A stretch of DNA of 63,144 nucleotides, counting the filler. It is 5 parts of 5 records of this genome, joined end to end, with 100 filler letters (N's around TTAATTAATTAA, not from the genome) between each part and the next. Parts side by side here need not be neighbours in the genome. Positions count along the whole stretch, not along the records: positions 25,250 to 49,114 come from SRR22947725_4919; 4 more parts are not named here. One strand, given 5' to 3'. Below the pieces are notes generated by a model. It searched no databases. It was not told the DNA's origin and saw only the letters and a program-made list of their open reading frames with translations. Numbering within the stretch: position 1 is the stretch's first letter; each line of letters begins with the position of its first letter. Made by a program: the position numbers and the translations under genes. This document shows, one piece after another, positions 1 through 63,144 of this stretch.

Positions 1-1166
<1,166 letters not shown>

Positions 1167-2024
1167 TTAATCGACTAGCGCTTCTGCTCCACCAACAATT
1201 TCTAACATTTCTGTGGTAATCGCAGCTTGACGCGCTTTGTTAAATTCTAGTTTTAATTCTTTAATTATTTCTTTTGCATTTTCTGTGGCATTATCCATTG
1301 CAATCATTCTAGCAGCTTCTTCACTACTGTAAGACTCTAACATCTGTTGCCACATTTGTACTTTCAGGTGTTTTGGAAGTAATGATTTAACAATACTTTC
1401 CTTGTTTGGCTCATAATCATAATTATAGTCCTTAGGATTATAATCCTTGGTAAAATCAATTGGCAATACCTTTTCCATCAATAAGTCTTGAGATGCCAAT
1501 GTTTTAAATCTATTATAAATTACATTAACTTCATCTACTTCATGATTTTTAAATGCGGCTATGAATGTTTCAGCAATATCGGATGCTGTATCAAATGTCA
1601 TATCCTTCCAAAAATCATAAAAAGACTGTACTACATTGTAATTTCTTTTACTGAAATATTCTGAAGCTTTTTTTCCTAAACAAAATAACTGTACCTTATC
1701 TTTTCCAAGTTTCTCAATCTCTTTTTCAGCTAATCGAATAACGCTGGAATTAAAAGATCCAGCAAAACCTCTATCGCTCGTTATAATGATTAATGCTGTT
1801 TTTGATACTTTCCTTTTACTGACTAATGCTATATTATCATTAGAAACTTGAGGTAAAATTCTACATATCATGTCTTGTGTATTCTTTGAATAAGGTCGTG
1901 ATATTTCCATTTTATCTTGAGCTTTTTTCACCTTAGCAGCAGCAACCATCTTCATTGCTTTTGTTACCTGCTGAATACTGCTAACAGATTTAATGCGCTC
2001 TTGTAGACTTTTAAGATTTGCCAT
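1167..2024 (-). CDS. atpG: ATP synthase gamma subunit
   Basis: QVTKAMKMVAAAK N-terminus and NKARQAAITTEMLEIVGG C-terminus. Confidence 0.97.
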   Translation of the reverse strand: MANLKSLQERIKSVSSIQQVTKAMKMVAAAKVKKAQDKMEISRPYSKNTQDMICRILPQVSNDNIALVSKRKVSKTALIIITSDRGFAGSFNSSVIRLAEKEIEKLGKDKVQLFCLGKKASEYFSKRNYNVVQSFYDFWKDMTFDTASDIAETFIAAFKNHEVDEVNVIYNRFKTLASQDLLMEKVLPIDFTKDYNPKDYNYDYEPNKESIVKSLLPKHLKVQMWQQMLESYSSEEAARMIAMDNATENAKEIIKELKLEFNKARQAAITTEMLEIVGGAEALVD

Positions 2025-2025
2025 A

Positions 2026-3543
2026 TTAGAAGCTCTTTTTAAATGCCTCGATTGCTTTGTTCATATTTTCAGCTAAATCATCTCCAATATTACCAGTATC
2101 TTCGATTTCCTTAATACATTCAGGAGATTTAGACGCAAAATGTTCAAGTAAGCCAATTTCAAAATCTTTTACAGATTCAAGTTCAATATCATCAAGATAT
2201 CCCTGACTAGCTGCATATATAATTAGAACTTGATTTGCTGTAGACATTGGAACATATTGATTCTGTTTTAGTATCTCTACCATTCGGCGACCTCTAGTAA
2301 TTTGTGCTGCTGTAGCATCATCTAAGTCGGAAGCAAATTTTGCAAAGGCTTCTAGCTCTCTAAATTGTGCTAAATCTAATCTTAATTTACCAGCAATCTT
2401 TTTCATAGCTTTGATTTGTGCACTTCCACCAACTCTTGACACTGATAGTCCAACGTCAACTGCAGGTCTTACTCCACCATTAAATAAATTTGTATCTAAA
2501 TATATCTGTCCATCGGTAATTGATATTACATTAGTTGGAATATATGCAGATACATCTCCTTCTTGAGTTTCAATAACTGGCAATGCGGTTAATGATCCTG
2601 AACCTAAATCTTCAGATAATTTTGATGATCTCTCAAGCAATCTACTATGAAGATAAAATACATCTCCAGGAAATGCCTCTCTACCTGGAGGTCGTCTCAA
2701 TACTAGTGACATTTGTCTATAAGCAGTTGCTTGCTTAGACAAATCATCGTAAACAATTAAACCATGCATTCCATTGTCTCTATAATATTCTCCCATTGCA
2801 CAACCAGAATATGGTGCAATATATTGCAGGGGAGCTGGATCTGATGCATTTGCAACAACAACAGTAGTATATTCCATTGCTCCGTTCGCTTCAAGCTCTC
2901 CAACTAGTTTTGCAACTGTAGATGCTTTTTGGCCAATCGCTACATAAATACAATAAACGGGGCTATCACCCTTGTGAGTAGATTTTTGATTAATAATCGT
3001 ATCAGTAGCAATTGCAGATTTTCCAGTCTGTCTATCACCAATAATCAATTCTCTTTGACCTCTACCAATTGGAATCATACTGTCAATTGATTTTAACCCT
3101 GTCTGTAGTGGTTCTTTTACCGGAAACCTTTGCATTACTCCCAATGCTTTTCTTTCAATTTGAAGTGAATGTTTTGCGTTAATTGGGCCTTTACCATCCA
3201 TTGGAACTCCTAAAGGGTTCACAACTCTTCCCAATAATTCTTTTCCAACAGGGACTTCAACAACCTTGCCCGTTCTTTTTACAGTATCACCTTCTTTTAC
3301 TAGACTACTATCTCCAAAAAGCACTACACCGACATTTTCTTCTTCTAAGTTTAGTGCCATACCAAATACATTATTCGGGAATTCTACCAACTCAGAACTC
3401 ATGACATTACCTAAACCGCTTGTTCTAGCAACACCATCTCCAATTTCAAGAACCTCTCCAACTTCATTAACATCAACATTGTTGTCAATATTCTTTATTT
3501 GGTCGCGTAATAAATCGCCGATTTGATTAGTTTTAATATCCAT
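2026..3543 (-). CDS. atpA: ATP synthase alpha subunit
   Basis: [31 protein letters not shown]. Confidence 0.98.
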
Positions 3544-4086
3544 TTATACCCCTATTAATTTTGATTTTGCGTTTTCTAATTTTGTTTTTAAGCTGCTATC
3601 AAATAGCATATCATCAATTTTAATCTTTAATCCCCCGATTAAATCCTGATTGGTTGAAAAATTAATATCGATCTTCTTGCTTGTTATGTCGCTCAGCTTA
3701 TTTGATAATTGATTTTTCATATTTTCATCCATATCTGTAGATGAGGTTATTTCAACATATGCTATATTCAATTTTTCTTTTGCTAAAACTACAAAACTCT
3801 TATTTACGTCAATTAATAAATTCATATCATCGTTTTCAATCATTACCAATAAAACTTCTAGTAAATTTTTATCAAAAACCTCCTTAAAGGCTTCTTTAAA
3901 AATGTTCATTTTCTTACTTAAATCAACTGATTTCGACTTTAGAAATGTATTAATCATTAGATCTTTTTTTGATAAAGCAGTGAGCTCATGTAAGCATACT
4001 TTAATATTTTGAAATGTTTCAAAAGTATCTACACTATTACATAGCGCCTCAGAATATATCTTTATTTTTTTATGATTTTGCTTCAT
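3544..4086 (-). CDS. atpH: ATP synthase delta subunit
   Basis: LIGGLKIKIDDMLFDSSLK C-terminal motif; lies between atpF and atpA. Confidence 0.9.
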   Translation of the reverse strand: MKQNHKKIKIYSEALCNSVDTFETFQNIKVCLHELTALSKKDLMINTFLKSKSVDLSKKMNIFKEAFKEVFDKNLLEVLLVMIENDDMNLLIDVNKSFVVLAKEKLNIAYVEITSSTDMDENMKNQLSNKLSDITSKKIDINFSTNQDLIGGLKIKIDDMLFDSSLKTKLENAKSKLIGV

Positions 4087-4573
4087 CTGTTTTCATTGCA
4101 TCCAGTGAAGACTTAATAAATTTATCATTATCATCATCTTTCACATTTCTTTGTAATATCTTTGAAGCTAAATCAATACTAAGATCAACAACTTCTTCTT
4201 TGATCTCTTTAATTGCTCTCTGCTTCTCGATCTCAATTTTAGATTTTGCATCGACAATAAACTCGTCTGACTTTGCCTTAGCACTTTCTAAAATTTTATT
4301 TGCTGAATCTTCAGCTTTCTGCTTGCTATCAGTTACGATAACTTTGCCTTCTTTTTTGGCTTGATCTAATATTTTTTGTGACTCATCCTTTATTTGCTCT
4401 AAATCAGACTTTGCACTTTCTGCCATTTTCAGAGAATCTGCAATATCCTGCTCTCTCTCTTCAAGAAAATCTAAGAGAGGATTCCATGCAAATCTCTTTA
4501 ATACAAAAAGAACAGTCATAAAAATAAATAATGACCAAATATACGTACCAAGATCTGGTGTTAATAAATCCAT
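4070..4573 (-). CDS. atpF: ATP synthase b subunit
   Basis: N-terminal TM helix, FAWNPLLDFLEERE, long coiled coil. Confidence 0.95.
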   Translation of the reverse strand: MDLLTPDLGTYIWSLFIFMTVLFVLKRFAWNPLLDFLEEREQDIADSLKMAESAKSDLEQIKDESQKILDQAKKEGKVIVTDSKQKAEDSANKILESAKAKSDEFIVDAKSKIEIEKQRAIKEIKEEVVDLSIDLASKILQRNVKDDDNDKFIKSSLDAMKTDEAKS

Positions 4574-4601
4574 ACTTCTTCCTTACGTTTATCGTTTACT
4601 A

Positions 4602-4808
<207 letters not shown>

Positions 4809-5774
4809 TTAATGATCTACGTGTATTGCCATTCCTATAAAAACGGCTGTTAATAAAGCAAATACATAAGCTTGAATTACTGCAACAAGCAGTTCAAGCA
4901 TAGTTAAGCCTAGTGCAAGCGCAACAGAAAAAGGAGCCATAGCAAATCCAGCAAATGGTCCAAGTTCGGCGTTAGCACTAAAAATAAATGTTATAAAAAT
5001 AACTAGGGCTATATGACCTCCCATCATATTTCCAGCTAGCCTTAAGGTTAAAGCTAAAGGTCGTATAAACAGTCCCATAAATTCTATAGGCACTACAATA
5101 AAATATAGTGGCCACGGCAATCCAGAAGGAGCTAAGTTTTTCCAGTGTTGCATGAAACCATATTTCTTAATTCCAGCACCAATAAAAGCAAAGAAAGAAA
5201 TAGTTGCAAGTGCAAATGTAACGTTGATATTTGCAGTAACAGTATTACCTCCTTTAGAAAGTACATAAAGAATATTATATTTTTCTTTAAAAATTTCAAA
5301 TTTGTATCCAAGAGAGCCAATCAGTCCAGAAAGATCAAAAATAGGAATCAGTCCTAAAATATTTGAAAATAGAACAAAAAAGAAAATTGTATATATAAGA
5401 GGAGCCCAGTCTCTATGCTCTTTATCACCGATCGTTGCCTTGAGAACATCCTCTCTCAAATAAACAACCATCATTTCAATCATACTCATAAATTTATTGG
5501 GAATATTTTTTTTGTGAGAAATATAGCTCTGCACTAAAGTCACAATTGTACCTACTGTTATTAATGATACAAAAAATAAAAGGAATACATGTTTGGAAAT
5601 TGCAAAATCAATAGGTAATCCAGCTGCAGATGCTTTTTCTGTTAGAGTAGCTAGAAAATCAAAATCAAAAATATTTTTTTCAGCTAATTTATCGCTATCG
5701 ATGACATGATCTTTAGCATATTGTGCTGCTTTGTCCATTGACCATTTTTCTGCAATTTTTTCACCGACCATCAT
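4809..5774 (-). CDS. atpB: ATP synthase a subunit
   Basis: RPLALTLRLAGNM and IQAYVFALL motifs. Confidence 0.95.
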   Translation of the reverse strand: MMVGEKIAEKWSMDKAAQYAKDHVIDSDKLAEKNIFDFDFLATLTEKASAAGLPIDFAISKHVFLLFFVSLITVGTIVTLVQSYISHKKNIPNKFMSMIEMMVVYLREDVLKATIGDKEHRDWAPLIYTIFFFVLFSNILGLIPIFDLSGLIGSLGYKFEIFKEKYNILYVLSKGGNTVTANINVTFALATISFFAFIGAGIKKYGFMQHWKNLAPSGLPWPLYFIVVPIEFMGLFIRPLALTLRLAGNMMGGHIALVIFITFIFSANAELGPFAGFAMAPFSVALALGLTMLELLVAVIQAYVFALLTAVFIGMAIHVDH

Positions 5775-5832
5775 TGCCGAAATATTAATGAAAACATGTA
5801 AGGAAAAACAGGAAAAAAATTAGAATTTTTAA

Positions 5833-6024
5833 TTATTTTTTTAGAACGTGCTTGTAAGCTGTAACAGATCCATGTATTACTCCACAAATGACAGCAATAT
5901 AAGAGATATTTTTTGTAATGAGGTATCCACAAAATATCCATGCAAGAATAATTCCAAAAAATTCAAAATAAATAGAATAGCTCTCTGACATGATTGAGCT
6001 TAATGATCTTTTAGGACGATTCAT
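5833..6024 (-). CDS. Small membrane protein, probable AtpZ/AtpI (ATPase gene 1) family
   Basis: Two hydrophobic helices, 63 aa, directly upstream of atpB. Confidence 0.55.
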   Translation of the reverse strand: MNRPKRSLSSIMSESYSIYFEFFGIILAWIFCGYLITKNISYIAVICGVIHGSVTAYKHVLKK

Positions 6025-6387
6025 TTACAAATCAAAATCATCTTCAATGATTTCACAGCGTCCAGAAAATTGAGCGCCATCCTGTATCGTTAGTACTTTG
6101 TATTTTAAATCTCCAACCAATTCACATTTTCCTAATAACTCTGCTGAGCCATTAATAAAGACATCTCCTTGAATATATCCATTGATTTGAATCGTTGAAG
6201 CTTTCACATCTCCAAAAATTTTACCCTTCCTTGCTAACTGAATAGCTCCATCGGTAGATACTGAGCCTCTGACTTCTCCGTAAATAGTAATATTACCACT
6301 CAAGGTCATATCGCCGTCAATTTGTACATCTTCAGCTATAATTGTTTGACTATTACTTGATTTATTATTCATTAGCTTCCTCCTCAA
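6025..6387 (-). CDS. Bactofilin (polymer-forming cytoskeletal protein)
   Basis: Beta-helix repeats TIIAEDVQIDGDM...IYGEVRGSV...GAQFSGRC; true start may be the second Met. Confidence 0.92.
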   Translation of the reverse strand: MRRKLMNNKSSNSQTIIAEDVQIDGDMTLSGNITIYGEVRGSVSTDGAIQLARKGKIFGDVKASTIQINGYIQGDVFINGSAELLGKCELVGDLKYKVLTIQDGAQFSGRCEIIEDDFDL

Positions 6388-7111
6388 ATTTATCAGATTT
6401 TTTTGAGAAATCGGGGAAAAAAGTTAGTGGATCAATAGGCACTCCATCTTTCCATATTTCAAAGTGAAGATGAGGGCCGGTAGAAACTCCAGTGTTTCCA
6501 AGTTTGGCAATCAACATTCCTTTATCAATTTTTTCATTTTTTTTCACAAAATTTTCTTGATTATGATAGTAGTGAGAGTAATACCCATTCTGATGATCAA
6601 TAACTACTCCATTTCCAAGCTCTCTAGAAAAATCACTATAAATTACTATACCATTAGCAATGGCGATAATGGGAGTTGATTCATCGCTTACGATATCAAT
6701 GCCAAAGTGTAGAGAGCTTAAATCAAACTCTTTGCTTATAATGCCATTTGCAGGCTTAGTAGTTGGGATATTATCTGTTACCATAAATCTAATGTTATTA
6801 TCTGGCAAAACATTTTGATTGTCAGAAGTAATAATATTTTCAATATAAGACTTCATTAAACCTATGTCTTGTAATGTCTCATCTATATTGTCTATAATCT
6901 CTTTTTGCTGTTTAATCTCTTTGTTAATTGCCGTGATCTGAAAATACTCTTTTACGATAGGTACAGAAAGAAGGATTAACGATAAAGATGCAATAAATGA
7001 AAAAACAATTAGTGATAATCCAGCTAATAGAGTGGGTCTATTAAATTCAGATTGCCATGTCTTATCATTAAAAGGTGAAATGAATAATATTTTATATTTT
7101 TTAAATTTCAT
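6365..7111 (-). CDS. Membrane-anchored M23 family peptidoglycan endopeptidase
   Basis: HFGID (HxxxD) and STGPHLHFE motifs, N-terminal TM plus coiled coil. Confidence 0.92.
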   Translation of the reverse strand: MKFKKYKILFISPFNDKTWQSEFNRPTLLAGLSLIVFSFIASLSLILLSVPIVKEYFQITAINKEIKQQKEIIDNIDETLQDIGLMKSYIENIITSDNQNVLPDNNIRFMVTDNIPTTKPANGIISKEFDLSSLHFGIDIVSDESTPIIAIANGIVIYSDFSRELGNGVVIDHQNGYYSHYYHNQENFVKKNEKIDKGMLIAKLGNTGVSTGPHLHFEIWKDGVPIDPLTFFPDFSKKSDKFEEEANE

Positions 7112-7138
7112 TAATAAATTTATATGTTAAGCAACACA

Positions 7139-7975
7139 CTATTCAAAATCTGACTTTACACTTTTCAGCTTACCAATCACTCGATCCCAAGTTTTTGAAT
7201 CAAAATGAATTTTTACAAACCCTTTCTTTGTTTTCTTATTATTGCTAATAATCACTTTAGTTCCAATAATTCTTGATATTTTACTCTCAATTTGTTTTAT
7301 CTGCTGATCCCATTTTGTATTGTTGGAAGCTGCCGCTTCTACTTTTCTTACAGACATTTTTTCTTTTAGTAAGCGTCTCCAAAGCAGGATCATACCCTGA
7401 GAAGTCTTTTTTTGTAAGATTGCTCTAGCCTGACCTGCATTAATTTGATTCTTAAGAATACTTTCTTGAATTTCTGTAGGCAAATTTAACAATCTCAATG
7501 AATTAGAAACTGCTGGACGAGACTTACCAACTGTTTTTGCAATTTCAGTAATAGAGCTACCTAAATTATCTTTCAAGTATTGATATGCTTTTGCTTGCTC
7601 TATAGCATTTAGATCTTCTCTTTGTATATTTTCAATTAGTGCCATATACATGATATCTTTACTAGAATCTGCATCTATTATATATGCTAAAATCTTTTTT
7701 CTTTTTAGTAATTGATGAGCCCTAAATCTTCTCTCACCTGCTACAATAATGTATTTATTATTTGATGCTTTGACTGTTATAGGGCTTATTAAACCTTTTT
7801 CATCAATCGATTGTGCTAACTGTTTTAATGCTTTTTCATCGAAAACTTTTCTAGGCTGATTTGGGTTAGGTGAAATTTTACTAATAAGGATATTATTTTG
7901 CTCTACATTATCAGACGACTTATTTGGTGTGAGCAATGCACCAATACCTTGCCCTATTTGATTATTTTTTTTCAT
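7139..7975 (-). CDS. parB: Chromosome partitioning protein ParB
   Basis: [41 protein letters not shown]. Confidence 0.95.
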
Positions 7976-8726
7976 TTATAATTTCCAATGCTAATTCCAT
8001 ATAGTTTTTTGCTCCAGCACAATCAACATCATACATAATAGCTGGCTTTCCATCGTCTGGAGCCTCGGCTAATCTAATATTTCTGCTAATTTTTGTCTTA
8101 AGCAACTTATTTTTAAAATTTGCTTTTAATAAAGCTTCTACTTTTTTTGCTAATCGCAATCTTTTTGTATGCATGGTAATGAGAATACCAAGTATCTTTA
8201 AATCTTTATTAATATTTTCTTGAACCAATTTAATAGTTTCTTGAAGACTTTTTAAGCCTTCTAGCGCAAAAAATTCACTTTGTATAGGTATCAGAATATT
8301 ATTTGATGCCACTAGAACATTCAATGTCAACAATCCTAATGATGGAGGACAATCTATTAAAATAAAATCATAATCTTTTTTTACTTTATTAATTAATCGT
8401 AGTAATTGCTTTTCTCTATTTTGAACTCCAACCAATTCTACTTCACAACCAACTAAGTTATTATCTGACCTAATAAAATCTAGATAATCTAGATTTGTGG
8501 ATGAGATAACGTTCCTCATCGTTTGATTTGCACTTAAAGCGTCATAAATAGAATGACTGCTGTCAATCCCAAAATCTGATAATCCAGTTGTGGCGTTTGC
8601 TTGAGGATCAAAATCAATTAGCAAGGTTTTCTTTTCTAAGATAGCTAAACTTGCAGCTAGATTAATAGCTGTTGTCGTTTTACCAACACCGCCTTTTTGA
8701 TTAATAATTGCTATAGTTTTTTTCAT
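7962..8726 (-). CDS. parA: ParA/Soj ATPase
   Basis: [11 protein letters not shown] deviant Walker A, DPQANAT, DCPPSLG. Confidence 0.96.
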
Positions 8727-8805
8727 ATGAGCGAAAAAATTTAATTGGTATTCACTCTTAATACAAAGTTTTTAAAAAATCATCACAATTGAGTTAATTT
8801 ACAAT

Positions 8806-9783
8806 ATGAATGATGCAATTTTAATTACGGGATATAATGGAGAAATTGGCACACAAACTCTCCTATCTTTATCTGAAAGACAAATCCCTATTATTGCATT
8901 AGATATTAATAAGTCTGATATAAAATATGATAATGTTGTATACATCAAAGACAGTATTCTTAATGAAAATATCATAAAATCTATTTTTAATGATTACAAC
9001 GTTATTGAAGTATATCATTTTGCTGCTCTTTTAAGTCAATCTGCTAATAATAATCCTGAATTAGCTAATCAAGTAAATGAAAAAGGATCAAAATTAATAA
9101 TCAATACCGCTATGAATCATGGCAAGGAAAATGAAGCGTTTATAAAGATTTTTTTTCCTAGCTCAATCGCAGTGTATGGACCAAGAAAATTAAAAAATGC
9201 TCAGGAATTTGATATTATGAAACCTCAAACTATATATGGACGTAATAAATTAGCCATAGAACAATTTGGAACTCAAAAGCATGAAGAGAGTCTAGGTCTA
9301 GGCTTTGGTATTGATTTTAGATGCTTAAGGTTCCCTGGAATCATAAGTCCATTCACTGTACCATCTGGAGGTACAACTGATTTTGCTCCTCAAATGCTGC
9401 ACGCAGCTTTTAAGAATGAAAACTATACTTGTAAAGTAGATTCATTAACAAGGCTGCCATTCTTAGGGATGAAAAATACAATTAAGGTTATTTTAGATAT
9501 TATGTCTTTTAAGACTATTAACTCAAAACTGAGAGCATTTAATGTGCAAGAAATGAGTTTAAATCCAATAGAAATTATTGAACAACTGCAAAAGGAATTT
9601 CCAAAATTTATTGTGGACTTCAATATAGACTCCAAATTTCAATCTATTGCAGATACATGGCCTGAAAGTTTAAATTGTGATGAAGCTTCAGAAAAATGGA
9701 ATTTTATAAATAAACATAATAATGATGTAACTTTTAAAGAATATTTAATACCAGAAATCAAAAAGCATTATGGCAAACATTAA
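8806..9783 (+). CDS. SDR-type L-threonine 3-dehydrogenase (NAD-dependent epimerase family)
   Basis: ITGYNGEIG, PSSIAVYG, YGRNK, GGTTDFA; overlaps kbl. Confidence 0.85.
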   Translation: MNDAILITGYNGEIGTQTLLSLSERQIPIIALDINKSDIKYDNVVYIKDSILNENIIKSIFNDYNVIEVYHFAALLSQSANNNPELANQVNEKGSKLIINTAMNHGKENEAFIKIFFPSSIAVYGPRKLKNAQEFDIMKPQTIYGRNKLAIEQFGTQKHEESLGLGFGIDFRCLRFPGIISPFTVPSGGTTDFAPQMLHAAFKNENYTCKVDSLTRLPFLGMKNTIKVILDIMSFKTINSKLRAFNVQEMSLNPIEIIEQLQKEFPKFIVDFNIDSKFQSIADTWPESLNCDEASEKWNFINKHNNDVTFKEYLIPEIKKHYGKH

Positions 9784-10948
9784 AAATATTTTAGGAAATC
9801 AACTTGAGCAGATCAAGCAAGATGGTACTTATAAACATGAGCGTATCATTCAAACTCCACAAGAAACTGAAATTGATGTACTTGGGAAAACAGTTATTAA
9901 TTTTTGCGCTAATAATTATTTAGGATTATCGAATGATATTGCTATAAAAAAAGCTGCTATTGAGGCTATCGATGAATGGGGATTCGGTCTAAGTTCTGTT
10001 AGGTTTATCTGTGGTACTCAAACTATTCACAAAGATTTAGAAAATAAAGTAAGTGAATTTCATGGTAAAGAAGATACCATTCTTTATTCTTCATGCTTCG
10101 ATGCTAATGGCGGTTTATTTGAAACCATTCTATCTAAAGAAGATGCTGTATTTTCTGATGAACTAAATCATGCATCCATTATTGATGGTATCAGACTCAG
10201 CAAGGCTGAAAAAAATCGCTATAAACATGCAGATATGGAGCATTTAGAAGAATTACTAAAAAACTCTAATGCCAGACTAAAATTAATTGCAACAGACGGT
10301 GTATTTAGTATGGATGGGGTTGTAGCTCCATTAAAAAATATTGTTATGCTAGCAAAGAAATATGATGCAATGGTAATGGTTGATGATTGTCATGCAACAG
10401 GATTTCTTGGAAATGAAGGCAAAGGTAGTGGAGATTATCATGACGTATTAAATGATATTGATATTATTACATCAACATTTGGAAAAGCCTTAGGTGGAGC
10501 TTCTGGAGGATTTGTATCTGCTTCAAAAGAAATAGTTGAGACTCTAAGACAAAAATCGAGGCCATACTTATTTTCAAACAGCTTGGCTCCTGCCCTAGTT
10601 GCCGCATGCATTAAAGTATTTGATATTATTGAAAACGATCAGAGTCACAAAGAAAGATTAGACAAAAATACTATGTATTTTAGAGAAAAAATTAAACAGC
10701 TTGGTTTTGATATAAAAGGAGTTGACCATCCTATTGTTCCTATTATGATTTATGATGAAAAGAAAGCAGTAAAAATGTCTGAAGAATTATTGAAAAAAAA
10801 TATATATGTCATCGCATTTTCATATCCAGTGGTAGCTACAGGTCAAGCAAGAATTAGAGTGCAAATTTCTTCATCTCATACTTCAGAACAATTAGATTAC
10901 GCACTGCAGGCTTTTCATAATGTTGGAACAGAGTTAAATATAATTTAA
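9770..10948 (+). CDS. kbl: 2-amino-3-ketobutyrate CoA ligase (glycine C-acetyltransferase)
   Basis: NFCANNYLGL, SVRFICGTQ, TFGKALGG PLP lysine, RSRPYLFSN-like motif. Confidence 0.95.
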   Translation: MANIKNILGNQLEQIKQDGTYKHERIIQTPQETEIDVLGKTVINFCANNYLGLSNDIAIKKAAIEAIDEWGFGLSSVRFICGTQTIHKDLENKVSEFHGKEDTILYSSCFDANGGLFETILSKEDAVFSDELNHASIIDGIRLSKAEKNRYKHADMEHLEELLKNSNARLKLIATDGVFSMDGVVAPLKNIVMLAKKYDAMVMVDDCHATGFLGNEGKGSGDYHDVLNDIDIITSTFGKALGGASGGFVSASKEIVETLRQKSRPYLFSNSLAPALVAACIKVFDIIENDQSHKERLDKNTMYFREKIKQLGFDIKGVDHPIVPIMIYDEKKAVKMSEELLKKNIYVIAFSYPVVATGQARIRVQISSSHTSEQLDYALQAFHNVGTELNII

Positions 10949-11008
10949 AAAAATAGTGAAAAAGTATTTGAAAGTATTAAATTCTTTTCACTTTAAAGTA
11001 AATAAGAT

Positions 11009-12805
11009 ATGAACAATACATTAAGAACACGATTACTATCAATTCTATTTATTTTTGGATTAGGGATTTATGCTCTTTTTCCATCAATTAGATATTTATT
11101 GTTAAGTGATGAAGCAAAAAGTGACTTATCAAAAGATGAGATTGCATACTTTGAATCAAAAACTATTAAACAAGGACTTGACTTAAAAGGTGGCATATAT
11201 ATTGTACTCGAGGTAGATCTTCCTCAGCTCGTTAGCAGTCTTGCAAAGAATAAAGATAAAAATTTTGATAGATTCCTTGACGAACTAAGTAAGGAATATA
11301 GAAATAATAGTACTGATTTTTTTACTGTCTTTGAAGAAAAAGCAGAACAGCAAAATTTAAAATTACCTAGATATTTTATTAGCTATGGTAAAACAAAAGA
11401 ACAAATTATTGAGCAGTTAAGTCTCCAATCAACAGATTCAATTAATCGTATTATTGAAATTATCCAAAATCGTGTAGATCAATTTGGAGTATCTGAACCT
11501 ACAATTCAAAAACAAGGCAACAATAGAGTTGTTGTTGAGTTAGCTGGTATTCAAGATTCTGAACGTGCAAGAGAGTTATTACAAAGTACAGCTTTATTAG
11601 AGTTAATGATTGTAAAAGACGTAGAAAGTACTAATACGATTGTAAGACAAATTGATAATCTTACATCTACTAACATTGAATCAGATAGTGATAATGTTGA
11701 TCAATTATTTAATAGTGATGGCTCTGGAAATAATGATTTAGGATTTTCTTCTTTATTGATAGCAGTTGGTGGTAATGACTTAGCTATTTCTTCAGAAAAC
11801 TTGCCTGCACTCAAAAACATATTAAATAAAGACAGTGTTAAACAAGTATTAGATGCTACTGGTAGTTTATTTCTTACCGGAAATTCCCCTGAAACTTTAA
11901 TCAACGATTTTGGTGAAGAAGAAGAAGTCTATCTACTATATCACTTAGTTGATAATGCAGAATTGACAGGTGGTGTAATAGAAGATGCTCAAATGAGATT
12001 AAGTCAATCTGGAGTGAGCGCTGGACAAGCTACAGTACAAGTTGAAATGAATAACGAAGGCTCAAGAGAGTGGTCAAGAATCACCGGAGTGAATATCAAT
12101 AAAAGAATTGCTATTGTATTAGATAGAAAAGTACACATGGCTCCAGTAATCAGAAGTCAAATTTTTGGTGGAGGAACCGTTATTGAAGGAATGGACTCAA
12201 TTCAAGAAGCAGAAGATATTGCTATTGTATTACGTGCAGGTGCATTACCAGTTCCTGTAACAATCGTAGACCAAAGAGTAGTAGGTCCTTCACTTGGCGC
12301 TGACTCTGTTAGCGCAGGTACGTCATCTATAATGATAGGTCTATTATTAATCGTGCTATTTATTGTATTTTATTATCGAGCATCTGGACTAATTGCAAGT
12401 TTTTCTCTTTTATGGACATTAATATTATTATTGGGAGTTCTAGCATTACTAGAAGCGACTTTAACTTTACCTGGTATAGCAGCACTTATCTTAACCGTAG
12501 GAATGTCTGTTGATGCTAATGTAATTATCTTTGAAAGAATTAAAGAAGAGTTAAGAAATGGTAAGTCTGTAAGATCTGCAATAGACTCAGGTTATGAAAG
12601 AGCTATTACTACGATTGTTGATGCGAATTTAACAACAGGAATTGCAGCAGCTGTATTATATCAATATGGCAGTGGTCCAATTAAAGGATTTGCTACAGTA
12701 TTATTCTGGGGTATCATTGTAAGTATGTTTACTGCAATTATAGTAACAAGGTTTGTTTTTGACTTTATAACATCTAGAAAAAATATAGAGAAGCTGAGTA
12801 TCTAA
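11009..12805 (+). CDS. secD: Protein translocase subunit SecD
   Basis: GLDLKGG, RVDQFGVSEP, VDANVIIFERIKEE. Confidence 0.96.
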   Translation: MNNTLRTRLLSILFIFGLGIYALFPSIRYLLLSDEAKSDLSKDEIAYFESKTIKQGLDLKGGIYIVLEVDLPQLVSSLAKNKDKNFDRFLDELSKEYRNNSTDFFTVFEEKAEQQNLKLPRYFISYGKTKEQIIEQLSLQSTDSINRIIEIIQNRVDQFGVSEPTIQKQGNNRVVVELAGIQDSERARELLQSTALLELMIVKDVESTNTIVRQIDNLTSTNIESDSDNVDQLFNSDGSGNNDLGFSSLLIAVGGNDLAISSENLPALKNILNKDSVKQVLDATGSLFLTGNSPETLINDFGEEEEVYLLYHLVDNAELTGGVIEDAQMRLSQSGVSAGQATVQVEMNNEGSREWSRITGVNINKRIAIVLDRKVHMAPVIRSQIFGGGTVIEGMDSIQEAEDIAIVLRAGALPVPVTIVDQRVVGPSLGADSVSAGTSSIMIGLLLIVLFIVFYYRASGLIASFSLLWTLILLLGVLALLEATLTLPGIAALILTVGMSVDANVIIFERIKEELRNGKSVRSAIDSGYERAITTIVDANLTTGIAAAVLYQYGSGPIKGFATVLFWGIIVSMFTAIIVTRFVFDFITSRKNIEKLSI

Positions 12806-12806
12806 A

Positions 12807-13724
12807 ATGAAATTTATGGAAAATACAAAAATAAACTTTATGGCATTTAAGAATGCTGGATTTACTATTTCTGGTATTATGGGAATAGGATCTATTGTAC
12901 TACTCTTACTAGGAATTAACCTTGGTATTGATTTTAAGGGCGGTACTATGATTGGGTTAAATTTTTCTAAGAACGTAGATATTGAAGAAGTCCGAACAGC
13001 TATGAGCGCTGTCGAATCAGATGGACAAATCATTGATTTGAGTGGGGAAGAAATTAAACATTTTGGAAGTACCGATGATGTAATGATTAAAGTAAAAATC
13101 AGAGACAATGAATCACCTGACTTTGCTCAACATATAGTTAACCATGTTTATAAAACTATGGGTGATAAAGTTCCAGAAGATAAAAATGATTTTATTCTTT
13201 CATTAGATTCTGTTAGTCCTAAAGTAGGTACTGAGCTAAGCGGAAAAGCGCTTTGGTCTATCCTATCTTCACTTGCATTAATTTTATTATATATTTCTAT
13301 TAGATTTGAATTCAAATTTGCTCTTGGTGCAATTTTAGCACTTGTGCATGATATTACAATCACGCTAGGAATTTTCTCACTAACTGGCTATGAAGTTACA
13401 TTGAGCACTGTAGCTGCATTCTTAACTATTGTTGGATATTCTTTAAATGATACTATTGTTATTCTTGATCGAATTAGAGAAAATATGAAATCTTCTGGTA
13501 CTGTATTACTAGAATCAACTATCAATAAAAGTATTAATCAATCACTGAGTAGAACTCTTATTACATCAATGACTACATTACTAGTGATTACTGTTTTACT
13601 AATGTATGGTGGAGCAACTATACGTCCCTTTGCATTTACTTTGCTTGTAGGAGTAATCATAGGAACATATTCAAGTATTTATGTTGCTAGTACGTTCTTA
13701 ACCACTCTGTATAAATCTAATTAA
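12807..13724 (+). CDS. secF: Protein translocase subunit SecF
   Basis: GIDFKGG, GYSLNDTIVILDRIRE. Confidence 0.96.
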   Translation: MKFMENTKINFMAFKNAGFTISGIMGIGSIVLLLLGINLGIDFKGGTMIGLNFSKNVDIEEVRTAMSAVESDGQIIDLSGEEIKHFGSTDDVMIKVKIRDNESPDFAQHIVNHVYKTMGDKVPEDKNDFILSLDSVSPKVGTELSGKALWSILSSLALILLYISIRFEFKFALGAILALVHDITITLGIFSLTGYEVTLSTVAAFLTIVGYSLNDTIVILDRIRENMKSSGTVLLESTINKSINQSLSRTLITSMTTLLVITVLLMYGGATIRPFAFTLLVGVIIGTYSSIYVASTFLTTLYKSN

Positions 13725-14605
13725 TGAATAATAAAATTCTTTTCCCTTTTATAGCATTATGCTTGATTTGGGGATCTACATGGTATTTTATTAAAATCTC
13801 TTTAAATGCAGGGGTCCCTCCTTTTTTTGGAGTAGGATTTAGATTTTTTCTATCAGGACTCTTATTCTTTTTAATTATTTTTTTCAGGAAAGAATCAATC
13901 CCCTTTAATAAACAAGCTATCAAATTATACTTATCGTTTGGGTTATTAAATTTTGCTCTTTCATATGGTATTACTTATTGGGCTACACAATACGTCTATT
14001 CAAGCATATCATCTATCTTGTGGGGATTATTTCCCTTATTTACTAGTGTAATGGCTCATTTCATGCTTTCAGGAGATGACAATGAAAAGCTAACTTCCAA
14101 TAAGCTAAAGGCGCTATTTCTAGGATTTATAGGTATGGTATTTATTGGATCTAATCAGTCTATTGATTTACAATCACAATCATTTCTTGCAATTATGGTG
14201 CTTGTAGGAGCTATTATTATTGCAGCATGGCCAAGTGTCCTATATAAGAAATATAATGACGTTGTGGGGCCATATCAAATGAATGCAGTGTGCCAAGTAT
14301 TAACAGGTGTTATCATGCTTTCATTATCGTCTTTACTGAAAGAAGATCTTGCTAAAATAGTTTGGACAGATCAATTATTATTTGCTAGTGCATATCTTGT
14401 CTTGTTTGGTGGAGTTATATCTTGGGGTATTTATTTTTGGCTTTATAAATATTTAAGTGTGACTCAGGTCACTTATGTTGCTATTTTTCCTCCAATTGTT
14501 GCTATTATTTTAGGTTGGATCTTTTTAAATGAAGTACTAAGCGCAAAAGAAATTATAGGTACAATTTTTATTTTAGGGAGCTCTGTACTTATATATAGGA
14601 AATAG
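13724..14605 (+). CDS. EamA/DMT family transporter
   Basis: IWGSTW start, about 10 hydrophobic helices, LGWIFLNE. Confidence 0.88.
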   Translation: MNNKILFPFIALCLIWGSTWYFIKISLNAGVPPFFGVGFRFFLSGLLFFLIIFFRKESIPFNKQAIKLYLSFGLLNFALSYGITYWATQYVYSSISSILWGLFPLFTSVMAHFMLSGDDNEKLTSNKLKALFLGFIGMVFIGSNQSIDLQSQSFLAIMVLVGAIIIAAWPSVLYKKYNDVVGPYQMNAVCQVLTGVIMLSLSSLLKEDLAKIVWTDQLLFASAYLVLFGGVISWGIYFWLYKYLSVTQVTYVAIFPPIVAIILGWIFLNEVLSAKEIIGTIFILGSSVLIYRK

Positions 14606-14634
14606 ATTAGAATTTTATATAAATTGATATCGAT

Positions 14635-15255
14635 ATGGGAAATAAAATAAAGAACTCATTTTTAGCTGGTTTAGCGATTACTATACCTATAGCACTGACA
14701 GTATATGTTCTTCAGGCTATTATTGCAATTACAATTGCATTAGGAGGGAAAGTATCAGAGCCTCTCAAGCAATTTGTAGATGTCGCATTCCCTGGCTTTA
14801 ATTTATTGAGCTCTATTATTGGATTAATTATTGTAATAATCTATTTAATTCTCATAGGTGCATTAGCTAGAAATGTAATCGGTAAAAGAATCGTTACATG
14901 GATTGAAGGAATTTTCAAGAATATTCCACTGGTTGGAATGATATATACCACAACAAAACAAATTATAGAATCTATTTCTGGTGGTGGAGCTCATTCTTTT
15001 GAAAAAGTGGTTTATATTGAATACCCAAGAAAAAATATATGGACTTTAGGATTTGTAACAAGTGAATCTACTAACAAAGCAAATGAAGAATTCTACCATC
15101 TATTTGTTCCTACAACCCCCAACCCTACTTCTGGGTTCTTCTTGATTGTTCCTAAAGAAGAAACATCGGATGCTGGAGTAGATGTAGAAGAAGGATTTAG
15201 AATGATTGTATCGAGTGGGATTGTTTCAAGTAAGAAAAATTCAATTATTAAATAA
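14635..15255 (+). CDS. DUF502 family membrane protein
   Basis: EYPRK and FVPTTPNPTSGF motifs. Confidence 0.9.
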   Translation: MGNKIKNSFLAGLAITIPIALTVYVLQAIIAITIALGGKVSEPLKQFVDVAFPGFNLLSSIIGLIIVIIYLILIGALARNVIGKRIVTWIEGIFKNIPLVGMIYTTTKQIIESISGGGAHSFEKVVYIEYPRKNIWTLGFVTSESTNKANEEFYHLFVPTTPNPTSGFFLIVPKEETSDAGVDVEEGFRMIVSSGIVSSKKNSIIK

Positions 15256-15286
15256 AAAAGGAGCAATTAATGCTCCTTCTTTATTT
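15250..15286. terminator. Bidirectional intrinsic terminator
   Basis: AAGGAGCA-attaa-TGCTCCTT stem with A/T tails between convergent genes. Confidence 0.8.
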
Positions 15287-15313
15287 AAATATCTAAAAAA
15301 TAAAAGTTAAAAT

Positions 15314-15541
15314 TTAACCTCTACCTCTAGCCATAGGTGCGCGTGATACATCTCCGTCTTTATCGATGAAGTATAAGAATCCGCTTTCACGTGTAACGCC
15401 TGCATCAGCAACTTTTTCTGCATTTCCGCCGCCAGATCCGCCTCGTGACATACCTGAACGCCATACATTACCATCTTTACCTAAGTAATATAAAAATCCT
15501 TTTTCTTTACTAACGCCTGTTGTTTTTACTTTTTCAGCCAT
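15314..15541 (-). CDS. Small basic protein made of two ~35-aa repeats, function unknown
   Basis: AAGGAG SD; repeats AEKV..GV.KEKGFLYYLGKDGNVWRSGMSRG and AEKV..GV.RESGFLYFIDKDGDVSRAPMARG. Confidence 0.85.
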   Translation of the reverse strand: MAEKVKTTGVSKEKGFLYYLGKDGNVWRSGMSRGGSGGGNAEKVADAGVTRESGFLYFIDKDGDVSRAPMARGRG

Positions 15542-15708
15542 GATTTTCTCCTTGAAAATTTAATTGAAAATATTTTTTTTATTGTAATCTCCTCAATACT
15601 ACAGCTAAAGTTGAATTATTGCAAGAAATTTCTCCGACGAGACCTCCTCGATAAATAAATACAAAAAAGGTCTTTAAATATTTTTTTAATTAACTAAATT
15701 CTCTGCAT

Positions 15709-15769
15709 GCCCCGGTAGCTCAGCTGGATAGAGCAACGGATTTCTAATCCGTAGGTCACAGGTTCAAAT
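15709..15769 (+). tRNA. tRNA-Arg(TCT), truncated in the T-loop by the contig end
   Basis: GCCCCGG TA GCTC-D loop-GAGC, anticodon arm ACGGA-TTTCTAA-TCCGT, then GGTTCAAAT. Confidence 0.92.
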
Positions 15770-15869
15770 NNNNNNNNNNNNNNNNNNNNNNNNNNNNNNN
15801 NNNNNNNNNNNNNTTAATTAATTAANNNNNNNNNNNNNNNNNNNNNNNNNNNNNNNNNNNNNNNNNNNN
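15770..15869. other. Artificial contig spacer
   Basis: N44-TTAATTAATTAA-N44; base composition changes abruptly across it. Confidence 0.98.
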
Positions 15870-15949
15870 CTCGATCTCCTCGATCTCCTCGATCTCCTCC
15901 TCGACCTCGACCTCGACCTCTGGGGCCTCACTGACCCGCTCGTTGACAG
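15870..15949 (+). other. 3' part of a spliceosomal intron with low-complexity repeats
   Basis: CTCGATCTC/CTCGAC repeats, branch-like CTGAC at 15931-15935, CAG acceptor ending 15949; the next exon is in frame with SBE. Confidence 0.65.
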
Positions 15950-18007
15950 ACGCTACACACGATCGAGATGTACGCGGGCTCGCTGTCGTCCTTCGCAGAC
16001 TCGTTCAACAAAGAGTATGGCTTCATCCGCGAACAAGGCGCGACCCTATACAAGGAGTGGGCACCTGGGGCGATCGGCGCGCAGCTGATTGGCGACTTCA
16101 ACGGTTGGGAGGGCTGGGACATGCAGCGGGACGACTTTGGTGTCTGGTCGGTCAGGGTGCCGGACGTCGACGGCAAGCCGGGGATCCCGCACGGTAGCCG
16201 GGTGAAAATACGGCTGCAGCATCCGGGAGGGTGGTGGTTGGATCGGATTCCCGCGTGGATCACCTGGGCGACGGTCGAGGCAGGCAAGATGGGCGCAAAG
16301 TACGATGGCATCTACTGGAATCCGGCCAAAGGCGAGCGGCACGTATGGAAGAACAAACGCCCGGGACGGATGGATCCCGCCAGCGAGTCTCTGAAGATTT
16401 ACGAGGCGCACGTGGGCATGTCGTCGCCGGACGAGCAGGTGGCTTCGTACCGTTACTTTGCCGACCACGTGATCCCACGCATCAAAAAAGGCGGCTACAA
16501 CGCCGTCCAGCTGATGGCCATTCAGGAGCACGCATACTATGCGTCGTTCGGGTATCATGTGACGAACCCGTTTGCGGTGAGTTCAAGGTCCGGGACGCCC
16601 GAGGACCTCAAGTACCTCGTCGACAAGGCGCACGAGCATGGCATCCGCGTGCTCCTGGATATCGTACACTCGCACATGTCCAGCAACGCAGACGATGGAA
16701 TCGCCGGGTTTGACTTTGGCCAGGGCCTCGGCGAGAATTACTTTTTGCAGGGAGAGGCCGGCTACCACCGCCAGTGGGACTCCAGGCTCCTGGACTACAG
16801 CTGCTACGAGACGCTGCGCTACTTGTTGTCCAACGTCCGCTACTGGTTGGACGAGTATCAGTTTGACGGTTTCCGGTTTGACGGCGTGACGAGCATGTTG
16901 TACCACCATCACGGGATCGACGTCGGGTTCACCGGAGACTACAACGAGTACTTCTCCATGTCCACCAACATCGACGCCATCGTCTACCTCATGCTGGCCA
17001 ACAAGCTCACGCATGACCTTGTGCCCTCGGCACTGACCATCGCCGAGGACGTGTCGGGCATGCCAGGCCTGTGCAGGACGACCGATGTTGGCGGGGTCGG
17101 CTTTGACTATCGGCTGGGGATGGGCCTGCCCGACTTTTGGATCAGGTACCTGAAGCACGTTCGCGACGAGGACTGGAAAATGTCGGAAATTGTCAACGCG
17201 CTGTGCAACCGGCGATACACGGAAAAGACGGTCGGGTACGCCGAGTCGCACGACCAGGCGCTCGTGGGCGACCAGACGATCGCCTTTCGGCTGATGGGCG
17301 CCGAGATGTACGATGGCATGAGCTCGCTGAACGAGCCGTCTGAGGTTATTATCAGGGGCATGGCGCTCCACAAGATGATTCGCCTCGTGACGATGGCCCT
17401 TGGCGGCGAGGCGTACCTGAACTTTATGGGAAACGAGATGGGGCACCCCGAGTGGATCGACTTCCCGCGCGAGGGCAACGACTGGAGCTACAAGTACTGC
17501 CGCAGACAGTGGAATTTGGCTGACGAGGGTCATCTCAGGTACACTGAGCTCTTGGAGTTTGATGAGGACTGCATGAAACTCGATGGCACGTACGGCTTTG
17601 TCTCGAGCCCGACGCAGTGGGTGACGATGATGGACGATCGCCGACAGATTCTGGTGGCCGAGAGAGGTCCGCTGGTGTTTGTCTTCAACTTCAACCCCTT
17701 CGAGGACTTTGATGGCCTGAAGGTGCCGGTGCCTGAGCCCGGCAAGTACAAGATCGTGCTGGACGCGGACAAGCGGTTCGCCTCCCGGGTCGGCTGGGAT
17801 GCCGAGCACTTCTCGTCTCCCGTCGAGGACGAGGCGTTCGGCGGCTACGAGCGCGGCCAGTACATCAAGGTTTTGGCCCCCAGACGCAGCGCAACGGTGT
17901 TTGTGAAGGACGAGGAGAAGAAACAGGCGCCAGAGAAGGCCAGGGACCACCCAAAGGTGGCCAAGGGCACGACAAAGGAGCGCACGCAAGCGACCAACCA
18001 GTCATAA
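15950..18007 (+). CDS. SBE1: Starch branching enzyme, SBE1-type (GH13); last exon, 5' exon(s) missing
   Basis: IYEAHVGMSS, SFGYHVTN, DGFRFDGVTSMLY, IAEDVSG, YAESHDQ; frame extends TLHTIE upstream of the Met at 15968 to the acceptor. Confidence 0.93.
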   Translation, partial: TLHTIEMYAGSLSSFADSFNKEYGFIREQGATLYKEWAPGAIGAQLIGDFNGWEGWDMQRDDFGVWSVRVPDVDGKPGIPHGSRVKIRLQHPGGWWLDRIPAWITWATVEAGKMGAKYDGIYWNPAKGERHVWKNKRPGRMDPASESLKIYEAHVGMSSPDEQVASYRYFADHVIPRIKKGGYNAVQLMAIQEHAYYASFGYHVTNPFAVSSRSGTPEDLKYLVDKAHEHGIRVLLDIVHSHMSSNADDGIAGFDFGQGLGENYFLQGEAGYHRQWDSRLLDYSCYETLRYLLSNVRYWLDEYQFDGFRFDGVTSMLYHHHGIDVGFTGDYNEYFSMSTNIDAIVYLMLANKLTHDLVPSALTIAEDVSGMPGLCRTTDVGGVGFDYRLGMGLPDFWIRYLKHVRDEDWKMSEIVNALCNRRYTEKTVGYAESHDQALVGDQTIAFRLMGAEMYDGMSSLNEPSEVIIRGMALHKMIRLVTMALGGEAYLNFMGNEMGHPEWIDFPREGNDWSYKYCRRQWNLADEGHLRYTELLEFDEDCMKLDGTYGFVSSPTQWVTMMDDRRQILVAERGPLVFVFNFNPFEDFDGLKVPVPEPGKYKIVLDADKRFASRVGWDAEHFSSPVEDEAFGGYERGQYIKVLAPRRSATVFVKDEEKKQAPEKARDHPKVAKGTTKERTQATNQS

Positions 18008-18027
18008 CCAGTCATAACCAGCCTTCA

Positions 18028-18037
18028 TGTAATTACA
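18028..18037. promoter_or_regulatory. Palindromic TGTAATTACA giving a chlorophyte TGTAA poly(A) signal on both strands
   Basis: Lies in the 49-nt gap between the convergent SBE and COQ10 stops. Confidence 0.6.
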
Positions 18038-18056
18038 CTTCTCTGCGACCCGATTC

Positions 18057-18647
18057 CTAGCGCGACGCGCGTGCGCGTGCCTCCTCCGTGAAGGCATCCA
18101 TCATCTTCTTCACCACGTCTTCCAAAAACACGCTGGCCAGGTTCTGATATGCGGGGTTCCGAAAACCAAATTCCACAGAAAAGTCGATGAATAGACTGTT
18201 GGACGTCACCCCGGGGCTCAACCGCCACGTGCTCGTCAGATGCGAGAACAGCCGGCTGTCCTCTGTGCGGGTCTTGACCATCGTGCACGGCACCATGTCA
18301 ACCTTGGACGTGTACGACTCCGTGACCAGACCCAAGAACCCCACCTCCAGCTCCGCCTCTTTGTACGAGTCGTCTCGAGCTCGCTCCGGCCACTCGGTCG
18401 ATCTCGTCACGTACGGCACAAACGTGCTGTACGAGTTGACGTCGGCAATCACCCGAAACATCTCCTCTTGGGTCGTGCCCGTGATCAGCTTCCTCTCCTC
18501 CCACTCGATGCCCGAAGACGTCGAATCCTGCTGGTCCGAAGATGCCGGCGAAAAAAAGCCGGCCGACGTGACCAGGTGCAGTCCGGACTGGCCCGGGAAT
18601 CGGCCAACGACGTTCAACCAGCAGCGACGCCCCAGGGCCTGCGCCAT
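18057..18647 (-). CDS. COQ10: Coenzyme Q-binding protein COQ10 (START/polyketide cyclase fold) with transit-like N-terminus
   Basis: MFRVIADVNSYSTFVPY, AELEVGF, ESYTSKV, LFSHLTSTW, AFTEEA. Confidence 0.88.
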   Translation of the reverse strand: MAQALGRRCWLNVVGRFPGQSGLHLVTSAGFFSPASSDQQDSTSSGIEWEERKLITGTTQEEMFRVIADVNSYSTFVPYVTRSTEWPERARDDSYKEAELEVGFLGLVTESYTSKVDMVPCTMVKTRTEDSRLFSHLTSTWRLSPGVTSNSLFIDFSVEFGFRNPAYQNLASVFLEDVVKKMMDAFTEEARARASR

Positions 18648-18938
18648 GCCTGCTATTCGACTGAGCTATGAACTATGCTGCACACACACACACACAAAAC
18701 GAAAACCAGGTGGTCGGTCGCCGGCGTTTCTACCGCCCGTTGGCCATCACGCGCGGGCCGAGCTCTCTCCCGTCACGCACCACGCCACCCGAGCGCCCCT
18801 GTCCGAAAATCGCGACCTCGGTATAGAAGCACAAACGTATTTATTTTCGAATCAACCCGAACACCCCCGAGGCGCGGCCGTGGGCAAAATCTACCACGAA
18901 ACGACATCCCCGAGGGTGGGTCGCTGGCCAGCGACCCC

Positions 18939-19745
18939 ATGGCGTCCTCGGAGGTCATGGACCGTCTTTCGGTGCGACGTCTGGCCAGGTTTTTTCATTC
19001 CCACACCGAACACCGAACACGGAACACGGAACACGGAACACCCCACGTTCCCACACGGACGCGACTGGTACCACCGGTGGAGACCATGCCGATACACGTC
19101 CCAGACATCCACGAGCCGACCAAGCCCAACCCCGGCCTCGTTGCCATCATGAACGCTCGGGTCAGGGAGGAGGCCCTGTCTTCCATGATGAAACACGTCC
19201 GGGACCAGGCAGGAATGATGAACCGTATTCACTGGGAGGAGCGGACGGAACAGGCAGAGGACGCCCTGGCCAACGCCGACGGGCGGTCGGGGGTGGCGAG
19301 GCCCAACCCGCGTGCCGGCCAGGGGGTCCGGGACAGCCTGACCGAGTGCCCCGAGGCCCTCGAGACGAGGTTCGTTCGCTGCGCGCTGTCTGAGGTCGTC
19401 GAGGAAATCAGAATCGAGGATGCCAACAGGAAAGCGCTGATCGAACAGCGACGGGAGGGCGCCAGGGTGCGGTGCCGGGAGGCAGCGAGGCAGGCCGAGA
19501 CGGCCCGCGCAGAGGCGGACGCGGAGCGGGTCCGCAGGCGGAGCTACGCCGTGAAATCTATGGACAAACTCGGCGGCGCCGCGTTCGACGGTGGGAGCGA
19601 CGGTGGGAGCCAGGGTGGGAGCGAGAATGGCGCGAAGCGGAGCGGGGGTCTAGCCACACGCCATGCCGGGTCGAGGTCGTCCACCGCGGGAGACCACTTT
19701 CTCGCCATGGCCGCCGCCAGACGCTCCCCCAGTGACGCCCACTGA
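18939..19745 (+). CDS. Hypothetical coiled-coil protein; start and intron structure uncertain
   Basis: Coding-like, E/R-rich frame from about 19086 to 19745; possible first exon from ATG 18939 with a GTGCGA donor. Confidence 0.5.
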   Translation: MASSEVMDRLSVRRLARFFHSHTEHRTRNTEHGTPHVPTRTRLVPPVETMPIHVPDIHEPTKPNPGLVAIMNARVREEALSSMMKHVRDQAGMMNRIHWEERTEQAEDALANADGRSGVARPNPRAGQGVRDSLTECPEALETRFVRCALSEVVEEIRIEDANRKALIEQRREGARVRCREAARQAETARAEADAERVRRRSYAVKSMDKLGGAAFDGGSDGGSQGGSENGAKRSGGLATRHAGSRSSTAGDHFLAMAAARRSPSDAH

Positions 19746-19840
19746 CGTGGCTTTCATCCATCCATGTATTCATCCATGCATGTATTCATTCAGATATCCT
19801 CGTATTACAACCTCCGAAATAAGTTAAGCGTCGCGCACGA

Positions 19841-20623
19841 TCACGCCGTGGTCTGGAAACCGTTCTTGGCCTTCCTCTGCACAACCTTGAGATACCTCAT
19901 ACGTCCGGTTCCGGTGGTCTTCCTCCTAATAGCCTTGACAGACCAGTTATACTTCCTGATCTTCGAGGCCGGGTATCCGCACGACGAGCAGGTCGTCTTC
20001 TGCTTGTGGAAAGACCTCTTACCACAGCGCCTGCAGAGCGTGTGAGTCTTGGTATGGCGAAGTCCTGCAGTGCGGAAAAGGGACGACGCGAGTAAGTACG
20101 TGCCACGAGCGAGTCGGAGGAAGAAGCACCAGCCAATGCCCAAGCGCAAGCGCAAGCGCTTGCGCAAGCGCGCCACGGGCGCCCGAAGAAGAACTCCTCG
20201 ACAAGAACGCCCGATGGGGTCGTCGCCGAGGCCAAATCCAGCCCCGACCGACCCCGGGGATTTCCCGGCGCGCTTCCCGCACAAGCCGCGATGAATATAT
20301 TCATACGGCGATGGCCGCAAAGCCAAGGGGAAACAGCGGCAGCAGACGGCAAAACACGTGCGCAGCCATTCCCAATTCAGCGACTCGCCCGCGCACCGGC
20401 GAATCACGCCGGTGCGCGACCAGCGGACCAGGTCGCAGGGCAAACAAATGAATTCCTCCATTTGATACGCGGAACTCCGCGCCCGCCCACCGCCAGGTCC
20501 GTCGAGTCTCGGCCGAAAGGGATTCTGCCGCAGGCATTGTCCGGCGCCGTCTGCGCGACATCAACACGACTGCGCGACTCAAAACGTGCCAAAGCTTCCC
20601 GTTCCCTTGCCGCACTTTCCCAT
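19841..20623 (-). CDS. RPL37: 60S ribosomal protein L37 (exons 20623-20590 and 20064-19841, 85 aa)
   Basis: Spliced product [43 protein letters not shown]...[12 protein letters not shown]4 zinc finger. Confidence 0.95.
20065..20589 (-). other. 525-nt GC-AG intron of RPL37
   Basis: Donor G|GCACGT, pyrimidine tract, CTGCAG acceptor; this junction restores the frame and the GTGSFG-x4-KTH spacing. Confidence 0.8.
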
Positions 20624-21283
20624 ATTGTATTGGTAGCGATAGTGACTAAAAAGTGCCCGCCGAGGCGAGGAGAATTCTCACCTCTCCTCAGTTCTCGAGT
20701 CGCTGTCTGGGGGACGCGGGGGGACGCGGGCGGGTGGGGAGAGATCGTGGTTCGCCGGTGAAGGCTACGGATGGGGAGAAGGGCGGATGATGATGCTGCA
20801 GGGCCACGTTCACCTCCGGGATTGGTGGACAGGGGAGCAGCGTGTCGTGTTCCGTGGTCCGTGCTCCGTGGTCCGTGGTCTGTCGTCCGGCATGGCTGCT
20901 GCGGTTTCGGTGGCCCCGTTGTTTCAAAACGGCCCGGCCGAGGACGATTGGACGGGCGCCGTCGTCTCCATCGATGGTGTGCTGTCGTGGCTGTTGGCAC
21001 AGCCACGACAGCCACGACAGCCACCACAGCCACCACCACAGCATACCACCACAGCCTGTGCCCCAGAGCCCGGTGCCTCGCGAGCTGCTTGATCCGTCGG
21101 ACCGCTCGTTCGTCACGTATTCATGGAATTTCTTCATCCGAGAAATCACCTCAGGCAACGAACACAAGAAATACAGCATCCGAGCGTCGGAGAACTCGGC
21201 CGCAGCCCTGCAGAAAAATACGTTCCACCGAACGAATTCGCAACGAGATCGACCCACCGAGAGCGACGCGCTTCGTCCCGATC

Positions 21284-22732
21284 ATGTCCTCCCATCAGAG
21301 CGACTTGCGACAGCAGCTGGATGAAGCAAGGGCGAATGCCCTGCGTCTCAAGAACGAGCACAGGGCCCACCTGCATGTCGTCGCGACGTCACCAACAAAG
21401 CGAGGCAACACGGGGCGCGTGCTGGCAAAGGAGGCAAAGGAGGCAAAGGAGGCGAGGCCTCAGGCAGCCATTTCAGCCTCTGTAATGGCAGGCTCGGCAC
21501 GTAAGTCTCGTATTCCGGCGTACAGGCCCCCCACGGCCGACGAGGATCTGCCAGAGTCGGAAGAGATCCGTGCCTCGCATACCGTCGATGAGGAAGAAGA
21601 GGCGGAGGCTGTCGTTGGACTCTCGGAATCCAAGCAGGCCAGTCACGAGGAATCTCACGTGGAACGTGTTTCCATGGGGCCGATGGTGCCGGTGGACGTC
21701 TTGAACACCCCGCTCTTCCTGACCACCAAGAAGAACGTGATGCATTGTGAGCTCGACGAGCCAGGGAAGGACATTCCTTTCCCGAAAAATCAGATGAAAC
21801 GGGGATTCTTCAGAAGCCTGTTTGGGTGCTTCCACCGGCCGTCAATCTACTCACCGCCCCGCGTCACGAGTCACAGGCCGCGGCCACCCTCGAGCGGCAT
21901 GGTCCCCAAGATGCTGTCATTGGAGAAGGAAGTTGCTCCACTCCGTTCCAGCTTGGTCGTAGAAAAGGAGAGCGGCGGTACGATACACGAGGCGATGCAG
22001 CACACAGAGCAAACCTCACTCGCACTGGCGGGCATGCATCACGAGGCGGTGACCATTGATGAGGGGATGATGACCATCCCAACGATCGGTGATATCCGTG
22101 ATATCCGTGATATTGGGGATACCGGTTGTACGGAGGCAAGGCGAGGGGCCACGTACAGCAATCGGCTCTTGAAGCAGCAGGAGGCGGCTGGTACAAGGAT
22201 TCCTCTGCCGACCAGCGCCATGGCGAGGAGCCGCTCGCAGAGCCCGGTCAGGCAACGGGCCGGTACGACGCATTCTGGCCGATCTTCAGCTCAGACATCT
22301 CCCATCAGGATGACCAAGGCGCAGAGGCTTCGCGAACAGGCCAACTTGAAGAAGATTGAGGAGCGGAACGTCGCAGAGAGCGCCCACTTCCAGGCAATGC
22401 CCAAGGGGGTCCGCCGTTCCTTCCTGCCGCAGCTCCAAGACTCTTTGAACGCATCAAACTTTGATGCGGCAAAACGGGACAGCATCGTAACGGCCGCCGC
22501 CAAGGTGCTGGCTACGGAGCACGCAGTCACGTCACCCGTCGCATCACCCGTCGCGTCCGTCGCCGCGTCCGAACGAAACCCGATGGACCACGCGAGCCTG
22601 ATGTCGTACTCCTTCTCCGACGACCCGTTCTACCGCGAGCTCGCCAAGATTGACCACAGCCTGACCCCGGATGACCTGGAGAAGTTGAGGGGCGTCCTTG
22701 CTGCGAGCAACCACCTCGAGATGTGGAAGTGA
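21284..22732 (+). CDS. Hypothetical low-complexity protein (482 aa)
   Basis: Long open frame from MSSHQSDLRQQL; TGTAA at 22738 just after the stop; upstream ORF extension looks non-coding. Confidence 0.6.
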   Translation: MSSHQSDLRQQLDEARANALRLKNEHRAHLHVVATSPTKRGNTGRVLAKEAKEAKEARPQAAISASVMAGSARKSRIPAYRPPTADEDLPESEEIRASHTVDEEEEAEAVVGLSESKQASHEESHVERVSMGPMVPVDVLNTPLFLTTKKNVMHCELDEPGKDIPFPKNQMKRGFFRSLFGCFHRPSIYSPPRVTSHRPRPPSSGMVPKMLSLEKEVAPLRSSLVVEKESGGTIHEAMQHTEQTSLALAGMHHEAVTIDEGMMTIPTIGDIRDIRDIGDTGCTEARRGATYSNRLLKQQEAAGTRIPLPTSAMARSRSQSPVRQRAGTTHSGRSSAQTSPIRMTKAQRLREQANLKKIEERNVAESAHFQAMPKGVRRSFLPQLQDSLNASNFDAAKRDSIVTAAAKVLATEHAVTSPVASPVASVAASERNPMDHASLMSYSFSDDPFYRELAKIDHSLTPDDLEKLRGVLAASNHLEMWK

Positions 22733-22770
22733 TGCCTGTAAACAGTAACGAGTATAAAGGAATTGAAGTG

Positions 22771-24930
22771 ATGATCTCTGCACGCTGTAAAGCGAGGCGG
22801 GCCTCTTGCCGCGGCTCGCCCGAGCGGGAAGGTGCTAACGCGACGGGATTGTTTGCCGTTGTCGCATCGCTCGACGAGGCGAGGAAGCGGGTGGACGGGG
22901 CTGTCGCGCGCGTGCGTCAGTCGATGTGTGACACCGTGGATGTACTTGTCGCGCACACGCACCGTGCGGTGCGCCCCATGGCGATGATGGCGTCCGTTTC
23001 CCTTTCAAACCCTGGCAGTGCAACGGACGGGCAGGGCAACGACAGCAGCAACAACAACAATATCAACAATAACAATAACAACAGCGCCAAGGCGACCATG
23101 CCAGGCCCGAAAAAGGCCGGCGGGCTGTCGGCGTCGCTGGAACTGGACTCAAAGGGAGGGCTCGAGGACCGTGACGAGGAGCGCATCCTAATCAGCGAGG
23201 TGGAGATTGCCGGTGCGGACGGTCCGCTGCAGCAGGCGGCGCTGCGGGCGCTGCGGACCAAGCCGAACTTTGCGTATACTATCGACGAGGTACGCGATGA
23301 CGTCAAGCGGGTGTTCGAGACTGGGTACTTTTCCTCGTGTCGGCCAAAGGCGGAGGATACGCGGGACGGGGTGAGGTTGACGATCGAGGTGACGCCCAAC
23401 CCCGAGCTGCGCGGGACCGTGGTGACGGGCGCGACGCGGCTGCCAGAAAGCGTCATCCAGAGCAGCTTCGACGGGATGCGGGGACAGGTGCTGAACCTCA
23501 ACTCGCTGCGGAATGCTGTGGCATCGCTGAATGCCTGGTATGAGAAGAACGGCGTGTTGGGCCAGGTTGTGGATGTTCAAATGGGCACCGACGACGTTGC
23601 TAGGATTAAGGTCGGGGAGGCGTTGGTGAACCGGGTGTCGCTGCGATATATTGACCCGGAGACGGGAGAGTCTCGGGAGGAGGGCAGGACCAAGCCTGAT
23701 ATCATCATGAGGCAGTTGGCCACGCGGGCAGGCGAGATTCACAGCTTGAAACAGTCGAAAGCGGACGTCGAGGCTGTGTATTCGATGGGTCTTTTCGAGG
23801 ACGTGTCCATCAGGCCGCAGCCGGCGGAAGGCTCGACCGTGGAAAACCCGCTGGTGGACCTCACGCTGGAGGTGAAGGAGCGCAAGAAGAACGGAGGTCT
23901 TGCGGCAGGGGGCGGGATCTCTGCGGCTGGATCGGGAGAGGGTTCTCTTCCGGGGTTCATTGGAACTGTTTCGTACTCGCAGAGGAATCTGTTCGGACTG
24001 GGGCAGAGTCTGTCTGCGGCGGCCGAGGTGGGCAAGGCTGACTCGTCGTTCAGGATCGCTCACTCGGACCCATGGGTCCGTGGTGACGCATTCAGGACGT
24101 CTCGCACGATTGTTGCGCAGAAGACAAAGGCCAGCGTGGCCGCCACGCATGCGCGTGCCGCGGACGACGCGGTGGACGAGTCGTCGCCAGACGTCGAGCG
24201 GGATGGCGTGTTTGTGTCACGCATGCTCAGCAGCATCGAGTACGGCCGACCACTGGGCATTGGGTGGCAGGGAAGCCTCGGTCTCAATTGGCAGCGCGCA
24301 AAGTGCCTGAATGACCACAACGAGAATATCCTGCACGATGTGTATGGTGGGCCTGTGATCATCAACCGGGGCGGCCACGGGTACGACACCCTGGCGCTCA
24401 CTTCCATCCGCGTCGCGTATACGGCCCCAAAGGGAGACACAGATCTTCTCGCATCCGTCGAGCAGGCCCTGCCGCTGCACAAGGACTGGCTCAATTTTAA
24501 TAGGGTCTCGCTGCGGGCGGACAAGGGCCTCGGCCTCGGCCCCCTCAAGCTTTGGGCGTCGGCCAAGGGAGGTGCCATCATAGGCGACCTGCCGCCGTAT
24601 GAATCATTTTCTTTGGGTGGTACGAACAGCGTTCGGGGCTACGCCGAGGGCGGGGTCGGCTCGGCGAGAAATTTTGTCGCGGGCACGGCCGAGATTCGCT
24701 TCCCGATTATGGAGCCCTTTGGCGGCGTCGTGTTCGCCGACTATGGCAGTGACCTTGGAAGTGGCGCAACCATCCCGGGAGATCCGGCAGGGTGCCGGCA
24801 AAAGCCAGGATCTGGCGCGGGAGTGGGGGCCGGTTTCCGTTGCACCACCCCGCTGGGCGCGCTGCGGCTCGAGTGGGCCATCAACGAGTTCAAACAAAGG
24901 CGGTTCCATCTCGGCATAGGGAATCATTGA
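22771..24930 (+). CDS. OEP80: Plastid Omp85-family outer envelope protein OEP80/Toc75-V (start uncertain)
   Basis: POTRA repeats (VFETGYF, VYSMGLFEDV), QRNLFGLGQ, GGTNSVRGY, TPLGALRLEWA. Confidence 0.88.
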   Translation: MISARCKARRASCRGSPEREGANATGLFAVVASLDEARKRVDGAVARVRQSMCDTVDVLVAHTHRAVRPMAMMASVSLSNPGSATDGQGNDSSNNNNINNNNNNSAKATMPGPKKAGGLSASLELDSKGGLEDRDEERILISEVEIAGADGPLQQAALRALRTKPNFAYTIDEVRDDVKRVFETGYFSSCRPKAEDTRDGVRLTIEVTPNPELRGTVVTGATRLPESVIQSSFDGMRGQVLNLNSLRNAVASLNAWYEKNGVLGQVVDVQMGTDDVARIKVGEALVNRVSLRYIDPETGESREEGRTKPDIIMRQLATRAGEIHSLKQSKADVEAVYSMGLFEDVSIRPQPAEGSTVENPLVDLTLEVKERKKNGGLAAGGGISAAGSGEGSLPGFIGTVSYSQRNLFGLGQSLSAAAEVGKADSSFRIAHSDPWVRGDAFRTSRTIVAQKTKASVAATHARAADDAVDESSPDVERDGVFVSRMLSSIEYGRPLGIGWQGSLGLNWQRAKCLNDHNENILHDVYGGPVIINRGGHGYDTLALTSIRVAYTAPKGDTDLLASVEQALPLHKDWLNFNRVSLRADKGLGLGPLKLWASAKGGAIIGDLPPYESFSLGGTNSVRGYAEGGVGSARNFVAGTAEIRFPIMEPFGGVVFADYGSDLGSGATIPGDPAGCRQKPGSGAGVGAGFRCTTPLGALRLEWAINEFKQRRFHLGIGNH

Positions 24931-25149
24931 TGTGTACTCCGCGTTCTGAGATTGTAGTACAGTGCCGTATATACATATTGTACATCATGAACACCACTAT
25001 CGTGTTGGCGTCGGGACCTTCTCAGACGTGACCTCTCCATGATCCGGCGCCGCGCGCTGCTCGGCACTCTTCTGTTTCCTTCGTGCGCCACAATCTCCAC
25101 CCTCTGCGCTGTTACTGCTGGTTCCGGGAACTCCACTCGCTTCCTCCCC

Positions 25150-25249
25150 NNNNNNNNNNNNNNNNNNNNNNNNNNNNNNNNNNNNNNNNNNNNTTAATTA
25201 ATTAANNNNNNNNNNNNNNNNNNNNNNNNNNNNNNNNNNNNNNNNNNNN
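25150..25249. other. Artificial contig spacer
   Basis: N run with TTAATTAATTAA. Confidence 0.98.
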
Positions 25250-25697
25250 TGTTACCCGCGCGAATAGTTTGATCATAAGTGCCATCGAGCAGATTAACTT
25301 TATTGTATTGGGTATTACTCGTTATTTTATTTATTTCAGCCAGAAGAGCCCTAACTTCCATTTGAGCGTTGCTTCGATCCTGGGCAGTATAAATGCCGTT
25401 TTGCATCTGTACTGCAAGTTCTCGCATTCTGCGAATTAATTTACTTATCTCACCAAGAGCTCCGTCTGCTGTTTGAGCCACCGAAATTCCATCTTGAGAG
25501 TTCCTAACTGCCATCTTGATCCCGCCAAGTTGGCTCTGCATTTTATTTGCAACTGCCAATCCAGCGGCATCGTCCGCGGCATTGTTAATGCGCTTGCCTG
25601 ACGATAGGCGTTCCATTGCAGTTTGCATTCTTTCGGCAGCAAGTGTCGCGTAGGTTCGCGCAAGAAGCGCACCCACATTCGTATTAATCATCGTCAT
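25250..25697 (-). CDS. fliC: Flagellin, N-terminal part (truncated by contig end)
   Basis: MTMINTN, RLSSGKRINNAADDAAGLA, RMRELAVQ. Confidence 0.95.
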
Positions 25698-25751
25698 ATC
25701 ATAGCTCCTCAGCTTTTTTCACGACTTAAATGATATGATCCTCGATGTTTC

Positions 25752-25779
25752 CTAACGACACAGATTTAGATTTATTTAG
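25752..25779 (-). promoter_or_regulatory. Sigma28-like promoter
   Basis: CTAAA-N15-GTCGTTAG upstream of the flagellin. Confidence 0.7.
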
Positions 25780-25846
25780 AAAAAAAGTTCAATTTTCGGA
25801 AAAAAATTTTCAATACCGATGTTCATCAAAAAAATGTTATCGTTTA

Positions 25847-27382
25847 TCAGGCTATTAACTCCAGTACAGTGTTTTTCGACGCATTTGCTTGAGCTAGCAT
25901 TGCCATAGAGGCTTGCGCTAGAATTTGTTGTTTTGCCAGCTTTGATGTCTCTACCGTGTATTCAGTGTCTTTTATTCTCGAGCGAGCCTGACGCATGTCC
26001 AACCCCATCATCGAATACCCCTCGATTGCACTGGAATACCGATTAATTAAAGCACCGAGCTCAGCACGTATTTTTGAAGTTTGCTCCATCGAGTAATTCA
26101 ACACATCACTAGCATTTTTAGCCTCCGCTACACTCAAAACTGAAATTTGGGAAACTAGGTGCTGTTGTTCAGCAGGAAGCCGGACGCGGTCGATGGCGAT
26201 ATTATCAATGAACAAGCTCGCGCCAGAAACACCACCTGTCGAATAATCATGCGAACCTGCTATGAAAACAAATTTATAAGTTCCTTCAGTGGTAACTATA
26301 GTTGTGGCTGTGGTCACAGCACTTAAGCTGCCATCAGCTGTCGCTTCTTCGGACTCATCTAAAAGAGTAATCGTGTTTCCATTGCTCTCATCTAATAAAT
26401 ACGCAAACACGTCATAAGCGTCTTTTCCTCCGCCAGCCTGCCAATCAAAAGAGATTTTATCACCAATATTAAATTGCTTTGACGACTCCGAAACAATGTA
26501 AGGCCCGTGAATGATGTCACCACCCCCGGATGGCACTTTCTGCTGTACGTCTGTTGTTCCATCGTTAGAGATCTGAACATTTCCAAACCCAAGTCCTGAA
26601 AAAAGCCTGAGTTTTCCATCTTCAAGTTTCCAGTTATAAGTGCCTTGGATAATTGACCCATCGTCCCCACTACTCGCAGATCCATCATTATTAGTCGCGT
26701 TTGTTGTATCTATAGGAGCATTGTAACCATTAACTAAAGTCGCACCCAACACACCACTCTGCCCAAGTCTTATTTGTTCTTTATAAATTTTCCAGCCATT
26801 AATCGTATCGACATTACCCACTGAGGAAGATACCGTTCCATCATCAAAATCACCATTATCAAATAGCTCTGGCCCGCCCCAGGTTCGGCCTACGGTGCTT
26901 GTACTAAAGGCATCAATTGAAACTGGAAGAACACCTGAACTGCCGCTACCCGAGACAGCAAAAGTACCATCTAACAAAGGAACGCCTGAGTATCTGGTAT
27001 TCACTGCAATCCTGTCAATTTCAGCGACTAAAGCATAAAGCTCTAATTCCATAGAGTCTCTATCTTGCTGCTCATATGTGCCGCTAGCTGATTGAACTGC
27101 AAGATCAGCAAGCTTTTGTTGTACGTTTGTTATTTGATCAAGGGCAGATTCTGCAGTCAGAAGTAAATTTATTGTATCAACGCTATTCCTGACGTTCATA
27201 CCATAATCTTTTATGCTGGCAGTCATTTTGTTTATGACAGCCAAGCCGGCAGCATCATCAGACGCACTATTTATACGTAGCCCAGAAGACAATCTTTCCA
27301 TGGGTACGAGCATATTTTGGTTAGCTTTTAAACTGTAAGTTCTTGCCAATAATGCGGCGGAGTTTGTGTTAATTGCAGTCAC
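25847..27382 (-). CDS. fliC: Flagellin with jelly-roll/carbohydrate-binding-like central insert (GTG start 27382 or TTG 27388)
   Basis: Flagellin N and C domains; insert LFDNGDF...GW...FDWQA...GTYKFVF...LFIDNI. Confidence 0.92.
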   Translation of the reverse strand: MTAINTNSAALLARTYSLKANQNMLVPMERLSSGLRINSASDDAAGLAVINKMTASIKDYGMNVRNSVDTINLLLTAESALDQITNVQQKLADLAVQSASGTYEQQDRDSMELELYALVAEIDRIAVNTRYSGVPLLDGTFAVSGSGSSGVLPVSIDAFSTSTVGRTWGGPELFDNGDFDDGTVSSSVGNVDTINGWKIYKEQIRLGQSGVLGATLVNGYNAPIDTTNATNNDGSASSGDDGSIIQGTYNWKLEDGKLRLFSGLGFGNVQISNDGTTDVQQKVPSGGGDIIHGPYIVSESSKQFNIGDKISFDWQAGGGKDAYDVFAYLLDESNGNTITLLDESEEATADGSLSAVTTATTIVTTEGTYKFVFIAGSHDYSTGGVSGASLFIDNIAIDRVRLPAEQQHLVSQISVLSVAEAKNASDVLNYSMEQTSKIRAELGALINRYSSAIEGYSMMGLDMRQARSRIKDTEYTVETSKLAKQQILAQASMAMLAQANASKNTVLELIA

Positions 27383-27384
27383 CT

Positions 27385-27516
27385 TCAACTGGCCTGATTC
27401 AAAATAGGCCAGTTTTTAGAGGTCAATTGCTCGATTGATGTCTGCATTCTCGCGGCGTTGAATGCTGCGCAGGTTCGCAACAGACGTGCACCCACATTCC
27501 TATAAATCATAGTCAT
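27385..27516 (-). pseudogene. Degenerate flagellin N-terminal ORF (43 aa) positioned as a leader ORF
   Basis: MTMIYRNVGARLLRTCAAFNAARMQTSIEQLTS vs MTMINTNVGALLARTYATLAAERMQTAMERLSS; has its own GAGGAG SD. Confidence 0.8.
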
Positions 27517-27567
27517 CCCACAGCTCCTCAGCTTTCACGACTGCAATGATATGATCCTCGAAGGTCC

Positions 27568-27594
27568 CTAACGACACAGCTTTAGATTTATTTA
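27568..27594 (-). promoter_or_regulatory. Sigma28-like promoter, near-identical to the 25752-25779 copy
   Basis: TAAA-N15-GTCGTTAG. Confidence 0.7.
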
Positions 27595-27616
27595 AAAAAA
27601 ATATTAAATTTAAGAC

Positions 27617-27643
27617 AAAAAAAAACGCCTACTGGCGATTTTT
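27617..27643 (-). terminator. Intrinsic terminator closing the protease-flagellin operon
   Basis: CGCC-agta-GGCG stem followed by a T9 run on the minus strand. Confidence 0.6.
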
Positions 27644-27671
27644 AATTAATAAGTTTGTCCACAAAGTGTTG

Positions 27672-28199
27672 TTATTTGACTAGTTGGGTTGCCCTAATCA
27701 GATTTGCAAAGTGATTTAGCGCTTCATCTTTGCTTTGTTTTTTTAATGCTGAAAAACGAAGGACCGACCAACATGACCCAGCCCTTATTGACGCAGATGC
27801 CTCAACATTTACCGAGCCCTCTGTTTCATGAATTATATAGCTCAAGAAAGCTAACCTACCGTCCAACTGAGGTAATCGTGACTGATTCAAAACTTTAACC
27901 TGTGGGTTAGAAGTTTTGTGTGCCGCGGACACAGTTGATATCATACTTTGCGCTGTTTGTTGCAAAAGGCCCTTTTTGTTAAACAACACCTCTGGGGCGA
28001 ACATAATGGTTGAGTATGACATGTGATCACCAGAATAAACTTTTTGGACATACGTATTCTTCGAACCCAACGACCCTCTCTCAACAAATCCCGAAACATT
28101 ATTGAATTTCAGAATTGCCTCACAAGCAAAAGCCATTGGGGACATCAAGCACCAATAAAAAACAAGTAGCGCTGCCGGCCAATGTCTATAAATATACAT
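27672..28199 (-). CDS. Secreted/periplasmic hypothetical protein coupled to the protease-flagellin
   Basis: TGATG stop/start overlap; signal-peptide-like MYIYRHWPAALLVFYWCLMSPMAFA|C. Confidence 0.75.
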   Translation of the reverse strand: MYIYRHWPAALLVFYWCLMSPMAFACEAILKFNNVSGFVERGSLGSKNTYVQKVYSGDHMSYSTIMFAPEVLFNKKGLLQQTAQSMISTVSAAHKTSNPQVKVLNQSRLPQLDGRLAFLSYIIHETEGSVNVEASASIRAGSCWSVLRFSALKKQSKDEALNHFANLIRATQLVK

Positions 28200-31100
28200 C
28201 ACGAGTCTAACAGCATTAATACAGTTTGTTGCCTTTGTGTGGCCATGTTAATTGCCTGCTGTGCAGCCTGAGATAGAATTTGCTCTTGAGCTAATTTTGT
28301 AGACTCAATTGCCATATCTGTATCGACAACCCGTCCCCGAGCTTGCTGAGTCATCATCGAGGCCTGTGTTTGATTGTCAAGATTGTGACTAAGGCGGTTA
28401 CTTACAGCACCGAGCTGGGCACGCCCTGTTGCGATTTGCTCTAGAGACCGATTTAAAACTGTGATGGCGGCTTGGGCCTCAGCTTGGGTTTTTACACCAA
28501 TGTCTTTCAGTTTCATATTGTTTTCGTTTAAAGCACTTTCACCGTTTGCTACGCCACCAGTTTTGCCGCCCGTTTCAGTGCCAGACAGAGTGGGATCCGC
28601 AGCTCCAGAAGCGAACGTCGAAGTAGCAACAGTATAAATTCCATCACTAAATTTTAAAAACTCAATATTTGTAAGCGTATCAAGGCCCTCGTCTGCTGAA
28701 CCACCGGTATGAGACACTGTTACAGTACCGCTCGCGTTCGAGACAGCATAGTTTGTATAGGCCTCATCATATATCGCCATGTCAACGCCACCGCTACCGT
28801 CGATCGTATCATTGCCACCATTTCCGGTTAATTCATTACCTTTGTTGTTACCGGTGATAATGTCATTACCCCCTCCACCTTTTGCATTTTCAATCCACGT
28901 ATTATGGGCAATGCCAAGGTTTTCTTGACCTCGGTATAGAGCAGTTCTCGTAAAATCTGGGTAATATGAGTTACCAGCAGAGGCCTGCGCATCTTGCGTA
29001 GCAAGCAAAGAGTTAAAAGAGGCTATTTTAGCGGCATCACCTCCCGCGACAGCACTAATCTTATCCGCATCAGTCGTGTAAGTATTGATGGACGAGTAAG
29101 TTCCGGGAGTGAGATCAATAATACTGTGCCGACCATATGCATCAGCAGTCACTGAAGATGCATCTATGGTATCACCTCCCCCAGCATCAGCACTATCTGA
29201 AATTACACGAATTTGTTCATAATTGTTATCAAAGATTTCCTCGGTACCACCCTCACCTGCTCCATAAATCGTGTCGCCAGTACGCGATTCCCAGCCAGTA
29301 TTTCCGTAAATATGTTCGATGGCTTCAATATCAAGAAGGCCCGGGGTAGTGATATGAACTTTATCACCGATAGCAGCGTTTCCACCGCCATCTAACTTGA
29401 TTTTTACATTGCGGTCAGTTTGAGTGTACGTCATTACGGTGTTGCGTTGACGATCCAAATTCAAATCCATTGTACTATCGTCTACGCTTCCCCCGTCAAA
29501 AGGATGGCTCAAACCAAGTGCATGACCAATCTCATGAAGCGCGGTCAAATAGCTATACTCGCCTTTAACAAAATCAATGCCGGCCCCATTCATTTGCGTA
29601 GTGCCATAATACACATCACCACCCTTGGCTGTTGAATTCGGGCCATAAGCATAGGCCGCAGATCCGGAGGGAACAGCATCAGAGAACGCAATCCTTATGT
29701 CACCAATGTTGGTCGCCCCGGACCCATCTTCAACTACCTTACTTAGTGTGAAGGGAGCAGCATCATCCCAAGCCACCATGACCTTATCATGCACAGCTAT
29801 ATTACCAGCATCGGCAGCTGTCATACTAGTTCGAGTGCCTTCTGTGTAGCTGTAAGTTGTCGTATCGTCAGTGCCATCCCAATAAGAATATGACAAATTA
29901 CCGTTGGCATCATCAGCTGCGCCCCCATGAGGAGTGGCATCGCTACCGACGTTGGTCCATTCTCTACCCATGATTAGTGAAGAAAACCCTCCACTGCCAG
30001 CCGCAGGAATATTAAGACCTGAACCACTTGTGTCTTTATCTGTAATTATTGCATTACGAATTTCACCATCTGAAGTTACAACCCCGCCACTTACAGCTAC
30101 CGATCCGGATGATCCAGATGATCCAGATGATCCAGATGATCCATCATTTGCTTGAGCCAAGCAATGGGCACAAGTTCTTGGGTTATGCAAATTTTTTGCA
30201 ATCTCGAGCATCTCGACTTCGATTGCCGCAATTTGGCCTGAAACAGATTGCCTAGTTCCAGTATCTGAATACACATTTACAATTTCTGCAAACTTATCGT
30301 TGGTAAGATTGCCTGAGCTGTGGGACTTAAACTCAATCTCATCCGCGTGAAAAAGTGACCCAATATATTGGGACCTTTCCTTTTCTAATGCTTCAACACG
30401 ATCGCTGATTTGCCCCCGTCGGGTGGTTTCCAGAGCATCTAGACTAGCAGCCTCTTCATAAAGTGTTTTGGTTTTTTCTAAGTTAGCCGAAACTTGTGAC
30501 CACTGATCATCCGTAACTGTTACGGTGGCGTATTGATACCCAACCGATTGAAGCTTGTCTTTAAGAAGCAAAACATTTCCGCCATGATCCTGTTTGAAAA
30601 TGTCACTGCTAACTAGATCTGATAACATGGCCTCACTATCGGTAGATGCCAAAGAACTATAAGAGGTGGCGCTGATCCCAAATTGAGCGGCTAACGAATT
30701 TGCAAAATTAGTGTTAAAATCGGCAGCTGTAGTTGCTATCGGCCCGTCATAATCTCTGCGAACAATCGAACTACTTGCGCCTGTATCTTTAACAAACATG
30801 CTGTTGAGGCTTATTCTAGTGGTCTCAGCATTGGTGTTACCAGACCGAATAGTTTGATCATAAGATCCATCTAAAAGGGCGACATCATTAAATCTTGTAT
30901 TGGCTGCAATTTTATCTATCTCTGCAAGAAGCGCATTTATCTCTAGCTGTGCATTATCACGGTCAGTAGAAGTGTAAACACCGTTGTCCATTTGAACTGC
31001 TAGCTCACGCATCCGTAAAATCATGTTAGAAATTTGGCTCATACCACTTTCAGCGGTCTGAACAAGCGATATGCCATCCTTAGAGTTGCGCATTGCCATC

Positions 31101-31282
31101 TTAATACCGCGGCTTTGACTTTCCATTTTATTGGCAACAGCCAGCCCGGCTGCATCATCAGCAGCGCTGTTGATGCGCTGGCCAGAAGACAGTCGCTCCA
31201 TCGACCGCGTCATTGTGTTGTTTGCCCGCGCAGCGTAAGTGCGAGCCATCAACGCTCCAACATTTGTATTTATGACAGTCAA
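28199..31282 (-). CDS. fliC: Giant flagellin (1027 aa) with an inserted serralysin-like M10 metalloprotease and RTX beta-roll
   Basis: Flagellin termini; HEIGHALGLSH (aa 583-593, nt 29504-29536), TVMTY Met-turn, PGLLDIEAIEHIYG, IENAKGGGGND/GNGGND repeats; TTG start. Confidence 0.93.
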   Translation of the reverse strand: MTVINTNVGALMARTYAARANNTMTRSMERLSSGQRINSAADDAAGLAVANKMESQSRGIKMAMRNSKDGISLVQTAESGMSQISNMILRMRELAVQMDNGVYTSTDRDNAQLEINALLAEIDKIAANTRFNDVALLDGSYDQTIRSGNTNAETTRISLNSMFVKDTGASSSIVRRDYDGPIATTAADFNTNFANSLAAQFGISATSYSSLASTDSEAMLSDLVSSDIFKQDHGGNVLLLKDKLQSVGYQYATVTVTDDQWSQVSANLEKTKTLYEEAASLDALETTRRGQISDRVEALEKERSQYIGSLFHADEIEFKSHSSGNLTNDKFAEIVNVYSDTGTRQSVSGQIAAIEVEMLEIAKNLHNPRTCAHCLAQANDGSSGSSGSSGSSGSVAVSGGVVTSDGEIRNAIITDKDTSGSGLNIPAAGSGGFSSLIMGREWTNVGSDATPHGGAADDANGNLSYSYWDGTDDTTTYSYTEGTRTSMTAADAGNIAVHDKVMVAWDDAAPFTLSKVVEDGSGATNIGDIRIAFSDAVPSGSAAYAYGPNSTAKGGDVYYGTTQMNGAGIDFVKGEYSYLTALHEIGHALGLSHPFDGGSVDDSTMDLNLDRQRNTVMTYTQTDRNVKIKLDGGGNAAIGDKVHITTPGLLDIEAIEHIYGNTGWESRTGDTIYGAGEGGTEEIFDNNYEQIRVISDSADAGGGDTIDASSVTADAYGRHSIIDLTPGTYSSINTYTTDADKISAVAGGDAAKIASFNSLLATQDAQASAGNSYYPDFTRTALYRGQENLGIAHNTWIENAKGGGGNDIITGNNKGNELTGNGGNDTIDGSGGVDMAIYDEAYTNYAVSNASGTVTVSHTGGSADEGLDTLTNIEFLKFSDGIYTVATSTFASGAADPTLSGTETGGKTGGVANGESALNENNMKLKDIGVKTQAEAQAAITVLNRSLEQIATGRAQLGAVSNRLSHNLDNQTQASMMTQQARGRVVDTDMAIESTKLAQEQILSQAAQQAINMATQRQQTVLMLLDS
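30102..30143 (-). repeat. 9-bp tandem repeat encoding a (GSS)n linker
   Basis: About 4.5 copies of GATCCAGAT on the plus strand. Confidence 0.9.
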
Positions 31283-31347
31283 AATTCACCACCGCTAATT
31301 GATTGTGCAAACATGAGTCTGCTTTTTTTATTTAGCCTCACACGTCA

Positions 31348-31375
31348 GTAACGACTGGTCACAAAAAAAAAATAG
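31348..31375 (-). promoter_or_regulatory. Sigma28-like promoter with a T10 tract
   Basis: CTA-T10-GTGACCA-GTCGTTAC; same CTA-to-GTCGTT distance as the 25752-25779 promoter. Confidence 0.55.
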
Positions 31376-31391
31376 CTACAAAGTTTAATTT

Positions 31392-32606
31392 TTATTGCAG
31401 TAGTGTTAGCACAGTCTGCTTGGACTGGTTAGCTTGCGCAAGCATTGCCGAGGCCGCTTGAGCTAAGATTTGATGTTTCGCCAAGACTGTGGTTTCAACT
31501 GCAAAATCTGCATCAGTGATGCGGCCCCTTGCAATTTCAATATTCATTGCAGCTTCAGTTACGCTGTTGATTGAATATTGCATCCGATTTTGCAATGCAC
31601 CCAATTTAGCTTGGTTGGCACCCATCTCAACTAGTGCTTTATCAAGCATTTCAATTGACCGTGTAATATTAGACTCAGACGTAAGATCAACATTGCTTAT
31701 ATTCTTTTCTGCTATTGCTGAGACAGTAAGATGGACAACTTCAACATGCGCTGCACCACCATTTCTTGGGGTGTAAGTCACCTCAATGTCATAAACCCCA
31801 TCCCCGGCCGTTGACCCATTTCCATTTGTATCTGTGGCAGCGCCAGCATCCAATGCCGCTTTACTTGTAATTTTTCCTGTTTTCGGGTCGATATTAAAAA
31901 GAGTGTTGTCGCCACCGGTTGATCCAGTTGTGGTCAACGAAAAAACACCAAGCCCATCATTTTTAAAAGCATCTTTGAACGCGGTACTAAAAAGAGAGGT
32001 GTCTACCGAAACCTCGGTTGACTCAGCAGCGGTAACTTCCTGATCAGTTGCTAAATCATTTCCTCCATCAACTGCTTTTTCAGTTGCGAACATTCCAATC
32101 TTAGCCATTGATGTTGTTGCCGTATTATTGATTGCTACATTGATAACTTCCGCATTTGTGTTGCCGGCCCTTATTTCTTTGTTGTACGTGCCGTCAAGCA
32201 AATTTAGCCCATTAAACTTTGTTGTTTCAGTAATTTTATCGATTTGCTGGAGCAAAGCGTTAACTTCCATCTGAGCATTGTCACGATCTTTTGGTGTGTA
32301 AACGTGGTTATGCATTTGGACTGCAAGCTCACGCATACGAAGGAGCATAGAATTGATCTCATTCATGCTTCCTTCGGCTGTTTGGACAAGAGAAATGCCG
32401 TCTTTTGTATTCCTTATAGCCATCTTCATGCCGAGCACCTGACTGGTCATCTTGCTTGCAACAGCAAGCCCAGCGGCGTCGTCTGAGGCGCTATTAATGC
32501 GCCTCCCTGATGAAAGGCGTTCAAGCGCCTTATTAACAAAGAGTTCAGCTTTTGCGGAATAATGCCGTGCGTTTAACGCACCTATATTGGTGTTGATAAC
32601 GGTCAT
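31392..32606 (-). CDS. fliC: Flagellin with cadherin-like central insert
   Basis: Flagellin termini; GGDNTLFNIDPKTGKITSKAALD...DGVYDIEVT. Confidence 0.93.
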   Translation of the reverse strand: MTVINTNIGALNARHYSAKAELFVNKALERLSSGRRINSASDDAAGLAVASKMTSQVLGMKMAIRNTKDGISLVQTAEGSMNEINSMLLRMRELAVQMHNHVYTPKDRDNAQMEVNALLQQIDKITETTKFNGLNLLDGTYNKEIRAGNTNAEVINVAINNTATTSMAKIGMFATEKAVDGGNDLATDQEVTAAESTEVSVDTSLFSTAFKDAFKNDGLGVFSLTTTGSTGGDNTLFNIDPKTGKITSKAALDAGAATDTNGNGSTAGDGVYDIEVTYTPRNGGAAHVEVVHLTVSAIAEKNISNVDLTSESNITRSIEMLDKALVEMGANQAKLGALQNRMQYSINSVTEAAMNIEIARGRITDADFAVETTVLAKHQILAQAASAMLAQANQSKQTVLTLLQ

Positions 32607-32658
32607 CTCTATGTCCTCACTTAGATTGACGCGCCGAATATTCTCGGCTTCAAGTGAG

Positions 32659-32685
32659 GGAACGACCCAGGTTTAAAAAAGTTAG
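32659..32685 (-). promoter_or_regulatory. Sigma28-like promoter
   Basis: CTAA-N15-GTCGTTCC. Confidence 0.55.
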
Positions 32686-32721
32686 AAAATAAATAAATTA
32701 ATTATTTATTACGATTTTGAA

Positions 32722-32752
32722 CAAAAAAAATTGGACAAAAATTTGTCCAATT
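32722..32752 (-). terminator. Intrinsic terminator after flgL
   Basis: TTGGACAAA/TTTGTCCAA inverted repeat followed by a T-run on the minus strand. Confidence 0.7.
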
Positions 32753-32795
32753 GGTTACTGAGCAAAACCTTTAGTTTTGAAAATTCTTATTTGAG

Positions 32796-34085
32796 CTACC
32801 GCAGATAATCAAACAAACTTTGCTGACCAATTTTACTGAATGCCGCCTGAGCCGCCTCCAGATTTGTCATTTGCCCCTGCAGTTTTGTAATCATCTCTGC
32901 GAGGTCAGTATCATTCAATTTTGAAACATCTCGATCAACGACGAGCTTCCTACCCTCAAGCACGTCTTTTTGCATTCCATTTTTGCTCATCTGCGAGGCT
33001 ATCAAACTTCTTTTGGCCGAGATGGAGTCCATAGCTGCATTCATTGAACTGATATTATAGGCAATCAATTGATCACGGTCTGTCAACTTCACCGTTGGCC
33101 CTATGGCAGCTAGAGACCCATCAAGTTTTGTAAATTCAACGTATGATGTTAATCTTTCGGATGCGCTATCCTGTCCAGATATGGAAATATCCTCGATCTT
33201 AATTTCACCCTCAGTGATGTCAGTCAATATCATATCGCCCGTCGCTGCATCTATTGCCGCAGAAACTGAGGTCTGGCTGGTGAATCTATTGATTTCCGTA
33301 ACCATTGCCCCAAGGTTGTCCCTAGCTACCTCTGCAGTAATCTGAGCTGCACCCGCATTTCCCGATAAGGTGAATGACCATGTTTCTGTTTTAGATGGCA
33401 ACGTGAAATCAAGCCGCGTTTTGTTGCCACCGGTTGCCTGACCCTTAATTTGGGCCCCCGTTTCGATTGAATTCATGGCTGATTGAATGACTTCAAAGAC
33501 TGAACGACGACCATTTGGCGTCTCCACTCTCATGAATGCGGACCCACCGTCAATTCCAGTTAGAGTCGTAAGACTCTCAGAGATCTGCACAGAATGTTGC
33601 CCGCGGTCTCCATTGTAAGCGACTGTTCCATCCACATTTCTTGTAAAGGGCACGTCAACAGAGCTTCTGCCTGCAAATAAAGGCCTGCCCATGCTATCCG
33701 TAGTATTTGCCAAACCAAGTGCGACCTCGGAAAGTTGTTTCAACTCGTTTAAAATTGCTTGGTGGCCAAACCCATCATACACGCCATTGCCAGCTGTTGC
33801 AGTCAGTTCCGTCATTCGTGTCAAAACTGTTGTCATTTCATCAAGGGTCTTGTCACTGAGGTCGAGCCGCATGTTTGCTAAATCTGAATTTTTCGAGAAT
33901 TGTTCAATTAGTGTTCGCTGCTCCCTAGCAGCGGATAAGTTAACCGCGCCCATTGGGTCATCAGAAGCCCGGTTTATCTTGTTTCCAGACGCAATTTTTT
34001 CCTGAATGCCCTGCATGTCAGAGCGCATGCTTTGAAACGCTCTTACCTGCTGTTCGTTAAATAATTTGTTGCTTACACGCATCAC
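32796..34085 (-). CDS. flgL: Flagellar hook-associated protein 3
   Basis: SGNKINRASDDP, ANTTDSMGRPLFAG, C-terminal SLFDYL. Confidence 0.93.
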   Translation of the reverse strand: MMRVSNKLFNEQQVRAFQSMRSDMQGIQEKIASGNKINRASDDPMGAVNLSAAREQRTLIEQFSKNSDLANMRLDLSDKTLDEMTTVLTRMTELTATAGNGVYDGFGHQAILNELKQLSEVALGLANTTDSMGRPLFAGRSSVDVPFTRNVDGTVAYNGDRGQHSVQISESLTTLTGIDGGSAFMRVETPNGRRSVFEVIQSAMNSIETGAQIKGQATGGNKTRLDFTLPSKTETWSFTLSGNAGAAQITAEVARDNLGAMVTEINRFTSQTSVSAAIDAATGDMILTDITEGEIKIEDISISGQDSASERLTSYVEFTKLDGSLAAIGPTVKLTDRDQLIAYNISSMNAAMDSISAKRSLIASQMSKNGMQKDVLEGRKLVVDRDVSKLNDTDLAEMITKLQGQMTNLEAAQAAFSKIGQQSLFDYLR

Positions 34086-34091
34086 TATTTC

Positions 34092-37000
34092 CTAGATAAC
34101 GTCCATTAATGACTGAAAAAGCTCCCTAGCCGTGGTAAGAATTCTCGCCGACGCTTGGTAGGCCTGCTGAAATTCCAACAAAGAGGCCGCTTCCTCGTCA
34201 AGATTAACGCCTGAGAATTCAGCTTCAGCCTCCTCAGCAGCGTTTCTGCTCGCCTCAGCAGACTGAAGTGCGATCTCTCCCGATTGCACAGTTACTCCAA
34301 GTTCAGCAACTATCGTGCCAAAAACCTTTTGGAACCCCCCAGAATTTGAACCATTCACGTCAGCAAATTGTAAATTGAGGATTTTCTCAAGATTGCGAGA
34401 GTCTCCGCCACCATTAGAATTCTTTTTGATAACAAATTCGTCATTGAGCTCCGCATTTCCTTGCATGGTGAACTCAATATTCTCAAAAATTGCGCTTTTA
34501 TTTTGTAATACTCTATTTGCGATTGAATGACCTGTTTCAGCGTCAAAAACCTCAATGAGAGATCCTGCTTCGTTCAAAACCCTAATTTTAAGCTCATCAA
34601 CATCGACTTGAGGTGCGGGTTCATCAAACACCCCACCGAGAGATTGAGCACCAGTTCCAGTGAATATCACTAGCAAATCTTCATGTGGCATATTGGTCAA
34701 TGCAATCGTTGATCCAGCCAGGCTCGTTGCATTTGCGTCAACACGGAATGCAACCCCATCATTTGCTTGCACCTCGATCTTGTTATTGACAAGGCTGACA
34801 GTGTGGTCAGTGACTTTAAAGCCCAGCCGGTCCGAGGGCTTCTCAAGAACAAGATCAGACGACGATGCATCGTATTCAAAAACTAATCGGCCAGTCGTCG
34901 CTGTGGCATTCTCCCAACGCGCAACCAAACCCGTTGTCGCCGGTGTGACAGTCACAGTCCCATTTGAGGCTAAAGAAACAGCAATGTTGTTACCGCCAAA
35001 ATTCATATTTAGTGGCAGCATTCCACTGGCAAGTGTTACAAGTGAGCCAGTTAATCTAGTCGTGCTGCTGTTCAAACCAAAAGAGGACGCATTAGCAGCA
35101 TTACCAGATACCACTGTATCTGGAGTAACAGCTATGATCGCGCCTGACAGGGCACCTCCTCCAAATATCTGGAGCTCATTATTTGCATCAAAATAGGCTG
35201 TAAGCCGTCCAGGCTCCCCGCCATTTACGACAATTTCTCCATTTTCCATCAAGAGCGTATAATTATTACCCTCAAAGGTTACTGAAACGGATGTGCCGTC
35301 AGCTGGAAAGGCTCTCGAATTTGAGGTCGAAACCAGGCTCAGAGATCCCTGCGACCCTGAATTTGCGGCGTCATTAAATTGAAAGCTGTCAACCGTAAAT
35401 GGTTTACCCGTTATTGCACCTGTTAAGATCAGTTGCTCGACTCCGCCAACGACTGCTGTAGTTGCCACAACTCCAAGCTCAGCGGCGTTCACAGCGTTCA
35501 TAATTGCTGTTGTTACATGGCCGGCAGTTGTTGCTGCTGTGTTGCTACCATCGATATTAGTCAAATCCACCGCAACGGATGTACCGTTGATTTTCATTGT
35601 CACCGTATCGGCGCTGGATTGGATTGCTTCCGAACCCACAAACCCGTAGGTCGTGACTTGTTTTGATGCCGCAGCAATATTGCCCGACACAGATGACAAA
35701 GGTGCTTGTTTGCGCAATTCATCAACAATCGCGTGATTAACCCCGGCCTTGCTCAGCGGTGTTACGGAGCTTGCCATAACAGAAGCCGAAAAATTAACTG
35801 CAGATGTATCTGTTGGGATGCTGATCTGGTAAGTGGCCATAGATGCAACTGCAGAGCCACCATCAATCGATGAGACGCTCGGATCAATATCAGCATTAAC
35901 TTCAAAATCAATTGTCTTAATATCGCCAGTTAAATTACTCTCTATTTTTGCAAACCCGCCAAGGTTTTGATCCTGCGCTGCGACCTTCACTTTTAATGGC
36001 GATGTAAGAGTGAAAGACTCACTGGCAGAAAAAACCAGATGACCAGAAAGCCTAGCATTGGCAATTCGATTAACCCCAGCGCCACTGCCCATGGCAACCA
36101 CACCATCTGCTGCAATACCAGCAACAGTAATAGTCAAGTCATTTACACCATCAACGCCACCTAAAGCAGAACCTTGGATCAACATGGTATCATTAATTTG
36201 GTATCCATTCCCTGGCTGGTTGAGGGCAACTGTCAACGTACCATTTACCAGTGTCACGTCAAACGATGCATCCTTGCCACCGCCTACAACGTTCGTCGCG
36301 GTTAAGGTGGTCGTCGCTAAATTTATGGTTCCAAATGAACCCGCAGTTGTAACTGTCGCAATCGGAGTGATTGAAGAAACACCGTCCTCATCAACGATTC
36401 TTGCAGAAAATGGTTGGCTTGTTTCACTTAAATTACTGAAGACGATATCTTCACCAAAGTCACTTTTTAGAATGATGCGAGACTTGTCCTTGGATAAATG
36501 AGCTGAAACTTTTGTGTCATCCGAAACCTGATTAAATTCAGATGCTAAATTTGTGAGGTCAGACGCAGTCACATCAGCTGTAATTCTAACTGGCATTCTA
36601 TTTTCTGACTCAAATTCAAAGTCAAGGGTTCCAGACGAAAAATCAAATAGTTCAGTTACAAGTTTTGCCTCAGCTTTCAGGCCCATTTTGGTAAATGCTA
36701 GGTTGGCATCTTTTGCTACCTGCTTTGCAGATGATCCCTGTTTAACAGGAATTGAGGCAGTTTCACCATTGGTCATAACCAAAGATAGCGTATGTGCTGC
36801 AGTATCATTAATAGGAACAGATGAAGCACTGCCAACTGAGCGAGCGTAAACACCATTACTCCCACTATCAACACGATAAAGGCCGCCAGTTCGGCTTACA
36901 TCTAACCCCATTCCCCGATATGCGTCTTTTTCACCATTCAGATATTCTGCACGGTAGGTCGCATTTGCAGAGAAACCATTTTTTTCGTTGAGGAGGTTAG

Positions 37001-38954
37001 TTATATTTTCTTGAGTTAGTGAGCCACCAGCAATATGGCGCCCTTCACGCGTAAAAATTTGCAAGTCAGATGCACTCACAGAATTCTTCACAATTGCCTC
37101 AATACTTCCCACGCCTGCGGAGATTGAAGGTATTCCACTCCCAGTTGAAACAAAGTTTCCACTGCTTGTCGCAAAAGTCAGGTTGCCCTCTTTGCCAGAG
37201 GCATGGACACCAAGGTCAGCAAGAGATAAATTTGACGCGCTCCTCAAAACTCCACTATTCAGGAGATTAGCAACCTCAGCAACACTCTCCCACACCGATG
37301 ATGAAGAAGAATTTGGATATGCGCTGCTATAACGGACATCGAAACTATGTAAATTATCGTCTGTTGACCCAACTCGCTTAAAAGACAGTTGCTGTAGATT
37401 ATTAATTACCAATCCCTGCAGTTGGAACTCTGCTGTTGCTTGCCTATTAAATGAGGCCATCTTTGCATTTGGCGTCCCAGCTGGTATCACCGCCGCCAAT
37501 CCTGAGGTGATAAAATTTGTAGCCTGAATGGGTGAAAGTGAATTCTTTAAGACCTTGGAAACATCAAGAGGCTCTTCTTTTTTAGTTTGGGTCAGAACCT
37601 CCGTATTAATTGTCGCATCGCTGGTGTTTTTTGTGGAGGGCTCAACAGTTAATAATCCCGACGCAGCAAGTTCCTGTGGCTTGGCAAGCAAAAATTGAAT
37701 GTTTGTAGCCGCTGACACTGCACGCTTAACTTCAAAAAAATCTCCATTACGGGGTGTCCCAGTAATGTCAATTGTAAACCCATCACCCTTTAACTGATCC
37801 CGACCCGATATTGGCCCAGAAAGCCCGTCTCCACGGAGTGTCCATAATTCTGTTGATTTATCAAATTGCGCTGTCAGTGGCCCTGCTGGCAAGTCCAGCG
37901 GTTTAGTTACATTAACCTCTAATTTTAAATCTGCGCTTGCAGATGGACTTAATTCAGCATCCAAGCCAAATGTTGAAAACATAGGCTGTCCCGGTCTCCC
38001 ATTAAGATCAGTGCCACGACTATGTTGAGTGTTAATTTCGCTTGATACTAAGAAGGCTAAGTTATCCACATCACTCTTAATTTCCTCAACAAGCGAATAT
38101 GAGTCTATTGCACCAGCCAAAAGCCCACCTTCAACTTGACTGGTTGGACGCAAGATTGCGCCCTGTCCGACAGTTACCTGAATTTTAGCAAAGGATTGAG
38201 TGTAACCAATCGCACTGTAATTAGTGCCGTCGACGAGTTGTGGGCCCATTCCGCTTGACCCTAGACTAACTTTGGCAGCGCCAAGACCTGAATAACTTGC
38301 GGTCAATGTTGCAAGAGACGACATTTCACTTATAGTCTTATCCCGAAGGTCTAAAAGAGAATTGGGTGTCTGGCCACTTTGCCCCGAAGATAATATTTGT
38401 GAATTTATTGATGCCAGCTCTTTTGTTAAAAGTGACAACTCTTTAACGCCCGCTTCGGTTTGCCCAACAGTGGCAGCCTGAAATTGGTCAAGCTGTTCTG
38501 CTAGGCTGTTAAACGATGCAACAAGTGATTTACCAACCTCAATAGCGACAGTCCGTGACGCTATATCTGTAGGTGATGCAGCAACATCAGCCAGAGATGA
38601 GAAGAAACGACCAATTTGGTCGTTTAGCCCGCCCTTACTCGGAAGTAAGGTATCTTCCAGCTTCGTCAGATTGTTAAGAAAAACATTGATTTTTTGATAG
38701 CTTGAATTAGTCGCATTAGACCTATCCAGCAGAAATCCGTCAAAAGCACGACGAATATCAGCAACCCGAACACCCAGCCCTGATTGATTAGCGAGGCTGG
38801 TGATGCCGCCTTGACTGCCTGAAACCTCCTGCAGATCAGCTTCTCGGCGCTTATAGCCTTCAGTGTTTATGTTGGCTATGTTTTGTCCAGTTACCGCCAG
38901 GGACTGTCGATAACTTTGGATTCCACTTTTGCCAACATCAAATAAACTAGACAT
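34092..38954 (-). CDS. flgK: Flagellar hook-associated protein 1, enlarged (1620 aa)
   Basis: TGQNIANINTEGY, LLDLRD, SGVNLDEEAASLLEFQQAYQASA. Confidence 0.94.
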   Translation of the reverse strand: MSSLFDVGKSGIQSYRQSLAVTGQNIANINTEGYKRREADLQEVSGSQGGITSLANQSGLGVRVADIRRAFDGFLLDRSNATNSSYQKINVFLNNLTKLEDTLLPSKGGLNDQIGRFFSSLADVAASPTDIASRTVAIEVGKSLVASFNSLAEQLDQFQAATVGQTEAGVKELSLLTKELASINSQILSSGQSGQTPNSLLDLRDKTISEMSSLATLTASYSGLGAAKVSLGSSGMGPQLVDGTNYSAIGYTQSFAKIQVTVGQGAILRPTSQVEGGLLAGAIDSYSLVEEIKSDVDNLAFLVSSEINTQHSRGTDLNGRPGQPMFSTFGLDAELSPSASADLKLEVNVTKPLDLPAGPLTAQFDKSTELWTLRGDGLSGPISGRDQLKGDGFTIDITGTPRNGDFFEVKRAVSAATNIQFLLAKPQELAASGLLTVEPSTKNTSDATINTEVLTQTKKEEPLDVSKVLKNSLSPIQATNFITSGLAAVIPAGTPNAKMASFNRQATAEFQLQGLVINNLQQLSFKRVGSTDDNLHSFDVRYSSAYPNSSSSSVWESVAEVANLLNSGVLRSASNLSLADLGVHASGKEGNLTFATSSGNFVSTGSGIPSISAGVGSIEAIVKNSVSASDLQIFTREGRHIAGGSLTQENITNLLNEKNGFSANATYRAEYLNGEKDAYRGMGLDVSRTGGLYRVDSGSNGVYARSVGSASSVPINDTAAHTLSLVMTNGETASIPVKQGSSAKQVAKDANLAFTKMGLKAEAKLVTELFDFSSGTLDFEFESENRMPVRITADVTASDLTNLASEFNQVSDDTKVSAHLSKDKSRIILKSDFGEDIVFSNLSETSQPFSARIVDEDGVSSITPIATVTTAGSFGTINLATTTLTATNVVGGGKDASFDVTLVNGTLTVALNQPGNGYQINDTMLIQGSALGGVDGVNDLTITVAGIAADGVVAMGSGAGVNRIANARLSGHLVFSASESFTLTSPLKVKVAAQDQNLGGFAKIESNLTGDIKTIDFEVNADIDPSVSSIDGGSAVASMATYQISIPTDTSAVNFSASVMASSVTPLSKAGVNHAIVDELRKQAPLSSVSGNIAAASKQVTTYGFVGSEAIQSSADTVTMKINGTSVAVDLTNIDGSNTAATTAGHVTTAIMNAVNAAELGVVATTAVVGGVEQLILTGAITGKPFTVDSFQFNDAANSGSQGSLSLVSTSNSRAFPADGTSVSVTFEGNNYTLLMENGEIVVNGGEPGRLTAYFDANNELQIFGGGALSGAIIAVTPDTVVSGNAANASSFGLNSSTTRLTGSLVTLASGMLPLNMNFGGNNIAVSLASNGTVTVTPATTGLVARWENATATTGRLVFEYDASSSDLVLEKPSDRLGFKVTDHTVSLVNNKIEVQANDGVAFRVDANATSLAGSTIALTNMPHEDLLVIFTGTGAQSLGGVFDEPAPQVDVDELKIRVLNEAGSLIEVFDAETGHSIANRVLQNKSAIFENIEFTMQGNAELNDEFVIKKNSNGGGDSRNLEKILNLQFADVNGSNSGGFQKVFGTIVAELGVTVQSGEIALQSAEASRNAAEEAEAEFSGVNLDEEAASLLEFQQAYQASARILTTARELFQSLMDVI

Positions 38955-38967
38955 GCTGATCTACCGC

Positions 38968-39270
38968 CTATTTGCCAGTAACAGCTGGAGCCAAGTGCCC
39001 AAACTGGGATATCAATGCTTCGGCGATACCTAAATTGACAGTTTTCGCCATTTGCGTTGCACGTTCCTGGTCAAGCATACCTTGATATGTGTCCCCAGCC
39101 TCACTACCCAAAATGTCGTCAGCGAGTTTTGCTGATCGGCCTTGCTTCATAATCTGCTGGATAAACAGAGCTTCAAATTGCTCAGCAACGTCATGGAGGT
39201 CACTTGAAACTTGACGTTTTTCAATTAACGAGGCTGCTAGCTCAGGGCCTACTGTGGTGAGAGCTTCCAA
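38968..39270 (-). CDS. flgJ: Single-domain FlgJ (rod-binding, no muramidase)
   Basis: AEQFEALFIQQIMK...YQGMLDQE...LGIAEAL; 100 aa. Confidence 0.88.
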   Translation of the reverse strand: MEALTTVGPELAASLIEKRQVSSDLHDVAEQFEALFIQQIMKQGRSAKLADDILGSEAGDTYQGMLDQERATQMAKTVNLGIAEALISQFGHLAPAVTGK

Positions 39271-39281
39271 TTTCGTACCTC

Positions 39282-40424
39282 CTATATAATTATGAGCTCG
39301 GCGCGAAGCGAGCCGGCTTCCCGTAAAGCCTCTAAAATCGCGACTAGATCAGACGGTGTTCCACCAACGGCATTTAAAGCATCGACTATGGAAGACAGCT
39401 TAACGCCTGGATCAAATACAAAAGCCTTTGCTAATTCTTCTTCAGCCTCAATTGCTGTGTCAGGTGTAGCCACAGCTTCGCCTGGCACAGTTGCCGCCAC
39501 GCCGTCTGCTAAAGCTAGTCCCTGCGTTTGCGTTACTTGTTGATCTTCATTAACTCTCACCGTTAGGGAACCGTGTGTTACCGCCGCAGGCAAAATCCTC
39601 ACATCACCACCAATAACGATGGTGCCGGTTCGAGCATTTACCACAACTTTTGCGCGAGGCCTGTCTGGGGTCACCTGAATGTTTTCCAACAAGCTCACAA
39701 ATGAAACTTTTTCTGCTGGATTAATTGGCGCCCTTACTTTGATTGATGTTGAGTCTAAAGCGGTTGCAACGCCAGCGCCAAAAACGTCATTGATAGCCTC
39801 AGCAACGCGACCACTGGTGCTAAAATCACCTTGATGGAGGTTAAGCAAAATATTTTCATTCTCTAAAAATGACGTTTCAATCATTCGCTCAACGGAACCA
39901 CCGCCTGGTATGCGACCAACCGTCGGCACATTTACCGTCAAAGATGATCCATCACCGCCAGTGACACCAAGCCCGCCAACCATCAAATTACCTTGAGCTA
40001 TTGCATACGTCTCACCATCCGCGCCAAGTAAAGGGGTCATTAAGAGAGTGCCACCGCGAAGAGATTTTGCTTGCCCAACGGTGGACACAACTACGTCAAG
40101 TTTCTGCCCAGGCTTAATGAACGGCGGCAGGTCAGCAGTAACAATGACTGACGCTGCATTTTTACCATTCATATTTGCGGCACTCGTAACCACGCCAAAT
40201 TGGCTGATCATTGACTGCATTGCTTGCTGTGTGAGAACAGCATTTCCATCGCCACTTCCTGCTAAACCAACCACAAGACCATAACCAACAAGCTGATTTG
40301 ATCTAACACCAGCGATTGAGGTCATATCTTTTAAACGGTCAGCTTTTGCAAAGCTCAACGATAGTGCCAAGCCAGAAAAAACAAGGATCCCTAATACAGA
40401 AACTCTATTAAGCAAGTTGATCAT
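39282..40424 (-). CDS. flgI: Flagellar P-ring protein
   Basis: [28 protein letters not shown]. Confidence 0.96.
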
Positions 40425-40428
40425 CCCT

Positions 40429-41127
40429 CTAAAATGGAGAAACTGTTCGCATTAATTCACTGAGCCATCCTTGCTTTGAAGAGTCAGCAATTTGACCAGT
40501 CCCAGTATATCTAATTTGTGCATCAGCGAGCCTGTTCGATGAGATTATATTGGTCGCTGAGACGTCTTCAGGGCGAACGACACCCCTAACTCTGACATAC
40601 TCATTGCCATTGTTTAGGGTGAGTTCCTTTTGGCCTGCAATTTCCATATTGCCATTTTCAAAAACGCGTACAACGGTAACTGACAAAAGGCCGGAAAAAG
40701 AGTTAGACTGCACGGCATTACCCCCACCAGCAAAACTTTGCGTTGTTCCTGCTGACAACCCTGCGCCATTACCGCCCGCGTCTTTATCAAATCCACCAGT
40801 TAAAATATTTGGCAGACCCGTTGGAAGCGTAACACCAAAGTTGTCAGTTTTTGTTGAGCTAGCGGTTTGTGCTTTTGTGGCCGAATAGGTTTCATTGAAA
40901 CTGACTGTCAAAATATCACCAACACGTCGTGCGCGCTGATCTGTTGCAAAAAGCCCGTTCTGAGATGAATGAAAAATAGCTCCATTTGCAGGCTCAGACG
41001 ATGCCAGTGCAACAGGAGGGTCGACTGGTGTAAAAGCCTGCCCCTCTATATTTGAAACATAGGATGAGCAACCTGTTGTCATAAAAAACATGAAAATGGG
41101 GATATGTTTGAGAGTTGACAATTTCAT
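40429..41127 (-). CDS. flgH: Flagellar L-ring lipoprotein
   Basis: Lipobox-like [25 protein letters not shown]. Confidence 0.95.
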
Positions 41128-41158
41128 TTAAAAAAACACCTTATTACAAAACAAAAGA

Positions 41159-41947
41159 TTAAATATTTTGAGCAATAAAGCGCATCATTTCATCAACTGA
41201 TGTAATTGTCTTTGAACTCACCTCATATGCACGCTGGGTTTCAATCATGTCTACAAGTTCTTGAACAACATTCACATTTGAACTTTCAAGTGACCCCTGG
41301 ACAACTCGTCCCATACCCTCAGCAAAGGGGTTTGCAATGATTGGCGCCCCACTCGCAGGGGTCTCAGTAAACATGCTCTCACCATTGGGCTGCAAGCCTT
41401 GCCGGTTTACAAAGTCTGCCAAGGTGATTTGGCCCACTTCTTGGGCATCGACATTACCTGGCGTTTGGACGGTCACAATACCATCTGAAGCAACCGTAAT
41501 CGTTGAAGTGTCTGCTGGGATTTGAATTTCAGGCTGAATAGGATAGCCGCTGGGAGTCACAACAGTGCCCTCTGAATTTCTCATGAAAGCTCCGCTCCGG
41601 GTGTAGCCAATTTGACCATCAGGCATCAGAATCTGGAAGAAGCCGTCACCTTCAATCGAAACATCAAGAGAATTGCCAGTATTTATGAGGCTGCCTTGCG
41701 AGTGCATTTTGCTCGTGTTTAAGAGGCGCGTTCCCGTTCCAACGGAGAGACCAGATGCGAGACTTGTATTCTCTGATGTATTCTCACCAGCACCCCGCAG
41801 AACCTGATAAAGTAATGACTCAAAATTTGTTCTATCTGATTTAAAACCAGTTGTATTCACGTTTGCAAGGTTGTTTGCAATAACTTGCATCTTGATTTGT
41901 TGTGAATTCAAGCCAGTTTTGGCAACGTGCATGGCAAAAGTAGACAT
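41159..41947 (-). CDS. flgG: Distal rod protein
   Basis: ATG 41947 with GGAG SD; ANNLANVNTTGFK, LESSNVNVVQELVDMIETQRAYE. Confidence 0.95.
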   Translation of the reverse strand: MSTFAMHVAKTGLNSQQIKMQVIANNLANVNTTGFKSDRTNFESLLYQVLRGAGENTSENTSLASGLSVGTGTRLLNTSKMHSQGSLINTGNSLDVSIEGDGFFQILMPDGQIGYTRSGAFMRNSEGTVVTPSGYPIQPEIQIPADTSTITVASDGIVTVQTPGNVDAQEVGQITLADFVNRQGLQPNGESMFTETPASGAPIIANPFAEGMGRVVQGSLESSNVNVVQELVDMIETQRAYEVSSKTITSVDEMMRFIAQNI

Positions 41948-41987
41948 TTGATTTATAGCTCCAGAGTTTAGGTTGGAGCTTATATTC

Positions 41988-42004
41988 AGCAATAATCATG
42001 CCAA
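41988..42004 (-). promoter_or_regulatory. Sigma54 promoter of the flgGHIJKL unit
   Basis: TTGGCATGATTATTGCT: GG-N10-GC. Confidence 0.85.
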
Positions 42005-42010
42005 CACGCT

Positions 42011-42781
42011 TTAATTGTTTGGCAGTCTCATCAAAGCTGCGCCGGCTTCATCCAACTCTTTTGCCAGAGATATCAATTTAACATTCAACTGATACTGTTT
42101 TTGGATCTCAACATTATTAATTAATTCATCGAAAACTTTAACGTTGCTTGTCTCAAGATAACCTTGTTTTAAGAGGACATTCTGGTCAGGGTTAAATTCC
42201 TCTCGAACAAAGTCACCTTTTGGCCGGATTGTTCCATCAACATCCTTAGTGAGCTCAAGGTCCTGGCCAGACGTCATCGCAATTTGATTTACCAGCAATC
42301 GTGTGCCTTCAGCAGCACCAACCGGTTGAATAAAAATTTGACCATTTTCACTGACAGACATCGCTTTAAACGGAGGCATCACAATTGGTGTTAGGCTTGT
42401 GTCCAAGACAGCTTCGTCTGCTCCATTTCGCAACGTTCCATCTAGACCAAGGGTAAGATCGCCTCTTCTAGTCATTCCAAGCTGGCCAGTTTCCCCTTCA
42501 ATCATGAAATAACCATCACCAGTGATCGCGACATCTGTTTGTTCACCTGTTTGGCGTATTTCGCCCTGTGTTTCAGAGAACAGACCAGGCTCACTCCTTT
42601 TAGTAAAGACACGAGTGCTCAACGTACTATCTGACTCGAGAAATATCGATCCAAACCTACCGCCAATCTCATCACCACGAAAACCCGGCACCTGAGCATT
42701 TGAAAGATTCTGGGAACTCACATTTTGCCTGATACGCGCTGCATTTAGTGAATTCAACGCCGTATGAATTAATTTATCCAT
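42011..42781 (-). CDS. flgF: Proximal rod protein
   Basis: MDKLIHTA, NLSNAQVPGF, TRRGDL, LETSNV. Confidence 0.9.
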   Translation of the reverse strand: MDKLIHTALNSLNAARIRQNVSSQNLSNAQVPGFRGDEIGGRFGSIFLESDSTLSTRVFTKRSEPGLFSETQGEIRQTGEQTDVAITGDGYFMIEGETGQLGMTRRGDLTLGLDGTLRNGADEAVLDTSLTPIVMPPFKAMSVSENGQIFIQPVGAAEGTRLLVNQIAMTSGQDLELTKDVDGTIRPKGDFVREEFNPDQNVLLKQGYLETSNVKVFDELINNVEIQKQYQLNVKLISLAKELDEAGAALMRLPNN

Positions 42782-42827
42782 CTTGAAAAGATCCTATACA
42801 GATGATGAGCAGTTCTAAGCAGCAAGA

Positions 42828-45800
42828 TTACATACGGATATTAATGATCGTTTGCGTCAAAGTGGTTGTTGTTTCAATAGCTTTTGCAGATGCCTGAAAA
42901 TTTCTTTGCGCAGTAATCAAGTTCACTAGCTCTTCTGTAATATCCACATTTGAACGCTCTAACGAACCTGACAAGATATTACCATACCCCTCAGAACCAG
43001 CTTCACCAACCTGAGCTTCACCGGATACCGCAGTTTCGACATAAGTAGCGTTACCAATTTGCTTGAGGCCGTTCTGGTTATTAAAGTTAGCTAAAACAAT
43101 TTTTCCAAGAGGGTTGTTTTGGCCGTTTGTGTAGTTAGCTCTAATTGTACCCGACGCATCAATTTCAAGTCCATCAAGACGCCCAGATGTAAAACCATCT
43201 TGATCCACATTTAGAACAGAGAACGGTTGGGCAAACTGCGTTGATTGACCAAAATCAATATCAAGCGCGATCGAAAAGCCTTCTTCCTGTCGTTCGTAAT
43301 GAACCAGATTTTTAGGGCTGACAATACGACCACCATTATCAAATGTAAGTTCGCCTTCATCAATATAAAGAGGATAATAGCCCTCAACCAAATTTACAGG
43401 CGGGGTTGTTACCACATTGCCAGTGGCATCAACATAAAGTGCAACGCCATCTGCGTTGGTGGCTTGCACAAGATTATAAATTTGCGGCACCGTTCCCACA
43501 CCGAGAGCTACATCATCAAGCCCAAACCTTGCCGCACCCTTCACTTTAATCGTTGAAGTGTTTCCAGTGGTGCCTGTTGTAAAAGTAAAGTTATTTGACG
43601 AAGAGTCATATTTTACTGTTACACCGCCAACTGTATCACCTGTGACCGGATCTTGAATTTGATTGATACGACTTTGCAAGGCTTCAGCCAGAGTGGTGCC
43701 AACGTAAAACCCTGTTGGAATCTCAATTACACCGCTAATTCCATTTACAGAAACATTGAAGGTATTCTCACCAGCTGTGTTACTCAAACGAAATACACTG
43801 GTAAGGTCCTCGTTAGCTGCATCTCCAACGGAAACTGCTGGCGATGATGCCAGACCTCGGCCTGCACTTAAAATCACATCATTTTTTGAATTTCCTACCG
43901 ACATGAGGTGATTGTCACCACCAAAATGCTCTGTTGTGTCAATTACTGATCCATCCGCAGTTGACAGCAAATATCTGCCTACCTCAATTGAGGACGCTTT
44001 TTGTTGAGCTGTTACACCTAGTGCCCCATTTGCTTCAATTAACTCACCAGTGGAGCCGCTGCTAAATGTGAAATTTGATGTATCACTATTGTAATTTACA
44101 GTCACCCCGTAGCGCTTATCGTTGAGCTGGATCTCTTCACCATCAGCAACAAATGGCTCTGTTCGAAGGACTTCACCACCACGAATTAGAACAGTCGAAG
44201 CATCATCCTGGGTTGGAACTCCAAGGTTGTTTGTCGCCTCTGCACTTGTTGATCCAAAGATTGAAAACGAGTTGAAGTTACTCTCTGTTCCAGTACCCAG
44301 CACTGTTCGGTCAACAGTAAATTCGAGCTGTTGTGTATTTTCATTATAATTAACTTTTATTGCCGGTGCTTTTTCATCAACCCAATCAGTTGTTGTTACG
44401 GTGTCTGAGACACCAGCAGATGTTTGCAAACCAAGAACATCCAGAGATCCAAGTGAAGCGGCACCAACTGGTTGGGTTATCGTAAACTGTCCGCCCGCAA
44501 CCTGTATTATTCCACCCGCCGAAGTTACGGTTAAGGTAACGTCATCAGCGGGTGACGCACCTCCTGTTAATGATGTTCCAGCTATCGTTATGGTATCACC
44601 AACTTTGTATCCTGTTCCCTGTGTGGTCACGGTTACAGATGTTAAACCATTTCCTCCAGCGTTGCTTACAACTGTAAACTGAGCACCAGACCCAGACCCA
44701 GAAGTGGCTGACTGCACGAGCCCGGTATCTGTTGAATTGGCAGTGACACCAAATCCACTACCAACTGAAGTCGACGTCAACAGACCAAGATTACTAATTT
44801 GCGTATCTGTATAAGCATGCTTGTTGGAGTCACCAATTTCACGGATAACAATTTTTTGGCTGCTAAAATTAACCTCTGCACCTTCATAAACATTTGATGC
44901 GCCCTCGAAAAATGCTTCTAATTTCTCAGACTGATTGCTCATCACAAAGATATCTGCTTCGGTCAAGGTAAAACCGTCGTCAGGGAAGGAAAGCCCTGTT
45001 GTATTGATTGTAACAGTTTTATTATTTGCATCTGTAGTTGTGTCCACGTTTGTGACAGTAAATTCGCGTCCATTGATATGTGACGCCGCAGTTTGATCAG
45101 CGATTTGAAACTCTCCGCCGATCCGAATTTTCCCATTGTTAGTAATCGGTGGGGAGGTCGTGCCAAAATTTATCGTCATGGTGTTTTGCGTAGCATCAAA
45201 CTTTACCGTGAAAGATGGATTAGATGTGCTAGCGTTAACTTGAGTTTTATTATCATAGACACTCAAGCTAGGTGTCTTACCCTGATATGAGTAGACCATA
45301 TACTTGTCACTAGCAGTTGTGGTTCCAACTGATGGCGTAGCAGCAGTTGACGTAACATGCTTCAGATTGACAATTTGCGTTTCAGTCAAGATCGCATCCA
45401 TTTTGGTGCCAGCTGATCGAGCAAACATTTGATTCGTAACACCAAGAGCACTGGCGCCAGTTGAGGTGCCAGCATAAGTGTTTAGTGCAGAATTTACCCT
45501 TGCTTGGGAGTGTGCCAAAAACTGGTCTCTTGTAAAATCGGGAGACGCTCCAGTCAGGTCTATTGCCTCAACGTCTGAAACATAACTGGCTGAGAGCAAG
45601 TCTACATTGACTGCCGTTGTTAATCCTGTAGATGATCCGTCCGCATTAAGCTTAAAAAGGTTGATGTTCAGCGCATCGTCAACGTTCTGAACAATTTGAA
45701 CCTTACTGTCGTCTCCATACGCCTCATTAATTGCACGCTCAACTTCAGCTGCAAGTTGCGTCGCGTTGTAACTACCCGGACGAAGGTCAATGTTCACTGG

Positions 45801-46868
45801 TTGGTCACCATTGTCCACATTTACCGTGAGAAAATTCTTTCCCCAATAAACACGACTGTCTGCATCCCCACTCTCACGGGTTGAATTAAATTGAATTGGG
45901 TCAGTAACAATCTGAACCAAACGGTCACCTTCTTCACCAAAATCAAATTCGGTAACTTCACCCGTTAATTTTGCGGGCTGCGAGTCCACAAGTGTTTGTA
46001 AAGCATCTTTTTTGTAGAGGGCAGAACCTTTACCTTCAATAAAATAGTTGTCATCCGGAACATCTGTTGTTTGCATTCCAAATCTATCAATGAAGATCTG
46101 ATTCCCAGCATCATCAACCGATGAAACCAAATCCGGATCAATGACTGTGTCATTGATCACCAGGCGCGTATCATATTTGTTTGTTGGGTCCTCTGCAGAC
46201 GCTGACTGGGTTTTAATAAAATACATAGTCGCGATTGTTGGGTTACCCAAATCATCAAAGATTGTGATTGAGGTAGAGTTGGTGAATGTATTTGGGTCGG
46301 ACGGATTAAAAGTATACCCATCCGCAAACGCAGGTCGGTCTGTCACCACATCAGCTGCAGCAGGCACGTTTACACCCAATGAAATGTTACTTGTCGCTTG
46401 TGGGTCGCCAGAAGTGACTGGTAGCTGCAATGGAAGGGCGGAGTCGAGATCCTTTGCTGTGACTGAACCGTCATCGTTCACTGGATAAACCAAGAGATAC
46501 TGACCGGCAGAATCAACAACATAACGATCGTTATCAACATTCAGCGAACCGTTACGTGTGTATACTTTTTGTGCTGATGTAAGTGACGGCTTGAGTGTAA
46601 AAAAACCCTGACCAGAGATTGCAAGATCAAGAGCGTTCAACGACGAAGAAATGTTACCCTGCGTGAACTGCTGTTTAATGCCCTTCAGAATTGCACCTGA
46701 ACCAATCGAAGACGATGCGTTCTGCAAAGGTGACGTTGCAAAAATATCGCCGAATTCAGCTCGGCTACGTTTAAAGCCCGTTGTTCCAACGTTAGCAATA
46801 TTATTTGAAGTGGCAGAGATATCTGCACTTGAACCATTCAAACCAGTCAATGCGGTATAAAAAGACAT
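42828..46868 (-). CDS. flgE: Hook protein, enlarged (1346 aa)
   Basis: SNNIANVGTTGFKRSR, YTRNG, LERSNVDITEELVNLITAQRNFQA. Confidence 0.94.
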   Translation of the reverse strand: MSFYTALTGLNGSSADISATSNNIANVGTTGFKRSRAEFGDIFATSPLQNASSSIGSGAILKGIKQQFTQGNISSSLNALDLAISGQGFFTLKPSLTSAQKVYTRNGSLNVDNDRYVVDSAGQYLLVYPVNDDGSVTAKDLDSALPLQLPVTSGDPQATSNISLGVNVPAAADVVTDRPAFADGYTFNPSDPNTFTNSTSITIFDDLGNPTIATMYFIKTQSASAEDPTNKYDTRLVINDTVIDPDLVSSVDDAGNQIFIDRFGMQTTDVPDDNYFIEGKGSALYKKDALQTLVDSQPAKLTGEVTEFDFGEEGDRLVQIVTDPIQFNSTRESGDADSRVYWGKNFLTVNVDNGDQPVNIDLRPGSYNATQLAAEVERAINEAYGDDSKVQIVQNVDDALNINLFKLNADGSSTGLTTAVNVDLLSASYVSDVEAIDLTGASPDFTRDQFLAHSQARVNSALNTYAGTSTGASALGVTNQMFARSAGTKMDAILTETQIVNLKHVTSTAATPSVGTTTASDKYMVYSYQGKTPSLSVYDNKTQVNASTSNPSFTVKFDATQNTMTINFGTTSPPITNNGKIRIGGEFQIADQTAASHINGREFTVTNVDTTTDANNKTVTINTTGLSFPDDGFTLTEADIFVMSNQSEKLEAFFEGASNVYEGAEVNFSSQKIVIREIGDSNKHAYTDTQISNLGLLTSTSVGSGFGVTANSTDTGLVQSATSGSGSGAQFTVVSNAGGNGLTSVTVTTQGTGYKVGDTITIAGTSLTGGASPADDVTLTVTSAGGIIQVAGGQFTITQPVGAASLGSLDVLGLQTSAGVSDTVTTTDWVDEKAPAIKVNYNENTQQLEFTVDRTVLGTGTESNFNSFSIFGSTSAEATNNLGVPTQDDASTVLIRGGEVLRTEPFVADGEEIQLNDKRYGVTVNYNSDTSNFTFSSGSTGELIEANGALGVTAQQKASSIEVGRYLLSTADGSVIDTTEHFGGDNHLMSVGNSKNDVILSAGRGLASSPAVSVGDAANEDLTSVFRLSNTAGENTFNVSVNGISGVIEIPTGFYVGTTLAEALQSRINQIQDPVTGDTVGGVTVKYDSSSNNFTFTTGTTGNTSTIKVKGAARFGLDDVALGVGTVPQIYNLVQATNADGVALYVDATGNVVTTPPVNLVEGYYPLYIDEGELTFDNGGRIVSPKNLVHYERQEEGFSIALDIDFGQSTQFAQPFSVLNVDQDGFTSGRLDGLEIDASGTIRANYTNGQNNPLGKIVLANFNNQNGLKQIGNATYVETAVSGEAQVGEAGSEGYGNILSGSLERSNVDITEELVNLITAQRNFQASAKAIETTTTLTQTIINIRM

Positions 46869-46929
46869 TTAAGTTAACTCCTGATGGACATCGTATTTCT
46901 TAAAACCAGATCTAATAATTCGAGCAAGG

Positions 46930-47616
46930 TTACTTTTTGAAAGTTTGAACCTCGTTCGCACTTACGTCGCCATAACCGCGAACGTCATATACAACACCAT
47001 CGGAACTGTTACCCGCTGTTGCTGCAAGAACCTCCCCAAAGACAGATGATCCAACTGATTTCATACCTGTTCCAGTGTCAGCGAATGCTTCCACCGTAAT
47101 GTATTCATTATTATCGAGAACATTCTGAGGGATGTTTTCCCAACGGAAACCCAAAAGGCCGGCCTGTTGTGGCCCTAATTCTTCAGTATGAAGAATGTCG
47201 CCGTTCATCGATTTATAAAGAACACTTGTGCTGGTCGACGTGGACGGGATGTCCAGTGCCCCAGATACAACACCTTCCGCATCAGGGAATGCCTTGTTGC
47301 CAGAAACCAGAACTGAGTGACCCAGCATGTTGGCCGCAGTTGCAATCCGAAATTCCGATAGCTGACCAGAAATAGCCTTAATGCTCTCATTCATCTCGGT
47401 TTGGCCAGTCACCATCGAGAATTGCGCCATCTGAGCAATCATTTCGGTATTATCGGTAGGCTTGAACGGGTCTTGATTTTGCAACTGTGTCGTCATCAGC
47501 TTGAGGAAATCATCCTGACCAAGCGTATCAGACGACTTATTAGCCTCCTTAGGCTGGTTGATACCCAGCTTGTCAAGAATTGAATTCAACGAATTATTAT
47601 TATCAACGGAACTCAT
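46930..47616 (-). CDS. flgD: Hook capping protein
   Basis: DFLKLMTTQLQNQDP...AQMAQFS. Confidence 0.95.
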   Translation of the reverse strand: MSSVDNNNSLNSILDKLGINQPKEANKSSDTLGQDDFLKLMTTQLQNQDPFKPTDNTEMIAQMAQFSMVTGQTEMNESIKAISGQLSEFRIATAANMLGHSVLVSGNKAFPDAEGVVSGALDIPSTSTSTSVLYKSMNGDILHTEELGPQQAGLLGFRWENIPQNVLDNNEYITVEAFADTGTGMKSVGSSVFGEVLAATAGNSSDGVVYDVRGYGDVSANEVQTFKK

Positions 47617-47638
47617 TACTCAGTCTCCCAACTATCCC

Positions 47639-48058
47639 TTATTTGCCCATATTGATGGTTCGCATCATCAAGCCTCGTAGAGTAGAAATTACTTCGACAT
47701 TATTTTGGTACTGACGGTTTGCTTCAACCATCTCAATCATCTCTTCATTTTCATCAACTGCTGCGCGATAGACATATCCATCTGCGTCAGAAGATGGGTG
47801 ATTTGGCATAAAAACCCGCTCTGGATCTCGCGTGATGGCTTTAATTCCAACGACATCAACCGTTGACACACCATCACTCTCGATGGCATTCGAAAACTTC
47901 GTTGCAAATACAGGCTTTAACGATCTGTAAGCTTCTTCTTTGGACCCGGAAATAGTGCCCGCATTGGCAAGGTTACTCGCAACTGTGTTCAATCGAATCA
48001 ATTGAGAGGCCATTGCACGACCGGAAATATCAAAAATGTTTTTGACTTCAGACATCAT
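47639..48058 (-). CDS. flgC: Proximal rod protein
   Basis: LNTVASNLANA, PNHPSSDADGYV, RQYQNN. Confidence 0.95.
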   Translation of the reverse strand: MMSEVKNIFDISGRAMASQLIRLNTVASNLANAGTISGSKEEAYRSLKPVFATKFSNAIESDGVSTVDVVGIKAITRDPERVFMPNHPSSDADGYVYRAAVDENEEMIEMVEANRQYQNNVEVISTLRGLMMRTINMGK

Positions 48059-48444
48059 TCACCTCTAATCGCACTCATCAAACCTGTTATTCGGCTGTTT
48101 AGAAAATTAAGCGTTGTTTGATAACGCATAGTATTCTCAGAAAATTCCATTTGCTCGACAGCTAGCTCAACTGTGTTACCATCCATTGATGGATTAATTG
48201 GATCACGAAATAATATTTTGTCGCGTCCGACGTTGATTGCTGTGGCAAGGTGCCTACTGTGGGTTACTTCTAACGGACCGATGCTTGGAGCATGCTTTTT
48301 TATTTGATCATCAAAGCTCAAGTCTCGAGCTTTGAAGTTGGGGGTTGCCGCATTTGCAATGTTAGATGCCAAGATCTCATTGCGGCGTGACCTCAACATC
48401 AAAGCCTGAGCATGGAAATCTAAATGTGACGCAATCTTATTCAT
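48055..48444 (-). CDS. flgB: Proximal rod protein
   Basis: ASNIANAATPNFKARD, DGNTVE. Confidence 0.95.
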   Translation of the reverse strand: MNKIASHLDFHAQALMLRSRRNEILASNIANAATPNFKARDLSFDDQIKKHAPSIGPLEVTHSRHLATAINVGRDKILFRDPINPSMDGNTVELAVEQMEFSENTMRYQTTLNFLNSRITGLMSAIRGE

Positions 48445-48496
48445 TTACCGGGTCAGTCCAAAATAACTAGAGTTTCTCAACCAAAAACAGTCAATC

Positions 48497-48513
48497 TTGG
48501 TGTGGAAATTGCA
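48497..48513 (+). promoter_or_regulatory. Possible sigma54 promoter for the divergent ORF
   Basis: TTGGTGTGGAAATTGCA: GG-N10-GC with a weaker -24 box. Confidence 0.45.
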
Positions 48514-48526
48514 AATAGAATGCCAA
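48510..48526 (-). promoter_or_regulatory. Sigma54 promoter of the flgB operon
   Basis: TTGGCATTCTATTTGCA: GG-N10-GC. Confidence 0.85.
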
Positions 48527-48546
48527 AATAGCAAAAGGGCAAAAAT

Positions 48547-49114
48547 ATGAGCAACGCAATGATTGAAGCCAGAGCTGACATGTCATCACCTATCAAACTG
48601 GATCCGGAAACAATCAAGATCAGGGATGCCTTAATTGAAAAATTTTCTGATAAGTCAATCGAAGATCTAAATACCTTTATTGATGATGCTCTAATTGTTG
48701 AAAGAGACGAGTTCAAGCGGCTTGGTCTATTAGCAGCTCGTGTCCATATTTTAAGGCAACGCGTATTAGCACTAAAAGCCTTCAACCGCGATGATACAAT
48801 AAAAGAACTTCCACGCGCGCACCTCACACTGCCTGATGTTAGCTTGCTGGACCTTAATACTACCGTTGAAGACGACCACTTTGATGAAAATGATACAGTT
48901 ACTGACTGGCGCTCTCTCAAGATGATTGAACCAGGAGAGGTGAATGGTGTTCGTTTTTTTAAAGGAACAATGATTAACGCAAGCGCAGAAGATGCAGATA
49001 GATTGATATCGTCGGGAAAGGCAATTGTTGTCGATAATGAGGGAAACCCAGTTGACACAAATGACCCAACTACAGATGAAATAGCGGAAACTGAGGTGAC
49101 GGAAACTGAGGTGA
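48547..49114 (+). CDS. Hypothetical protein divergent from flgB (truncated in an ETEVT repeat)
   Basis: Open frame of 189 codons up to the contig end; 15-bp repeat CGGAAACTGAGGTGA. Confidence 0.75.
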
Positions 49115-49214
49115 NNNNNNNNNNNNNNNNNNNNNNNNNNNNNNNNNNNNNNNNNNNNTTAATTAATTAANNNNNNNNNNNNNNNNNNNNNNNNNNNNNN
49201 NNNNNNNNNNNNNN
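49115..49214. other. Artificial contig spacer
   Basis: N run with TTAATTAATTAA. Confidence 0.98.
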
Positions 49215-49215
49215 A

Positions 49216-49920
<705 letters not shown>

Positions 49921-50037
49921 CTAAACAATCTTGTTTACTTAAAAGTTTCATAATAATCACAAAAAAAACTTTTTTTTATTTGTATATAGGTTTAATATAA
50001 ATTTTTTAAACAATTGTTCATCTAAAAGAGGTATTCA

Positions 50038-53000
50038 ATGAATAAATTCAGCAAACTAACCCTTTTCACTTTTATAATCTGCTCATCGCTTATACTAAGC
50101 GCTGATACGACATCTAATATTAGAGGTAAGGTAGTAAACTCATCAGGCGATCCAGTATCCAATGCAGACATTGTATTAACTTACGGTCCAACAAATACAA
50201 CTCAATCTGCTTCGTCTAATTCTGACGGAACATTTGCAATGTTAAATTTGCAACTTGGTGGTCCATATATGATATCAGCTGATGCAGGAAGCGTATCAGG
50301 ATCTTTAGAAGATTTATATTTAGTTCTTGGTAAAGATTCAAAGGTAACCATTACCGTTAGTGCTTCATCAGAAATGGATGAGCTTGTTGTTGTTGGAGCT
50401 AGTTTAAGCTCTGCTAGCTTACTTGCTACTGGTCCTTCAGTCTTTTATGGTTTAGAGGCTCTTGAGGATGCTGCTGCTGCAGAAAGAGATCTTAAAGATT
50501 TACTTGCAACGCATCCAAGACTTTCACTTGATGAGGGTTATGCGAGAGGTATCCAGTGTAATGGTTCTAGTCCTAGAATGAACAGTTTGACAGTAGATGG
50601 AATCGCTTTAAATGACGGTTTTGGTCTAAATGATAATGGCTATCCAGCAAATAGAATGCCTTTTTCATACGATGCAATCAAGCAAGTCTCTGCTGAATTT
50701 GCACCATTTGATGTTCAATACGGTGGCTTTTCTGCATGTGTTGTGAATGCAATAACAAAATCAGGTTCAAATGAATTTAAAGGTAATTTTTTCTATGAAT
50801 TTACCAATGATGACCTGATCTCTGACAAAGTTGATGGAAATAAAATAAATAATACTGCTTTTGATGAAGACAAATATGGTTTCACATTAGGTGGCCCAAT
50901 TATTCAAGATAAACTGTATTTCTTTACAGCATATGAGTATTACAATGATCAAGATACAGTAGATTTTGGTCCTGTTGGGTCAGGTGCACCAACAGAGATG
51001 CATTGGTTAACTCAAGAGACTCTAGACCTAGTTATTAGCACAATGAAAGACAAATATGGATTTGATCCTGGAGGAATACCCTCAGCTATTGATAGTTTTA
51101 GTGAAAAATTACTGGTTAAATTTGATTACTATCTTAGTGATATTACAAGAGCAACATTCACTTATAACTATAGTGAAGGTTTTAGAAATAATTATTCCGA
51201 TACTTTTTATACTCAGCTTGAATTAAGCAATCACGGTTATGAAAATGGTAATACACTCGATGCATATATGTTTAATCTTTATTCAAAAATCGGTGATATA
51301 AATACTGAGGTTAGAGTTGGATATAGGGAGTTAGATAATAGACAAGAAGGTATTGGTGGACCATTTGGAGAATTTGATATTGAAAATATCACAGGTGGTG
51401 GTGATATTATGGTTGGAGGTACTGATGACTCTCGTCAGGCAAACGCTTTAAATTATGATAACTTTACAATGGCTTTTGTTGGCGATTTTGTATTAGGTGA
51501 TCAACTTATCTCATTTGGTTATGAATATGAAGAACAAAGTACTTTTAATATGTTTGTTCAGCATTCACTTGGCGGCGAGTGGGATTTCTATACATTTGAT
51601 AACTTCTTAAATGGAATAGTCGATAGAGTATATTATGGTAACAATCCTTCACTTAATCCTGCGGATGCTGGAGCAACATGGGAGTATGATATTACAACTA
51701 TATTTGCTCAAAGTGAGTGGACAGTATCTGATAAATTAGATATTACATATGGTCTTAGGTATGAAAAGTATGGTGTTGATGGTGCTCCATTAGAAAATCC
51801 AGCTTTTACAGCTGCATATGGCAGACCAAATACTCACACCCACGATGGTGAGACAATATTAATGCCTAGACTATCATTTAGCTATGATTTAAATGATTCC
51901 ACTGAAATTTATGGTGGTATTGGAACATTCTCTGGTGGTAATCCTAATGTCTGGTATTCAAATATTTGGTCAAATGATGGTGTTTCTAATATTCAGTTAG
52001 ATTTAAGAAATGTAGATATGTTTGCTACTCCTATGTGTGATGGAAGAACAGGACAGCCAACAACACAAGGTCCTGGTTATGGTGTGCCATGTTCATTAGT
52101 CAATGATGTTATGAATGGCTCTACTGCTGGTGGTACCAATTCTATTGATCCTAATTTTAAAATACCTTCTGTAACTAAATCAGCAATTGGTGTTATTAAA
52201 ACATTTGATATAGGAGCTCCTGGCTTTATTTATATAAGTGATGTTGTTCTTACAGCTGATTATATAAAAGCTACAGCTGATGATTCAGCACAAATCAGAA
52301 GCATTGGCAGTACTTATACTGGTTCCACTGACTTTGCTGGACTGCCTATTTATAATGATAATGGTAGACAAGATTTTGAATTAGGAAATTCTTTATTAGA
52401 TGGTAAAAGTGATTCTTATTCAGTTTCTTTAAGTAAACAATTTGAAAATGTATATTTAACATTAGGATATGCAGCAATTGATACAACTGAAGTATCACCC
52501 ATGACCTCTGCAGTTGCTTATAGTAACTTCACAAACATTGCCTCAAATGATCCTAACAATCCACCATTAGCTCAATCAAACTATAATATACCTAAGAGAT
52601 TTACAGGAACCTTAAGATGGACTCCTGATGTTTTTGCAGGATTAAGAACAAAAGTGTCCTTATATTGGACTCATCAAAAAGGAAGACCTTATTCATACTC
52701 TATGGATAACTTCACTCATGGCTTGAACCCTTCCTTTAATGATTTTTATCTTTTATATGTACCAGAGTCTGCTACTGATTCAAACGTAGCTTTTAGTAGC
52801 TCATTTCCTGTTGATGAATTTTTTGCATGGGCTGATGCTAAAGGCCTAGAAAGAGGCTCCTTTGTTTCAAGAAATAGCCAAGACAGTTCATGGTTTAGCA
52901 AGTTAGATCTTAAAATATCTCAAGAACTACCTGCTTTTCGTGATGGTGATTATCTTGAATTATATGCTGTTGTTAGAAACCTAACTAATCTTCTTGATGA

Positions 53001-53175
53001 TAAAAAAGGAGTGTTTAAAGAAGCTTCTTTCCCAAGAAGACAGAATGTTGTAAGGGCTGTATATAACGATGACGGTAAATACGAATATTCTCGTTTTTAT
53101 GGTTCAGATGACTCAACATTGGTTAACAGACCTTCACAATATCTAATCAAAATTGGTTTTGACTATAAGTTTTAA
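50038..53175 (+). CDS. TonB-dependent receptor with N-terminal carboxypeptidase-regulatory-like domain (Oar-like)
   Basis: Signal peptide, VNAITKSGSNEFKG plug end, GFTLGGPIIQDKLYFF, C-terminal YKF. Confidence 0.92.
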   Translation: MNKFSKLTLFTFIICSSLILSADTTSNIRGKVVNSSGDPVSNADIVLTYGPTNTTQSASSNSDGTFAMLNLQLGGPYMISADAGSVSGSLEDLYLVLGKDSKVTITVSASSEMDELVVVGASLSSASLLATGPSVFYGLEALEDAAAAERDLKDLLATHPRLSLDEGYARGIQCNGSSPRMNSLTVDGIALNDGFGLNDNGYPANRMPFSYDAIKQVSAEFAPFDVQYGGFSACVVNAITKSGSNEFKGNFFYEFTNDDLISDKVDGNKINNTAFDEDKYGFTLGGPIIQDKLYFFTAYEYYNDQDTVDFGPVGSGAPTEMHWLTQETLDLVISTMKDKYGFDPGGIPSAIDSFSEKLLVKFDYYLSDITRATFTYNYSEGFRNNYSDTFYTQLELSNHGYENGNTLDAYMFNLYSKIGDINTEVRVGYRELDNRQEGIGGPFGEFDIENITGGGDIMVGGTDDSRQANALNYDNFTMAFVGDFVLGDQLISFGYEYEEQSTFNMFVQHSLGGEWDFYTFDNFLNGIVDRVYYGNNPSLNPADAGATWEYDITTIFAQSEWTVSDKLDITYGLRYEKYGVDGAPLENPAFTAAYGRPNTHTHDGETILMPRLSFSYDLNDSTEIYGGIGTFSGGNPNVWYSNIWSNDGVSNIQLDLRNVDMFATPMCDGRTGQPTTQGPGYGVPCSLVNDVMNGSTAGGTNSIDPNFKIPSVTKSAIGVIKTFDIGAPGFIYISDVVLTADYIKATADDSAQIRSIGSTYTGSTDFAGLPIYNDNGRQDFELGNSLLDGKSDSYSVSLSKQFENVYLTLGYAAIDTTEVSPMTSAVAYSNFTNIASNDPNNPPLAQSNYNIPKRFTGTLRWTPDVFAGLRTKVSLYWTHQKGRPYSYSMDNFTHGLNPSFNDFYLLYVPESATDSNVAFSSSFPVDEFFAWADAKGLERGSFVSRNSQDSSWFSKLDLKISQELPAFRDGDYLELYAVVRNLTNLLDDKKGVFKEASFPRRQNVVRAVYNDDGKYEYSRFYGSDDSTLVNRPSQYLIKIGFDYKF

Positions 53176-53193
53176 GACCTAATTTTTTTATTT

Positions 53194-53224
53194 AAAAAAG
53201 GCAGATATATCTGCCTTTTTTTTT
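53194..53224 (+). terminator. Intrinsic terminator
   Basis: AAAAAAGGCAGAT-at-ATCTGCCTTTTTT plus T-run. Confidence 0.85.
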
Positions 53225-53232
53225 GTTAATAT

Positions 53233-54129
53233 ATGTTTATGATTCCAAAAATTTCATTAAAAGATTTAGCTGATAATAAAAAATCTACACTTAATCTATT
53301 ATCTGATGCTTTATCTAATCATGGATTTTTTGTAATAACTGATCATAAAATTCCATATACACTTTTTAATGAAGCGTATAAATATTCAGAAAAATTTTTT
53401 AATTTAGATAATTTAGTAAAGACTAAATACTCATTTAGAGAACATGCAGGTGCACGAGGTTATACACCATTTGGAAAAGAAACAGCTTTAGGTGAAACAG
53501 TCCCAGATTTAAAAGAGTTTTGGCATCATGGACCTATTGTAGATAAAACCTTTGATAAGAGAATTTTAAAAAACATTGTTGTTAGTGAAATAGATAATTT
53601 TAATAATATTTTTGACAAGCTATTTAAAGAAATGAACAGTCTTGGTTTAAATCTATTATCTTCAATAAGTCTCACCTTAGATCTTCCGCAAGATTATTTT
53701 GAACAATCAACAAAGCGTGGCAATTCTCTTCTAAGACTAATTCATTATCCACCATCTAATAATGAAAATATGTTTAGAGCAAGAGAACATGCAGATATCA
53801 ATTTAATAACATTGCTTATAGGGGCAAATGAGCCAGGCTTAGAGGTTAAGGATAAATCAGGTACATGGATACCAGTTAGCTCATCCTATGAGGATATTGT
53901 TTGCAATATCGGAGATATGATGCAACTGGTAACTGATCAAAAATTAAAAAGCACACCTCACAGAGTTGTTAAATATAAAAATGACGAACTTAAATCAAGA
54001 TATAGTATTCCTTTTTTTATGCATCCATCACCTGATACAATTTTAAAATCTGTTTTTAATACGGACGATAAGGGTGTTCTTGCTCATGATTTTTTAGATG
54101 AAAGATTAAAAGCTATTAAGTTATACTAA
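53233..54129 (+). CDS. 2OG-Fe(II) dioxygenase, isopenicillin N synthase-like family
   Basis: GFF N-domain, HADINL (HxD), STPHRV, RYSIPFF. Confidence 0.92.
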   Translation: MFMIPKISLKDLADNKKSTLNLLSDALSNHGFFVITDHKIPYTLFNEAYKYSEKFFNLDNLVKTKYSFREHAGARGYTPFGKETALGETVPDLKEFWHHGPIVDKTFDKRILKNIVVSEIDNFNNIFDKLFKEMNSLGLNLLSSISLTLDLPQDYFEQSTKRGNSLLRLIHYPPSNNENMFRAREHADINLITLLIGANEPGLEVKDKSGTWIPVSSSYEDIVCNIGDMMQLVTDQKLKSTPHRVVKYKNDELKSRYSIPFFMHPSPDTILKSVFNTDDKGVLAHDFLDERLKAIKLY

Positions 54130-54133
54130 TTTA

Positions 54134-55153
54134 ATGAATACTCAACTTATTCTCCATATCATTATAGGTTTCATTGGATTAATTTTGTTAGCAATACCTT
54201 TTTCAAATAACAGAAAAATAATAAATTTTAAATATATATTTTACGGGATAGTATCTCAGCTATTTTTAGCAGCAATTCTCTTAAAGGTACCACTTGTTAT
54301 TAATTTTTTTGAATTGATGGGTAATGGAGTAACAATATTGCAGAATGCTACTTCTGAAGGAGCAAGTTTTGTTTTTGGTTACCCACCATCAGATTCTTCA
54401 TCAGTATATCGTTCTCTTTTGGAAACATTTGCCTTTGGTGTATTGCCATATATTATTGTTATGTCCTGCATATCAGCAATCTTGTGGTACTGGGGGATCC
54501 TTCCATTTATTGTAAATATTATTTCTAAAGCATGTCAAAAATTATTCAATATAGGTGGGCCAGTTGGACTAGGAGCTGCAGCTAATGTTTTTATAGGTCA
54601 GGTTGAAGCACCTCTCTTAATTAAACCCTACATACATAAGCTTTCTAATAAAGAATTACTTATCTTGATGACAGCTGGAATGGCAACTGTTGCTGGTTCA
54701 GTCATGGTCGCCCTTATAAGTATTTTAGAAGTTCAATTTGCAAACGTAAATTTAATTCAGCATTTTTTAACCGCATCAATATTGTCTGTACCTGCAGCAA
54801 TTATGTATGCAAACATCATGATCCCTTCAAATGAAACTACAGACTCTAATGATGAAGCTGCACCTAAAGTTTATAGCAGCACTATGGATGCCATCACAAC
54901 AGGAACAACTCAAGGCTCAAATATAGCATTGAGCGTTGGTACAATTCTAATTGCTATTATAGCTTTGGTTTATATTGTTAATTCTTTCTTGTCTTTTGTT
55001 GGTGGTTATTTTGGATTAGATTTATCTATAGAACTATTGCTTGGATATATTTTTGCACCTATTACATGGCTAATGGGAATTCCATGGAGCGAAGCAATAG
55101 TAGCTGGTGAACTTCTTGGCTTAAAAACAACTCTTAATGAATTTGTTGCTTAT
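54134..55153 (+). CDS. nupC: NupC/CNT concentrative nucleoside transporter (3' truncated)
   Basis: AANVFIGQVEAPLLIKPY, MTAGMATVAGS, KTTLNEFVAY. Confidence 0.92.
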
Positions 55154-55253
55154 NNNNNNNNNNNNNNNNNNNNNNNNNNNNNNNNNNNNNNNNNNNNTTA
55201 ATTAATTAANNNNNNNNNNNNNNNNNNNNNNNNNNNNNNNNNNNNNNNNNNNN
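55154..55253. other. Artificial contig spacer
   Basis: N run with TTAATTAATTAA. Confidence 0.98.
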
Positions 55254-56633
55254 ATTATAATATTTTTCTACTTTTTTAAAATTTGACCTAATTGCATTAT
55301 CTAAAGCGTTGACAGGACCGTTTCCTTCACCATCACATTCTATTTTTTTTCCATCAATCAAGAAAACAACATTAGCTTTCGTAGAAATATTCTCAGATTT
55401 TGAAACATTTACGTTATAACTTTCAACTTTTAAATATTCAGGTACTTTGCCGAGCAGTCTGTTAGCTAAAAGTTCAAAAGATGCATCTGCTCCATCATAT
55501 GAATAACCACTAAACTCTCTTTCTTTAACTTCATCCAATATTTTTTGAACTTTTTTGTCTTTGGAGTCGATTTTAACTCCATAAGCTTCTAGTCTAGATA
55601 AAATATTAGAGCGACCAGCTTGATTTGAAATTATTATATTTCTGTGATTACCAATTAGTTTAGGATCAATATGTTCGTAGGTTTTTGGATCTTTTTTTAC
55701 TGCAGAGACATGCAAACCTCCTTTATGAGAAAAAGCAGAAGCTCCTACATATGGTAAGTTTTTATTTGGTTTTTTATTCAATATTTCATCTAATAGTCTA
55801 GAACAATCTGTTAAAGAACTAAGTTTTTCTTTTTTAATATTTAATTCGAATTTTTCACTGAAAGATTTCTTTAGAGATAATGTCGGTATAATTGACATTA
55901 AATTTGCGTTCCCACATCTTTCTCCAAGACCATTAATGGTTCCTTGTACTTGTCTAGCTCCTGCTTGTATTGCTGTTAAGGAATTTGCTACAGCATTTTC
56001 AGTATCGTTATGAGCGTGAATGCCTAAACTTTTTCCAGGTATGACTTTTAAAACTTTAGAAACAATTTCACCAATCTCATGAGGTAAAGTTCCACCGTTT
56101 GTGTCACAAAGTACTACCCACCTAGCTCCTTGATCATATGCGTTTTTTAAACAGTCTAAAGCATAATCAGGGTTAGCTTTGAAACCGTCAAAAAAATGTT
56201 CGGCATCGAATAAAAACTCTTTTTTATTTTTTACTACATGTTTTGCAGTCTCTCGAATGTTATCTAAATTATCCTCATTATTTATACCTAAAGCAGTTTT
56301 AACATGAAAATCCCAGGCTTTGCCTACAACACAGACTGCTGGACATGACGCATTAATTAAAGGTGATAGAGATGGATCATTTTCAGCACTACGACCTGTT
56401 TTTTTTGTCATGCCAAAAGCAGTAAAGATAGATTTATTTAAATTAATAGGTTTAGAAAAAAATTCTGTATCAACAGGATTGGCTCCTGGCCATCCTCCTT
56501 CTATATAATCAATGCCAATTTCAGACAAAATATTTGCAATTTTTTTTTTATCTTCTAAAGAAAAATCAACGCCTTCTGTTTGGGCGCCGTCTCTTAAAGT
56601 TGTATCAAAAATAAATATTTTCTCTTTGCTCAT
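55254..56633 (-). CDS. cimA: Citramalate synthase (3' truncated)
   Basis: DTTLRDGAQ, IEGGWPGANP, DAEHFFDG, HAHND, HKGGLH; ATG overlaps the cysS stop. Confidence 0.9.
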
Positions 56634-57979
56634 TTGAATTTCCAAACAGTTTTATCTTTTTGATCTTCGATAACTACATCTTTTTTTAATAATTCATCTC
56701 TTATTTGATCTGCTAATTTATAGTTACCATTATTTTTAGCGTTCAATCTTTCATTGATTTTATTTAATATGAATTCTTCAGATATATTTGAGTTAGATTT
56801 TTTAAATTTATCCCACTCATTTTTACTTAGATTAAATAATCCAATAAATCTACAAGCGCTATTGAAGTTTTTTTTACTTTTTTCATCTCCTTTTTTTGCA
56901 GTATTATAAAGTTCATGAATTTTGGCAATGAATCCTGGGGTATTCAAATCGTCTAATAAACTTTCAATTATCTTTGGTTCTAATTTTTCTTCAGTATCTT
57001 CATAAAGTTGATACCATTTTTCAATTGTAGATTTTTGTTCTAGTAAAAGTTTTTCATTCCAGTCTAATGGCTGACTATAATGAGCACTCATAAGAGCTAA
57101 CCTAACTACTTGACCAGAATACCTTTTAACGGCGTCTGAAATAGTCACAATATTTCCCAAGGACTTTGACATTTTTTCTTTATTAATTGTAACAAAGCCA
57201 TTGTGCACCCAATAATTTGAAAATATTTGAATTGAGTTATTACTGCATGACTGAGCAATTTCATTTTCATGATGAGGAAAAATTAAATCTAATCCTCCAC
57301 CGTGAATATCAAAGGTTTTTCCTAAATATTTTTCACTCATTACAGAACATTCTAAGTGCCAGCCAGGTCTGCCTCTTCCCCATGGTGAATCCCAGCCAGG
57401 ATCTTGATCTAAAGATGGTTTCCATAAAACAAAATCCATTGGATTTTTCTTTAATTTTGATACTTCTATTCTTGATCCTGCTTTTAATTCTTCTAAGTTT
57501 TTGTTAGATAGCTTTCCATAATCTTTAAAACTCGAAACAGAAAAATAGACGTGTCCCTCTGAAACATATGCAAATTTCTTGTTAATCAATGAAGTTGTCA
57601 TTTCAATCATTTCTTTAATATGTTCTGTAGCTTTAGGTTCTTTAGTTGGTCGTAAACAATTTAAGGATATACAATTTTCATGAAAAACTTTAGTCACTCC
57701 TTCAGTAATTTCTTGAATTGTTTTATTTTTTTTCTTTGATGCTTCGATTATTTTATCATCAACATCAGTGATATTTCTTACATAATTTACATTTTGATAA
57801 ATTTTTTTTAAAACTCTAAAAAGAATATCAAACACAACTAAAGTTCGAGCATTACCTACATGTGGGTTATCGTAAACGGTTGGTCCACACGAGTACATTG
57901 TAATTTCTTTTGAGTTGATAGGTTTAAATAATTCTTTTTTTCTTGTTAAAGTATTAGTTATTTTTAAGTTAAGATTCAT
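56630..57979 (-). CDS. cysS: Cysteinyl-tRNA synthetase
   Basis: CGPTVY..HVGN, GRPGWHLEC, FPHHENE, KMSKS. Confidence 0.97.
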   Translation of the reverse strand: MNLNLKITNTLTRKKELFKPINSKEITMYSCGPTVYDNPHVGNARTLVVFDILFRVLKKIYQNVNYVRNITDVDDKIIEASKKKNKTIQEITEGVTKVFHENCISLNCLRPTKEPKATEHIKEMIEMTTSLINKKFAYVSEGHVYFSVSSFKDYGKLSNKNLEELKAGSRIEVSKLKKNPMDFVLWKPSLDQDPGWDSPWGRGRPGWHLECSVMSEKYLGKTFDIHGGGLDLIFPHHENEIAQSCSNNSIQIFSNYWVHNGFVTINKEKMSKSLGNIVTISDAVKRYSGQVVRLALMSAHYSQPLDWNEKLLLEQKSTIEKWYQLYEDTEEKLEPKIIESLLDDLNTPGFIAKIHELYNTAKKGDEKSKKNFNSACRFIGLFNLSKNEWDKFKKSNSNISEEFILNKINERLNAKNNGNYKLADQIRDELLKKDVVIEDQKDKTVWKFK

Positions 57980-58709
57980 TAAATTTGCAAACTGGAATTG
58001 GGTTCATTTTGTGTAAATTTTTTTCTCTTATTTCTAAATATTTTTTATAATTGGGATCATTTTTATCCTCCATAGCTTTTTCAAGATCCTCATAACTCAT
58101 TCCAAGTTGTTGAACATCGTTTCGTCCGTCATCCCATAAACCATCTGTTGGAGGGGTGCTTATGATATCTTCTGATACCCCAAGAAATCTTCCTAGTTCC
58201 CAAACCTGAGTTTTATTACAATCAGCTATTGGAGATATATCAACTCCTCCATCACCATATTTAGTATAAAAACCAATACCAAAATCCTCAACTTTATTTC
58301 CTGTGCCTACAACTATTCCATTATTTGCAGCAGCTACTTGATATAAAGATGCCATTCTTAATCTCGCTCTTGAGTTAGCGTATCCATGCTCATTATCAAA
58401 GTTGGTTAAAACTTGAGAAAATGAAGTAAAAATTTTATCCATTTCTAATAAATGATGTTCCACATTCTTATATTTTTGTTTTAACCATTTTGCATGAGTT
58501 AAACTTAAATCATGTTGAGACTTAATTTGCTTTATTGGCATTGTTAACACAATTGTTTTACGACCAGTGTTTGCGCATAAAGTGCTAACAACTGAAGAGT
58601 CAATTCCACCTGATATTCCTATAACTAAAGCTTTAGGTTTATATGAAGTCGAGTCACAATAGTTATTTATCCAGTCAGTAATTATTTTAGCTCTTTTTTT
58701 TACATCCAT
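57969..58709 (-). CDS. nadE: NH3-dependent NAD+ synthetase
   Basis: GISGGIDS, ARLRM, GTGNKVE, TKYGDGG. Confidence 0.95.
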   Translation of the reverse strand: MDVKKRAKIITDWINNYCDSTSYKPKALVIGISGGIDSSVVSTLCANTGRKTIVLTMPIKQIKSQHDLSLTHAKWLKQKYKNVEHHLLEMDKIFTSFSQVLTNFDNEHGYANSRARLRMASLYQVAAANNGIVVGTGNKVEDFGIGFYTKYGDGGVDISPIADCNKTQVWELGRFLGVSEDIISTPPTDGLWDDGRNDVQQLGMSYEDLEKAMEDKNDPNYKKYLEIREKNLHKMNPIPVCKFNES

Positions 58710-58762
58710 AATTAATACTTCATCTCTCTTTTAAGGTTTGGTCTTAATAATTACAATAATTA

Positions 58763-60145
58763 TTAAGACGCGGCTTGAATAATTTTGTTTGATATTTTTG
58801 AATTTTTCTTAATTTCTTCAGAAATTAAGAAAGCTAGCTCTAAAGCTTGGTCTGCATTTAATCTTGGGTCACAGTGTGTTCTATATCTACTAGAGAGATC
58901 TTTATCAGATATTTTTTGAGTGCCACCTGTACATTCAGTTACATCTTGGCCAGTCATCTCAATATGCAGTCCGCCAGCATAACTTTTTTCTGCGTGACTT
59001 ACTGCAAAGAAATTTTTTACTTCTTTAAGAACATTTTCAAAAGGTCTTGTTTTAAATCCTGTAGCCGCTTTAATTGTATTACCGTGCATAGGATCACAAG
59101 ACCAAATTACTTTAAGACCTTCTTTTTTGATTGCTTGCATTAATTTTGGTAAATATTTTTGAACATTGTCAGCCCCAAATCTTGAAATTAATGTTAATCT
59201 ACCAGCTTCATTTTCAGGATTTAGAATATTACATAAATTAATTAGTTCTTCTGGTTTTAATGTTGGGCCACACTTAAGACCTATAGGGTTTTTAATACCT
59301 CTGCAAAATTCAACATGAGCTCCATCAGGTTGTCTTGTTCTGTCACCTATCCATACAAAATGAGCTGAGGTATCATGATATTCGCCTGTTGTTGAGTCTA
59401 CACGAGTCATAGATTCCTCGAATGGCAAATGTAAAGCTTCATGTGAAGTATAAAAGTTTACAGTTTTTAATCTTCTACTGTTGTCAGAATTAATTCCACA
59501 TGCTTCCATAAAAGCGAGTGCATCACTTATCTTATCTTCAATCTCTTTATATTTGCCTTTAGTTTTATCTTTTATGAAACCCAAATTCCATAAATGCACT
59601 TGTCTTAAATCTGCAAAACCACCTTGTGAAAAAGCTCTTAGTAAGTTTAAAGTAGAAGCTGATTGAGAATATGCTCTAAATAATCTTTTCGCATCTGGAA
59701 TTCTGGTTTTTTCAGAAAATTCCATTCCATTAATATTATCACCAAGATAGCTTGGTAATTCTATACCATCTTTTTTTTCAGTAGGTGCACTTCTAGGTTT
59801 TGAAAATTGTCCAGCAATCCTGCCAACTTTCACAACAGGCACTGAGGCTGATGCAGTTAAAACTAAAGACATTTGTAAAAGAACTTTAAAAGTATCTCTT
59901 ATATTATCAGGATGAAATTCAGCAAAACTCTCAGCACAATCTCCGCCTTGCAATAAAAAGGCTTTACCATCTACAACCTCTGCCAAAGATTTTTTTAAAG
60001 ATCTAGACTCTCCAGCAAAAACTAATGGAGGGTATTTTTTAATTTTTCTTAAAACTAAATCTAGTTCTTCTTTATCTTTATAATCAGGTAGATGTTTAGC
60101 AGGGTATTTCGTCCAGCTATTTAAATTCCATTTTTTCATATTCAA
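58763..60145 (-). CDS. Class II DAHP synthase
   Basis: [38 protein letters not shown]. Confidence 0.95.
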
Positions 60146-60202
60146 CCTGCGATATATATAGAGTATTCGTAAAAAATATTCAATAAATTATTAACTTAAT
60201 AT

Positions 60203-60628
60203 TTACTTAAATGTTTCTACTTTGCTATTTAAAGAGATAAGTTTTAATTCGATCTTCAATTTTGGATATTTTTTTTTAAAGATTTTTTTTATTTTTTGAA
60301 AGGAATTTCTATGCACTTTTGTCTCATTTATTCTGGAAAATTCTTTTTTTCCGTTAATTATTTTTGCAGCCCCACAATCTCGGTGATTAATAACAATTAA
60401 TTTCTTTATACTATGTAACTTTAAAGAAATATCAAAATTATCCCAAAAAGATTTATGCCATTTTTTAAATTTATAAGCTGTAACGCCTATAGATGAACCT
60501 GCAATTGTTACTGCACTATATTTTCCATTTAATTTCTTTTTTTTTAGGTAATTATAAACTATAGGCTGAAAGCGAGGATCCATACAAGATAGAACCATAG
60601 CTTGGAATTTTTTTTTCATTTTATTCAA
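60203..60628 (-). CDS. Short beta-carbonic-anhydrase-like protein
   Basis: CMDPR (CxDxR) and HRDC (HxxC) zinc-ligand motifs. Confidence 0.75.
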   Translation of the reverse strand: MNKMKKKFQAMVLSCMDPRFQPIVYNYLKKKKLNGKYSAVTIAGSSIGVTAYKFKKWHKSFWDNFDISLKLHSIKKLIVINHRDCGAAKIINGKKEFSRINETKVHRNSFQKIKKIFKKKYPKLKIELKLISLNSKVETFK

Positions 60629-62438
60629 CTGTAACTGACTTTGCTAAATTTCGAGGTTTATCTATATCGCAATTTTTTAATAGCGCTACGTGATATGCTA
60701 ATAGCTGCAAAGGTATGGTTAATAATAAAGGCGATAGTAAACTGTCAACTCTTGGCACTCTTAATCTAAATCTAATATTAGTGCTTAATAATCTTTGATT
60801 ACTATCAGTTATAAAAAATATTTTTCCTCCTCTTGCTATGACTTCCTGCATATTAGAAAGAGTTTTTTCATAATATTTATCTTTTGGAGCAATTACTATT
60901 ACTGGTAATCCCTCTTCTATCAAAGCTAAAGGTCCATGTTTCATTTCTCCTGCTGGATAACCTTCGGCATGTAAATAAGAAAGTTCTTTTAATTTTAAAG
61001 CGCCTTCTAGCGCTATTGGAAAAGAATTACCTCTTCCAAGAAACATTGATCCCTTGGCATCTAAGAATTCTTTGGCCATTAATTGAATTTCACTTTCAAG
61101 TTTTAGTGTATTTTTAATTGACTCAGGAAGTTTTTGTAAGTTTTCTACATTGGTATCATAGGTTTTTTTATCAACGTCACCTCTCACAATAGAAAGTTTT
61201 AAAGAGAGAATATATAAAACTATTAATTGTCCTAAAAAAGCTTTTGTTGAGGCTACTCCAATCTCTGGGCCAGCATGAATAGGCAAAACCCAATCAGAAT
61301 TTCTAGCAATAGTGCTTTCAACAACATTTACAATTGAACAAGTTTTAACTTTATTTTTCTTACAAATATCTAAAGCAGCAGCAGTGTCAGCAGTTTCACC
61401 AGATTGAGAAACAAAAATATATAAATTATTGAAGTTAAATTTCAAATTTCTATATCGAAATTCTGAAGCTATATCTATTTCAACATCAATTGATGTTAAT
61501 TCCTCAAGCCAATATTTAGCAACTAGACATGAATGATATGCGGTACCGCATCCAATTAATATTATCTTATTAATTTTTTTTGGATCTACTGGAAAATTAT
61601 AAATATTAATATCTTTTTTAAGACTGTCGGTATATTCACTTATACATTTTTTTATTGTGCTTGATTGTTCAAAAATCTCTTTTGACATAAAGTTTTTATA
61701 ATCACCTTTGTCAGGAGTATTTTCATCATCAGATACAGTATGAACTTTTTTATTTATTTTAGTTTGATTTGAGTCAAAAAAAGTCACATCATTTTTAGTT
61801 AGCATGCATACTTCTCCATCATCTAAATAGGAGATTTTATTTGTCATAGATTTCAAAGCATAAGAGTCAGAACCTAAATAATTTTCATCATTAGAAAAAC
61901 CTACTGCTAAAGGACTGCCTCTTCTTGCTCCAATAATCATATCTGAGTGGTTTTTAAATATAATGCCAAGAGCGAAGCTGCCTTTTAATTTTTTTAAAGT
62001 TTTAAATACCGAGTCTAAAGGTGGTGAATTTTTTAAATATTGTGTGATTAATATTGTGATCACTTCAGTATCAGTCTCTGACTTAAATTTAAATCCTTTT
62101 TCTTCAAGATCTTTTTTTAATTCATCAGAATTTTCAATTATTCCATTATGCACAACAGAAACTTCCTCCGAGGAGTGAGGATGTGCATTTACAATATTAG
62201 GAATTCCGTGTGTGGCCCATCTAACATGGCCTATTCCAATATTTCCGTTTGAAGGATTTTTAAATAATATTTTTTCTAACTCATCGACTCTTCCAGAACA
62301 TTTTTTTTCATCAATTAGGTTGTTATCTAGTGTTGCTAATCCAGCAGAGTCATAGCCTCTATACTCTAATTTTTTAAGTGAATTAATTATGTTAATCGAA
62401 ACAGGTTTATTACTTACAATTCCAATAATTCCACACAT
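60621..62438 (-). CDS. glmS: Glutamine--fructose-6-phosphate aminotransferase
   Basis: MCGIIG, EYRGYDSAG, SQSGETAD, PRNLAKSVTVE. Confidence 0.98.
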   Translation of the reverse strand: MCGIIGIVSNKPVSINIINSLKKLEYRGYDSAGLATLDNNLIDEKKCSGRVDELEKILFKNPSNGNIGIGHVRWATHGIPNIVNAHPHSSEEVSVVHNGIIENSDELKKDLEEKGFKFKSETDTEVITILITQYLKNSPPLDSVFKTLKKLKGSFALGIIFKNHSDMIIGARRGSPLAVGFSNDENYLGSDSYALKSMTNKISYLDDGEVCMLTKNDVTFFDSNQTKINKKVHTVSDDENTPDKGDYKNFMSKEIFEQSSTIKKCISEYTDSLKKDINIYNFPVDPKKINKIILIGCGTAYHSCLVAKYWLEELTSIDVEIDIASEFRYRNLKFNFNNLYIFVSQSGETADTAAALDICKKNKVKTCSIVNVVESTIARNSDWVLPIHAGPEIGVASTKAFLGQLIVLYILSLKLSIVRGDVDKKTYDTNVENLQKLPESIKNTLKLESEIQLMAKEFLDAKGSMFLGRGNSFPIALEGALKLKELSYLHAEGYPAGEMKHGPLALIEEGLPVIVIAPKDKYYEKTLSNMQEVIARGGKIFFITDSNQRLLSTNIRFRLRVPRVDSLLSPLLLTIPLQLLAYHVALLKNCDIDKPRNLAKSVTVE

Positions 62439-63082
62439 TACTTTTTCTTTCTTTTGTAATTTTTTATTTCAATTTGTTGAGCTCTTGTAAGTGCTAAAGA
62501 CTTTTTCTTTACATTTTTAGTAATTACTGAGCCTGCTCCAACTATACTATTTTTATCAATTCTTACTGGGGCTACAAGTGATGAATTAGATCCTATAAAA
62601 ACATCATCAGAAATTTTTGTTTTAGATTTTTTTACTCCATCATAATTACATGTAATTGTTCCGGCACCTATATTTGAGTTTTTTCCAATTGAAGCATCTC
62701 CAATATATGAAAGATGATTTACTTTAGAGTTTTGATTTATATTTGATTTTTTTGTTTCTACAAAATTTCCAATTTTGGAATTGTTTTTTAAAACTGTTCC
62801 CTCTCTTAACCTTGCGTAAGGTCCAACTGAAACATTTTTCTCAATTTTTGTTCCCTCAATATGACTAAATGATTTTATATATGAATTGTCTCCTACTTTA
62901 ACCTTTGGACCAAAAACTACATAGGGTTCCACTGTTACATTTTTTCCGAAAGTAGTGTCTTTTGATAAAAAAATTGTTTCAGGAGCAATTAAATTAACAC
63001 CATTAGCTAAAGCCTTATTTCTTAAAATCTCCTGAGATAAACGATATGAATTGGCTCTATCTAATTTTGTATTTCTTTTCAT
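62438..63082 (-). CDS. glmU: GlmU acetyltransferase (left-handed beta-helix) domain only
   Basis: [34 protein letters not shown]; in-frame TAA directly before the ATG. Confidence 0.85.
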
Positions 63083-63144
63083 TTAAAAATTCTTTACATT
63101 AGGAATGTAACTTTAATAAGTCACAAAATATTTCTTTTTAATAC

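Follow-up and report, generated by a model that had tools for sequence, protein, structure and literature searches.

To our knowledge, the gluzincin flagellinolysins are the sole protease family so far described in proteolytic flagella, and the serralysin clan is the textbook example of a type I secretion substrate that folds with calcium. A gene in the 63,144-nucleotide stretch of DNA analysed here (the window) was taken in a sequence-only reading to be a flagellin that carries a complete serralysin-type protease, raising the question of what this protein is, by which route it would leave the cell, and whether it would act there as an enzyme. All features given below lie on the minus strand, with coordinates counted along the window.

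The gene and its genomic setting

We found a single open reading frame of 1027 amino acids (28199..31282, stop codon included; start codon TTG) in which the Pfam families Flagellin_N, Peptidase_M10, Peptidase_M10_C and Flagellin_C follow one another, all four above their cut-offs. The N-terminal D0/D1 helices (aa 1-142, 30857..31282) match Flagellin_N at aa 4-140 (135.2 bits versus a cut-off of 26.6, E 2e-39) and solved polar flagellins at E 3e-46, and the C-terminal D1/D0 helices (aa 936-1027, 28202..28477) match Flagellin_C at aa 943-1025 of 1027, the very end of the protein (47.3 bits versus a cut-off of 23). Both families are well above their cut-offs, in agreement with the earlier claim that flagellin N and C domains flank the insert. 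Across the seven full-form orthologs compared, identity is 83-99% in the N-terminal and 73-100% in the C-terminal flagellin part, and falls to 50-60% in the outer region between them. The D0/D1 helices are of low confidence in the full-length AF2 model (pLDDT 36-76), so the placement of the module on the filament core cannot be read from it. Judged by its sequence, the protein is a filament-type flagellin in which a P domain, a linker and a serralysin module replace the hypervariable region (whole gene, 28199..31282), and it would be expected to polymerise.

The gene lies in a flagellar gene cluster on one strand, in the order flgB-C-D-E-F-G-H-I-K-L, flagellin, protease-flagellin, 176-aa ORF, flagellin, flagellin, which is syntenic with a Ca. 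Puniceispirillum MAG; the host is a marine alphaproteobacterium of the SAR116 clade (Candidatus Puniceispirillum-like). By Pfam, the neighbours include an ordinary flagellin of 404 aa (31392..32606), a flagellin of 513 aa with an unassigned outer region (25847..27388), and the N-terminal part of a fourth flagellin gene, matching Flagellin_N and cut by the contig end (25250..25697). The 176-aa ORF directly downstream (27672..28202) has a GTG start that overlaps the flagellin TGA stop and encodes a protein with a conserved signal peptide; its 117 homologs, nearly all of about 175 aa, contain no Pfam family with the exception of one fused entry, and one homolog also lies downstream of the ortholog at locus L001. 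Upstream of the gene, 73 nt from the start codon, is a box, GTCGTTAC (31348..31355), whose pattern is shared with other flagellin genes: GTCGTT[AC][GC] occurs five times on the gene's strand of the contig compared to a shuffle mean of 1.2, and 4/5 copies lie 60-73 nt upstream of flagellin starts, suggesting from sequence that the box is a promoter. No type I transporter families (ABC/MFP/OMF) were found among the genes of this 23.9-kb contig.

The window is composed of five contigs with N/TTAATTAATTAA linkers between them, which limits true genomic context to 25250..49114, and the bin is mixed because the G+C of the five contigs spans 30-61%. Such material could yield a misjoining of flagellin and serralysin genes in assembly or binning, but the gene lies wholly within one 23,865-bp contig, and contigs from two other DNA studies, a 2653-nt contig at 28662..31311 in one (X1) and contigs at 28145..30143 and 30114..31455 in the other (X4), jointly bridge every domain junction; within the gene no joint is reported, and indels amount to 3 nt in total. 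A chimera at the junctions, which the sequence-only reading had named as a way to be wrong, is thus contradicted by independent continuous sequence. Near-identical DNA is present in 13 runs from 7 studies, the architecture stands in one open frame in 4/96 family genomes, and the 51 relatives that share it come from several sources, one of them being the 2,678,285-bp contig of isolate LSUCC0226 (ortholog P0041). We consider the artefact practically refuted by the bridging contigs and the shared architecture, and give it almost no credence.

The gene is probably expressed: contigs from RNA libraries of two studies cover 28/30 and 15/30 bins of the examined stretch, and six RNA runs from 4 studies contain 25-49% of the gene's sampled words, although RNA libraries can contain DNA and the contigs give neither strand nor level.

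The protease module and the domain upstream of it

All nine serralysin motifs previously listed for the insert are present, in the order claimed: GDIRIAF (527-533), AYAYGP (543-548), GGDVYY (554-559), HEIGHALGLSH (583-593), TVMTY (615-619), PGLLDIEAIEHIYG (647-660), RTGDTIYG (667-674), DAGGGDTID (699-707) and IENAKGGGGND (797-807). The metzincin catalytic domain (aa 426-665, 29288..30007) is supported by Pfam, by alignment to serralysin and by a structural match that begins at model residue 430, and passes Peptidase_M10 narrowly (aa 474-604, 27.0 bits versus a cut-off of 24). By alignment and conservation, its zinc site (29504..29536) consists of H583, the catalytic E584, H587 and H593, followed by P594, and the Met-turn (M617 and Y619, 29426..29440), aligned Met to Met and Tyr to Tyr with serralysin, is invariant in 28/28 aligned sequences. 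In serralysins, the Tyr after the Met-turn is the fifth zinc ligand.

The serralysin C-terminal domain with its beta-roll (aa 666-900, 28583..29287) likewise passes Peptidase_M10_C narrowly (aa 665-731, 24.7 bits versus a cut-off of 20.7), and its structural alignment reaches model residue 892-897, equivalent to chain residue about 445-478, at a pLDDT of about 90-97. Within it, four RTX-type nonapeptides (aa 802-837, 28772..28879: GGGGNDIIT, GNNKGNELT, GNGGNDTID and GSGGVDMAI) align to serralysin 318-367 and fall in a region of the model with short regular strands (799-837); HemolysinCabind at aa 802-835 scores 19.0 bits, under its cut-off of 23.

Searched alone, the insert matches serralysin 1sat at E 3.8e-21 in two stretches, protein 502-714 with chain 93-300 and protein 787-836 with chain 318-367, in which HEIGHALGLSHP at 583-594 is aligned to the equivalent zinc motif and the Met and Tyr of the Met-turn match serralysin residues. 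By sequence, this resemblance is far beyond chance. The best 25 Foldseek matches to the insert model are all of the serralysin family (E 1e-17 to 2e-14), and VIA superposes the model at about residues 430-897 on nearly whole serralysin chains, with Z 19.7-21.1 to 25/25 serralysin-family entries (rmsd 3.3-4.5 A, 291-337 residues aligned) compared to about Z 10 for the catalytic domains of MMPs. Among the best 50 structural matches the order is serralysins, then MMPs, with no collagenase. The curated NCBIfam family Zn_serralysin gives 111.3 bits, failing its whole-family cut-off of 500, and this shortfall indicates a divergent serralysin relative rather than an ordinary member. The modelled insert thus folds as a two-domain serralysin, as proposed for a metzincin, and we conclude from sequence and model that it is an M10B serralysin-type metzincin with both domains and intact catalytic residues, which is presumably active.

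The protease is complete, as had been stated, and it does not occupy the hypervariable region alone. The earlier reading missed a separate conserved domain upstream of it, which we call the P domain (alpha/beta, aa 185-368, 184 aa, 30179..30730; supported by the AF2 model and by its distribution among classes of relatives). Folded alone, aa 185-385 give an AF2 model with pLDDT 91.9 and pTM 0.86, for which Foldseek returned 0 matches at E<=0.001 and VIA 0 with Z>=5 across 48,161 chains. At its end lies a conserved motif, H366-x4-C371-x2-C374 (30161..30187), whose C371 and C374 are the sole cysteines in the protein; the motif is invariant in 28/28 and 80/80 aligned sequences, and E300 and S304 of the P domain are also invariant. 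MMP zymogens are kept latent by a conserved cysteine from an upstream domain, which binds to the zinc of the active site, an arrangement known as the cysteine switch. Between P domain and protease runs a disordered Gly/Ser-rich linker (aa 369-425, 30008..30178) that includes GSSGSSGSSGSSGS, has pLDDT <50 at residues 369-413, and shows the lowest conservation of any segment in most ortholog comparisons.

Relatives and the route out of the cell

The full architecture of flagellin N-terminus, P domain, protease and flagellin C-terminus is present in 51/263 retrieved relatives, one from a closed isolate genome. A second class of 70/263 (C-only) begins directly at the P domain and has the protease and the flagellin C-terminus without the N-terminus, and a third of 36/263 (free P-protease) consists of P domain and protease only. 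P-domain bearers make up 159/263 overall and come from SAR116, Parvibaculales and Burkholderiales. The domain is present in every full-flagellin, C-only and free P-protease form, always upstream of its protease subfamily, and in 0/98 classical forms. The H-x4-C-x2-C motif follows the same pattern (full flagellin 50/51, C-only 65/70, free P-protease 36/36, P-less 0/98). When classical serralysin-like proteins without a P domain are used to root the tree, the full flagellin forms lie deep within the P-bearing protease clade, nested among C-only forms. No type I secretion genes were found beside the four P-bearing loci without a flagellin N-terminus that we examined. The proposal that a type I-secreted protease was rerouted through flagellar export is therefore sound as to the serralysin type of the enzyme and too simple as to the rerouting, since the nearest relatives are the P-bearing clade and not classical type I-secreted serralysins.

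We think it probable that the gene encodes a real, expressed SAR116 flagellin whose P domain, linker and serralysin module are exported, built into the filament and active outside the cell. The flagellin-type promoter-like box of the gene would drive its production together with the other flagellins. The protein would then be exported unfolded via the flagellar type III channel through its intact D0/D1 termini and would polymerise, probably in a mixed filament with the three ordinary flagellins that the locus encodes; because of these three genes, it is possibly a minor or conditional component. Only after export would the roll bind Ca2+, the active site bind Zn2+ and the module fold, and the filament would then display many active endopeptidase copies that attack peptides or proteins, whether in seawater or on particles. 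That export is flagellar and that the RTX roll folds only outside the cell are readings of the architecture in the light of what is established for flagellin export and RTX folding.

Alternatively, the protein could be a secreted protease whose flagellin termini mainly let the flagellar type III system and its chaperone take it up for export, with most molecules released as monomers or placed at special positions only. The C-only relatives suggest as much, for they cannot form a normal D0/D1 core and yet keep the catalytic motifs in 69/70 cases, as do the nesting of full forms among them, the very bulky outer module of about 800 aa, and the three ordinary flagellins able to build a filament. 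However, flagellin N and C are both strong Pfam passes, the conservation of the termini is the expected product of selection for polymerisation, and giant flagellins do polymerise (PMC6248924). We regard release as unlikely.

The protease module might also be catalytically dead or latent and act not in proteolysis but as an outer domain that gives structure, adhesion or thickness, like those of giant flagellins. Flagellin outer domains are often structural, and the giant flagellins studied show no enzyme similarity (PMC6248924); relative P0119, in which HEIGQ replaces HEIGH and the second zinc histidine is lost, indicates that inactive variants occur; and the conserved P domain and cysteine pair could shut the enzyme permanently. 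Against this, the HExxHxxGxxH and MxY motifs are retained in 51/51 full flagellin, 69/70 C-only and 36/36 free P-protease forms, so that zinc ligands, catalytic Glu and the Met and Tyr of the Met-turn persist in 156/157 full-length P-bearing proteins at overall identities down to about 30-33%, a retention that would not result if a purely structural domain drifted neutrally. A dead module therefore appears quite improbable.

The P domain and the many C-only relatives raise the question of the secretion route of these proteases as a whole. One tentative and rather doubtful answer is that the entire P-bearing clade exits via flagellar type III secretion with flagellin-derived terminal helices, not type I, that one lineage gained a full D0/D1 and became a true flagellin, and that the P domain serves in latency or folding, as a cap resembling a cysteine switch or as a metal site, keeping the enzyme silent until assembled outside. 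The protein studied here would then be the filament-borne representative of a far larger class of proteases that has gone unrecognised.

SAR116 is a ubiquitous clade of surface-ocean bacterioplankton (bioRxiv 10.1101/2025.01.06.631592), and a protein-digesting propeller on its swimming cells would, if true, bear on its access to dissolved and particulate protein. The gene shows a second, unrelated protease clan built into flagellin. The preferred reading of an exported, filament-borne protease suggests that the flagellar channel can carry a domain of the serralysin clan and that filaments came to display enzymes on more than one occasion, and it gives one 'giant' marine flagellin a specific function that can be put to the test. 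The ortholog in LSUCC0226, a cultured isolate with a closed genome, makes study at the level of the filament feasible.

Comparison with known systems

Classical serralysins occur as free proteins of about 470 aa; a C-terminal signal directs them into type I secretion, and their genes often adjoin transporter and inhibitor genes. The window protein shares with them (MEROPS M10B; serralysin, AprA, PrtC; 1sat, 1kap, 1k7g) the HEXXHXXGXXHP motif, the Met-turn Tyr, the two-domain fold and the GGxGxD beta-roll, at 27-32% identity across 291-337 structurally aligned residues. Unlike them, it holds the domain internally and ends in flagellin D0, so that it has no free C-terminal type I signal; its roll is shorter (four nonapeptides), and its protease has a P domain with H-x4-C-x2-C upstream. 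The C-only relatives are known from sequence alone and go under the labels 'flagellin' or 'hypothetical' in MAGs from SAR116, Parvibaculales and Burkholderiales. At 30-45% identity, they have P domain, H-x4-C-x2-C, protease and roll in common with the window protein and form one clade with it, but they lack D0/D1 of the flagellin N-terminus, and their genes are located away from core flagellar operons.

Giant flagellins of >1000 aa form filaments and can build thick ones, and those studied to date lack enzyme similarity (PMC6248924); the window protein resembles them in its length of >1000 aa, its marine bacterial host and its very large outer region.

Flagellinolysins (MEROPS M101), among them the Hylemonella gracilis flagellin and FliA(H) of Clostridium haemolyticum, belong to the gluzincins; they are distant relatives of the M9 collagenases and use Glu as third zinc ligand (PMC5595980, PMC7643111), which agrees with the nature the earlier reading assigned to them. 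Proteolytic activity on filaments is possible for a protease placed in the hypervariable region (PMC5595980). As in flagellinolysins, a zinc metallopeptidase sits in the hypervariable region between intact D0/D1 segments and the carrier genome encodes further flagellins, and the expected outcome, by analogy, would be an enzymatically active filament. In contrast, the window protein is a metzincin, with His593 as third ligand in HExxHxxGxxH and a Met-turn with Tyr, and it has the serralysin C-terminal Ca2+ beta-roll, the P domain and the long disordered linker that flagellinolysins do not; its Pfam search gave metzincin families only, with none of the M9 or flagellinolysin type. The main texts of PMC5595980 and PMC7643111 make no mention of M10 (other than M101), serralysin or metzincin, and a serralysin within a flagellin is not described in the literature searched, supplements apart. 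The difference in clan, metzincin versus gluzincin, upholds the claim of an independent origin and indicates an independent route to a protease-bearing flagellin, so that the serralysin-bearing flagellin is apparently a second, undescribed way to build protein-digesting flagella.

Sequence and predicted fold of the M10-flagellin

We found that the M10-flagellin is encoded as a single open reading frame of 1027 aa (window 28199..31282, minus strand), and that all nine serralysin motifs named by the sequence-only reading occur in it at residues 527-807 and in the order claimed. The four Pfam families suggested there were each recovered above their cut-offs: Flagellin_N at residues 4-140 (135.2 bits, cut-off 26.6), Peptidase_M10 at 474-604 (27.0 bits, cut-off 24), Peptidase_M10_C at 665-731 (24.7 bits, cut-off 20.7) and Flagellin_C at 943-1025 (47.3 bits, cut-off 23). 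HemolysinCabind at 802-835 scored 19.0 bits, below its cut-off of 23. Searching with only the insert matched serralysin 1sat in two stretches (E 3.8e-21), one pairing protein residues 502-714 with chain residues 93-300, which comprise the catalytic domain and the first part of the C-terminal one, and the other pairing residues 787-836 with 318-367, which comprise RTX turns. The zinc motif HEIGHALGLSHP aligned to the same motif in 1sat, as did the TVMTY Met and Tyr to their counterparts in the serralysin Met-turn. Scores against the NCBIfam models were 111 bits for Zn_serralysin (cut-off 500) and 115 for SapA (cut-off 1200); because these lie far below the curated cut-offs, the protease is classed by sequence as a divergent serralysin relative.

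An AlphaFold2 model built from a 107-row alignment had a mean pLDDT of 70.6 and a pTM of 0.64 over the whole protein. Confidence was highest in the protease and roll (residues 414-915, pLDDT mostly 72-97 with short low-confidence loops) and in the 184-aa P domain upstream of the protease (residues 185-368, about 75-92), and fell below 50 in the linker between them (369-413). The terminal D0/D1 helices had low pLDDT (36-76), and the model is therefore uninformative on their packing against the filament core. All of the top 25 PDB matches in Foldseek belonged to the serralysin family (AprA, PrtC, serralysin and psychrophilic proteases, E 1e-17 to 2e-14), with MMP catalytic domains following at about 1e-5. 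Superposition of the same 25 entries with VIA-align, a comparison that the sequence-only reading had proposed, agreed with its assignment of the insert to the serralysins (Z 19.7-21.1, rmsd 3.3-4.5 Å, 291-337 aligned residues, 27-32% identity), whereas MMPs reached a Z of about 10 and were confined to model residues 435-660. Since the serralysin alignments extend over model residues of about 430-897 and nearly entire chains, both serralysin domains are present in the insert.

The P domain (residues 185-368), a separate domain that the sequence-only reading missed, was folded alone with high confidence (aa 185-385, 80-row alignment, pLDDT 91.9, pTM 0.86) as a beta-sheet with a helical hairpin packed against it. 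Foldseek returned no PDB match to it at E<=0.001 (best E 0.21), and an exhaustive VIA comparison with 48,161 chains gave none at Z>=5, the peak of 4.5 covering the helical hairpin only. These searches with the predicted fold yielded no usable match, which does not in itself prove a new fold.

Continuity, conservation and origin of the fusion

Near-identical DNA was present in 13 runs from 7 metagenome studies (seawater, marine and estuary). When contigs from 4 of the 23 runs listed were aligned to the locus, we observed no joint inside the gene: a 2653-nt contig from run X1 (28662..31311) and contigs from run X4 (28145..30143 and 30114..31455) together bridge the flagellin-N/P, P/protease and roll/flagellin-C junctions, and indels inside the gene were limited to two alternative insertions around 29716-29724, which each total 3 nt. 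Residues 440-900, used as query, retrieved 1022 proteins at E<=0.001, and the top relatives among the best 120 were flagellins of some 1000 aa that came from several sources, including P0041, a 1007-aa 'flagellin [Alphaproteobacteria bacterium LSUCC0226]' on a 2,678,285-bp contig. A chimera, in which a flagellin and a protease had been wrongly joined, is rejected because independent contigs bridge the junctions and relatives share the architecture, and we put the chance that the M10-flagellin is an artefact at close to nil.

We then sorted 263 retrieved proteins by architecture, using profile HMMs built from first-pass matches, and counted the HExxHxxGxxH plus MxY motifs and the cysteine motif H-x4-C-x2-C in each class. 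The full form proposed by the sequence-only reading, here with P between Flagellin_N and the protease, was found in 51 proteins, which carried the protease motifs in all 51 and the cysteine motif in 50. Proteins with P, protease and Flagellin_C numbered 70 (69 and 65, respectively), those with P and protease only 36 (36 and 36), and truncated entries 8 (6 and 2); the 98 P-less, classical serralysin-like proteins retained the protease motifs in 74 cases and had the cysteine motif in none. Across 80 sequences, the only invariant residues of P were E300, S304, H366, C371 and C374. The two cysteines are the sole cysteines of the whole M10-flagellin, and this isolated pair is found again in relatives from each class; the motif could form a metal site, a disulfide or a latch resembling a cysteine switch. 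A complex prediction for P (185-400) with the protease (414-915) and zinc scored 0.00, with alignments unused and the partner fold uncertain, a score that counts neither for nor against docking.

In a 28-row alignment hand-picked from 120 listed matches, the zinc motif was intact in 27 rows, and M617 and Y619 were invariant. With the catalytic residues almost all retained, we consider it improbable that the outer domain is inactive and plays a structural or adhesive part. The remaining row, P0119 (992 aa), reads HEIGQSLGLSH, having lost the second zinc histidine, and is probably inactive, in a family that is otherwise strictly conserved. Orthologs were 73-99% identical in D0/D1, compared to values down to 50-79% in the P, catalytic and roll regions; the alignments show the core conservation and surface variability usual in flagellins, but with active-site residues fixed.

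Among named genomes, a Candidatus Puniceispirillum MAG comes closest (63% identity across residues 1-1025), while SAR116, Parvibaculales and Burkholderiales MAGs encode forms that are more distant. Within the family of that MAG, 20 of the 96 species-representative genomes matched at E<=1e-10 and 4 of the 96 had a full-form gene (57-65% identity along the entire query, open frames of 902-1016 aa). Among 44 cluster representatives chosen from 150 listed, Pfam Flagellin_C was found in 21, and Flagellin_N too in only one more representative, P0145 (33% identical).

Proteins lacking the flagellin N-terminus (70/263; P0061-P0174 and loci L002, L003 and L005) are about 780-990 aa long, start directly at P, and continue with a serralysin-like protease, an RTX roll and a flagellin C-terminus; some are annotated 'flagellin'. 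The four such loci examined lie outside core flagellar operons and have no adjacent ABC/MFP/OMF (type I secretion) genes, and three of the four have motility genes nearby (motA and rpoN; motB; a 1134-aa flagellin). The last of these, a giant flagellin in the Burkholderiaceae MAG MED-G174 (L006 1623-5024, minus strand), lies about 2 kb from the P-domain protease gene and has no recognised outer-domain family. The abundance of N-less relatives would fit a protein that is mainly a secreted protease using its flagellin ends as an export handle, but the M10-flagellin's own D0/D1 is complete and strongly conserved, and we judge this reading unlikely. Local hhalign comparison of 33 of the 36 'free' P-proteases with 121 C-bearing proteins matched the former to the flagellin C-terminus (probability 64%, E 6.5e-5, 99 columns), which is suggestive of a cryptic flagellin C-terminus in the free forms but weak for helical sequence.

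A FastTree phylogeny of the protease module, with local support values only, was built from 95 hand-chosen rows (15/51 full forms, 41/70 with P, protease and Flagellin_C, 29/36 with P and protease, and 10/98 P-less), with the 10 P-less proteins as root. The P-bearing proteins all grouped in one clade (support 99), and 14 SAR116-type flagellins formed another (support 100) nested in C-only groups (supports 95 and 96), with several deep forks lacking resolution. This nesting suggests, without proof, direct descent from a P-bearing protease that already had a flagellin-like C-terminus, rather than from a classical type I secreted serralysin. Of the earlier proposal that a T1SS-type protease had been rerouted through flagellar export, the serralysin type stands, and a classical type I ancestor seems too simple an account.

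The flagellar locus and its possible transcription

The window's five contigs are separated by linkers of 44 N, TTAATTAATTAA and 44 N (15770-15869, 25150-25249, 49115-49214 and 55154-55253) and have G+C contents of 0.32, 0.61, 0.44, 0.33 and 0.30. The source 'genome' is clearly a mixed bin, so that genes beyond 25250-49114 give no context for the flagellar locus, whose true genomic context is the 23,865 bp of 25250..49114. Every gene on this contig lies on the minus strand, in the order flgB, flgC, flgD, flgE, flgF, flgG, flgH, flgI, flgK and flgL, followed by a 404-aa flagellin (31392-32606), the M10-flagellin, a 176-aa open reading frame (27672-28202), a 513-aa flagellin (region 25847-27671) and a fourth flagellin, of which only the N-terminal part is present because the contig end cuts the gene. 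The hook protein FlgE (42828-46868, 1346 aa) and the hook-filament junction protein FlgK (34092-38954, 1620 aa) are giants with long stretches lacking any Pfam family. It is possible that the axial structure of the lineage is unusually thick or decorated throughout.

In the syntenic Ca. Puniceispirillum MAG (L001), the M10-flagellin gene (L001 8398-11328) is only 63% identical, compared to 94% for flgK, 91% for the 404-aa flagellin and 94% for the fourth flagellin. This disparity between the gene (63%) and its flagellar flanks (91-94%) points to fast divergence, or to recombination or allele exchange, at one gene. The 513-aa flagellin gene, whose product has a roughly 280-aa outer region lacking a Pfam match, is absent from L001 and preceded by a decayed, out-of-frame copy of the fourth flagellin's first 42 codons (MTMIYRNVGARLL...), together with a copy of that gene's promoter-like box; because of the decayed copy and the absence in L001, it looks like a recent insertion that duplicated its neighbour's 5' end. 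Residues 217-248 of the 404-aa flagellin gave a sub-threshold Pfam match (E 0.0023, 18.6 bits, cut-off 24) to PepSY, a peptidase-propeptide and inhibitor domain; the match is probably due to chance, though curious beside a protease-bearing flagellin.

The GTG start of the 176-aa open reading frame overlaps the TGA stop of the M10-flagellin gene. Its product has a conserved signal peptide and conserved cysteines, and its 117 homologs are nearly all about 175 aa long; one fused entry aside, no Pfam or NCBIfam family was matched. A feature-based search gave a weak lead to DUF4946 (0.95, 157 shared features). The frame was seen beside close SAR116-type orthologs only, and one idea, which we do not claim, is that the protein is an inhibitor (a serralysin-inhibitor analogue) or helper of the protease.

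Six RNA runs from 4 studies contained 25-49% of the gene's sampled words. In the two RNA runs whose contigs were aligned, those from X14 covered 28 of 30 bins, two being empty, with one of 936 nt over 28581..29516 and another crossing the boundary with the 176-aa frame; contigs from run X16 covered 15 of 30, the empty bins not being evidence of absence. These data are consistent with transcription of the M10-flagellin in the sea but are no proof of it, since RNA libraries can carry DNA and contigs show neither strand nor level. Five copies of the box GTCGTT[AC][GC] were found on the contig's coding strand (shuffle mean 1.2). Four of them are located 60-73 nt upstream of flagellin starts, one being the M10-flagellin's own box (GTCGTTAC), and the box is a putative shared flagellin promoter. 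In a scan of 25250-34200 for sigma-70 promoters and terminators, counts were no higher than in shuffles.

Proposed filament display and known proteolytic flagellins

Our favoured and fairly probable reading is that the M10-flagellin is a filament-displayed, active serralysin-type endopeptidase exported via the flagellar system. It would be synthesised alongside the other flagellins, exported unfolded through the flagellar type III system by means of its intact D0/D1 termini, polymerised into a probably mixed filament, and folded outside the cell with Ca2+ and Zn2+, leaving a propeller coated with active endopeptidase. From export onward, we infer these steps from the architecture and from established knowledge of flagellins, RTX rolls, giant flagellins (PMC6248924) and flagellinolysins (PMC5595980).

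Enzymatic flagellins are a known kind, and we found no description in the literature of an M10 or serralysin flagellin, although PMC11532411 (Supplementary Fig. 5B-D) and PMC5595980 (Supplementary Table 1) may bear on this. The main texts of the flagellinolysin papers PMC5595980 and PMC7643111 contain no occurrence of M10 (apart from M101), serralysin or metzincin, and M10 is not among the top ten hypervariable-region domains in Table 1 of the former. The available text of PMC6248924 reports no enzyme similarity for giant flagellins. That of a 2024 survey of flagellar outer domains (PMC11532411) mentions a 'protease' cluster via Supplementary Fig. 5B-D only, with no occurrence of serralysin, metallo- or RTX, and the main text of a SAR116 ecophysiology preprint (10.1101/2025.01.06.631592) has none of flagell-, motil-, protease or peptidase. 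The sequences themselves are not novel, since databases already contain relatives of the M10-flagellin under the plain name 'flagellin'; the novelty appears to lie in recognising their nature. The described family of enzymatic flagellins, the flagellinolysins, carries a gluzincin protease (M101), whereas the protease of the M10-flagellin is of the serralysin type.
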